A stretch of DNA of 57,530 nt, filler included, from Sphacelaria rigidula (Eukaryota), in the NCBI GenBank assembly GCA_964200075.2. It is 8 parts of 8 records of this genome, joined end to end, with 100 filler letters (N's around TTAATTAATTAA, not from the genome) between each part and the next. Parts side by side here need not be neighbours in the genome. Positions count along the whole stretch, not along the records: positions 14,410 to 21,513 come from CAXNAA020016465.1; positions 21,614 to 28,717 come from CAXNAA020016466.1; 6 more parts are not named here. One strand, written 5' to 3'. Below the pieces are notes generated by a model. That model was not told the DNA's origin and did not search any database. It was given only the letters and a program-made list of their open reading frames with translations. Shown in pieces: positions 1 through 57,530 of this stretch (positions are counted from its first letter, which is position 1; each line of letters begins with the position of its first letter). Position numbers and translations under genes: made by a program.

Positions 1-96
1 CTTAAACAGCGAAATTAGTCTTTCTGGATCATGCATACTTTTTTTCACTTGAAATTGATGCCGATTCAACAGAAGACTAACCTCGCGGTCGAAGGG
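1..96. mobile_element. piggyBac-like MITE (left end at scaffold edge)
   Basis: Ends ...CGCGGTCGAAGGG|TTAA. Reverse-complement homolog of the 29670-29767 copy, with the shared core TTCACTTGAAATTGATGCCGATTCA. Confidence 0.7.
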
Positions 97-333
97 TTAA
101 ACACTCCTATCGTAGTGGGCGCCTGCACTTTCGTTTGTTAGATGAGCTTTCCCTCGTGACTACTCTTCGATATCACTCGAAAGCGCTAGCGTCGGTAGAT
201 TTTGATATAATGAATATATCTTTCCCCCCCGGAGCCCAAGTTAGTGTTAGTTGGTTTCAGCGGGCGATACGAGTAGATACCCCGTTTATCAGAAGGATGT
301 TATTGACCGTGAGCGCAGAGTTTCGACTCTAGA

Positions 334-869
334 CAACGTTTTCGTGGAATTGAGAGTAGAGCGCTGATTGAGAGTTGATTTCATCAATCGCTTTAACTTA
401 GCCAACTATTCATTCCGTGCGTGAGTTTCTTTGCCTCTATGACTGGCGTGTGCTTATAGCTACATGTCGATACCCTGAGTATCACGGGCCTCAGTGCCAA
501 GATACAGAAAGCATATTGGGCCTCGTGGCGGGGCATTCGACACTTTCTACGATAGCCCCCACCCAAAACCAGCTAAAAGTGTCACGAAAGAAATGGTCGT
601 ACAGCACCTGATGTTCGGGTTCAGGCTGCATGAAGCGCCTCATATCGGCGACATCGGCTTGAACAAACCCAAGCGGGGGAATTCCCAGCTTCTCGTTGTG
701 GTCGGCTTTTCCCATTTCGATTTACGTAAAAAGTTTGCCTCTCACAACCATGCACTTTGGGGGGGGCTATCGTAGAAAGTGTCATTCCGGAACTAAAACG
801 AGTCATTCACTATTTGGCCGATTTTCACTCTCAATCGCATCCTCTACTCTCAATCTTACGAAAGCATTG
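334..869. mobile_element. Non-autonomous TIR element (possibly hAT-like) hosting a nested MITE
   Basis: Imperfect TIRs CAACGTTTTCGTGGAATTGAGAGTAGA / TCTACTCTCAATCTTACGAAAGCATTG. Flanks ACTCTAGA / ATTCTAGT match 6/8. Related termini at 8648-9176 and about 28955-29000. Confidence 0.55.
539..783. mobile_element. MITE with GACAC termini and 4-bp TSD (ATTC)
   Basis: TIR GACACTTTCTACGATAGCCCCC ... GGGGGCTATCGTAGAAAGTGTC, with ATTC on both sides. Diverged copies at about 6730-6920 and 9194-9420. Confidence 0.85.
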
Positions 870-944
870 ATTCTAGTGCAATGAGTAGGTAGATTAAAAA
901 AAAAAACACCTGTACAATTCTTGACAACGATCAGGACTCCCGAT

Positions 945-1156
945 TGTAATGCGCGAGAGGACTGCGTGCTAAGAGGACCGCATGGTGGTCCAAAACACCT
1001 CAGAATCGACTTTTTTTCAAAATCAATTGGGCCAGTCCCTGCAGGGACCACGCCCCTGACCCCAACCCCAACACTAACCATAACCCTAACCCTAATCATA
1101 GGGATGTTCAATTGCCGATGCGATCCTCTAAGCCCGCGGTCCTCTCACGCATTACA
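945..1156. mobile_element. TGT...ACA MITE with 4-bp TSD (Ginger-like)
   Basis: TIRs of about 40 bp, TGTAATGCGCGAGAGGAC... / ...GTCCTCTCACGCATTACA. TSD CGAT at 941-944 and 1157-1160. Internal CCCTAA-like repeats. Confidence 0.85.
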
Positions 1157-1349
1157 CGATGAACGCGGTCAGCCCGTAAGTCACTCACTATTGAGTACAG
1201 GCGTTTTTTTCCCCGTGGAATGTGGAGCGGACTCCAGTATCTCAACCTTCAGATTCCTAATGTGATGGAGCGGTGGCAAGTGAAAGAGCTTGACAGAATC
1301 GCCAGTTACGAAGAGATAACAAAATGAAGAATTCAGGCGCCCAGTGCTG

Positions 1350-1550
1350 TACGGTTAGGTTTAGGGTTAGTATTGGGGTTGGGGTAAGGGGCGTGGTCCC
1401 TGCAGGGACTGGCCGGATTAGGTTAAAAAAAAGTCGACCATGAGGTGTTTGAAGTACAACGCGGTCGGCTGGGCAGGCAGTCCTCTGATGACCCCTGCCC
1501 TAACACCAACCCTAACCCTAACTCTACCCATAGGGATGTTCAACTTCCGA
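1350..1550. repeat. Partial or rearranged copies of the TGT...ACA MITE
   Basis: Contains GGGGCGTGGTCCCTGCAGGGACTGGCC and ACCCTAACCCTAAC..TAGGGATGTTCAA, both shared with 945-1156. Confidence 0.65.
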
Positions 1551-2006
1551 CGCGGTTTCAAATTTCACGAACCACAGTATTCGAAGAAACACAAACTTGT
1601 TACTTCGCCGAGATTTGCTGGTTCATGATCAGTTTCATAGGGGTTGCAAATGAGTTGTAAAAAATACAGGCCCAGGCATACATCGTTGAACCAACCCTGT
1701 TCATCTGGTTTCACAAGCAGCTCATTGCATCAAAGTTCACTGATCACGTCTCTTAAAAAAACACGCAAGCTTTTCAGCTTGCCGAGGCTTGCTGCTTCAT
1801 GATGCACGTCATGGCATTGATATTAATACTGCGTTTTCATAATACCAGAAATCTACCATTCAACAGCCTGGCTTCGTTATTGAGGTTCAACATTTTAATG
1901 AGTTTCGACTCGAAAACAGTGCTTTCCCTGACCTGAAGTCATGACCAATGAATTTCACATGGACAACCTCATGCCCCCCGACCTTCTTAAAACTACTGCC
2001 GGGGTT

Positions 2007-4634
2007 TGTTCGTAGGATGGCCTGGGATAGTCAGTAAGATACACCTTGTCAGGATAAGGTACAACAGTCTAGTGTGATATACTTGTTTGAGTTCCGGGTA
2101 GTACGCGAGATGATTTTATATTGTAATGTTCGTGACTGGACATACGTGAGTGGTGCTCGTCGCATGTTGAGACCTTGACCCCAACTGCGGTCACTCTCCT
2201 TCCTTCCCTCTTCATCAACAAATCTTTATATACATGTCTACCTCATCTTGATTGGCAGTCAGTCGTGTCCATTGGTCGACTATCGCAGTCGTGTCCATTG
2301 ATCGACTATCTGAGTCGAGTCTGCACCCCATCCCCTCACGGGGTCACGAAGCTACAAACACGCTAGAGCCCCTACCCAGCTTGGGAGCTTTGTGGCCAAG
2401 GGACTGATGGCGGACTGGAGCACCGCGGAAAGACACTTGATCGTCATGGAAGACACATCGTCTCCAACGGAGATGCTGGAGGTGAAAGAGAATGTCGCCA
2501 GCTTGCAAGGATCGGTGACGGGAACTACCGAGCAGCTGGCGGAGCTGAGGATGATGATGTCCCAATTAGTGCGCGGGACATCGTCCACTGGCCTTGGAGC
2601 GGCAGTGGGCGGGGAGGGGGAGGCAGATGACTGGAGGCACACCGTCGCCGGTGCCGGAACAGGGAGGGTTCGTTCCCCACGCGGTGTAGGGATTGTATCA
2701 GGCCCTCTCCGAGGATCCATGGGCGATGGATCCGCCCAAGTAAGTACAAGCAAGGAGTCCCCGGCTTACTACCCTCATCTAGGCGTGAAGAGTTGTTTTC
2801 GTGTTGATGAAAGATTCGATGAGAAGTTTGACGGTAAGGAGAAAAATTGGCCGTTGTTCCGTGATGATGATTCCCTGACACAAGTTAGTTCCGCAGTTTT
2901 CATAAGCGCTTCACGTGACAGACGGGAAATATTTTCGTATGACACAGGAAACTGGCCAGGACCCCCGTGAAGTGGTAAGGGAACTCGAAAGAGGGATTTG
3001 AAAGTATACAAGGGACGTCGAGAAAAACGGGGGATTCGAAACCTGATGGGCGTGAAAAATGGTTCTGTAAAGGAGAGGCGATGTTGGATTTGCCGAAAGC
3101 AAACAACACACTTCGCGCGTGACTGTCCGGAACGACATTGTATGAGATGCGGAAAAAGGGACACTCGTTTCAGGATTGTAATACAGGAGGAGAAGATGAA
3201 GATACAGCGATGGCAGTAGGGTCGTCGAGGAGTAGCGATTCTTCAGTATGTTTAGAAGCGGACGCAGAAGCCTTTTGAAAATGATGGCATGAAACCTACG
3301 CATGACTCAAATACCCCTTTGATATTGTTATGTTTTGAGTGTTCGTGGCCATCATGCAGATAGCGATTCATGTACCCAAGGAAAGGTTGTTGCCCAGGTG
3401 GAGCATGACATGACGGATGGTTTTGGAGGGCGGTGACCGACCAGGATCAAGATCAGCCCCTCGCTGCAAGTCTCCCCGCTACGGGGGAAATATGACGAAT
3501 GCAGCACTCCTTCCCGGTGGCCTAGCAGTGGGGGGGGGAAGACTTCAATAGCAAGAATTGGGGGGGGCTGATGCTGATCGTGCGTTTTGTCTGGTGGCGT
3601 TGAGCTGCGTTTCTCCGCCGATCGCCGAGGGGGAATAAGGGGTAAAGTAGATGTAGTGAGTGTCTAGTTTGGTTTGATGACGCAGGCACTACTGTAGCAT
3701 GGATTACTGAATTTGAAATTTTGAAATTTGATTCTTGTACTGTAGGCAGCTGGCTAACTGCGACGTTGATTTTGCAACATGTGATCCGAGTTTCGGAAGT
3801 TGTCCACTGCACTGTGATGTGTGGGTTCATATATCTTACCTAGGAGCTTGGTCTCGCGTGCGTGGTGCATGTTACTCGAATGCTAAGTACGACCACCCAC
3901 GCTATTGTAAGGAGCATGGGCTAGTACAGTTGAAGAATTTGACTTGTGTTTCGCATGGATTGACCATCAGGAGCTACAGTGTGGTGAACACACAGCTCAT
4001 ACATCCCTGTTTTTTTGTCTTGGTGTGAACATAAAGATACCGATGTATTCTATTCTTAGCTGGTCCCATAGTCGTTGAAAGAAGTGACGAGTTGCGGGAT
4101 TTTCGGTGATTTTACGGTCGCTGATGAAATTCATTTCTTGAGAGGATACACGTGTTGAAAGCGCCGTGAGCGGAAGAGTTTTGTTTCGGTGGGTAGCTCT
4201 GTTCACTGAGCATGGTCCTTGAACCTCACTTTTGACACCCAGTCGATGGGGGGGTGTTCGTAGGATGGCCTGGGATAGTCAGTAAGATACACCTTGTCAG
4301 GATAAGGTACAACAGTCTAGTGTGATATACTTGTTTGAGTTCCGGGTAGTACGCGGGATGATTTTATATTGTAATGTTCGTGACTGGACATACGTGAGTG
4401 GTGCTCGTCGCATGTTGAGACCTTGACCCCAACTGCGGTCACTCTCCTTCCTTCCCTCTTCATCAACAAATCTTTATATACACGTCTACCTCATCTTGAT
4501 TGGCAGTCAGCCGTGTCCATTGATCGACGATCGCAGTCGTGTCCATTGATCGACGATCGCAGTCGTGTCCATTGATCGACTATCTGAGTCGAGTCTGCAC
4601 CCCATCTCCTTACGGGATCACGAAGCTACCAACA
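2007..4634 (+). mobile_element. Non-autonomous LTR retroelement (gag remnant only)
   Basis: LTRs 2007-2360 and 4255-4634 (TGTT...AACA) are near-identical. Perfect 5-bp TSD GGGTT at 2002-2006 and 4635-4639. G-rich polypurine tract just before the 3' LTR. No RT or integrase motifs seen. Confidence 0.95.
2392..3290 (+). pseudogene. gag: Degenerate gag with two zinc knuckles
   Basis: A 192-aa ORF with a coiled-coil-like N-terminus is followed by CWICRKQTTHFARDC. Restoring one G gives CMRCGKRGHSFQDC (CX2CX4HX4C). Confidence 0.75.
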
Positions 4635-5586
4635 GGGTTGCCCGTCTTTCGTGCCCCCAAAGCGTATGTGCGAAAGCACCTTTTCGCCTCGATATCGGGG
4701 CGAAAANNNNNNNNNNGGGGCACAGAGGACGGGCAACCCCCGAAATAGTTTCAAGAGGTCGGGGGGCATGAGGTTGTCCATGTGAAATTCATTGGTCATG
4801 ACTTCAGGTCAGGGAAAGCACTGTTTTCGAGTTGTAACTCATTAAAGTGTTGAACCTCAATAACGAATCCAGGCTGTTATTCAACGAACCTCATTACTTA
4901 GCTGGTTTCAGCACAAGCTCATTGCACCCTCTGGAAATGCCGTGATAGCCCTCTCCCCGAAATATTCAACTTACATCGACTCAAACACTACAAGCCATCG
5001 GTTTTCAAAACAATACGAGCTTGTTCGTTTCGCCAGGATTCTCTGGTTCGTCGCCCACCTCATACCGTTGGTGGGGTTTTTCCGAAATCCCACAAATTTG
5101 TCGTTGAGCCAACCTCAGCTTGTGTTAGAGCCACCAGCTCATTGCACACCGGCGTAGTCGTGCTGAAAATTTACCCCAACTGCAACGCGTGAGAGAAGCG
5201 CGTGCTTAAGGGAGTGCATCGGAATCTGAGCATCTCTAGAGTTAGAGTCAGGTTAATGTTGGGGTAAAGGTTTTTCCATGGTCTATGTCGAAGGATACAC
5301 AGTCACTGTGTTGAATATTTTGGAGTATTTGAGAGCGCCTTGACAGAGTCGAACCTCGGTACGAGGGATTAGACGAAGAGTAAGGGCCCTTCCTCCAACC
5401 GCTCTGCTCCATCTAGATAACCCATGGACGTCGATCAAGGCAGATACACGTCATGCCAAGAAACGCCCCCTACAAAACCCATGCCCCTCGAAGCAGCGTG
5501 GGTAGCTTAACCCAACATGCGTAAAAAAGCATTACAAAGACCTGAAAATTCCCGGAGCTAGCACAAGGGTGCACACAAAAATATAT

Positions 5587-6400
5587 CTACTTATCACCTT
5601 CCAAATTCATCACAACCCGTCTGTGCCTCGCAAGCAAGTTGAACGACAGAGGCGTTGTCAAAATATCGACATACTGCCATGCTAAATCTACATGCAAGAC
5701 CTTGACCTTTCCCGTCCCCACCAGCTCTCGAATGAAGTGATACCCTACATCGATGTGCTTACTCCTTCCAGAACTGAGAGGGTTTTCAGCCAGAGTCTTG
5801 GCTCCCTGTCGTTGTTCTCGTACAAGACAATACCGCGGTCCTCCCCACATCCCGACACAGCTTGAGGTCGCAAAAACGTCAACATTATTACCTTCACAAA
5901 CAGTGCCCCATTTGACCCCTCCGCCATTGCGACATACTTCGCCTCTGTGGTTGATAGAGTCATACAGTGTTGTTGTGTGCGACTCGTTGCCGACACCACC
6001 ATTCATCACAACTACCCTCGGAGCTAAACGCCTATATGTTTCCTTCTTAGCGTAGTCTGCGTCACAGTAAACTCAAAGCCTGTCGTGATCTCTCTTAAAC
6101 GTACGTCCATATTACTCCTTTGCTCTACAAAAATACCCCAAAACCTTTACTACTGTTTCCCAGTGCCTCTCGCACGGGTCATGTGACTGGCGAGCGAGGG
6201 CTTGCACTGCATTTTCTACGTCTAGTCGATTGGTGTTGCCAGCCACATTAGCCCCCCCCCACTGCGTTATGATATGGACGACATACCACTATGTCTTCGC
6301 CCGTTGTCGGCCCTAACTCAACAGAAACAGAGACAGGGAATTCTGAGAATCCCCTCACCTCCGAACGCTTCAGGGGCGTTTCCGTTAACAACGTAATTTG
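5587..6400 (-). pseudogene. Ty1/Copia RT-RNase H remnant
   Basis: Frameshifted motifs: PYHNAVGG(LMWLA), ALARQSHDPCERHW, VYCDADYA, TLSTTEAKYVAMAEG, LAENPLSSGRSKHIDVGYHFIRELV, VDILTTPL. Confidence 0.92.
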
Positions 6401-7105
6401 CATCACCGATGGATTCCTGCCGAGATGACCCCCCCACAAACCGGCCACAAAAGTGTGCAGAGGGGGTGAAAATATAGACCGTTCGAGCGGGTTTCGCGAG
6501 GACGAACCGACCCTTTCGGGTGTAATAACTGAATCAGGGCTAGTGCACTCTTCTCACGTGGGCGAAACTGCTGCAAAGGAACAGCCCAATATTGGAACCG
6601 CAGCCTCGTTCCAATCCCTCACACCTGGAAGTTTTTGTGCGAGGTTCAAAACATCCGTCATCCAGCAAGGAGCATGTTACAGTCCTGATGCCGAGATTGC
6701 CCCTTCACAAGAAATGGCTGATTTTGGGACGCCAAATCTACACGTAAATCGATACGAGAAAAGCCAGGCATAACGAGCAGCTTCGAATATCAAGGATTGG
6801 GGGGGGTTCGCCGTAGTCGTCCCAATGACTTGCTTCATACAACCTGAAACCAAATATCAGGCGCTGTACGGCCACTTCCTTCGTGGGGGGTTCGGGCTGG
6901 TTCTTTGGGGGGGGCTACCTCAGCCTGCCTATGAAGAAGATGAAGCGTCGACGACAAACTACGCCACGAACCGGACGCCGACGCGAACAGCGCCGAAGTT
7001 GTCATGATCAAATAACAGCCGATTTTATATTTTAACAGCCGATCATCTATGTTGAGGATGGTGCTTTTCATTGAGGATGAGGACCCGGAGGATTAAAATC
7101 TTCGT

Positions 7106-7205
7106 NNNNNNNNNNNNNNNNNNNNNNNNNNNNNNNNNNNNNNNNNNNNTTAATTAATTAANNNNNNNNNNNNNNNNNNNNNNNNNNNNNNNNNNNNNNN
7201 NNNNN
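7106..7205. other. Artificial scaffold linker N44-TTAATTAATTAA-N44
   Basis: Identical 100-bp linkers at 14310-14409, 21514-21613, 28718-28817, 35922-36021, 43125-43224 and 50328-50427. Segment lengths are 7105, 7104, 7104, 7104, 7104, 7103, 7103, 7103. Confidence 0.98.
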
Positions 7206-7379
7206 ACTAAGCCAAGCAACAAAAGAGTACGCCCCCCACCCCCACCCCTCCCCAGGGGTCCAGCCTTGGTGTCATGATAGACGAACCCAAAAAAAACGAT
7301 ACTGAAACACGCTCTGAAAACAAAAAAAGAACAGAACAAAACAAAAAGGCGAACAGAACGACATAGCAGACTAAGTCAT

Positions 7380-8400
7380 AACGAATAAAAAAAGGTCAAC
7401 ACAAGCAAAGCACAGGAAAAAATCGACGACCAAAAATAAGAAAAAGGAAAAAAAGAGGAAAGTAAAGAGGAAATAAAATAAAATACAATAGAACGATGAA
7501 AAAAGAGGAAAGGGCCCAAGGGATGCAGGGCAGCAGAGTAGATACAGATACACACCAGTGGGCACCGCAGAGCCACACACTAAGGAAATAATCAACAATC
7601 GATATGAGCAGACATGATTCTCCGATTGGCAGCCCTCGACGTAGCAGCCTCTCGCTTGTGACGGCGGTCTGATTCTTGCTTGTCCGCGCGTCGCCACGTG
7701 TCCTCAACCTCTTCCGCTCCCTTTTCGACTCCAATATGCCACTTGCCCATGTTCTTCGCCGCAGTGACCCAATCGTATGCATCGTTAACCTCTACACCGT
7801 AGACGAACCACTTCCGTCGGGCTCCTTTGTGCGGGACAGCCCCTGGCGCACGTACGTTCTCCTTTAGGGTATCCTCCCATTGCTTGGGGGGGCGACCGAC
7901 CTCCTTGGGTCCTCGTTTGGAAAGCCGACCGTTCATGACACGCTTGGGAAGGCAAGTGTCCTTCTGCCAGACGAGGGCTCCCGCGAACCAGAGTTGACGT
8001 TTGCGGACTGTCGTCTCGATGCGTTCGCAGTTGGTCATCTCGAGCATCGCTCTGTACGAAAGAATCTTGTAGCCGATTGTTCCTGCCGAATCCAACCACT
8101 CGCAGCAAGGGCTTGTGATGGGCAGTGCGCAGACTGTCGAAGTCCTCAGAGAGTAGCGTCCATGTGGCACACCCATACAACAGAGCTTCTACCACCTCCG
8201 CTTTAAGTAGTCGAACTTTCAAGGATAGCTCGGCGTTGGGTCGGTCGTAAAGTTGGGAGCTATATTTTTGGATACGCGCCCACGCCGCGCTGATGCGATG
8301 GTTGATTCCGATGGACATTTTCGCATCCGCGATGGATATTAATACACATGATAGGTGCCCTTGATGGATGTTAGATCCGCCGATGATGGATATTACGCGA
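7380..8400 (-). mobile_element. RTE-clade LINE, 3' portion (degenerate)
   Basis: LKVRLLKAEVVEALLYGCATWTL, IETTVRKRQLWFAGALV, LPKRVMNGRL and GRPPKQWEDTL are typical of the RTE post-RT region. Frameshifted. Confidence 0.9.
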
Positions 8401-8418
8401 TTATGCAAGCTTTCCCGT

Positions 8419-8645
8419 GGGGGGTGGGAGGGCGGGGTAAAATTTGTTCCTTGCCTTATACATTTGACCATTGGTGAAGCAGACGGAGCACCGTTCCTAC
8501 TCCGAAAAGAGGTACCTCAGACCTTTGGGCGCACATCAGGTTTGCCACATACATTACATGAGAGCCTTTCACTTGTGTTATCCCCTTGCCATTTCGCCAT
8601 CTGTAGCCACCGCCAATCTAGTATAGCAATCGTCTTCTTGCATTT
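8419..8645 (-). mobile_element. 3' fragment of LINE family A
   Basis: GGAGCACCGTTCCTACTCC and the terminus match 13600-13690 and 41760-41860. Ends in a C-rich tract on the minus strand. Confidence 0.75.
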
Positions 8646-8647
8646 AA

Positions 8648-9176
8648 CACTATATTCGTGAGATTCAGAACGTAGTTTCAGATTCATAGTCAGACCGACT
8701 CGAACAGCTCAGCAAAGCGGCACCTCACTATCTTAGCGCCCGAATCAATCGTGCAGAATTGCACAGACGGATGNNNNNNNNNNCCGTCGATTTTGACATC
8801 GTCACAGTTCGAGGAGTAATGCGCCCAACTGGTGAAGCTGTGACTTCAATGGAAGCTGTCACCTACACGATCAATTTGACACATCACTTGATCGCAACGA
8901 CGTAGTCAGTCAGTCCATTGCAACAAAAGATCCCCTCTTTCAGGAAAAACCGATTATTGCCTGAAACAGTTTCAGTTCCGAAATGCTCGCCAGGCGTAAA
9001 AATGCTTTGTGCGGTATCTCACCAACCAGACCGCCGAATTCCTCGAATGGGGTACTGTACGGTAGCTGCATGCACAGGACGTGTGCTCAAGCAAATAAAT
9101 AAATCGTTGCCTGTTAGGAACGCTAGAGCATCCACTCTGAATCTGAAACTACGTTCTGAATCTCACGAATCTACTG
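8648..9176. mobile_element. Non-autonomous TIR element
   Basis: TIRs of about 40 bp, ATTCGTGAGATTCAGAACGTAGTTTCAGATTCA / TGAATCTGAAACTACGTTCTGAATCTCACGAAT. No clear TSD. Confidence 0.75.
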
Positions 9177-9415
9177 TTTTATAATTCAGTGTAGACACTT
9201 CCTACGATAGCCGCCCCAGCAAAAGTGGCTGGTTTGGGGAGACAAGATCTACACGTAGATTGAAACAAAAAAACCGTGCACAACGAGCAGCTGAGAATTC
9301 CAACGCTTGGGTTCGTTTACGCCCACATCGCCCTTCTGCGACGCTTCACGTAGCCTGAAACTAAACATCAAGCGCTCTGTAACCATTTTCTTCGGGACAG
9401 TTTTGGGCTATTTAT

Positions 9416-11935
9416 GGGGGGGAACGTACCCATTTCTTGCTTGCCTCAGTCGTGTGACCATTCACCACGCATCCCTTTCGAGGCGGAGCACCGTTCTTAC
9501 TCCGAATAGAAACACCTCCAATATTCAGGCGCCCATTACGTTTCTTCCAAACATTACACAAAAAACGTTTATACAACTTATCCCCGTCCTGTTTCGCCGC
9601 CTGTGGCCAACATCTATCTCCTAGCATAACCATTGTTTCTTCGCTACTGTCTCATACATCTAACGATTTCATGCCACCTTCGTTCACGTCCCGCATTTCC
9701 CCCTCAAGCACGTCCCGTTTCTCCTTGAATGGTTCACATTTTCTCACCATACGACCTCTGATCTCTACTGTTTTGCCACAGAAGCAATTTTGCGCATCTA
9801 CTTTCTCCCCCTCTCGACGACTGGTGAATATCTTTCTTCCCTTTGGCAGGTCCAGGCCCCCACCCGAAATCGCAGTTTCAGATTTCGCCGCGTCCATTGA
9901 GCCATGCAGATATGCTTTCATCCCTATCCCCTCTCGTAACCCCCCGTATATCTTCAGGTGTTTTTCCTCGTCTACTTTGCGTCTGAGCGCTCCCTTTCCC
10001 CTTATTTCTACCATGTCTCTTACTTTTGTCTTGTACCCGGCGACTTCACCTAAGGACAATATTTCGTCTCGGTTTCCTCCTATCTCCTTCCATGCACCTC
10101 CTCCGCTTCTCTATCCCACCTTATTCCAGCCCGCCCTTTCATCATTTTCTTCCATACAACCCTGTCAACTATAGCCTGTAATCGCTTTCTCTGCATGTTC
10201 GCTAAGCTATACTGCTATCGCAATTTTCTCATCTCCCTGTCAGTTTTATGTGAGTACATTGTCAACTCTGATCCCAACGCTGTTTTACTCACCGTTTTCG
10301 AGCATCCAGGTATCTTCGCAGCTGCTGCTATCTGTACTGTTTCCAACTTCTTCGCCGGCTTCACATTCCCCTCCCATACTTCTCCTGCATATTCCAGCTT
10401 TGGTGCAGTCACGTTCATCGGGATACATTTCATAATCCTAGTGTCTAGGTGCAAGTCTCTGATGATCACGTCCATCCTGCCGATTAGTGCTTTACCCCTT
10501 TCTATTACTTTGTTCATGTATGCATCCCAAGAACAGTTTTGTGACATCTTTACGCCAAGGTATGTATACTGGTCTACGATCGGCGGTTCCTCTTCTCCCC
10601 ACTTCTATCTGAACTTTACCGGGTTTTCTTATCTTCGTTACTGACAAGTACCGCGCATTTGTTAACGTTCGTTGTCACTCTCCATTTCCTCGTGTATTCT
10701 AGCGCGTTGTCTACTTGTTTCTGTAATCCTTCTGTTGTTCCTGAAATCCCCACAAAATCGTCCGCGAACATCAACCCTGATACCAATTCTTTACCCATCT
10801 TGACTCCTTGCTTTGGTGCTTCTATCGTCAATATCAGGTCATTAATGAATACCTTGAACAAAGTGGGTGATAACGTACATCCTTGTGCAACTCCTTGTAA
10901 AATATAAAGACTATTTAGATATTTTCCCGTCTACCGTAGCATCATGACACTGCTGGCACATTCTGTCATCTTCTTCACCATCTCCACCTCTTTCGTCCGA
11001 TCCCAGTTCCCCACAACTTTTTTCACGGCCCATTTCTCCATACTGTGTCGTAAGTCTTTCGCACATCCAGAAAGAAACAGTACGTTGTCAGCCCGGTGTC
11101 TTTCCCACCCTGAATAATCTCACTTAGTGTGTACACATGGTCTACGCAAGTACGGCTTGGTGTTAGCCCTGCTTGCCCCTCGCTGATTTTGTGTTCCTTT
11201 TCAAGCATCTTTCCTCCTCTATCGTTCAGAACCTTACATAATGTTTTCCCTACCGTGCTCAGTAGCGTTATCCCTCTGTAATTTTCTGGGTCAGCCTTGT
11301 CTCCTTTTAAAAAAGGGTTGACGACCACTCCTTGACTCCACCTCTTGGGTGCGTACTCGTTTTCCAGATCCAGTTATACAGCCTGACCAGCATGGTAATC
11401 ATTCCCTCTCCTCCGTACGTCAGAAAATCATCCACCTTTTCGTCTGCCCCTGCTGTCTTTTTGTTCTTGAGTTTAGCTACGCACTCCTTCACTTCATTTA
11501 TGGTGAACTCTCTCTGCAATTCTTTCGAGCCTCTATCCTCCCGTTTTGACGTCTCCACATCTGTATCTGCCCGCGCGCTGATTTATTTTTCGAGTTCCAT
11601 GTCGAACTCTGCGGTCGTTGTTGGTGTCCCTAGTTTACGGTAGTGCTCGACTAGGACTTCTCAAGTTCTGGCCATTTTACTGTTCTGTGCCCGGAGTGTC
11701 GCTACTCCCGTGCCCATCTTTCCTGCCTGGTTTCTCGTTATCTCTTCTATCCCTACCCGCATTCGTTTCATCCCGCCATCAAAATCTTCGCTTGTTTCAT
11801 TCACTACATCTTCCCACATTCCCCTTTTTTTCTGCTGTACCATTTTCTTTACTTGCGTTCGAGCTTTAGTGTACTACTCCCATCTTACCGTAGTTTTACT
11901 CGATATGCATCTCGCGTGGGCCGCTCTCCTTACTC
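9416..11935 (-). mobile_element. LINE family A (possibly RTEX-like), 5'-truncated, degenerate RT
   Basis: YRGITLLSTVGK, QAG...RTCVDHVYTL, FFLDVRKTYDTVWR, QGVAQGCTLSPTLF, LMFADDFVG, PKLEYAGEVWEG, plus a C-terminal Cys-rich motif. Many stops and frameshifts. Confidence 0.93.
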
Positions 11936-13029
11936 TTCAAGCCGCGAGTGGGCGCTAGAATGTGCATGTCGTACGCGCTGGGTTCGAGACCACCCTCCCC
12001 CCCGCTATCCCGGACGATGAGACATATCTCCTCCCCAAACACCCTCACCCCCGCGGTGTTTTCTCATGTACTAGTCGTATGTGGACGAACTACATGATGA
12101 TGCTGAAGGCATGAGGGGTATCGTCTAAACATCTATACCTTTCCTATGTCCCCCTCAAATGCTCGGCAGCACGGCCGTTTGTCTACAACCGGACAAAGCG
12201 GGGTATACCACGCTCGAGGACGGCTGCTTTCCTATCCCCGTAAACCCCATGGGCTCAATCTCCACATGCGACATCACCGGCGCTGTGAAGATATTTTTTT
12301 TTCTTTGTAGTTGTACGTGCCATGCAGTGAAATGTCGACTCTCGATGAGATCTTCAGTGTACTTCAACAGCCAAAACAAGAGGCGGGCAATATTAGCCGT
12401 CAGTTGGTGTAAATTCAGATAAATTGGTGCGGACCTGTCTGCCCAAGCGCTGAAACTTCATTAGTTGGCGATGAAGAAGCGTTGCTTTACCCGATTCGGC
12501 CGCAAGGTTTTCCTATCCGTACTATTAATGACACGACAGCGCAGCGGATGAGATTGCCGGGTTGCCATTTTGATGGCCCGTCTTAAATATCCCGAACCGT
12601 TTACAGGGTTAGAGTCTCCTGAGAAGAGGCGCCAGAATCTTTTCGAAATAAAATGCCCTGAATCCGCTCAAACAGAGGCTCTGCTTGTAAGATATTTCGC
12701 CAGCTGCTGCAACTCGTAGCAGTGTGCACAGGTTTCACTACAGTCAAACTTTGACGTGGTGCGATGTAGAAATCAATGTAGGATGCGGTACAGAGAGGCA
12801 GCCTTCCCCCACAATCAAGGCTTACCGGTGTGGAGTCGGCTTCTTTCGTGGAAATAAGGAAAAAGAGGGTGTTTCAGACTGTCGATTAGGCCAAAGCTAT
12901 GACTCGAGGCGACCCAAACCGAAGTGACAAGCCAGGAAGCTCGTCTCGTCTTTTCTCAGGAAGACACATCTCACACGTATCGTCATCGGTCAACACCAAG
13001 AGGACTCAAAAACGAACAAATAGCAAGAC

Positions 13030-13694
13030 GAGATAATGTCCACAGGTGAAAGTGGGGGATACAGAACAGAAGTAAGAGGCATACTTGATGTAAATGAAGC
13101 GCCAAGACGGAATGCAGACGAGGAAGAGCACCTGAAGGTGTAGAAGGGGCTGGGACAGAGTAAAGTGATGAAAGACTATCTGCATGACCCAATGAACTTC
13201 GTGAAACAAATGAAACTGCAATTTCGAGTGGAGGACCTGGACCTGCCAGAGGGAAGAAAGAGATATATCAGTACGATAGTCGAGTGGAGAAGGATGTCGA
13301 TGCACAGAAGTGCTCCTGTGGCGAAGCAATAGATAGTAGGACTCATGAAGTGGCAGAATATGAGCTGTACAATGAGTGAAGGGACGAGCGAGAAAGAGAA
13401 GTGCGGCCATTGACGAAGGTGGCATGAAATCGTTTGATGCATTAGACAGTAGGCAGAAGACGGTGGCTATACCAGGGGATAAAAGGTGGCCACGGACGGC
13501 GAAACAGGACGGGATAAGGTGTATAAAAGGTTTGTGTGTAATGTATGGAAGAAGGGCAAAGATCGCCAGAATGTTGGGGGTGTCTCTATTGGGAGTAGGA
13601 ACGGTGCTCCATCTCGAAAGGGATACGTGGTCAATGGTCGAACGACTACGGCAAGCAACAAATGAGTACGCCCCCCCCGCCCGTCGCCCCCCCT
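13030..13694 (+). mobile_element. LINE family A, 3' fragment
   Basis: Colinear with 41230-41860. Ends GCAAGCAACAAATGAGTACG followed by C8. Confidence 0.88.
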
Positions 13695-13899
13695 ATGGGG
13701 TTGGCGTCAGTTGGTAATGGCGCTGTAGGACACGCCACGCACTGCGTAAGACAGGCAACCAGACCACCGTTTATCGCGCGCTTGCGTTTTTTTGCGGTAA
13801 CAATGATGGTGGTCGAGCTAGGTCATATTGTGCGGAGTGGGAGAAATTCGATTCCGCGCAGTGTGGGTGTTCATACTACATGGTGTTTAAACGGTAAGA

Positions 13900-14190
13900 C
13901 ACCCATGAGGCAGTGTGTAACCCGTGGCTGTCTCTGGAAGTGGCGACAACAGAAAGTGAAGCAACTCATTGTAGGCTGTCATTCAAATGCAAGATGATCA
14001 GTACGCTTCGGGCCGAACTATCTCATCAGGATGCAGCTCTCCCTCCATGCGACTCGCCGAATACATCACGGCGCTTCGCGCGTGGTGATTTAGTGCGAGC
14101 CTGGTCCGGCGAAAGCCCGGCGTGCTCCGTGCCGGCTTTGTAGGGATATCAGGGCAGTGGTCATACGACTGCGGCATGCAAGGTCATGAT
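13900..14190. repeat. Unclassified dispersed repeat (about 290 bp)
   Basis: Reverse-complement homolog at about 22665-22960, sharing ATCAGTACGCTTCGGGCCGAA and GCCTGGTCCGGCGAAA. Confidence 0.8.
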
Positions 14191-14213
14191 GAATAGCCCC
14201 CCCCCCACACACA

Positions 14214-14309
14214 GATGCTAGAAAAGGAAGACAAAATCAGCGAGGCACAAGCACGATTTGGACCATACCATAGTTGCGTAGACCATGTGGACACACTAAG
14301 TAAGATTAT
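14214..14309 (+). mobile_element. LINE family A, 5'-truncated copy cut by the scaffold end
   Basis: MLEKEDKISEAQARFGPYHSCVDHVDTLSKI matches the RT segment at 11120-11210 and 40085-40180. Confidence 0.8.
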
Positions 14310-14409
14310 NNNNNNNNNNNNNNNNNNNNNNNNNNNNNNNNNNNNNNNNNNNNTTAATTAATTAANNNNNNNNNNNNNNNNNNNNNNNNNNNNNNNNNNN
14401 NNNNNNNNN

Positions 14410-14460
14410 GAACCCCCCAACTCAACCATCAGAAGGTTACGAGGTTACCAACTGAGCCAC
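14410..14460 (-). mobile_element. tRNA-derived SINE-like head (partial)
   Basis: Minus strand reads GTGGCTCAGTTGG (A-box-like)...GGGGGTTC (start of a B box). Truncated by the scaffold edge. Confidence 0.45.
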
Positions 14461-15147
14461 ATTACATGACCAAAGTACAGTACAGGCAGTATATACTTCA
14501 TCATTTTTTCCCATCGCCATCGATCTACCTGGCATCACATGCTGTATGCATCCATCGAGCTCCTACACACATGATACATAATTCTGGCTGGTGAAGTGAC
14601 ACCAATCTCGCACAACAGTGCCCAAATAGGAAACAAATAGATGAACGATGGTGAGTTGGATCTTATTCCTAGTCATCACCCCCCCCCGCCGCAGTCTTCT
14701 AAAAAAGCGGACTGACTATTATAGTACGTAGAGTGAACTACGTAGGCTACAGTATAGCTACACTAGGTTTAGAATACGCTGTTGCTCGCTGAACTACTGA
14801 GACCAGACCGCAACTATGCACATTCTGCAGCCGGCTCCGGCGCCATAGGTGAGCACCAGATTTAGTACATTTACCAGAAAACATCTCGTATCTCGTATGA
14901 CGTCTAGACATCATATATATATTATATTATTGAACACAGATAGCAGGGTCCCCCTCGCAACGGATATCGATGCCCCCTAAAACACCAAACTGTCGTCATG
15001 TCAGAGTGTGGTATCATATACGTACGTCAAGGCGCAGCTGATACTTCCAACTGTTGTAACAGACATCAGCAGTACAGGCGAATAGTGGTGAGCTGGGAGG
15101 CAACCCGCTGCGAGACATACTGCCAACACAACACAAGGCGTATCAGT

Positions 15148-15401
15148 ATGACAGCCACAGCCGCTGCGGCCATCGCAATAGCGGTACTGGCCACCACGGC
15201 TACTACTACAGATGCCTTTGCCACGTCTCCCGCAGTGTTGAGGGTGGCGACACCAGCAGCTTCGGCGGGGCATTTGCAGATGAGGTCCTCGTTCACGTCG
15301 GGGTTCGCGCCCGTTACCTCGACGGCGCGGCGATCAAGCGTCAGCAGCAGTAGTCCAATGACGATGGACACTGTTAATGTGGGGGTCATTGGCGCGGGGA
15401 G
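15148..15401 (+). CDS. iolG: iolG-like exon 1 (signal peptide, transit peptide, start of Rossmann fold)
   Basis: MTATAAAAIAIAVLATTATTTDA-FATSP..., then a Ser/Thr/Arg-rich stretch, then TVNVGVIGAG. Donor AG|GTACAG. Confidence 0.88.
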
Positions 15402-16531
15402 GTACAGCACAGTATGACCGTGTGATTGGGTTGTCATTCGTGCGCGTTTCTTCTGTCTTGTCAGTCGTGTTTGAACATGCAGATAGATTTGCCATGACTT
15501 GCGGCGTTTTATTGTGACGTTCGGACCATATGTCTCTTACTTTCTTATGACCACGTTGAGGGGTGCGTTGTGTGAGATGGCTTATACTATTTGGGCTGTT
15601 GACGTCGATTCTCGTCCGCAGTCTCTGGCTAAGAGGCTCCTTGCTGCAGCAGTCTTGCAATGGGGTCTCCATTCACGCGAACCCCACCGGTGGTGACGCA
15701 TATCATGTACAAACATGGAAGTCGCTCATGATATCGTGTGGGGTTGCAGTCGATCATGTTCACTCGGAAGTTGGAATGTTGAGCCTACCCTCATGTTTAC
15801 CGACCTTTTGACCGTACTAACTTGAATTACAGTTGTACCCATCGTGTGCGCCGGTTTCGGGCACACGTGACACTAGAGTTCCATGTGTGCCACCTGGATA
15901 TTCGTGTAGGCCAGCATAGTATCGATGGCGGTACCTACCTAACCGTAGTGCTCTGCACACACACTGTTACCGGCCCATCGTCCATCACCGAGTCGACGTG
16001 GCAGAGTTTGTGAGCGATGGACGCACCTGGTTGTTTCGAACCCGTGTGGATCTTCTCATTCGCTTTATTCGACTCTTGTTATCTCTCGTTTTTTTATTTC
16101 CTAATACGTTGATATGACTTTTTCTATAGCGCTACGTACTGTCCTGAGTTTTGCCGCACAAACGTCCTGTTCGCTGTCGTGGCGCGCGCAGTGGCCAATA
16201 GCGACAACGTGCGGTTCAATGCCCTATTTTCGCCACTGAATTCGCTTTTCCACCCCCGTTGGCGGCCCCAAAACTCGGCGTCGACAATCTAAACTCAGGA
16301 TCGGGCTGGTGCACCTGGAGGCGTTGGCAAGCTGCGCTAATGCCAAGCCAATTATCATCAGCAACCCTACGGTATCCAAGGCCGAGGTGCGTGTGCCTTA
16401 GCACATCTCGATATGGATCAGACGAAGGATCATCATGCACGTGTACAGTTGTACAGTACAACGGTGGGTATAACATGAATCCGTCCCCGTTGCCCCTCGA
16501 GTCTCGTTTTGTCATCATTACTACTTGGGTA

Positions 16532-16579
<48 letters not shown>

Positions 16580-19500
16580 GCGTAGCTAGAGATCTGTCTC
16601 GCAGCTGTAGACTTTCGGACGCCGTGACATGAGGAATGGGGAAGAACAGGATCATACGCTACCCCCCCCAGCAACTACGCCGTCTCTGGCTTTCGATGGT
16701 GCCGGGGGGATCGGATCGGTTTAGTCGACAGTACCGTAGCTCCTGGCTCCCTTGCTCCCCAACCAAGTCGAATTATTGAAGGAAAAAAATAGTAACTCGC
16801 ACATTGTTTCGCCGTCGTCCATGCTGACGAAGGCTACGAGTAGCTCCTCCTCCAAGAGCTCCAGGGGCCGCCTCCTGGGGGTCAAAACTACCGCCTCCTC
16901 CATCCTGTAAGACTCATCCGTAATGCCTCTCCCCCATTCGAACTCCATTCGAACTCCAGGCCGCGGCGAAAAAGTTTAACGTACCGTATTCCTCGGGGGA
17001 TGCAATGGATGTTATCACCCACCCGGAGGTGGACGCCGTGTGGATCTGCTCCCCTTCCCAGTACCACGCAGACCAGGTGCGATTTGCCTGCGAAGAAGGC
17101 TCGTTATGGTACTTTCCTGCAGTTCGTATACTGCCCTCGATGTGTACGAGTAGTTGTGGTGACACAACGAGGAGCGTCGGTGATGCAAATGACCCACACG
17201 AGTGCCAGTTTCAGTGAAGCCGATGTCGCTTTCTCTTTTTTTCCTCGCCACGCTCATTCGAAGGAGAAGAACAAGACGGACTCGAGGATATCGTACAAAT
17301 TTAACGTAGTTATGGCTACTAGGAACCTCACGGTAAAAAAGGGCCAAGATCCAAAACACGGCATGCATTTATTGGGAATTCACTAGGCGAAACTGGCCTC
17401 GAAAGACAAAGCCCCTGACTCGGATGAACGAGTGTAGGGCAAACGCCTCTCTGAAAGCTAGCGCAATGGCATGACCGTAAAGAGTTGTTGAAAATTTTAG
17501 CTCGACGGCACCAACCGCTCTAGGGCGGATTTGGGCAGATCGGACCGAGCCTGTCTGGATTCCGTTGCACCGGGAAGATGACGGCGGCTTGTTCAGTAGG
17601 GACAAAGCTCCCACCCTTGTGGGGCCTCACAGCGGGTTCATGTCGACTTCCGCGCATCAAGCATCAACCGCTGAGTGTTGAAATTGGCTTCGTTGAAAAG
17701 CTGCTCTGGTGTCCCTTGAGTGCACCTCTAAAAATCTGGTTATTGCAAATCCTTTCCTGATTCCCAGACTAATCATTTGAAGGTGACCATCTAAACAAGT
17801 CTGATCAAATCTGCCCCCCTGTCATCCATTTCTCGTTACATTCTGTAACTTTTGTACCGCCCCCCCTCGCGCTACCTGTGCGCACTCAGATCAAAGCCTG
17901 CGCAGCGAACGGGAAGCACGTTTTCTGCGAGAAGCCCATTGCAACGGACGTGCCTGAGACGATTGAGGCAATCAACGCCTGCAAGACGGCCGGCGTAAAG
18001 CTTATGACTGCCCTGCAGAGACGGTTCGACCCTAACTTCGCACGCGTGAAAGTGGCCATCGCCGACGGAGAAGTCGGGGACCTTATCCAGGTTCGACTTT
18101 GCCCTTTTTTTCTTCGTTACTGAGTCATTTCCTGCTCCTTTTTCTCCCGTTTCCATCTCAACTGTTGATGCCGTATTGTGAATATTTTCGTATCAGTTCC
18201 ATCTTGCCTTCCTCCCCCCGCTCCCCTCGTCCCTACGCTCGTCTGGAATAGACAGCATAAGCTGGCGGTGACGCAACCGTGGCAGATTTCGTGTTCTTGT
18301 AAGTGACGAAGTGCCAGGGGTTGTGTCAACTGTTCCCAGCGGCGGCGGTGGGAGGGGTGTGTGCCCAATTCAGCCTACCGTAAGGAGTTGTCGCGTTTGT
18401 TGAGGCGCACCCGAAAACTAGAGTAAACTAAGCGCTGTTGCCGTGACTGATTGCTTTTTCCAAATGCTATAGGTGAAGCTCACGTCACGCGATCCTTCTC
18501 CACCACCAGTGGAGTATGTCCGAGGGGGTGGCGGTATCTTCAAAGACATGGCGGTTCACGACCTCGACATGTCGCGGTTCCTGATGGGCAGCGAGCCTAA
18601 GGCAAGGAAGATACGTTTGTATTCGACAGGAACGATGCTGGACCGATGACTCGGAACATTTCTCGTGTGATGTCATGCACATAAGGAATAGCGAGAGTCA
18701 AACGTGTTTCCCGGGTCTCTTGCCACATCCGTCGTGCGGGGTCCTCATACCCCTACCCGATGGCGCGACATAAGACGCTTTTGTTGCCGCGGAGGAACCC
18801 CCCCCCCCCCCCCCCCCCCCCACCGCCCCCCCGTGCGCGCCCGGGGGGGGGGTTTTTTTTGTGGTGGTGGGGGGGGGGGGGNNNNNNNNNNCTACAGTCT
18901 TGGTGGGGGGGCCACAAACCCCTACCCGAGGGCGCCACATACCGCGGTTTTGTTGCCCCGGGGGAACCCCCCCCCCCCCCCGTAGTAATCATGCCGTCCT
19001 CGTGCAGCCGTGGCGGATATTTTTTGTTGGTGGTGGGAATGGTTGCGGTTCCCGTTGGTCGAGCTGTTTTTCCAACAAAGTTGTGTTGGTGAGGCCGATG
19101 TGTCCTTCCACCCCACTTCAACGACTTTGTATCCTATCCCCCATTCTGAATCATCCCTGCGCCATGTCACGTCGTGCAACAGCGCATCTTGGCAACGGGG
19201 TCGTGCCACATCGACCACGCCATCGAGAGCCTAGAGGGACCCGAGGCCTACGACACGGCCACCATCATGGTGGAGTACGAGAACGGTCGCGTGGCATGCA
19301 TTGATGTTTGCCGCCAGGCACCTTACGGGTGAGGAGAGGGGCTTCGTTGATGTGGCGCAGCTGTAGCTTGTTCGAGTGTTGCGTGAGTCTGGCCTATGTT
19401 CTGTCAAGTGGGATGATGTCAGCACGTCGCCCACTTCGGTTGTTGCACATATTGCCCTCGAACACCGACCTTGCCGATGGATGCCAACATACCTATATTC

Positions 19501-21407
19501 GTCCCATGTCCTTGTCGTCAGCAGACAAAAGAGACAGGGCTGTATCGCCTTGTAACACACGAAATTATTTCATTTTTGTGGCGGGAGTCCGCCAACGCCG
19601 AGACACTCGATGATTTATCATGCGGTACGGTGCGTTATCGTGCATTTTTATTTCTAGACTTGACTCAATCCATGCGTACACGCATCCTCCCCGTCCTTGT
19701 CTTCGTTGACTTGTGTATATCCAGGTACGACCAGCGCGCGGAAGCATTGGGCTCCAAGGGCATGATCCAGACCGACAACATGTGAGCCGCGGCGACGGCG
19801 GACCAATGATCGTACGGCACTTGATTGAATTTTTGGTAGTGTACGTGTCGGTCTCACTTTCGTCAGGACGAGGCCACCTCGGTGCGGAGATTCGAGGTGA
19901 TGCCCGCACCCCAAAAAAAATGGTGGTGGGTGCTTGCTTTGTTCTGTCATTTTCACATTCTGAATAATGGCGGTATATGACGTTTTCAAATCGTGCACTG
20001 CGTACAGTGTCGACTGATGCGTATATTGCAATCGACAAAATGTTTGCATACTGTACCCAGTACATGTTTTGAAAATGTAATCTAAATGTCATTATCCAGG
20101 GTGTAGGAGTTTGACTTTGTTGCCCTAGTCAATGCTTTGTGCAGAGGTTTTTCTCCTGACCGCTAGGTTGACCGTTAGCGAACACGCCCCTCCTGTCTCC
20201 ACCCCTCAAGACAGGAAGCCGGGTTCAACGTGCACCTCGGTCAAGACTGATGTCGTTAGTATACGGCATCTCTCGCAAACACCCGCGGTCGCTTCGTTCG
20301 TGCGTGCGCTGTCGACATCAACGGGAATAACTGAGATAATGAAAACCACTCCTTGTTCTACCCCTCACTGCTCAACAGGTACCCCAACACTGCGCGAGTA
20401 TATCTCAAAGGCTTCACCGGAAACGCTGACATGCCGTACGACTTCTTCATGAGCCGCTACAAGGAGGTGGGTACGATGAGCAAGCCGCTCGCTGATTCCT
20501 CATTGCCGTGTGTTGTTTTGGTCATCATCTACTCGTTTCGTACTCTGCTGCTGGTGTGCGATACACACGTTGAACGCATGAACCACGGATAATCCGGCGG
20601 GAGCGGAGACACTTGCAGCGCGAATAAGTTTTATCCAGGGAAATTTTCTTCAATTTTTCTTGTCTTGCTCGTGAACGTCTCCCCCTCCTCGTGACGAGGC
20701 CGTACTCCCGAAAGATATGGCCATCTCTCCCCGGGTACAAACCTTGGATGTTGTTATTGCGGATTGGATCAGCAACTATGCACCGCTTCGACTATCGTCA
20801 CTCAGCGAAATAGGACCTTTCCTGCTACTCAGATCCTCACATTTGCGCCATCAGATGTGTGTGAAAAAGAAAAGGCAAACTGAACGCATCTGGCCGGAGT
20901 TGAACCCGTGTTTCCCGCCTGGATGATGACAATTGTATCATCAGACCACCAGGGCGAGGCGATTTGTTACCGTGTTGTGTCGTCGGTCAGTGTCACTCCA
21001 AGCGGATCCATTTTGATGCGGGCTTGAGCGAGCTGTGAGCCGGTTCCCGACGCCTACAACCACAGCTCTCGATATATCGCGGTATTATGAGCTTGTCGGC
21101 TTCTCACATCTATGGAGAGTGCACTCGTGTTTTCAGAGTAACATGTCGACCAGGGTAGTGGCTGTTTTTTCTCTCCTCCGTCTCGTTGGCTGCTCTGTCT
21201 CATTTCTCTCGTCCCATCTGGTATCTCCGATATGGCCATGTACTGTGTGCTGTGTGCTGTGGGTTAGGCCTACATCCAAGAGACTCTCGCCTTCTGCGAC
21301 TGCCTGGTGAACGACAAGCCGTCGCCATGCTCTGGAGAGGATGGCCTCATGGCGCTCATCATGTCCATCGCTGCGGGCATGTCTGCTGAGCAAAACCGCT
21401 GGGTCGG
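15148..21407 (+). CDS. iolG: Myo-inositol 2-dehydrogenase-like (Gfo/Idh/MocA) gene, 9 exons, 3'-incomplete, probable plastid targeting
   Basis: Exons 15148-15401, 16299-16386, 16960-17076, 17890-18090, 18473-18601, 19183-19328, 19725-19781, 20379-20466 and 21268-21407 splice in frame (406 codons plus 2 nt). Motifs GVIGAGRIG, HVFCEKP, QRRFDPNF, SRDP, GGIFKDMAVHDLD, YGYDQRAE. Confidence 0.95.
16299..16386 (+). CDS. iolG: iolG-like exon 2
   Basis: cag|(R)IGLVHLEALASCANAKPIIISNPTVSKAE|gtgcgt. Confidence 0.92.
16534..16577. repeat. (CT)n microsatellite
   Basis: Direct observation. Confidence 0.95.
16960..17076 (+). CDS. iolG: iolG-like exon 3
   Basis: cag|AAAKKFNVPYSSGDAMDVITHPEVDAVWICSPSQYHADQ|gtgcga. 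Confidence 0.93.
17890..18090 (+). CDS. iolG: iolG-like exon 4
   Basis: cag|IKACAANGKHVFCEKP...QRRFDPNF...GDLIQ|gttcga. Confidence 0.95.
18473..18601 (+). CDS. iolG: iolG-like exon 5 (GC donor)
   Basis: tag|VKLTSRDPSPPPVEYVRGGGGIFKDMAVHDLDMSRFLMGSEPK|gcaagg. Confidence 0.9.
19183..19328 (+). CDS. iolG: iolG-like exon 6
   Basis: cag|RILATGSCHIDHAIESLEGPEAYDTATIMVEYENGRVACIDVCRQAPY(G)|gtgagg. Confidence 0.93.
19725..19781 (+). CDS. iolG: iolG-like exon 7
   Basis: cag|(G)YDQRAEALGSKGMIQTDN(M)|gtgagc. Confidence 0.93.
20379..20466 (+). CDS. iolG: iolG-like exon 8
   Basis: cag|(M)YPNTARVYLKGFTGNADMPYDFFMSRYKE|gtgggt. Confidence 0.92.
20884..20962 (-). mobile_element. tRNA-derived SINE-like head in intron 8
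   Basis: Minus strand reads CCCTGGTGGTCTGATGATAC...CGGGTTCAACTCCGGCCAGATGCG (degenerate A and B boxes). Related to 35170-35250. Confidence 0.55.
21268..21407 (+). CDS. iolG: iolG-like exon 9 (no stop; followed by a donor)
   Basis: tag|AYIQETLAFCDCLVNDKPSPCSGEDGLMALIMSIAAGMSAEQNRWV(G)|gtgagt. Confidence 0.92.
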
Positions 21408-21412
21408 GTGAG

Positions 21413-21446
<34 letters not shown>

Positions 21447-22977
21447 CCGTGGTTTGCGGCAAAGCACCTGGGCTAGCGCGGCGGGAGAGGGAACGCCCAC
21501 AAAAGAGAGGGAGNNNNNNNNNNNNNNNNNNNNNNNNNNNNNNNNNNNNNNNNNNNNTTAATTAATTAANNNNNNNNNNNNNNNNNNNNNNNNNNNNNNN
21601 NNNNNNNNNNNNNAAAAAACGGGTCACCTGGTTGCCTAGCGTACGCAGTGAGTGGCATGTTTTACAGCGTCGTTGCCAACCGACGCCAACCGCATAGGGG
21701 GTCCATCCGATCGACTTCCGATTTTGTGCACAAGGGTGTAACATCCAGGTGCCGGCATGCCCGTCGAACAGAGCCGGAGAAGATCATGCGCACTCAATAG
21801 TATGAACTTCAATGGTCACGTAACCAGTAAAGAGTGGATCCGAGGCACACAAAGTGGATCCAAATGTATTCCAGAGAGCCCTGAGTGGAAAAGCCTCTCC
21901 TGCAACTCAATAGTCGTTTCACGAATAGATTTGTGCGGGGTACCGACATGAAGGCGATGATGTATTTTTACTTTTTTTTCTGCAGGTGCTACCCGCGGAA
22001 TATTGTACGCTAAAAAACGCGGACTGTATGTGCCTTTCCTACAGTATTCCCGCTGAATTAGCAGGTGATTGCTCGACATGGCGATGCTACGGTACCACTA
22101 CCGAGCGTGGATTTTGTTTTTCGTTGTAAGCCACCTTGTGGTGTGACTCCAGCATCTCGGCCACGGCTTGTGCAGTGTGACACTGCTGGCGGAAGCGCAG
22201 CATCATCGTTTTGCTATTTTGCAAAATGTAGAACGCATCCTGTGGACTGTGGCAGCGTTTTCACGGAAGAGCCGAGTGGGGGAAGGAGGGGGGATCGATT
22301 CAATATGTATGTACCACCAGGACAGCACATGAACAGCGACATACACACACAGACAGACAAAGCATTTGACAGCGCATAACGTCTGCCACAACCCCCGATT
22401 CCACTCCACGAAGAAAAAGACCGAACACGTCCAGCATCCGCTACGAGCTTCACCAGATTCGCGTATACGCTAGCGTGTCGTGGAAGGCCCGTACGCAAAG
22501 TGACCGTGCCACTGTCGCAATTCATAACAGTAGATCAGGAGTTACTCGACGAGGCGCCTCAGACTCTTCTCGTGGGCGATGCGCGGGCGGGGAGTGCTGA
22601 TCCTCAGCTGTATCTCCAAAGCTACACCACTTGCAACAAGTGGAACAGGGGGGTTCAGGGGTACACTCATGATCTTGCGTGCTGTAGTCATAAAACCATA
22701 GACCTCGCGTCCCGACAAAGCCGAGACGGAGCACGCCGAGTTTTCGCCGGACCAGGCCCGCGATCTATTACCGAGCGCGAAGGGCCGTGATGCACTCGGC
22801 GAGTCGCGTGAAGGGTGCGCTGCACCTGGTGAAGATTGTTCGGCCCGAAGCGTACTGATTACCTTGCATACTGATGACAGCCTCGAATGGGTCACTTCAT
22901 TTCTGCTATCACCGCTTCCAGAGACTGTCACGGCTTATACACGGCTGCATGGGTGTCTCACCGAGTGAAACAGGGGG

Positions 22978-23095
22978 GCGTACCCATTTGTTGCTTGCCT
23001 TAGTCGTTTGACCATCGACCACGCATCCCTTTCGAGACGGAGCACCGTTCCTACTCCTAGTAGAGACACCTCCAACATCCTGGCGCTCATTACGT
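22978..23095 (-). mobile_element. 118-bp 5'-truncated LINE family A insertion with 16-bp TSD
   Basis: TSD CGAGTGAAACAGGGGG at 22962-22977 and 23096-23111. The insert matches the family A 3' terminus. Confidence 0.93.
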
Positions 23096-23163
23096 CGAGT
23101 GAAACAGGGGGTGGGTGAACAGAAGAATGTGAATAAATGTTGCGGTCGAGGTGTTCTGCTTAC

Positions 23164-23282
23164 CTGAGGATGTTCCCGTGTATATTGCGGTAGGAGTGTA
23201 TGTTGTCGTCAATTTCTTTCGTTGCAGAGGCCAAAGCGCCTCCAAGTGTAACGTTGTGTCCATCGTAGAATTTCGTCAAGCT
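23164..23282 (-). CDS. gamma-lyase exon carrying the PLP-binding Lys
   Basis: cag|SLTKFYDGHNVTLGGALASATKEIDDNIHSYRNIHGNIL(S/R)|gtaagc. Confidence 0.92.
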
Positions 23283-25778
23283 CTGCAGTCGCGGGACGGG
23301 TGGCAACGGCCAAATCATACGACAGCACGCGGCAGCGCGGGAGCGCAGCATGAAGTACAGCAGCGGACAAGCGGCGACCAGCGTACGAAATGGCTGTACT
23401 GTAGAGAGATCTAACGCATCCGAAGGCAAAGACCAGGACTCACGACAAAAATACAACGCGCGCGAATGACAAGTGACATCAAAAGCAGAACATCGGATGC
23501 ACAGCGTACAGTACAGTGGGTACCCTCACTCTCCAACAAGGCATCTTGGCTGCCGTGTATGTACTTTAAAGCTGTACACCTCCCACAAGAAAAAGAGGAG
23601 TTGTTGCAACAAGCATACCACACAGCGCATGGCATGCTTCAGGACGTCCGTCCGATAGTCCATGCATTCTCAAGCAGCTCGACGGTGTGCTTTCGACACA
23701 TTCGCGCTGAAATCCCACATAAGATATGCCACTGGATAGATGCGACATGCGCGGTGCGGGGAACGTTGGACGCGGGTGACACAAGGGTGGTGCCAAGGTC
23801 CCCCAAGCGGCTTGCTACAGTAGAGTGGTGGCTGTGATTGTAGTGGTCTGAAAGGAGTTTGGACTGCTCAATGCGGAGATCAAGCCAGATGCCATGCACA
23901 TGCGATCAGTATCCAGCTCCCAAGAGACCGCCCGCACCGCACATCAAAGCGGCAGGCCAATGGTATGAGCCGAGTGCGAGTTCATTCCCCCTCGTACAAA
24001 TAGCAAATAAGCAAACATTCCCATCAAACGCACGCGCCGCATCAGTGCTGCGTTTGCACGCCTCAAATTGTGTAGCTCCTCAACTCACTGCTCGACTATC
24101 GCTGCACATCCGGTTGCTCAGAGCGGAGGCGGTGGAAGCTATGCTCTAGGGGCATGCTATGAGTACGCTTGGCCTGAGAGGAATTTTGACGGCCTGCGTA
24201 TTTGCCCGCCACATGTTTCTACTGCGAACAGTTGGCTAGCGCAGTAACGATCGCAGCAGACACAAGGCTCTGTCATGCAGAGGGGAGCTCAAGATACCCA
24301 AATGCGAGTGTATCGAAACGTACAGTACATCGGCAAGGGTCAACTGAACGCATTCCTCGGAGAGCATCAAGTTCGGGCGATTCGCCGCACAACGGCTCCA
24401 GGAGGCTGGCCCTTCTTCGAAATCCTGGGGGAATACCTCGAGGAGAACTTGCATGCCCTACTCGTAGGTGGGTTTAGGAGAGGACGAACCAAAATAATGT
24501 GGTTCGTCTGCGGTGCCGAGGTCAAAACCTCGCAAGCTCGAGTCACTGCCGCTAAGAGCGTGGGCAAATGACATCCGAGGATCATCGAGGGGGGGGGGGG
24601 GGGGGAGTGGGGGGAGGTGTGGCGACGCCATAATAAGACCTCTGTCAATCCGATCTACCGCGCAAAGAGACCGTTGTGTCGAGAGACGCCACTAACGCCG
24701 TCACAGCAGCTCTCACAACAACGCCAGCAACAACTCGCGAGGAATCCTAATGTAAACGGTTGAGCTAGTAGCCCATCATGTCCCTAACTAGAGATGGGTG
24801 GGGGACGACGACGACGACGACAACTGATACCACCATGTTACCAGATCGGTTGTCGAATCATTCCCCTGGCGTGTGTCCCTTGTGCAGCTCTTTGCCCTGC
24901 TTGTGTTCCACCTCGCTTCTGTACTTTTCCTTATTATGTGGTTACCTTCGTTTTTTCCCTTTCCTGTTTTCCATCTTTGTCCAAACCTTGAAAGAGTGTG
25001 TTTGTCGCGCTCCTACGGAACAGCAGGCGAGAGCTCCTGCTCGAATACTTCGGCCCCTAGACAGGTAAAGTCGCAGCCTGCCTCTACGGCAGTGCCTATT
25101 ATGAGACCTTCTTACCTAAACCCTTGACGGGGACCTGCCTGTCTGTTGAGATTCTCATCAAATACTTCCGTCTGCTCTTAGCTTTTTTATATATATATAT
25201 ATTGAGTCCCTTGTCGTTTTTCTCGCTCTCACATTTTTTTTAATTATTCCCCTCCTGTCTAGTTTTCCTTCAGCGAGCATTTCCGGTTATTACGCTTGAG
25301 TACGCCTATCTTGCGACGACGGCTGAATTCCAAGCATAACACATAATGTGAGGAAACCAATCAACTGATTAGTCAATCGATCAACCATTCATTCACTCGC
25401 AAGGCCATCGCTTGCGGCAATACGTACCATCGATCAAGATTTGATTCAATGGGTTGTCACACATTAACTGATTCCCTATAACAGTCATAATCCATCCCTG
25501 GTCATCATCCAGAAGATAGACATACCCATGGTGGAACAAAACGGAAACGCTCGCTAAAAAAAGAGAAAGGTGGGGGGGAAAAAACGAACATATACTGTAG
25601 AGAAGAAGCGAACAGGGCAAATTGAAAGACAAGGAACAAAGACGAACGAAACACAAGAATGAATCGCGCAGAAGAAGGGAAGAGGAAAAGATCGGAGAAG
25701 AACTAGCAAAAAAAAAGGTAATGATAATAGTACTTATGATAATAGTACTGATAATAATAGCAATACTAACAACAACAA

Positions 25779-25829
<51 letters not shown>

Positions 25830-27978
25830 ACACGTGGACAAATAGCACCCTGTACGACGAGCTGCACAGGGTTCTCCACAGTCTTTGTGAAAACCCCTGT
25901 GTAGCATTTGCAAACCCTAGTACCTGTAAAAGCATTTTGCAAAGCGTTTTTGTCGAAACCCTGCAAGCAACCCTGTGGAGAGGCCTTCCCAATTTGGAAA
26001 ATTCCAAATTGTTTTGGTACCAAATCTGTGAAAATATATTTTTGGAATAGGTTCTCCTGCTGTCCCAGATAAATTTCTTTTTGCCCGATTCAAATCGGGC
26101 AAAGAAAAATTTATCTCGGACAGCAGGATAACCTATTCAAAACAGATCCTTTTTTTGCCCAATAGATCTATTTCGAACAGCTTCTTCTGCTGCGCGAATC
26201 CCATGCACACTGGCAGATTTGGAATTTGAACAGCAGAAGAAGCTCGAAATAAATCCTCACTTTTCCCTCCAATTCATCCGGAAATTGGGCAAGAAGATAT
26301 TTACTGCGAACAGCTTCAGCTGGGCAGATCCCGCATACTGCACCGTTATCAGCATATGGGACCCGACAAGCAGAAAAATTGTTGAAAGTAGTTAATCCTT
26401 TTGCCCCCCGGTCCATGCACATGGGCTAAAGGATGAATAATTCTCGACAGCTTTTGCTGAATGGAGATCCGACACACTGATTACGATCGAGTGTATGTCC
26501 ACACGCCTACGAGTTTAGATACGACACTTCCGCTCAAAACGTGGAAAATGGGACGACCGTATATACCTCGCATATGACTGCACACTGCTTTTGAAAATCC
26601 CATGGTCCGCAGTCTACCAAAATCACTCAACCGAGTATGCTTTTCTTTCGGGAGGTTTTTGTTTGATATTTATTAGAAGCACAATATAATTTTCTTCAAA
26701 CAATAAGTCAGGTAGCTTAATAGGCAACCTGACGCACTACCGAGCACAGAATCGAAAGTTCATTTCTCATCGTTGTCACTTCTCGACCGTTTTTTTCTGC
26801 TAGTACCATGCCCATGCTGTACGGAGTATATTGTATGCGTGCTATAAAGGCTGCACAGCATATTAACAGCGATGAATTCTACACAGAGTGACGAAACCCT
26901 GTGAAGCGCCCTATGTGGCACAAAATAATACCCTACAATCAAATCCCCGCGAGAAACCCTGCACAGTTCCCCTGAACCCTGTGAAGCGTCCTATAGGGCG
27001 CAAAAAAAAAGCTACAGCCATATCCCCGCGAGAAACACTGCACAGTTTCCCTGAACCCTGTAGACGTGCCCCACAGGGTGCTATTTGTCCACGTGTGTAC
27101 TACTACTACTGATAATAATAACGGACCCACTATTATACTACAGACATCTCCCTCGACCTCCGCTCGCGCCTTGAATCCCCATGGCGTAAAGCGCTGAACC
27201 TAAATGGCAGCACTACAACAGTAACTCGTTTTTATTATCTTGCCTGCCGTTCACTGCGCCACGCAGGGTAGGATATGTCTATATCTCTACTTTCTCGTGG
27301 GCACTCGCCTGAAGGGTTATGTCGGCGCCAAGCTGCAAAGGTTTGACCATCAAGGGAGTCGCCATCGTGGAGTCGCAGACGTGAAGGATACCCGCCGCCC
27401 GTGACACCGCGCTCACCTCCTGAACTTTGTCGAGTGTTCAAGATCGCCACACGTAACGAGTCAAAGGACCGTTCCGTCAGCTGCAAACGATAGTGCGCAG
27501 TCATGGTGTTTCGAGGAGCTGCCACGGGGCACACGCAACAAAGGCCTACCATGCTGACACGTGTAAATAGCGGAGCCCACCCGACTCGAGAGCAGGCCCA
27601 CTTAACCCGAAAGCGAGCACGCGCTACAATCATACAGAAAAAAGCAACAATAAGTTATGGGGGAGAGGCGTTAACGAAACGTGAATACTGACGAAACACT
27701 GCACAGTATATAGTCATCATTTACCGTAGTGAACACAGAAATTGCTCATCTTCGAGAGTTAGAGTGCCAAGGTTATACCTTTATGTCGGTAAGTGTGAGG
27801 ACGGGATTTGCTGGCGTCTCACTAAAGATGAGTTTGGTGTTGGGTCGAATGGCTGCCTTCACCACCTGTGCGTCGCGAAAGTCGACGAAACTGAACGAAA
27901 TACCTAGGCCTGAAAGCATTACACGGGCCGCTCGATTTGTCCCTCCGTACATGCAGTCTGCCATCACACAATGGTCAC
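23164..27978 (-). CDS. Cys/Met metabolism PLP-dependent enzyme (cystathionine/methionine gamma-lyase family), three internal exons
   Basis: Exons 27978-27779, 27419-27309 and 23282-23164 splice in frame to GDHCVMADCMYGGTNR...IFSETPANPVLTLTDIK-EVSAVSRAAGILHVCDSTMATPLMVKPLQLGADITLQ-SLTKFYDGHNVTLGG. This includes YGGT, ETPANP, DST and the PLP-lysine SxTK motif. Confidence 0.93.
23990..24700 (+). mobile_element. RTE-clade LINE remnant (intronic)
   Basis: LSLHIRLLRAEAVEAML and WFVCGAEVK...VTAAKSVGK are homologous to 7592-8300. Confidence 0.8.
25781..25828. repeat. (CTA)n microsatellite, continuing at 27098-27110
   Basis: Direct observation. The array is split by the 25829-27097 element. Confidence 0.9.
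25829..27097. mobile_element. Non-autonomous CAC-terminated DNA transposon (CMC/EnSpm-like)
   Basis: Perfect 25-bp TIR CACACGTGGACAAATAGCACCCTGT, TA on both flanks, and reiterated subterminal (A)ACCCTG motifs at both ends. Confidence 0.88.
27309..27419 (-). CDS. gamma-lyase exon with GC donor
   Basis: cag|EVSAVSRAAGILHVCDSTMATPLMVKPLQLGADITLQ|gcgagt. This frame is absent from the ORF track. Confidence 0.9.
27779..27978 (-). CDS. gamma-lyase exon
   Basis: cag|(G)DHCVMADCMYGGTNRAARVMLSGLG...ETPANPVLTLTDIK|gtataa. Confidence 0.93.
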
Positions 27979-28684
27979 CTGCGCAAGGGTCAACGCAAGA
28001 AGAGGAAAATAGGCTTAACGGGTTGTTGTTGCTGCTGCTCCTGCTGCTGCTTCTGCCACCAGATAGTAGATGCCTACAATACTCGTGGGTACAGTCTATT
28101 CTGAAACTCGAGTCAAAACTCGATTTTTAAGCCATTTAAAAAACATGTCATCGCGGACTTCAACCAAGGTGTTCGGTTGGCAAGTGTTTCCATATAAACC
28201 GTCTAACCCTGTTGCAATACAACATCACGTGGAATGATCCCAAAACAGATGGGCGTTCGCCTTAGTGATGTAGGATGCGATGTAGTACGAGTCTCCCAGA
28301 ACACCATGAAGCTGGCCCGCGCCGGTGGGTTGGTAAACAGCAAAAACAGCGATATACTCAACCCTCCCTCCTCCCCACGTTACCTCATTCCCCCGCCCCA
28401 ATATATCGACTATGAATGTAGTTAAAGTGCGACAGTCAATCAATCGATCAATCAAAATCAATCAAATGTGCTCCGACTTTTACCCAGGTAACAAATTGCC
28501 AACGTTTCCACAATCGGTCATGCTACAGTAGCTGCGTGGTGTCGTTGCCCTCAGAAGCGCGGGTTCAGGTGTGCAGCATTCGGCGTCAGAAACTGAAATT
28601 TTTGTACGATCATCCAAGATCATTTCTTGTGGGAACGAAAAAGTCGGGGGGGGGGGGTTCGTTGCCCTTAAGTGTTTCCGTCGT

Positions 28685-28715
<31 letters not shown>

Positions 28716-29259
28716 CTNNNNNNNNNNNNNNNNNNNNNNNNNNNNNNNNNNNNNNNNNNNNTTAATTAATTAANNNNNNNNNNNNNNNNNNNNNNNNNNN
28801 NNNNNNNNNNNNNNNNNTTCCTGATCGTACTTTCGACGCTCGATTTCCCGGTAACATTGTTGGCTGTGCCGACAGAATATTGCACCATTGTACGAGATAA
28901 GCGTTGTGTCCATTAATGCAGGCACAACCCGCCGCAGAGAGCCTCGAAAAGCCTACTCTCAATCGCACCATCCACTCTCAATCTCACGAAACTACTGTTT
29001 GATGTACCGGTTCAGAGGGGGTGTTCATGTGAACAGGTATACTGAGTGAACATGCACACGTGCAGATAGAATGATGCGGACGTGCGGGTACTGGTAGTCG
29101 AGTGTGTGTGACTACGGTATCCCGCTCATGGCAGCTACCGAGCTGCCATGAGCCCTCACTCTCAACATCTGATCCCTCAGTCCTAGGGTCGACTCAGTCT
29201 AGGCACTCTCCAATAATACAAAATATAAAACTATCTATCCTTCGCCACGGGCCACGGAA

Positions 29260-29650
29260 TATAACATACGGCAAATGAATGGATACCTGAAGAGTAGTAC
29301 AGTCATGTGTCAACGAAGAGGATTTATTTGATGCCGGAATTGGAGCCGAGACTAAGTTTTCGGTCACATGTGCACGGAAGTGTCGTGCCCCTACGGAATG
29401 AACTGCATTGGTGTGGCGGGGGAGAGCGTAGGGGAGACATGTCGTATCCGCGCGTCGGCTTAGGTTCTTGTGGAGGCTGGTGCGACTGCGCTCAGCGCAA
29501 TCTCCAGATGGGAGCCAACGGTGGGATACGTGAGGAGTCACACTGTTTTTGAACGGGTGATTCATGAGGTTTTCCCTCCCCCTCCCCCCCCCAAGCTGGG
29601 TTGGGGGCGGGAGTGCATGATGGGACAAAATTCGAAAGCAACTGCACGGA
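29260..29650 (+). repeat. Dispersed repeat, probable terminal repeat of a tyrosine-recombinase retroelement
   Basis: 29260-29577 is a close reverse complement of 46253-46565. 29475-29650 is directly repeated at 30713-30882. Confidence 0.7.
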
Positions 29651-29669
29651 AGGCTCGATTCTGTGTTCA

Positions 29670-29767
29670 CCCTTAGACCGCGAGGTTAGCCTTCTGTTGA
29701 ATCGGCATCATTTTCAAGTGAAAAAAAATATGCATGATCCGGAAAGACTAGTCTCGCGGTCTAAGGG
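29670..29767. mobile_element. piggyBac-like MITE (98 bp)
   Basis: TTCA|CCCTTAGACCGCGAG ... CTCGCGGTCTAAGGG|TTAA, a perfect 15-bp TIR. Confidence 0.88.
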
Positions 29768-32700
29768 TTAAGGAAGAATCGATGTTTTGTGCAGAAGCGG
29801 GAAGAATTTTCCCAGATGTTTATGGTGGTTGCAGTATCTAGAAGCCATTTCAGAACACATTGACATGCAAGATTGCCCGTGTTATGAACCAGGTATCAGT
29901 TCAGGGTGGGAGAAGCAGTAAGGTACAAGGGCAAGTGCATCCACGATGAAGTGACAATAATGGTGTCTGGGTTGAAGTCGAGGTTTATGAGATCCAGCAA
30001 ACGGGTGTGGTGCGACTATCAGTTGGTGACAGCATCCCGAATCGATGTTGTCTGAGATTTTTCCCGCCCACCCCTCCCTTTGACGTTTTATCAGATTGGA
30101 TTGGGTGTGACGATTATCGGATTGAGTTTGCGGCGCATGGCGCCACTGTCGAGGGTTTTTTCCTGGGAATTGGGTTTTGGCTGACAGAGATTTTTCCGAG
30201 GGCTGGGCTTTCCCGAGGCAGAGTTGAGAGTGTGATGCTATTTTCCGAACATCTTTTCTGACCACCCGCCCGATTCTTTCGACGGAGGAAGTGGCGCAGA
30301 AGACCGTGTTCGACGGCATGGTCCAGCAGGCTTGTGATATTTGATAAGTAAGGCCTGCCCCCTGCCGTGGACTGCCCGTTTTCCTTTATTCTGTGAAGCG
30401 GACACGGAGGGGATCGTGGGCACGCGATCGTGGGGGAATTCATCCGATTTTTAGTCGCAGGCGCGGTCCCAGCGCTATACGCGTAGCGAGACCGGAGCAG
30501 GCCGTGGGTTGACGGAACCATCCTACCCCTTCGTTTGCCGGCACACGTTGTCGCCGGTGTTCCAGTGGGGTAAAGTGTGGGATGCGTGTGTACTTTTTTC
30601 CTTTGTATGGTACACGTCGGTGGGGTTCTTGTCGGCAGGACGTCGGCTAGCGGTGTGTGTACACCACAAAATGGGTGCACACGCAGGCTGGTGGGGAGAT
30701 TTGCGTTGATGTGAGGCTGGTGCGACTCCAGATGGGAGCCAACGGTTGGATATACGTGAGGGGTCACACTGATTTTGAACGGGTGATTCATGAGGTTTTC
30801 CCTACCCCCCCCCCCCCCAGCTGGGTTGGGAGCGGGAGTGCATTATGTGACAAAATTCGAAAGCAATAACTGCACAAAAAGGATAAGTCGTGACAATTGA
30901 TATCAAAAAGTAGTGCGTCATTACAAGTGTGCACCTTCTTTCAAGTACGTAGTGCGCGTTGTGTTTATGTTGGTGCAAAACACAATCGAGAAGACACGAC
31001 CTGAAAAAAGTGGCCATGTATCGATATTATCCATGGGAGTTGAGCGTTGGGTCAACGGAAGAAACCAAGGGGTGGCTCGAGAAAAGTTCTCGAAAGCCCA
31101 AGGGAAGCTGAGCAATAATGGTGTGCGTATGATCTTGTAATACTCGAAGCACTAGAAATTTGCATCCAAAACGTTCTCCTATCTCACCCTGTCTCCAACC
31201 CGTGCGTGTGGACGCTAAATCGACGAAAGCTAGCAAGCTGGATCAGTCACTGCGTCCGAGGCTGCAAGATCCGTCTCTTCGCGCTGTTCTCTGAACATGC
31301 CGGAGCTGCAAAATCTGACAACTATTCGGTGCAGTAAAAGTTTTGAACTCAATGACCGCCGGGGCGGTTACCGTTGAGTCGATGACATTTCCACTCAAAA
31401 GGATGATCGGGAGACCCAGACCACCCGCGCCGTGGTCAAAGGGTTCAAACAGAAGGGGCGCGTTTGTATCGGACCACAAGGAGCGGCATTTAGGGTCTGC
31501 CCTATCAAGGATCAAGGAGCATTCAACAAGGATGGGACATATTCCGTAGTGGTACACCCGCGAGGTGCCTCATGCATGTGGAAACCGCATAAGTTATTGT
31601 TTGCTGATGTTACGAGACACTATCATTTCATGATTCGTTTCATCACAAAAGTCCGCGCGGATGATGATGTAAACAGTTGTAGAGCATTCATTCCCGACCG
31701 TGGGGTTACCCCGGAACCCCGAAACGTGCCCCGCCAGACCCCCATGCACTGAACCCAACGTAGCCCCACAGACCAGCACCGCGTCGTTGTCCATAAAGAA
31801 TTTCCTAACCCCTAAACCGATGCCTTGATCCTTCGATCGCCAGGAGGGTAGGTCATATTATTTTTATTAGGCATGGTTTTCACGTCGGAAGTGAAGGTAA
31901 TACCCAGACGACTTAACCCTGCCGACCGAAGGGTTCGTCTTCACTCCACGACCATTTGGTACGTATGCTGCTCTCACTTGTTTGGCTGTTGATTTACTAG
32001 TATTAAGTAATATTTTATTTAGTGGGCCGTAAACGAATGCTCTAAAGAAGAAATTGAATCCCTGCCTGCCATATGGGAACAACATGATGGAAGCCGCCGC
32101 TCAGTACACCTAAAGCTTCGGTCGTATATCTATGGTTGGCAGCATGACGACTTGATTTTAGAGTAGAGGAAAATTATGGTTCGGAGCAGGTGAGCAGTGG
32201 ACCAGTTCGTTACAACGTGTTCTTGTCGAAATCGGCGCCTGCAGCGTCGATTTGAGGTCTGCCAACGGAGACTTTGCCTAGAAGAACCTCTGCACCCCCT
32301 CCGCCCGAGGGCCTCGTACACCTTGGGTCGGGGTTAGGGCTAGGATTAGCGTTATTGTTAGTTTACTCCAAAAAATCAACCATATATCTACGCCCAAGAC
32401 TTGAGGTCGCCTCAAAACGCTACGGTATGTGCTGGGCTGATCACAAAGAATACAGTGGCGGAATGGATTCCACTCTCACCGCGGACCATCATCCAAGCGT
32501 CGTTTCGACTTGTGCATGTCTGCTCTGTGCGTGCACTGCTACCTTCTCTTGACTAGCTTGGCACAGACTTCCGTTCACCAGCCCCATACGTTGGTTGTTG
32601 GGTGAAACTGGGGATTCCCTCGGCGATCCGTGCGGGTTTTCAGACCTGCACCAAACTATACATGAATTACCCCGACATACATACAGTATAGGAGAAAACG

Positions 32701-32928
32701 CGGAGACATGGAATGTGTATATTCCGCACAGCACCGGCTAAATTATTTTATATCAGATCGGCTTCAGTCGTGTCCCCCCCTCCCCCACCCCCCCACCCCA
32801 TCCCACACCACAACCCCTCCCACTCTCGTTCACCAGACCATCTGCTCTCCTTTTGTCGAAGTGTACCACAACTATTGCATCCCTTCTATTCCGCCAAGCA
32901 GTGCCATTTCTTGAGAGCAAGGGCAATC

Positions 32929-33013
32929 ATGAAGATCAGAGACAAGACAGCGACCTTCTTTCTGCTGGTGCTGGGAATGGCATCGGCATCCACCGTTGCA
33001 GTTGAACTTGGAA
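32929..33013 (+). CDS. Candidate first exon encoding a signal peptide
   Basis: MKIRDKTATFFLLVLGMASASTVAVELG followed by a strong donor A|GTGAGT. No downstream exon identified. Confidence 0.35.
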
Positions 33014-34575
33014 GTGAGTGAGAAATGTGCGGTAGGATTCGTTCCGAGCGGTGGCGATGTCATGGCGTATCTCGTTGTGTCCAGAGTACGAGTGTGTTAA
33101 ATTCTGCGAAGGAGTACAAAAGATTGCATTTAATTGACGTCGCCCGGGCTTGCACTGCGTCTGCTTTCTGGTATTAGCATCGAGTATAGTTGTGTGTTGC
33201 TTACATACAGAGCTGTAGAGCGAGCGACTGACGGAGTGTTCGTTCGGGTGTCACGTGACGACTTGGTTGCCAAGGTCTGGAGCTCTTTTACCTGTACCAA
33301 ATTAATTACCCAGAAAAACCGCTGGATTGTAGATAATATCTTGAGTACATTGGTGTGAAAAATACCTGGATCGCAAGCTCACGTAGGAGTGCTAGCGGTG
33401 GTGCTGTTGGCACTCCACGGATGATACGGGCTTGAGCATCGTGGTATGTTAGACGATCGAATATATTTACTCGTTCCAGGTGCCCACCGTTCAAATACCC
33501 TTGAACGGCGAGGGTAGCCCATCTGGAGAATCAATACTTTTTTCAAGTGAAATTGATGTTAGTTCAACAGGTGACGTACTCTCGCTGTCCAATCGTCGTT
33601 GACGGAGTCTGGTCGCCAATGGATCATGAACGATTCGAGTACTACACTACACTGTGCAAGTGTAGTATATATGTAAGTACGTGTAGTCGACCTGCAAAGC
33701 TGCTCGTGCTGACCCACAGCGTCTAGGTTCTAGTAAGCATACTCCATACTCACTGCCGGACACAAGTGCATTGCCTTGGCCGTTCACCGAAGTATTGATA
33801 GCATGAGGAAAAAACTGATCTGCATTACAATGGCGTACGCACATATAGGTGATTTGTTATGTATTCAATCAGCTTCTCCATTGCTGTCAACATCGTTGGA
33901 TACTTCACGACCCATCCCAAACACTCATCTCCCATTGGTAGAAAGCTGTCCAGCTTACCCTCCATGAAGGCACACTGTGTCCCCGAGGTCTTCCTGACAT
34001 CTGGAGGTATTATCTGATCTACCAGTCTGCACATGTCTAGCATGAGATCGTCGTTGATGGGGAATTACTTGACTAAATTGGCGGCTGGAGGCATCAAGTA
34101 AATAAATGCTGAATGCCGGTACAAAAACAGTACTTGAGAAGTGCGCAGCGCAGCAAGATGTGATCGATTCGAAAGCTGAGTACACGTCATGCATGGGTCT
34201 TTCCTGTATTGCTGCTGCTCATTCCTCCTGTGATGACACCATGCTACGGTATGCATATGCATGCCTCGTGCCTACGTGAAGAGCAAGGCACTGGTGTGCC
34301 CATCTCGGGTCCACGAATGTCACGATAGTGGGTGGAGCCAGTGCTAGGAGTATATGAGATGTTCGTGTTTGACTTCTTCTGCCCAGGGTGCACAGCGCTC
34401 GATGCACTATACTACCCGCCATCTTCTGCAACTTTGATCTTCCTTGTCATGTATTCGGCTGCGTCGCAAACCTCAAATAATGTTCCACTGAGGGAAACGG
34501 GACATGTGCCCGGCCCAACGGATACCGAACTGTCACATTTGGAGCCCCGGTTCGGTAGGGTCGACCGTACGGTAC

Positions 34576-34774
34576 TGTAATACGTGAGAAGACCGCGTGC
34601 TTAGAGGACCGCATCGGAATTTGAACATCCTCATCGTGAGGGTTAGCGTTAGGGTTGTGGTCAGGGGCGTGGTACCTGCAGGGACTGGCCCGATTTGTTT
34701 AGGAAAACATCGATCCTGAGGTGTTTTGAAGTACGGCGCGGTCCTCTAAGCACGCGGTCCTTTCACGCATTACA
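34576..34774. mobile_element. TGT...ACA MITE, second full copy
   Basis: Same TIRs as 945-1156. TSD GTAC at 34572-34575 and 34775-34778. Confidence 0.88.
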
Positions 34775-35169
34775 GTACACCTCACGTGGGAGTTCGAAAC
34801 TTGCCGATACAACAGTACATGCTACGACCTGGGCCGGCCACGGCTCCGTCGCCGCCATTTACAGGTCATGCGCGGCGTAATGTTTCAAATTTCGGTGTGA
34901 AATTTTCACAGCAGAGAAAACAACACATACATGCGGCCAGCGTCCCCCGCGATCAGTAAAGGCTATGCTTGATCCCAACTCCAGGCGACGCAAGTTGTTA
35001 TGCTTTTTTCAGCTCCCTCAAAGTAATGGGGGGGGGAAGAGCACTTCGCCGATCCCTGGGAGGGGTTAGACCCATCTGTTGTGTTGTTTCTCTGCTGTCG
35101 ATCTCCCCCCGAAAATCGAGGCCATGCACCGCGAATCGACGTTTTCGCGTGATGATGATGCCAGCCGAA

Positions 35170-35250
35170 TTCTCCAGTGCTCTAGTGGTCAGACTGTCAC
35201 AATTAGGCAGGGTCGAGAGAGAACGTGGGTTCGATTCCCGCCAGACGCGG
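35170..35250 (+). mobile_element. tRNA-derived SINE-like head
   Basis: GTGCTCTAGTGGTCA (A-box-like)...GGGTTCGATTCCCGCCAGACGCG (B box). No complete cloverleaf. Confidence 0.55.
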
Positions 35251-35827
35251 TATATTTTGAAATATATTAATCGACCGCTGAAAGTGCGAGGGCGTGAGGA
35301 GAGATGGGCTGATCCCTTGAGACCACAGACTCGTCCCCAGGAAGGGGAGGAGTTTGATTTCTGACGAAAAAATGGGCCGTTTGCCGAAAAGATATTGTTC
35401 CCGACAAGAAGAGACGTGGCAGCAGAAAGGGGTCCTTCATTCAGTACAGAAAGTGTAATGCACCTAGTGGGAGTGTGGGACTCGCGCATGCGGGTACGGC
35501 CGACCCAGAGTAGCAACCTCATGTTAAGCACACGAGTGATGCTGCGATACCCCCTCTAAATGGTTTGTTTGAGGAGGTGAAATCTACATACGAATCTGAG
35601 TGAGGGAGGCTGAGCACACATGGCTTCGTGACAGTTTTGGGGCTGATGGGGAGGGGGCCATCGCGGTATACTCAAACGCCGAGATGTTTCATTTGTCCCG
35701 TCATTGCCGTCATACGTGATGAAATCGCGCCAGCACTTATTACGTAGGTCCGCCTGGTGAATATTTGGGTGCGTGCGGTACTTGCCGTATTAAAATATTG
35801 GCACTCGATTCTGGTCCCGTAACATTC

Positions 35828-35866
<39 letters not shown>

Positions 35867-36045
35867 CCCCCCCGGGGGGCGGGGCGTGCTCCCTTCCTCC
35901 CCCCTCCCCCCCCCCCCCCCCNNNNNNNNNNNNNNNNNNNNNNNNNNNNNNNNNNNNNNNNNNNNTTAATTAATTAANNNNNNNNNNNNNNNNNNNNNNN
36001 NNNNNNNNNNNNNNNNNNNNNAGATAAATGTTGGATTGGGTTACC

Positions 36046-36077
<32 letters not shown>

Positions 36078-36308
36078 ATCGCGGGATTTGTAAGATTGTA
36101 CAAGTTCTGTCATGTCGCGTATTTCACGATACGGACGTTATTCCGTCAAACATGTAACAACGGGACGTCCATGATTCCAACGTCGCGTGCACACTGTCGT
36201 GCCCCGATAGACTACGCAGACATGGGAGGTCCTGTACTGCACTACATATAATGAGCTCATCATATGGCGTTGGGCCCATATCACCACCAAGCTGGGGGGG
36301 GGGGGAGA

Positions 36309-36660
36309 TGTCAATACCAGGTACCCCCATGTTCCACCGTACCTACCTACATCTCTGTACCCCGCATGACATGTGTCATGCTAATGTAGGCCGTGGCCCA
36401 ATCAGATTGACGTGATGTCAGCTGGTGGAAGTCATGTGGACTGGGGTCGTGTTCCCCAGCCCACGTCTGTCACTTCTGTCCGTAACCCACATGATACAGG
36501 ACGAAGTAAGAGATGTATGCTTTTGACTCCGCACAGCGCTGTCGAGAGCGTAGATGCCGTGGTGAGTTGTACGCAAAGTCAAGCCAATATATCTAGCCGA
36601 ATCCCAACATGATATCCAATTTGGTCCCCGGGAGGGGTGGTGAACACGAAAACGGTGACA
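36309..36660 (+). mobile_element. Probable 3' LTR of an LTR retrotransposon
   Basis: TGTCA...TGACA termini (352 bp), immediately preceded by a G-run plus AGA polypurine tract. Confidence 0.6.
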
Positions 36661-38484
36661 CACGCCCGCCTCCGTCGACCCACAATTGTTACCTCAGTTA
36701 GCTTCGAAATGTCAACCAGATTCGCCCTTTACATGTAGCCTGTGGATTATACTCTCATCGCTCTCCCAGTGGATGGTGTGCTCGCCGGGCCCTGTCGAGT
36801 ACGCTAGCCAAAATTGGTGGTCAAAAGTGTGCAGCGTGCAGCCCCAACACCCGCAACAGGTTCGCCTCAACTCATCGTAATACGGAGACGGGCGCAGCTG
36901 CATTGGACAAGTCTGAACGACACAAGACGAAGCATTCATAATCCAACACGCTTGCGTGTATTCACGCCAACAACGCTGTACGCTGTGTCTCATGTCCACC
37001 TAGGTTCACCAAAGCCATTTCAGCGTCCCCGGGAAATGCCGCCTTGTACTGGGCTCGCTCGCTGGCGTGGGAGTCGGCGGGGAAGGGGAGAATGGCCATA
37101 GAAGATGCGGGGGTGGGGGTGGTGCTGAGGCCAAGGATAGCTACGGGGTTTGTTCGACTTTCGGCTGCTTTTGAGTCACAAGGCCGGTATGCTGATGCCG
37201 TTCGTGCGTGTTATCTGGTGAGGCGTTGCCCCGGTGGCTGGTGGCTGTACCATCGGAAGCTGTTATGTACCGTTCACTACCTGGTCGTGCCGCATGTTTC
37301 TGCTCTGTAGTGTTGTACAATATTGTTTCTGTAGACGATTGCAACGGCTGCGAGCATCCTGTTGATTTTATTCATTTGGTTGATTGTCGTACATGAAGTG
37401 ACCCTCGAGGGACTTGGCGGTGGTCGTCATCCACAAAATAGTCGTACACTACCCAAGGTAAAACAAACGGAAATATTTTCTTAAGGAAAGTCAAGAAAAA
37501 CAGGAAACAGATGCAACAGGTAAACAGAGTAGATAGAAGACAAAATAAAATGAGCTAAGAATTGCTGGCCTCTGCGACATGACTTCAGGTGGAAACGGTC
37601 TTGCGCAGATTCAGTGCAGCGTGATAACGCGTTGAATACGTATGATGTACACTCACAAGCTGCGCCCGGTTGTGAGACTCTGGTACAAGTGAAATGAGTC
37701 AGGGCGGAACATCCGAGGGTTTGAATCCCGATCGACGCATTTTTTTTCTCTTTCAGAAGGATCAGAATTGTGTCTTTTAACAACGTGAGGATGTGAAGAG
37801 CAAGGGGAATTGTTTTACAAGAGTCGACGCGGTGCGGGAGTGCTGATAGTAGTCATGATCCAATCCACGATGCCAAAAATGAAAGGGGTGCAGTGTACCA
37901 GGGAGAGGTCGGCTAATCCATTCGAGAGCACGGACCGGTCGTCACGAGAAAGAGGAAACGACAAGAGTATGACAGAAAAAAAAAGAAGATGAAACAAAGC
38001 AAGCTGTCAACCACAGCACGCCTTCCATGGGAAAAAAAGCATATTTCCTTGAGAGATGATCAATCACGAGATACCTGCTGCACACATGACAGGTAGCGCA
38101 GCTCCTGTGCGAATCATCATGTGTGGCGCCCAGAATGCCGGTGTGTGAAAACATCGAAAGCGCACTCCGTACGAAGTGCCGAGACGTTCAGAAAGTGTGC
38201 TCGAGAGCTAGTAGGCCCTTTTTGCATGCCCTCACAATCAGTCTATGACCGAGTACGTGCGTGGGGCCATTTATTAAGGGACTGGTAGGTGTTTGTTTCC
38301 CCCCACGTTGTTGCTGCACAGTACAAGCCCGCTGGCAACAAATCAGCTCGATAACACGTACTTGGACCTCGAAAATCTCGCATTTCGAAAAATCCCCTCT
38401 GAGAAATTTGGCGTTGGTGTGTTCCCCGCGAATAAGAAATGAATAAACGAAGAACAGCGGATTTTATGGTCCCCAGGGAGATCG

Positions 38485-38520
<36 letters not shown>

Positions 38521-38799
38521 ACAAACAACAACACCCCAAGCCCAAAAACAAAAGAAAACAAANNNNNNNNNNATTTGGTGTTGGTGTTTCCCCCCGGAAA
38601 AAAAAAAAAAAAACCCCAAAACCCCGGTTTTTTAGGGCCCACGGGAGGAGCCCCCCCCCCCCCCCCCCTCTCCACTACGATAGAACACAAAGCCAGAGAC
38701 GCAATGGACACGGACTAGAAAATGCGACTACGAGAGAGACCGCTACATTCTGTACTATATAGGGCTAGAGCATGGATATGGTAAAGAAATGGAAGTACG

Positions 38800-41700
38800 T
38801 ATATGCGCGGAGGACGTGAGAGTTACAGGTCCTTGCTGAATGTGGACAGGAAGTCAAGAGACGAGAGGTGAAATAAATAGGCGGGGTGGGAGGTTGTGCA
38901 AACGGAGGGTAGATGAACTAGAGATGGATGAAAAACAGCAGGGTTTCCAAGAAGAGATGACAAAAAATGCAGTGAAATTTTCCGAGCTGTTGGAACGCGT
39001 AGGTACCGTTGATACCGAAATGAAAAAGGATCGGGCAGGAGCGAAGATTTTAGAGGGGTGGGAGCAGTTGGCCAAGAACATAGCGAGTAAAGTCATAGAG
39101 AAGAAACTGATCGTATGCAACAGAGCAGCAAAATGGTGGAATGAGGAAGTAAGGAGAGAGGCCCACGCCAGATGTATATCGAGTAAAACTACGGTAGGAT
39201 GGGAAGAGTATACTAAAGCTCGAAACAAAGTCAAGAATATGGTACAGCAGAAGAAGAAAGGAGTATGGGTAGATGTAGTATTTAAAATAAATGAAGATTC
39301 CGATGGCGGGATGAAACAAATGTGGGTGAGGATTAAAGGGATAACGGGAAACCAGGCAGGAAAGATAGACAAAGGGATAGTCACACGACGGGCACAACAC
39401 GGTAAAATGGTCAGTAGTTCGTAGGGGAAGAGAAAAGTGCTAGTCGAGCACTGCAGTAAAATAGAACACCAAAAACTAACGCAAAGTTCGACACGGAAGT
39501 CAACAGAGAAATCAACATGTGGGCAGAGGCAAATGTAGAGGCGTCAAAATGGGAGGATAGTGGCTCCGAAAAATTGCAGAGATAATGTACGAGAGATGAA
39601 GTAAAGGAGTTTGTAGCTAAACTCAAGAAGAGAAAGGCAGCAGGGGCAGACTGAATAGCGAATGAATTTCTAAAACACGGGGGAGAGAGAATGATTACCG
39701 TGATGGTTATGCTGTTTATCTGGATCTGGGAAAACGAGTACACACCCAAGAGGTGGAGAGAAGGAGTCGTGGTCAACCTTTTCAAGAAAGGAGACAAGGC
39801 TGACCCAGGGAATTATAGAGGGATAACGCTAGTGAGCACGGTAGGGAAAACATTCTGCAAGATTCTGAACGATAGAGCATAAACGATTATAGAGGTAATG
39901 AATACCATGATGGTAATGCTGTATAACTGGGAAAACGAGTGCACACCCAAGAGATGGAGAGAAGGAGCAGCGATCAACCATTTAAAAAAATGACAGAAGG
40001 CTGAACCAGGAAATTATAGAGGGACAACGCTACTGAGCATGGTAGGGAAATCATTCTGCAAGATTCTTAGCGATGAAGTAGGAACGATACTACGAACGAA
40101 AGAAAAAAACAGCGAGGGCCAAGAAGGCTTTAGACCAAACCGTAGTTGGGTAGAGCATGTAAGCACACTAGGTAAGATTATTCAAGGTAGGAAATACACC
40201 GGGCTGACAACGTACTGTTTCTTTTTGGACAATCAAGAAGCTCATGATACAGTATGGAGAATCGGGTTCTGGAAAAAGTTGTGGGAAACTGGGATCAGAG
40301 GAAAGATCTGGAGAATGGTAAAGGTGATGGGGACAGAATGCGCCAAAAGTGCCATGAAGTTAGACGGGGGAATATCGAAGTATTTTGAAATTTTACAAGG
40401 AGTTGCACAAGGATGTACGCTATCACCCACTCTATTCGAGGTACTACTCATTAATAGCCTGATCAAAGCAATAGAAGCGGCGAAGCAAGGAGCCAAGGTG
40501 GGTGAAGATATAGTCCTTAGGATTGATGCTCACGGATGGATTTGTTGGGATTTCAGGAACACCGTAAGGATTGCAGAAACAAGTAGAGAAGGCGATAGGA
40601 AATTGAGAGTGACAGCGAACGTTAACAAATGCGTGGTACTCGTCTGTGGCAAGATAAGAAAAATCCAGTAGAGTTTTGACGAAAGTGGGGAGAAGAGGAA
40701 CTGCCGATCGTAGACCAGTATGCATACCTTGGCGTAGAGATCTCAAAAACCTGTTCTTGGGATGCACACAAGAACGAAGTAATAGAAAAGGGTAGGGCAA
40801 ATATATGCGGGATAGACGTGATCCTCGGAGACTCGCACCTAGATACTCGGATATAGACATTTATCCTGATTAACGTGATTGTACCATAGCTGGAATATGC
40901 AGGAGAAGTACGGGAGGGGAACACGACGTTTTTGAAGCTGCTGGAAACAGTACAGATGGCAGCAGCTAAGAAAATACTTGGATGCTCGAAAACGACGAGT
41001 AATACAGCATTGAGAGCAGAGTTAGGAATGTACTCACTTGAAAGAAACAGAGACATAAGAAGATTGAGATGGTAATATAGCGTAAAGAACATGCAGAAAA
41101 AGAGATTACCAGCTGTGGTTGATGAGGCTGTCTGGAAGAAGGTAACGAAAGGGCAGAGACTGAAATAAGTTAAGAGAGAGAAGTCGAGGAAGCATGGAAA
41201 GAGATAGGAGGAAACGAAGACGAAATACTGTCCATAGGTGAAGATGCCGGGTACAAGACAAAAGTAAGAAAAACAAGCGCTCAGACTCAAAGTAGACGAG
41301 GAAGAGTACCTGAAGATATACGAGGGGTTGGGAGAGGGGATAGGGATGAAAACATATCTGCATGGCCCAATGGACGCGGCGAAAAGTTTGAAACTGCGAT
41401 TTCGGGTGGGAGACCTGGATCTGCCAGAAAAAAGGAAGAGATATATCAGTAGTCGAGAGGAGGAGGAAGTGGACGCATAGAAATGCCCCTGTGCATAAGA
41501 ATAGAGAGCAGAAGTCATATAGCGGCAGAATATGGATTATACACGGGGGAACAGAACGTGCTAGAGGAGGAAATAAGGGACGTGAAGGAAGGTGGCATGA
41601 AGTCGTTTGATGCATTGGAGAGTAGGGGGGAAACGACGGCCATACTAGGAGATAGATGGTGGTCACAGATGGCGAAACAGGATGGGCATTAGACATGCAA

Positions 41701-41860
41701 AAGGCTTTTGTGTCATGTATGGTAAAAACTTGATGAGCACGTAAATGTTGGAGGTGTCTCTATTAGCAGTAGGAACGGTGCTCCATCTCGAAAGGGATAC
41801 GTGGTCGATGGTCAAGCAACAAAGGCAAGCAACAAATGAGTACGCCCCCCCCCCCCCCCG
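38800..41860 (+). mobile_element. LINE family A, about 3 kb, degenerate
   Basis: KWWNEEV, YRGITLVSTVGK, QEGFRPNRS, QGVAQGCTLSPTLF, LEYAGEV, CPCA..ESRSHIAAE. Ends AAATGAGTACG followed by C14. Confidence 0.93.
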
Positions 41861-43059
41861 CCCTCTCCCCTCCCCGCCCCCCACCTACTGGGCGGCGGTG
41901 TGATATACTTAAATTTTATTTTTCCATCTCCCAGCATTCCGTAAATTGTCGAGGCGGGAGATTATATCACTCTAAATTTCACTGAGGTGCGTGGCTTGAA
42001 TTTCGTTTTGTATGCGGTCGCCGCCGCGCCTCGGTGGTCTATATTGAAATGGTACGACTGAAAATAGGTAGGGTGGAAAATTGGGGATTCCGAATCACGA
42101 CGGATGTGGGTCCAGTTTTTCTTTCTCTCTCTGATTCTCTGATTTTCTCCGGTGACAACGTGAGGGTGTGATTGGCGAAGATAATTCAATGGTTTGAAGA
42201 GAGTCAATGCGGTGCAGGAGTGCTGATCCAGTCCGTAGCATCAATGTGCAAGGCGTGTACGGGGGGAAAGGTGGGTTGATCCCTTCGACACTACAGACTT
42301 GTCTTGTCTCGAAAAAGTGGAATGGTTGAAAAATTAACGGAAATGAAAAAATGATATATTTGTGTATATTTATTTGCATGGCGAATTTGTTTCATAGCAG
42401 AATATAGGCCTGGAACCCCTTTCTTTTGTTTTTTCTGATGCACATTCCGTCTCCATGGGGATTAAGGTTATCTTGTGGTGAGAAATTCACGAGGAGGCTG
42501 AGAAGACCTAGCTGATCAGGGTTGACTGACTGTCAGGGCGATGGAGTGACATGTATCAAGGGGTACGAATGCTGCATCAAATCAGACACACGGATGTGTA
42601 CTATGAAAAATTACCGTTTTTAACCCTGGTGGCGAGAAGAAATTGATGTTAAAAATATCATGCTCATTGCAATCCCCAAGATAAGGTTTTGACCTTTCTA
42701 CTGTAGCCGACACGAGCGTGTCTTCATCGGCGAGCCCATACTGTAGCATGACAGCTTCGCAGCAGTAATGATCGTTGGGCGTCTAGAGATTTTTATGGGA
42801 TGTGTGTGTACGCATATTCGTGTTTCCTCATTACACATCTTTGCATATCCTCTTGACGAAACAGTGCATCGCAACCTTCACATTCGTAACTGCCGTTCGT
42901 TGTCGCTAGGGCATGAGATGTGGCGATTCCAACAGCAGCAACACGGACCTGGGCAGACGAATGGCGCGCGCGCGAGTCGCGGGACAACTGCCACCTGTGG
43001 ACTGGAAGCCAGTAGAACGACGAGAAAGGTGCTGACATAGTACCCCCCCCTCCCCCGCC

Positions 43060-43124
43060 GTTCTTGTGTAATGTACGGAAGAAACGTAATGAGCTACGGA
43101 AGGAAAGTAATGAGCGCCAGAATG
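43060..43124 (+). mobile_element. LINE family A, short 5'-truncated copy cut by the scaffold end
   Basis: TTGTGTAATGTACGGAAGAAACGTAATGAGC...GCGCCAGAATG matches 13530-13575. Confidence 0.7.
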
Positions 43125-46100
43125 NNNNNNNNNNNNNNNNNNNNNNNNNNNNNNNNNNNNNNNNNNNNTTAATTAATTAANNNNNNNNNNNNNNNNNNNN
43201 NNNNNNNNNNNNNNNNNNNNNNNNCGGCGTTGTAGGGATGCGAGGTCAATGGTCTTATGACTATGGCATGCATGATCATGAGTACACCCCATGTGACTTG
43301 TCACTCGAGGACAAAAGGTGGCCTGTTGAGCACACAATCTCCTTGCTGTAGCATGTCTGTGTCGAATTGACAGCAGCTATTCTGCAAATCATAACGGAGA
43401 GGCACGCAATTTCGATACTTGTGTTTTCTGCTCTTGTCCCCGTCGAATCAGCAGCTGATTTTTCAAAGCATATGGAGGGGAAATCATGCGGTCTCTCTTG
43501 ATTCGTTTGTTTCTTCAGTGCTTGTTTCTGCGTTAATGTCACCCGGGTCATATGTTCACCTTGTGCTTAATTTGAAAAATGACGACAATTACGTATTTTG
43601 CGCCAACACCTCCCACCGGACACTTGGCTTGCATTCCGTTGGACATCAAAGCGCGTTCTGTTTCAGCTTGCGTTTGAAGTATTTTTGGCTTTTTGCATTG
43701 TGTTCGGCATGGTATTTGGCGTTGCGATGTACCCTGTACAAAGCTCTCACTCTCTTTCTCGTCTCGATGGACTCTTCGACCGTTCAAGGCACCGTCATCC
43801 ATCTCGACCTGTCTTCGTTCACGGAGTCGGCATCATGTTCAGTTGAGAATCCCCTCGCTTCATGCTTACGGTGAAATCGGTCAGCGCGCCATCGCTCTCC
43901 ATTAAACACAATCGTCCTCTCGGGGGAGGGTTGGCACACGTGGTGATCTCATCTTTTTAAGAAGAACTTGATGACATTTTGTGCTTTCGGTGTTGTTCTG
44001 ATGACTATTTCAGGAATCGGAATTGGAGGCAAAGGCACGAGAATCAGAGATACGTCCGGACGTGGAACGAGGAAACAGTGGCAGTACAGTCGGAGAGGAA
44101 TTGAAGGAAGAGTTTTGCGCGCGGTCATCAGCTCCGAGCGCCGAGGGTAGTGACTGTGATACTGACCGATGATCACGGCGCTGTACATACACTTGTATAA
44201 CTTATGTATCTGGTATTGTGCTGACTGTTTTTTTTTGCCTTCGGTATGATGTTTTGTCCTTTTCGTTCCCCTGATCATTTTACGTTGAGCTGTTCATTCC
44301 GACCAGTTGTATTGATTCAATGGTTGTTCTCTTACTTGGGTGTATTGATGCTTCTGCTTGAGCTTTGGTCTCTCCCTTGGTGCGGTTGTTCGGCGGCATT
44401 TGAGTGAGTGTATCGGCCCAATTGACGGCTTGTCAGAAGCAAGGGTAGAATAATCGTGATCGTTTTGTCATTTTCTTTGTCAATCATTTGTGTATTTACG
44501 GTCATACTTTCGTTTCATGGATGAACGATTTGATGACTTTCATCAATCAGCGTATGCTGAATGTTTTGTATGCATCTCCGATCGCGCCGTTTTGATGAGA
44601 AGATCGTAAATGTAACATGGGAAGTTGGTCACTGCAGTGTGCAGTGTTGCTGTGGGTCATACCACAGCTGGGAAAACGGAGCCATGGTTGTACCTGAACG
44701 TACATGCCCCGACGCAGATGTTGCTTCCGCGTACTGGCCGTCTCATCGTGTTTGGCGTGCTGTTGGCTTCCTTATATTCTCTTCCCGTGGGACTTACCTT
44801 GCCCGCGCTGCTTCCTGTTCTCGCCAGCGTTTCTTTTATACGGTGCATTTTGCGCGACAAACCCTCCGTGTGTCTGTGTGTCTGGTGAACAGTTGTATGG
44901 TGCGCCGTGTTTATGATGATGAAAGGTTTACTTGGTCTCCCTTCAGCGCGTTTCTCATACACATGTTTTTGTTGTTTGCAACGTGTATTTCTGCGACGCT
45001 GGGGTTCGCCCGGTCTTTTTTGTGAGTGTTTTATGCTGGGCACACTCCTGCCGAAGGGGGATGGATGTATCCGTATCTAGAATATAGCTTGATTTTGCCG
45101 TCTCGGTGCACAGGTTGATGCTGTGGAGGAAAGTGGGATGTTTATAGGTTGCGCTTGCGGTCAGCGAACTGTTTGGTTGAGGTACTTAGTTCGTGTTGAA
45201 AGAACGATGACGATCAGCTCAGGTGTACAGCATTTCAACCTTGTTCTCGCGCTTTGGCAGTGCGACGGCGCACAGGTCTGCGAAGTCACTATGGAAGGGA
45301 GTTGTGGGCAGGCCTTTAGTGAGAGTTATAGGGGTAACCAACTTGGCAAAATCTACTTGACATGATGTTTTCTTCTGGGTGCACGCAAAACTTACGTGGG
45401 TTCAAGACTGCATCATACCGTGGGGATACAGTACAGTGGTCGTTCCAGCATTGTACGGCGGGTCACAAGCACCGCCGGTTACCGCAGTATGCTGGAACCC
45501 CGCATAACACTGGTGGAATTCAATCAGTTGGTGTCAGCATAGCGAATCGGACGTGTGACAAGTGAGGCGCCTGACCGCACTGTGCTAGGATCCAACCTTC
45601 CACTCGTATGGTACGACACACGAGCATGTTTTCCAATTTCCTTTCAGCCAGCATTAAACGGTTGGAACACGTTACCTCACCTCTCTTTCATACGTGATGA
45701 GTCATCGTTACATGTTTCTCCCATCCCATCCATGAAGCATGTATCACAAGTACATGTTCCCCACCTTCCATTTATTCGAGATGGATTAAGTTGACAAATT
45801 CCTCACTTTTCATTTACGCAGCATGAGTCGGTCATAAGTACATGTTCTCCACGTTCTTTTCATATGACGTGAATAATGAGACGATGTTGTTTGCCACCTA
45901 TTATCTCATGGGGCACGACTCTTCGGTGGCTTGAACTTTTTGCAGGTGGGGTGGCAAACAAGAGCGTACAGGTCGCAAACCGCTTGAGGGCCAAATCCGG
46001 AATAAACCAAATGATTTTCTGATACTTTTTACGTAGCCAGGGTTGCATATCGGACCGAGAAAAAAGTTTGATAGATATTCTTAGAATATCGAAGCACAAC

Positions 46101-46252
46101 CGACGATACCGATATTTTGGTCGATCTTCCGAATGTGACACGATACGTACCGAGTATCGATACTCGATACGATACGGCTGTTTTGGTATGGCCGCAGTGT
46201 ACAGGACCGAGTAGTACACTGGCACACTGACACCCCCACTCACACTAGTGTA

Positions 46253-47080
46253 GGGAAAACCTCATGAATCACCCGTTCAAAAACAGTGTGACTCCTCACG
46301 TATCCGGCCGTTGGCTCCCATCTGCAGATTGCGCTGAGCGCAGTCCCACCAGCCTCCACAAGAACCTAAGCCGACGTGCGGATACGACATGTCCTCCCTA
46401 CGCTCTCCCCCGCCACACCAATGCAATCCATTCCGTAGGGGCAACACACTTCCGTGCACATGTGACCGACAACTTAGTTTCGGCTCCAATTCCGGCATCC
46501 AATCCTCTTCGTTGACACATGGCTGTACTACTCTTCACGTATCCATTCATTTACCGTATGTTACCGTATCCCTTTCATTGCCACTATTTTAATGTAGCAT
46601 CCATCATGTAACTCGGCGTCATGAGCCGCCTTTCCCCAACGAGATCTCTACTCGTCCCTCTAATCCGTGCCCTGACCAGGCTACTGATCCCACTTCTACG
46701 CCGATCGGCGAAATCTTCTGACCCCAAACCGCAAATAGCATTTACTCGAACCTTATTTTGCAACATCCTTAAGGTCATTCCTGCTGCGGACAAGTGTGTG
46801 GTGCCACCGATGCACAACTCTGCAGCCGATAGCCCAGCCAACACCGCCACTTGCCGCAACGTAGTCACCGCATCATACCGAGTCCATACCAGAATTCCCC
46901 CGTTGTTCCAAAGACGTCGACGCAACTGCGTCTTTCCCCCATAAAATGTCAAATCACTTCTTCTACGCACAGGTTTACTGGGTGATGGGAACAAAACAGG
47001 ATGTGTACACATCCCGTGTGATGTCGTCAAAAGGAAAAGGAGGCACAGATACACAACTACAACACGTGACCACCCGAGCC
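46253..47080 (-). mobile_element. DIRS/Ngaro-like tyrosine-recombinase retroelement remnant plus terminal repeat
   Basis: ORF 46584-47084 has RRSDLTFY..QL...W and VWTRYDAVTTLRQVAVLAGLSAAE(L)CIGGTTHLSAAG, a decayed YR box II (HSLRIGGAT) region. It is followed directly by the 46253-46565 repeat. Confidence 0.65.
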
Positions 47081-48234
47081 CCACGCAAGGAACAAATGTT
47101 CCCCATCCAACAGCGCCAACAATGAAGCGGCCGTCAAACTCGTTGCTATGTTCTCATCACAACTCGCTTACGTTTCAATTCCATCAACGTATTCTTGATG
47201 AACGAATATCCCTAGTACGTTTTCGCAGACGACCGCGCAATGACATTTTGGACGAGCCCGAGTCCAAAAGCCTGAACACGGATGCCTCCACTTTGTCCTG
47301 ATGACCTGCATATGCCATTGAATACCGGGACAGTGGGACAAAAGGTTAGCGGAAACATCATCCATGGGCCACCACAAATTGCTTCAGCCACATCATCATT
47401 GAAATTCCTGGAACATGCTTCGTCTCAACACCAAGCCCAAGTCGATTTCCAGCACACCAAGCATGCGTATCACGGCACCCGAACGCGGCTCCCTACCACT
47501 CTGCGCTTATTCATACCCACATTACGGCGTACGAGTTGTCTCCTTACAACCGCACGCAACCAGCACGTAACCGTGGACGTCTCCTGCGCAGAAGAAATAT
47601 TACCGGCGCCGACATTATTACCGTACCCAATCGTTCCATTACATTGGTCGAATATCATCAATCGCGACTTCGTCGCCGCCCTCTTTAAAAACATCCCCTG
47701 TCACAACACGGGACGGGGAGGGGCGGCACCCCAGTCGATGCGGGCCCAATACCACCACCCGCGACATCGTCGCCGCCCTCTTTGAAAATCATCCCCCGTC
47801 ACAGCACTTGACGGGGAGGGGCGGCGCACCCCAGCCGATGCGAGCATGCGGTAAACAAAATGCACCAAGGCCGACATTTCGCTTTTTGCATCAAACGAGG
47901 TTCGCTCAGAAAACGAACATGACCATAGAATAAGGGTCTCGCCCCAAACATCATTCGCCGTCTGGGAAAAAAAAAACTTCCACCAGTATACCGTCATCAA
48001 CATAGATGCACATGCAAGAGGGGTGGCCAACCCTGCCGCCACCCTCCCAGAACTGCCTTACCGCTCACGGACAGAGTGGCAATGCGCCCCTGTCGCCGCC
48101 GTGCTATCTTGACGGACTGAGCTGCACGGCGGCCGATGTCTGCCATCGCATGCGCGGAAAAAAGAAGAGGATGTTAGTGTACGAATATTCGAAGGCAGCC
48201 GTCATCAAGCCGTGAAGTCCGGGACTGCTGCCAG

Positions 48235-48380
48235 TTGATTTGATTTGGTTCGATTGCCGCAAATTTAACGACCCCCCAAGATTTGATTTGATTTGATTTG
48301 ATTGCGGCAAATTTAACGACCCCCCAAGATTTGATTCGATTTGATTTGAAAGCCGCAAATGAATCGACCCCCCAAGGATC
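48235..48380. repeat. Three tandem units of about 50 bp built on GATTT
   Basis: (TTGAT)n-GC(C/G)GCAAAT..CGACCCCCCAAG, three times. Confidence 0.85.
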
Positions 48381-48487
48381 CAACGGCGGTTACATGATAG
48401 ATGTACCCGAGACCAAACAACTGAAACACTTGATGAAGAAAATAGGGGGAACAGAAAAGGTAGGACAGAACAACAGAGGAGACTTGA

Positions 48488-48590
48488 ACAGCTGCGCCAC
48501 CCGAATTCTAAACACAGGTAGCCACAGCCACAGAGGAAACAGAAACAGCTGCGCCACCCGAATTCCAAACACAGGTAGCTACAGCCATAT
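48488..48590. repeat. Tandem duplication (AACAGCTGCGCCACCCGAATTC.AAACACAGGTAGC.ACAGCCA, twice)
   Basis: Direct observation. Confidence 0.85.
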
Positions 48591-50913
48591 CCCCGAATGC
48601 ACAGCCGAAATACGCGGCGCGTGCCGAGTCCACAGCACCTGGCGAAAACGCCCCTTTGACATCGAGTACAGTATACTAATCACAATGCGCGCTGAGGGGC
48701 CAAATTTTACAGCAAGGACACAGTAAGTAGCAGGACATTTAGAACAATACCCGCCTATCTCACAAGGTAGTGCCTGTAGAACTTCGGAGTCCGCGTCAAC
48801 ACTCGTGTGCGGCGATGAACCAGGGAAAAGATCGATAATAAATGATACGAGATATATGGTGCACTACAATCCCCAATGTGGGCACACGGAAATTTGTAAT
48901 ATCCAAGACCCGCCTCACGTCAAACGCCAGCGCGAATGCCTCATTCAGGCACACACGCCATCATATGACCCACACACCCTATTGCATGAGCCAAATTCTC
49001 ACGTGCCATGACATCAATGGGTACCCCCAGTTGTGACACACACGCCAACAGACAAATTCGAGGAAACCTCTTCCAGTCGCGGAACTATGGACGGGTGCTT
49101 TGCACATCCACCTGAGACCCAAATAAGTCCTTGCCTATACGGGTGGCAATCATCCCAACATCACCGCCATACATACGCAACAAGGTAGCCTGGTGAGGTG
49201 CGGGACAGCCGGTATTCCACAGTCAGGATACGCAATTGTCTTTCTATACCTTTTCGAACACCCCGGCAACGCCGAAACCACCATAAACACGTACATTCAA
49301 CATACCAGAATATAGGCGAGCCATAGAACCAGACAGCAACAGCTCATTGTTGTGGTGATTGCCTTAGCTGCCGCCCCTGAGCACCACGCGCCACCTCCAA
49401 CGGGAATGAGAGCGGTACGACCGGCGAACCGGACTTGCAGTGTCCATTATCATCCCAACCAGCACCTGCAAATTCGCCCTGTCGTCCTAGACCTGCAAAT
49501 TCGTCGTGCCGCGTTAGCGCCCGGCTAGCGCGCCAGGCTCTCCTTATCATGCAGCCGGCCTGCCTGACGGCACCACGGCCGGACGGCGTAGCTACGCCGG
49601 TGCCACATCATCAGATACATGCGATCTGCTGTAGCCGCTGTTGTAATAGAGCCAGCGCTGGGAGGCCAGCCGGTTCAACACTCCTCGGCTCAACACGTTT
49701 TTCACCAGACGAGCCGCCGCCTTGTTCGCGAGCTGCATCACTGCATCGCCAAGATTTCTACACCTGCATTGGTATCGTCCAGTTCAGTCTCGGTCAAATC
49801 GACGCGGCTGCCCACGTTGTCCAAAAGTCGTTCGATTCAACAACCTGCTTATCCAACGCGATAGTCCGAGGTATCAAAGGCTCACTGCTGTAATCTCGGT
49901 TCAACTCGACACGATCCGCCTTGCTGGCAAACAACTGTCAACGCCTGGAGCTGATGCAGAACTATGTCCGTGTATCAACTCCATGAACATGGATGTGGAA
50001 TCCTTATTGGAGGGTAGACTTGGGGATGTGTCGACTCTCTCCCCCTAACCTTTGTTTGCCCTGTCCACCCGCCCCGGGGGCCTGACTTCGTGATTCGGTG
50101 ATGCCGTCCTGATTTAACAGCGGATCCTAATTCTTGGAGTTGAACTAAAATATGAGGTTTAACCCGCAAATCGCTTCCGTTGGGAAAATACCAAACAGTA
50201 ACACAGAAGGAAAGTATTTCCCCCAAAAACTCCGCAGGAGAAGTTGGGCGGTTCGAGCCAGGTGCGCCCAACGAATGCGGTGTACACACGTGTCGATGAC
50301 GATATCACCAGAGAGAGAAGCAACGACNNNNNNNNNNNNNNNNNNNNNNNNNNNNNNNNNNNNNNNNNNNNTTAATTAATTAANNNNNNNNNNNNNNNNN
50401 NNNNNNNNNNNNNNNNNNNNNNNNNNNGGTCATCTGATGCGGACGCCTTCCGTGGTCACAGGCTAGCAGAATAAACCAAAATAAAATAAAATAGATCCAG
50501 GGGTTGGCCTCTCATTTTCGACGCTTTTTTAGCGGCTTCTTTTGAAACTCCAGAAGGAAGAAAATGTATATATACTGTGGAGATGCCACGTAAGCCAGAG
50601 GGGGAAAGCAACCTTCATATAATCGAAAAACGATCAGGGAAAGGGGGTAGGGTCTGGCCCCGCAGAAATGAGCTCGAAAAAAAATACCTGCCCCCCCCCC
50701 CCAGAAGCTCCCCAGGAAGGAAATGGGTCTTGAGGGAAAAGCTCAACAGAAAAAAACTCTTTTTGGGCTCCACAATATAAAATTGGGCTTTTGCGACTGA
50801 AGTCTACGGAGCGAAGACCTAGCAGTATCGTACCATACCGTACCGTAACTTGGGGTGTGCATCGCAGGTGATGCTTCTTTCCTGGAGAGAGATTTCCGCG
50901 AGAGCGCCATTAA

Positions 50914-51160
50914 CCCTTCTGGGACTAGACCCCCACTATCCAGGGGGGAAGACCTGGACCCTGCGTGAATCGGCATTATTTTCAGCCGTTTTCAAGTGAA
51001 AATGATGCCGATTCACAATGGGCTCTCAGCCCTGGTTAGTTGCCAATCTCACAAGGGTTGACCATTCGACCGCGAGCCTACAGGTCATCTGTAGAATCAG
51101 CGTCAATTTCGCTTGAAAAATTAGTGCATGGTCAGATGACCTACTCTCGCGGTCAAAGGG
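50914..51160. mobile_element. Two adjacent piggyBac-like MITEs (50914-51057 and 51062-51160)
   Basis: TTAA|CCCTT...AAGGG|TTGA|CCATTCGACCGCGAG...CTCGCGGTCAAAGGG|TTGA. Confidence 0.8.
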
Positions 51161-51897
51161 TTGACCCGCTGCAACTACCAGTACAGAGCGCTCAGGGTCT
51201 CCATCTGATGAATCGGCGCCACGGCCACTCGATAAAACAACCGAGACGCTATAGTTGTTGCCCATCTGGTTGTTCATCAGTTGAATCGGCATAATCTATA
51301 CCTGAAGTGTGAGGGCAAGACCCAGAGGACCCACCCTGACGGTCATAGGGTTAGGGGTCGAATGCATAGCTCAATGTTGACATACTCCACAACTGCTCGA
51401 CACTGGCTCTGGCCAGACCCTGACCCCAGACAGACCGAGAACTCTACCGCGCACACACACAGATATGTACACGAACACCCCATCCATGTCCTGAACAAGC
51501 CGACATCCCCGCTCTATACAGCGTACACCTAGCCTCGTTCTGGTACCTCGCGCCTAGAACCCATGGGGGTATCGATTGCCCACACATCCGCGACTGCAAA
51601 CTTTATGTATTCGTGCACAATCCTTTTTTTTCATCAATGTATTTCATTTTCTCTTTTATTTTGTTCCTCTTCTTTTCCTTTTTTTTTTTGTTTTAGGTCA
51701 GCCATTTCTTACTGTGCTTTGCTTCTGTTGACTTTCTTCTTCTTTATTTATTTTACGTCTTAGTCTACTTTGTCGTTCTGTTCAACTTTTTCTGTTCCTT
51801 GTATTCTTCAGCGAGTGTTTCAGATATTTTTTTTTTGGGCACGTGTATCATGTGACCACGGCTGGATCATGACCCCTGAAGGGTCAGTTGAAGTGCG

Positions 51898-51933
<36 letters not shown>

Positions 51934-53537
51934 CACATTCTCCTGAGTGTGAGACTTCCTGCCCAAATACTGTACTGCAGTTCGGTCGTGAGATGATTGA
52001 GTCGCACGCAGGCTGCTTCCACCCCCTCGTTTGTTTTTCTTCAACTCGAGACCGATATTATTATAAAACATCCTGCCACGCGGGATATTCAATACGTTAC
52101 ATGAGTACCGAAATGCGGTACGCGTGGAGACCAGCTATTATTTGCTCGCATTCTGGATGACGACTTTGTGTGTGTGAAGGTGTTTTTTTTTGTTTTTCAT
52201 CGCCATCTTTCTAATCTCTTGCCCGTTCCTCGGGACATGCCTGCAGTCTGTAGGGAATCAAACCATTTTCGCCCCCCTGATGATACCGTATCTCACTTGC
52301 CACTTGTACCGTTGTATAGTAATCACTTTTTTTTCTCGGATTTCAAAATTCATTGCAAACTTGAAGTGTGCACCGCTTCATGTAACGTTTTTTTTGTGAC
52401 GTTTCGAGTAACGTGTGACGTAATATGAAACGTTTCATGTAACATATGACGTCTAATGCACGTCTGCAATACGAGCTGGACCGGCCTAAACACGGATTTA
52501 TGCTCCCGAAGCAATATCTCGCCGACAAGGACGAGTTGGGCCATGATCTTCATAACGTATTTTCGTCGCGTGTTGATTTGGATCAGCACTCCTGCGCACC
52601 CCCCACGACTCCCGTCGGATTGTTCGTCGCCACTGCTACTCGCGTTCTCACCCTTTCAACGATGACAAGCAGATTCTGGTCATCAGTCATCAGGGCCCCA
52701 TCATATGTCGGCATTCCAACCCGCAACTTTGCGTCCTCATCGGCCAATGGTGTACCGTGGGGCACTACCATTGTTAATATTCCTGCACGTTAGTCCGATT
52801 TCTCGAACCCGTGGTCATAGACATAGGCTCGTCTTTCGAATACCGCCCCTGCTACAGGTATCCCTCACGAGACATGGAGTTCCTATCGTTTCTTCTGAGA
52901 CTCCAGACAAAATAAAAAATGTAAATAACATGCAAAAGTGACAAAATATACTTGACATTGTTGACCGCAGCTCTCAGCCCAGACCAGCCGCTGACATAGC
53001 GCCCCCGTGCACTTGTTGCACATTTGTTTTGTTCCCCGAAGGAAGGAAGAAACCTCACCCAATAGTTACGCCGCGAACGCGCTCGTATGCCGATTACCCG
53101 GAGGATCGGCTAGACCAGCGCATGGCGGTCGTATGGGGTGGGCGTCTCGAGCGTTCGGAAAGCTTCGCTCAAGGCAGTGTGGGATTTGAACCCGTGAAAA
53201 CTTGTTGCACACGTGCTGCGGATGCGTCTGTTGTTGTCTATGTAAAACACCCCGACCTACTCTAACCAACCCCTACGCTGAGCATCTTCAGGTGCGTGCA
53301 CGTTCCACTTGCTCCATGTATCGCATCCCCTTGTCTCCGTCGCTTTGCAAAAACACCGCTGATGCACGTAGTATCGAAGCTGTGGAAATCAGTAAAAAGT
53401 ATACCACAAAAACGTGGACTCCTGGATCCTGCAGTGTTTTCTCACAGCTCATTTTCTGAGGTATCAGTCATTCTATCGGACGATCTATGCACCAACCACA
53501 TCCTCTTGCTGCTCCATACTCTCCACCGCACGTCCAG

Positions 53538-54201
53538 CACTACTACTACTACTCTCGGGTCGCATCAATACCGCCCCTGTCCCAACTCCCGGAGGTCAAC
53601 TCGAGCAGCAGCAGCAACTGCGACGGCAGCACGGCGATATGGCTCAGGCTCCGGCGGCCGTGGTCTCGGGCCTCTGTCGGCACATCCTCGTAACGCGGTC
53701 GGCCGCGCCACCCCGGGAGGGGGGCGGGCGGAGGAACACGATGAAGAGGAACAAGCGACGTCAGCGTCATCGCCAGCAGGCGGACGGTTACGCAATGATC
53801 ATGGGGGTTTTGTTGCGGAGGAGAACGGGGATGACGAGCGGGTCAGGGAAGGACGAACCGACAGTCCAGAGAGGGTACTCGGCGGGCCGCGGGCGATACA
53901 CGCCGACAACAACAACAAAGGGGGGATAAATTCTGTCGCGGATACGGCCGCACGGCATCGAGGAAATGGGTGCAGCAGTGCTGTTGGTGCGAGCACAGTA
54001 CCACGAAACGAAAATTTCGCGCGTAGCGCAGGAGGGGCGGGCGGGGCGGGGGCGGGTGAAATAGAGGGCGGGGGGGGGACGGACAGAGCGAGGTTTGTGC
54101 GCGCTTTGGCGGCGATGGTGACGGCGCCGTTGTTCACCCGAGTTATGTCGGGCGGCGGCGGAGGCGGCGGCGGTGGATTAGGCGTCCTGCCGGCGGGAGC
54201 G
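53538..54201 (+). CDS. Candidate long low-complexity exon of an unknown protein
   Basis: GC-rich, stop-free frame (part of the 327-aa ORF) between a pyrimidine-rich ...CGTCCAG acceptor and a GCG|GTAAGG donor. Ends DRARFVRALAAMVTAPLF...LPAGA. Confidence 0.6.
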
Positions 54202-54645
54202 GTAAGGGTGGCTTCCTATTTGCTAATACTTGGCGAGTGTTCCGTTTCTCTTACCTTATGGTTACGCCATATCTTGTGAGGGACCCAACGTTGCATTCGT
54301 CGCTGATAGGTTGATGTGCGACAATCTACGAATATCTTGTGTGAATTTCTTGTAGTTTCTGGGATTTTTTCATATCACATCATGCCCAACAGTGAGGAGT
54401 GACCTTGTCGTGAGTGCACACTTACTTCGGCTTCACGGTCGAGTAGGGAAAGGAACCGCTGACCCCATATCGCGATGGAAAAGGTAAGGCAGGCACTGCA
54501 GGAGGATGGTGGAGTACTAAAACAAGACGAAAAATATAAATAAAAATATAAACTCTCCTGAGGACCTTCCTCCTGTGTGACACCGGCTGATGCGCCCACA
54601 TAAACCGAAAGCTGTAGACATACGTCCAGAATAGATGGGATGACA

Positions 54646-54730
<85 letters not shown>

Positions 54731-54750
54731 CACACGCACACACACACACA
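54646..54750. repeat. (CA)n microsatellite
   Basis: Direct observation. Confidence 0.95.
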
Positions 54751-56644
54751 ATTTGTCCACGGCGGTTCACTGCACGCGCATGGCGAGCTCTCACGTTGAC
54801 CTATCGTTGGACCGACCGGAACCCTCGCATGGCCATATTTGGTCCACCGGTTTGGGAACGTGTGTACTTGAAAAGGATATCGTAACGCCGGTCATGTTGA
54901 AAGCCTTTTTCGCACTTGAAACCTACCACATGTACCTCGTCCCCTCCCTCCTCGGGAGGAGTACTTTACCCCGGCGGGGTCAATCAACCCGAAATTCTCT
55001 CGGTATTTGCCCTTGGACGATTGCATTGGGCATTGGTAAAACGGTTGCGTTCCCAATCCGTCAGCTGTCCAGTGATCGATCGGACTAAATTCGAGGGGTG
55101 GGATGGGGAGATGGAAACGTTTCCATGACGGAAATGCTGATTTGACTCACCATTCCCCAGACTGTCTCTCGGTCATGGTCTATCCTGCTTTTTCACGCTT
55201 TTGTTCCGTATGCGCGTTTATTTCTTGAAATTAAGCCTTTTATATATACATATATATATATTATAAGTTCTTTTTTCCTTATTTGAGCCTCACTTGAAGC
55301 TTGTTTAGCGCAAAATAGGCGCGCTTTATGCGCCTTATTCGCGTCCTTGTTGTGGCGTTGTGGTAGTATTCCCTCACGAGGCGCGCCTTCTAGCATGAAG
55401 ACAGGACAAGTTGGGCATCCGAAGTGTTGATGCTTATTTTTTTATAAAAAAATGAAACTTTTCTTCATTGAGTTTGAAGGCCACAACCTGCACACGTACA
55501 CTCTAACCCGCCTACGGAAACAACAAATGCCACTACACTCATGATTCATGATACAGCAGGAGGGCATCGCCACCTCTATTAATAGACGCAGGGCACTGCA
55601 GCCTCTGGCCTCTCGCCCGGCAAGATACAAGCTACCTCCCCCTCCCCCGCACCGTCTACCGTCAGTCGACATTAATTTTTTTTGTCGAACTACCCGTACC
55701 GATTGTATTTGATCATAAGCGCGGAGTCGATGCGGTCACCCTACTACGCCTTCTCCTGCCGGGACTTCAAGCACCCCCTCAAAATCGAAAACACTTGCTC
55801 CGTAGACACGCACAATTGTTGTATATGTACAATTTCCATCGCCACGAGACACCAACTGGGAAGCCTTTTCTTGTTGTCGTCCCGAAACGACAGCAAGCCG
55901 TACTCTGAGTCCGCGCCTGAGGTCGCGACCAAAAGGTTGCCTTTCTCGGACAGTAGGCCCGCCATGACCTCGGGGATTACAAAGGGGGAAAACAGCAAGA
56001 TGGTGGACCCCGTTCCCGGTGTAGCCTGCGTACTGCTTTACATAAACGAAGTTGATGAGCTTTGCTGCTTCACCTATCATCATTTTTCACCGCTGCTGCT
56101 GCTGTACTACGGCTGTACGCTGTACAAGTGTATTAGTCTGCGTCACATTTTTGAAAAACAACGTAGTACCACGTATGTAGAATATTAGATGGAACGTTAT
56201 GTGGATCAGACCCGCACGCAACGGGATAGGAACACGAAACACGACCATGGAAGTTTAAAGTATTGAAGCCTGAAGCCTGTCGGCCTGTCTGGTGACGAGT
56301 CACACCAGGTGGAGCACTTGCGGCAGGAGGCTCATAAAAAATTATCCATGGTTGGAACGAATCATCACGACTAAGAATAACCAAATCCACGATTTATTCG
56401 GCCTGATTGCCCAAAAGGGAGAACAAAAGTTGACCGCTGGTCCAAGGGGCATCCTCGCAACTTTTGCGCCATCCCACGTGTCTGGACTGCGTGTACCTGG
56501 GTTGCAACGCTGAAAATAAAGCCTAGGGATTGATTCGTACGAGTCGAATCAATTATACTAAAAACCAAGTAATTTCCAGACGAATCATTGATTTGTCCAA
56601 CCCTTGTAATTATCGCAACTTTATGCGAGTTTCGAGCATGTTCA

Positions 56645-56855
56645 ACCTTATGGGACGGGACTCTCCACAAGGATATGTTTGTGGCACCTTCCCGCACAGT
56701 CGTGTGTTAGTGGCAGGTATCCATCTGTGTTATTTTCAAGTTAAAATGATGCCGATTCACAAAAAAAGTCCCTCGTGCATCATTTTGACTTAAAAAATAA
56801 CAGAAATGGATACTTGCCACAACACACGATTCTGGGGTGAAGGATCCCAAGAGGG
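56645..56855. mobile_element. Palindromic piggyBac-like MITE
   Basis: Inverted arms 56701-56752 and 56777-56829 contain the TTTTCAAGT.AAAATGATGC core and end GGG|TTGA. Another TTAA|CCCTT start follows at 56892. Confidence 0.65.
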
Positions 56856-57530
56856 TTGAGCTCATTATAAGCTTTGCGATAAAAATACCTATTAACCCTT
56901 TTGGGACCGGACCCCCACTAACACAAGTCCGGACCGGTTCCAACCCTGTGTTAGTGAAATAATATTAAACAAGTCTTCGAGCGACCTGCCCGATCACGGC
57001 GAGGCGAAATTTATCGACCAGACCCGAACGACCGGTGCTGGGGTTGTTGGTGAGTATGATGTCACTGTAAAGATCGTGTGGGGACCCTATCCCTGGCCCA
57101 GATAAGCCTTCGCAGGTTTCCAAATGCAGGGCGGTCCGAGCTTGGTATATGATGTGACTTGCACTCAGTATACCTTTCTCGAGTTCTCCGGTGGGTTTTT
57201 TGGGTCTCAATTTCCTACTAAAACGTAGTGATTACACTAACACAGGGTCGGACAGAAAACCGGGAAGGAGTGTACATGCTACCAGGTGGTCATTTTCACC
57301 ACGCCCTAAAACCAGGTGGGCTGTCGAAACACAAAATGATCTCCTGTCATGAGTTCCGCTTATCCCTCTGGCGATGACCTGCAGTGTGCAGTCAACATGT
57401 ATATAGTGGGCGGGGATGAAGAAGCGGTACAGAGGCAGTTGATCTCGTTAGCTGAGAATTGCCCAGAACGTGCAAGGGAGTAAGCAGCGGCAGCTGCTGC
57501 TTCAGTCGGAGAGGCCTACTACAGTGTACT

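What the first reader, a model, noticed from the sequence alone, without database searches (positions are those of the whole stretch)
22962..23111. LINE family with an oligo(C) 3' end that appears to insert at C/G runs
Seen: all six visible 3' ends of LINE family A run into C tracts instead of poly(A) or a tandem repeat (7206-7255 +, 8419 -, 9416 -, 13650-13694 +, 22978 -, 41825-41882 +; consensus GCAAGCAACAAATGAGTACG-Cn). The cleanest copy has a 16-bp TSD that, in element orientation, begins with the C run (CCCCCTGTTTCACTCG). Established: target-primed reverse transcription usually pairs an RNA poly(A) tail with a T-rich nick. Inference: this family primes on a nicked G-run using an oligo(C) RNA end, a C/G analogue of L1 A/T priming. 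It could also seed the abundant poly(C)/poly(G) tracts seen here. I cannot confirm whether this is already described.
Basis: partly seen in the sequence, partly recalled or inferred. Interest (0 to 1): 0.8.

Follow-up and report, generated by a model that had tools for sequence, protein, structure and literature searches.

The report
LINE and partner with poly-C tails
A very abundant jumping gene (a LINE) and a short non-coding partner in this marine, alga-associated genome end in runs of C instead of the usual A tail and land next to C runs, which looks like a new variant of a known copy-and-paste mechanism.

Summary
Every family-A 3' end I could see runs from ...AACAAATGAGTACG into a C-rich tract and none into poly(A): 6 of 6 copies in the window and 4 of 4 in other public assemblies. 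In four public runs, 1230, 1062, 673 and 120 contigs diverge exactly at this terminus, and their consensus continues as a C run of 12-23 nt.

The element is an APE-endonuclease plus RT, single-ORF LINE. Its stop codon lies 5 nt before the C run, so it has no real 3' UTR. An intact 1360-codon copy exists elsewhere.

A ~500-bp non-coding element shares the LINE's last ~60 nt and is also C-tailed.

C runs also sit just 5' of the elements at 7 of 9 junctions. The 16-bp TSD starts with C5. The same target was used twice, first by the partner and then by the LINE. Elements form same-orientation arrays separated only by C runs.

Best reading (0.58): target-primed reverse transcription in which a nicked G run pairs with an oligo(C) RNA end. 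The RNA end itself was not observed, and only one target sequence is unambiguous. An unrelated LINE family in the same window has (CAAT)n tails.

No description of such an element was found in nine literature searches.

The parts
22979..23095 (-). 5'-truncated family-A LINE copy (117 nt; encodes the C-terminal ...GAPSRKGCVVDGQTTKASNK peptide; stop mutated TGA>TGG)
   Evidence: (92% to 41745-41850); other genomic copies continue past 23078/23095 (loose ends)
22978..22978 (-). one extra C at the 3' junction, not part of the duplication
23096..23111 (-). 5' copy of the target-site duplication CCCCCTGTTTCACTCG
22962..22977 (-). 3' copy of the TSD of the LINE fragment; also the 5' TSD of the older partner-element fragment
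   Evidence: contigs of other copies of the partner element stop at 22961/22962 (table 8)
22661..22961 (-). 5'-truncated copy of the ~500-bp non-coding partner (SINE-like) element
   Evidence: 79% over 299 nt to 13892-14189
22653..22660 (-). short impure tail of the partner fragment (CCCTGAAC)
22637..22652 (-). third, older copy of the same target (CCCCCTGTTCCACTTG; 2 mismatches)
38674..41844 (+). longest family-A LINE copy in the window (5'-truncated inside the endonuclease region, decayed; RT at 39994-40671)
   Evidence: (P0088 aa 373-1360)
38651..38673 (+). C18-TCTCC directly 5' of that copy; candidate 5' TSD (sequence next to an assembly gap, low quality)
41845..41885 (+). C-rich tail/target tract; its first 24 nt (C15GCCCTCTCC) match the candidate 5' TSD with 1 mismatch and 1 extra C
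9425..11934 (-). family-A LINE copy (78-80% to the longest copy); followed by TTC7 at 9424-9416
13025..13670 (+). family-A LINE 3' part
13671..13693 (+). C-rich tail of that copy; also the spacer to the next element
13694..14196 (+). full-length copy of the non-coding partner element; last ~60 nt alignable to the LINE 3' end
14197..14206 (+). C10 tail of the partner element
14213..14309 (+). 5'-truncated family-A LINE fragment (RT region) starting 6 nt after the C10; runs off the contig
   Evidence: (P0088 aa 770-800)
7206..7231 (+). family-A 3' end at a contig start, followed by a 22-nt C-rich tail (7232-7253)
8440..8633 (-). diverged family-A-like 3' end, followed by a C-rich tract at 8439-8417
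21614..21696 (-). head of the partner element ('Z'), directly preceded by C5 (21697-21701) and then by single-copy DNA
   Evidence: depth and loose ends
43043..43059 (+). C8TC5GCC tract directly 5' of a truncated family-A-like fragment (43061-43124)
43225..43285 (+). 3' end of another partner-element copy, followed by ACCCC

Best explanation
Family A is an autonomous non-LTR retrotransposon with one ORF (APE-type endonuclease, then RT, then a C-terminal domain). The ORF ends 5 nt before the element's terminus. It mobilises itself and a ~500-bp non-coding partner that shares its last ~60 nt.

Integration is by target-primed reverse transcription at C/G runs. The endonuclease nicks the G-rich strand at the 3' edge of a G run; the clean case reads 5'-...ACAGGGGG^TGGG-3'. 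The freed oligo(G) 3' end pairs with an oligo(C) stretch at the 3' end of the RNA, immediately after ...UGAGUACG, and reverse transcription starts there. The second nick falls about 16 bp away, so the TSD begins with the C run.

Each insertion leaves a C run at its 3' end, and that run is itself a target. New copies therefore pile up head-to-tail in one orientation, and C/G homopolymers multiply across the genome.

Shown: the C tract at the 3' ends, C runs at the 5' flanks and at the TSD start, re-use of one site, the arrays, the shared 3' end, and intact coding capacity.
Inferred: oligo(C) on the RNA (probably transcribed from the parent's C run by read-through), G:C pairing as the priming step, and the endonuclease's specificity.
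For: 3' ends:
- LINE: 6 of 6 window copies and 4 of 4 copies from other assemblies (L001-L003, L004/L006) run into C tracts. Partner element: 3 of 3. Overall, 9 of 13 have C>=6 within 2 nt, against 0.004 by chance.
- Genome scale: contigs that leave the reference exactly at the terminus (place 22973) number 1230 (X1), 1062 (X3), 673 (X4) and 120 (X5). Their consensus is a G run of 12-23 nt on + (C in element orientation). There is no T run, which is what a poly(A) tail would look like here.

Target:
- The exact 16-bp TSD starts with C5.
- A third, 2-mismatch copy of the same 16-mer follows the older partner fragment, so two insertions used the same nicks.
- C>=5 lies within 17 nt upstream of 7 of 9 5' junctions, against 0.020 by chance.
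- The partner head is directly preceded by a ~24-nt C run in the consensus of 436 (X1) and 376 (X4) contigs.
- Joints with C run plus 3-18 other letters between two elements (table 5c).

Arrays:
- 13025-14309 is LINE, C-rich 23 nt, partner, C10, LINE, all on +.
- 'Goes back 72-73' joints occur in 29 (X1), 23 (X3), 14 (X4) and 3 (X5) contigs.

Element:
- RVT_1 in the window copy.
- P0088 (62% identical) has Exo_endo_phos plus RVT_1.
- L006 carries an uninterrupted 1360-codon ORF, ending ...TGAGTACG-C13.
- The stop codon is 5 nt before the C run.
- The LINE and partner 3' ends align.

Specificity control: LINE family B in the same window ends in (CAAT)n / AATC-type repeats.
Against: - Only one non-homopolymer TSD target is unambiguous, although it was used twice. 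The second candidate (38651-38673 / 41845-41868) lies beside an assembly gap in low-quality sequence.
- 2 of 9 5' junctions (11934, 13025) show no C run and no TSD.
- The RNA 3' end was not seen. No holder is on record as RNA.
- The one-C excess at the 3' junction could be later homopolymer slippage.
- The C-only spacers in the array (7-10 nt) are shorter than the 16-bp TSD.
- The intact copy L006 has no C run in the 1 kb upstream of its ORF, so its 5' junction was not seen.
- A more distant relative (family C) lacks a C run in 1 of 3 copies.
- The shared 3' hairpin has 0 covarying pairs.
- The endonuclease was not assayed.
Confidence: 0.58

Rival explanations
1. Pure target specificity. The LINE is a (C)n/(G)n-specific element in the manner of microsatellite-specific LINEs. 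Both nicks fall in or next to a pre-existing C run, and the C tract after the element is essentially target DNA (TSD). No oligo(C) pairing with the RNA is needed.
For: - In the clean copy, 5 of the 6 C at the 3' junction are accounted for by the TSD.
- C runs flank both sides of elements, and the spacers in arrays are pure C.
- Microsatellite-specific APE LINEs are known for ACAY, AC, TC, TTC and TAA repeats (PMC3812793, passages seen).
Against: - A target of only C5 sufficed, and the TSD ran 11 nt beyond it, so the second nick need not lie in a run.
- 3' tracts (consensus 12-23 nt or more; up to 41 nt in the window) are generally longer than the 5' runs seen at short-run targets.
- One extra C is present at the 3' junction in both TSD-bearing copies.
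- This reading does not explain why the run always starts right after ...GTACG unless the RNA end is defined there.
Confidence: 0.22
2. The tail is made at initiation. The RT adds G residues to the nicked DNA end without a template, or slips repeatedly on one or a few C of the RNA (telomerase-like). The C tract is then a by-product of initiation and not a copy of an RNA tail. The preference for C runs as targets is a separate property.
For: - Tail lengths vary from 4 to over 40 nt and are impure.
- Template slippage on a 3' repeat is documented for the eel LINE UnaL2 (PMC1636434, passages seen).
- The element has no 3' UTR that could hold another initiation signal.
Against: - The clean copy gained only one C beyond its TSD.
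- This reading does not explain the C runs on the 5' side or the site re-use without also invoking target preference.
- No direct data bear on it.
Confidence: 0.12
3. The C run is internal. The true element is LINE, then Cn, then a further ~95-nt segment ('Z', ending in a T run). Copies that stop at the C run are 3'-truncated or internally primed.
For: Z or a Z-like sequence follows the C run of 2 of 10 LINE copies, including the intact copy L006. Joints 21691->22973/22974 link Z to the LINE tail in 7 (X1), 6 (X3), 5 (X4) and 1 (X5) contigs.
Against: - 8 of 10 LINE ends are followed by unrelated sequence. One of these has a TSD that starts at the C run.
- Z at 21696 is preceded by C5 and then by single-copy DNA, not by a LINE.
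- The Z-like segment after L006 matches window Z much less well (local alignment score 51 over ~80 columns with gaps) than the adjacent LINE 3' end does (86% identity).
- Z heads the separate ~500-bp element.
Confidence: 0.05
4. Artefact. The C/G runs are sequencing or assembly errors, for example homopolymer artefacts at read ends.
For: Sequence beside the 10-N gaps (18.8 kb, 38.5-38.7 kb) does look like low-quality read tails after long homopolymers.
Against: - The same junction is seen in this assembly, in three other metagenome assemblies, in a binned contig, and in Logan contigs of runs from three studies.
- The runs are bounded by unique flanks and by a perfect TSD.
Confidence: 0.01

Closest known systems
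Mammalian L1 with Alu/SVA (poly(A) tail pairing with a T-rich nick at 5'-TTTT/AA-3')
   Same: APE-type endonuclease plus RT. A homopolymer at the 3' end. The TSD begins with the same base as the tail. Frequent 5' truncation. Non-autonomous partners are mobilised. Old tails serve as new targets. The RT is the best PDB sequence match (human ORF2p, E 6.6e-21). The L1 consensus site is quoted in PMC3812793 (passage).
   Different: The homopolymer is C, not A, so it cannot come from polyadenylation. There is no 3' UTR and no poly(A) signal before the tail. There is a single ORF: no second ORF of >=150 codons in the 1 kb upstream in L006. The partner shares the LINE's 3' sequence, which Alu does not. 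Membership in the L1 clade was not established.
Microsatellite-specific APE-type LINEs: Waldo (ACAY)n, Mino (AC)n, Kibi (TC)n, Koshi (TTC)n, Dong (TAA)n
   Same: Insertion into a simple repeat that then flanks the element on both sides. Orientation is fixed relative to the repeat. The endonuclease is believed to give the specificity (PMC3812793, passages).
   Different: The target is a mononucleotide C/G run, which is not in that list. A run as short as C5 sufficed, and the TSD extended 11 nt into unique DNA. Abundance is very high, whereas my recollection (not checked here) is that those families are low in copy number. Clade relationship could not be tested.
Eel UnaL2 / UnaSINE1 and other LINE-SINE pairs with a shared 3' end and a short-repeat tail
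   Same: LINE and short partner share the 3' terminal sequence. The tail is a short repeat rather than poly(A). In UnaL2, reverse transcription starts in the 3' repeat with template slippage (PMC1636434, passages). That would explain variable C-tract length.
   Different: The repeat unit is a single nucleotide. The shared region is coding sequence, not a UTR. The predicted hairpin has no covariation support. UnaL2 is not known to me to target its own repeat in the genome (recalled, not checked).
Zepp LINE clusters of Chlorella, where new copies insert into the poly(A) tails of older copies (recalled from memory; no paper read here)
   Same: Head-to-tail, same-orientation nests of LINE copies, formed by insertion into the tails of earlier copies.
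   Different: Zepp tails are poly(A), as I recall. No comparison was made here.

Membership tests
APE-type non-LTR retrotransposon (LINE) | Reverse transcriptase domain of the non-LTR type | tested here: met
   RVT_1 E 4.5e-13 in window ORF 39994-40671. RVT_1 E 1e-30 in relative P0088. Best PDB matches are L1 ORF2p and R2 RTs.
APE-type non-LTR retrotransposon (LINE) | Apurinic/apyrimidinic-like endonuclease N-terminal to the RT | tested here: met
   Exo_endo_phos (E 3.4e-12) and Exo_endo_phos_2 at aa 170-414 of P0088. L006 encodes the whole 1360-aa protein in one open frame at 88% identity. The window copies are all truncated 3' of most of this domain.
APE-type non-LTR retrotransposon (LINE) | Target-site duplications and variable 5' truncation | tested here: met
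   Exact 16-bp TSD. Copies of 117 nt to >3.1 kb all share the 3' end.
L1 clade | Poly(A) tail after a 3' UTR with a polyadenylation signal | tested here: not met
   0 of 10 LINE ends have poly(A). The stop codon lies 5 nt before a C run.
L1 clade | RT/EN phylogenetic placement within L1 (against Repbase/Dfam or RTclass1 references) | not testable with these tools
   No reference set of LINE clades is available.
Simple-repeat-specific LINEs (Waldo/Mino/Kibi/Koshi/Dong type) | The target repeat flanks the element on both sides, in a fixed orientation | tested here: met
   C runs lie 5' of 7 of 9 junctions and 3' of all ends. Arrays are all in one orientation.
Simple-repeat-specific LINEs (Waldo/Mino/Kibi/Koshi/Dong type) | Insertions essentially confined to the repeat | tested here: inconclusive
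   The one clean target is only C5 inside unique DNA. Two 5' junctions lack any run. A genome-wide tabulation was not possible because no genome is held.
SINE (partner of a LINE) | 3' end shared with the partner LINE | tested here: met
   The last ~60 nt align across 7 LINE and 3 partner copies. blastn gives 75% over 64 nt, E 5.7e-4.
SINE (partner of a LINE) | Head derived from a pol III gene (tRNA, 7SL, 5S) | tested here: not met
   No ARAGORN hit. No Rfam hit even at E<=10. To my eye (no tool test) there is a short D-arm-like word, and a T7 run lies ~95 nt in. I therefore call it 'SINE-like / non-autonomous'.
Stringent-type LINE (3' stem-loop recognised by its RT) | Conserved 3' stem-loop supported by covariation | tested here: inconclusive
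   RNAalifold predicts a small hairpin. 0 of 11 pairs show compensatory change.

The most novel reading that the evidence does not exclude
This would be the first LINE/partner system whose target-primed reverse transcription runs on G:C instead of T:A homopolymer pairing. An oligo(C) RNA end is primed by a nicked G run. There is no 3' UTR and no polyadenylation. The system feeds itself: every insertion creates a new C-run target, which builds same-orientation arrays and populates a large genome with very many poly(C)/poly(G) tracts. Those tracts could form G-quadruplexes or i-motifs and are a likely source of replication and assembly breaks.
Probability: 0.45. Interest if true: 0.75.

Novelty: new variant of a known kind. 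Interest (0 to 1): 0.62.

Why it matters
LINE tails are usually poly(A) or a short microsatellite. Pairing between the tail and the nicked target is central to how L1 chooses its sites. A naturally occurring C/G version, with an intact ORF available, would be an independent test of that pairing model. It asks whether specificity lies in the endonuclease, in primer-template annealing, or in both. It could also offer an RT/endonuclease pair with a different, predictable target preference.

It also explains a genome feature. Long C/G homopolymers are rare in most eukaryotes but common here, and they coincide with contig breaks. In practice, repeat annotation pipelines that look for poly(A) or microsatellite tails would place the ends of these elements wrongly.

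Tried and rejected
- Whole genome: none is held for this window, so the proposed genome-wide table of tails, TSDs and empty sites could not be made. I used laid contigs instead.
- Empty site: among the 15 joints shown of 581, none skips the 117-nt insertion, so no empty allele was seen. This is not evidence of absence.
- RNA: no RNA holder is listed. X5 is only guessed to be RNA.
- TSD search (k=8) for the copies at 13025 and 9425-11934: nothing convincing.
- tRNA/Rfam for the partner head: nothing.
- 3' hairpin: no covariation.
- L001-L003 run off the held stretch on the 5' side, so they give no TSD.
- The bin holding L004 has only that one copy. Its contig shows no C run or Z in the 1 kb upstream of the ORF.
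- Z as the LINE's own 5' end: rejected.
- Clade placement: the atlas gave only generic 'jockey-like' RT clusters.
- Earlier findings of this scan: none.
- Literature: nine searches found no C-tailed or C-run-targeting LINE or SINE. The poly-C mentions in PMC5381506 concern internal 3' UTR tracts of poly(A)-tailed L1s. The poly-G mention in PMC3956500 is unrelated. The 'polyC' search mostly matched other words. Repbase/Dfam reports are not in the library, so prior description there cannot be excluded.
Full report
WHAT THE WINDOW IS. The window is not one locus. N44-TTAATTAATTAA-N44 spacers recur every 7203-7204 bases. They divide the window into eight pieces of 7103-7105 bases, which I take to be eight separate small contigs joined for the scan. 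Four 10-N gaps lie inside pieces. No whole genome is held. The family-A copies therefore come from several independent places in a fragmented, repeat-rich assembly. GC content is 45-55% throughout.

The sixth listed end (8440, - strand) is a more diverged relative.
- In element orientation, every copy runs from ...AACAAATGAGTACG into a C-rich tract of 6 to about 41 nt. None is followed by poly(A).
- A C>=6 run begins within 0-2 nt of a random position with probability 0.004.
- The cleanest copy (22979-23095, - strand, 117 nt) is flanked by an exact 16-bp duplication, CCCCCTGTTTCACTCG.

WHAT THE ELEMENT IS.
- The longest window copy (38674-41844) has an RVT_1 domain.
- Database relatives of 56-63% identity are 1328-1360 aa proteins with an APE-type endonuclease (Exo_endo_phos, Exo_endo_phos_2) followed by RVT_1.
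- The C-terminus of P0088 (...GAPSRKGCVVNGQMTKASNK-stop) aligns with the very last bases of family A. All four window copies long enough to translate encode this peptide.
- The conserved '3' consensus' is therefore the end of the ORF. The TGA stop lies 5 nt before the C run, and the element has essentially no 3' UTR.
- All window copies are 5'-truncated and decayed.
- A contig in a public metagenome bin (L004/L006) carries a copy with one uninterrupted 1360-codon frame, 88% identical to P0088. It ends ...ATGAGTACG followed by C13. So intact members exist.
- No second ORF of 150 codons or more lies in the 1 kb upstream of it.
- The best PDB matches are RTs of human L1 ORF2p (E 6.6e-21) and of R2 (8.8e-20). 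This does not place the clade.

A NON-CODING PARTNER.
- The sequence that starts right after the C tail at 13693 is a ~503-bp element (13694-14196) that ends in C10.
- Its last ~60 nt align with the LINE's last 60 nt (blastn 75% over 64 nt, E 5.7e-4). The rest has no LINE protein similarity.
- Further copies are 22961->22661 (- strand, 5'-truncated), 43225-43285 (3' end, followed by ACCCC) and 21696->21614 (head only).
- I call it SINE-like and not a SINE, because neither ARAGORN nor Rfam supports a pol III-gene origin for the head.
- The small hairpin predicted in the shared region has no covariation.

THE TARGET.
- The left flank of the 117-nt LINE fragment is the truncated partner element. 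In element orientation the order is: unique DNA, CCCCCTGTTTCACTCG, LINE(117), C, CCCCCTGTTTCACTCG, partner(301), CCCTGAAC, CCCCCTGTTCCACTTG, unique DNA.
- That gives three copies of one 16-mer. The two around the younger LINE fragment are identical. The one after the older partner fragment has two mismatches.
- The simplest reading is two successive insertions that used the same pair of nicks. This argues for sequence-directed cleavage at the edge of the C run (top strand A|CCCCC, bottom strand GGGGG^T).
- Other 5' junctions also sit next to C runs:
 - the partner's full copy: C7 directly upstream;
 - its head at 21696: C5, then single-copy DNA;
 - a LINE fragment at 43061: C8TC5GCC;
 - a LINE fragment at 14213: C10 plus 6 nt;
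 - the longest LINE: C18-TCTCC, matched at the 3' side by C15GCCCTCTCC. This last sequence lies beside an assembly gap and is of doubtful quality.
- Two junctions (11934, 13025) show nothing. That makes 7 of 9, against 0.020 per site by chance.
- The stretch 13025-14309 is an array of LINE, C-rich 23 nt, partner, C10, LINE, all in one orientation.

GENOME SCALE.
- Runs from three studies hold the contig. Their labels are a coded organism and an 'algae metagenome'.
- I laid contigs of four runs on 21614-24500 at 80% likeness. Single-copy flanks have depth of about 70-75 in X1. The bin with the LINE's last 100 nt sums to 15.7 million. The tool warns that this is not a copy number, but the family is clearly very abundant.
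- Contigs that leave the reference exactly at the LINE terminus number 1230 (X1), 1062 (X3), 673 (X4) and 120 (X5). Their consensus is a G run of 12-23 nt on the + strand, which is a C run in element orientation. There is no T run, which is what poly(A) would look like here.
- The same behaviour appears for the partner's head (place 21691): 436 contigs in X1 and 376 in X4, with consensus C24 then TTTGAG then the head.
- It also appears at a frequent 5' truncation point of the partner (place 22757): 366, 345 and 47 contigs.
- 'Goes back 72-73' joints occur in 29, 23, 14 and 3 contigs. They show head-to-tail repeats of the LINE's last 72 nt separated by the C run.
- Where letters between two joined elements are given, they are a C run followed by 3-18 other letters. 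That is what a TSD beginning with C would leave.
- Four copies from other assemblies end the same way: C8, C10, CCTC7TCCTCCC and C13.

CONTROLS AND COUNTER-EXAMPLES.
- Another LINE family in the window (family B; 7.3-8.4, 48.3 and 51.8 kb) ends in (CAAT)n / AATC-type repeats. So the C tract is not a general property of this genome's LINEs or of its assembly.
- A more distant 3' end (...CATGAGGTTTTCCCTA) abuts C9 and C14 in two copies, but unique DNA in a third (46252, - strand).
- Homopolymers of 12 nt or more number 10 C and 5 G, against 2 A and 0 T. Several sit at contig ends or gaps, where the adjoining sequence looks like poor read tails.

HOW IT MOST LIKELY WORKS. See Best explanation. 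The shown and inferred steps are separated there. The main rival is that the C tract is only target DNA, as with microsatellite-specific LINEs. The second rival is that the tract is made at initiation, by slippage or untemplated addition. The data favour a role for the RNA end only weakly: one extra C at both TSD-bearing junctions, and 3' tracts that are longer than short-run targets. A further rival is that the C run is internal and followed by the 'Z' segment. Its basis is that Z follows 2 of 10 LINE ends, including the intact copy. It is unlikely for two reasons: Z also occurs behind C5 in single-copy DNA, and the Z-like segment after L006 matches window Z far less well than the adjacent LINE does.

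COMPARISON WITH WHAT IS KNOWN.
- It works like L1/Alu with the A:T pair replaced by C:G.
- It works like the microsatellite-specific APE LINEs (ACAY, AC, TC, TTC, TAA; PMC3812793, passages read), with a mononucleotide C/G target.
- It works like LINE/SINE pairs that share a 3' end and start reverse transcription in a short 3' repeat (UnaL2; PMC1636434, passages read).
- It fails the L1 hallmark of a poly(A) tail. Its clade could not be determined with the tools at hand.
- Nine literature searches found no C-tailed or C-run-targeting LINE or SINE. Repbase/Dfam are outside the library, so a prior database entry cannot be excluded.

VERDICT. The finding is a real, strongly supported feature. I rate it as a new variant of a known kind, with interest 0.62.

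Noticed in passing
window 7106-7205, 14310-14409, 21514-21613, 28718-28817, 35922-36021, 43125-43224, 50328-50427: N44-TTAATTAATTAA-N44 spacers every ~7204 bases. The window is eight length-sorted ~7.1-kb contigs joined with six-frame-stop linkers, so distances and neighbourhoods across the spacers mean nothing.
   Followed up: yes
window 18798-18981 and 38485-38673: Sequence beside the 10-N gaps looks like low-quality read tails after long homopolymers: stretched runs of each base, and a near-duplicate of the preceding 60 nt. The real loci are probably single long C tracts that broke the assembly.
   Followed up: partly
window ~7259-8420 (-), 48340-48484 (-), 51621-51900 (+): A second LINE family (B) whose 3' ends carry (CAAT)n / AATC-type microsatellite tails. 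I used it as a control for tail type.
   Followed up: partly
window 29262-29647, 30726-30875, 46250-46563 (-): A third repeat ending ...CATGAGGTTTTCCCTA. In two copies it is followed by a C run and then the same next repeat (AGCTGGGTTGGG...). In one copy it is followed by unique DNA. A similar AGCTTGGTGG head follows C12 at 36293 (-).
   Followed up: partly
window 13694-13800 and 21614-21696 (-): To my eye (no tool test), the head ('Z') of the partner element contains a 10-nt word like a tRNA D-arm (TCAGTTGGTA). A T7 run lies ~95 nt in. The head's summed depth (2.0 million in X1) exceeds that of the element's middle (0.24 million), so the head may also exist as a separate repeat.
   Followed up: partly
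window 5587-6072 (-): An ORF fragment that I read by eye as the C-terminal part of a Ty1/copia-type polyprotein (...SKHIDVGYHFIRELV...). It had no Pfam hit at E<=0.01.
   Followed up: no
window 39684-39887 vs 39891-40088: A 204-nt tandem duplication (81% identity) inside the longest LINE copy, at the start of the RT region.
   Followed up: no
L004/L006 (contig C43 of G001): A contig filed in a bin titled 'uncultured bacterium' is almost entirely an intact eukaryotic LINE. It is therefore very likely mis-binned eukaryotic DNA. Its first ~125 nt (element orientation) hold two ~62-nt tandem units, each ending in a T run.
   Followed up: partly
window 22099-23359: Run X5 (guessed to be RNA) covers only this part of the single-copy flanks: depth 12-83 here, about 6 before 22099 and 0 beyond 23360. 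The locus around the insertion may be transcribed.
   Followed up: no
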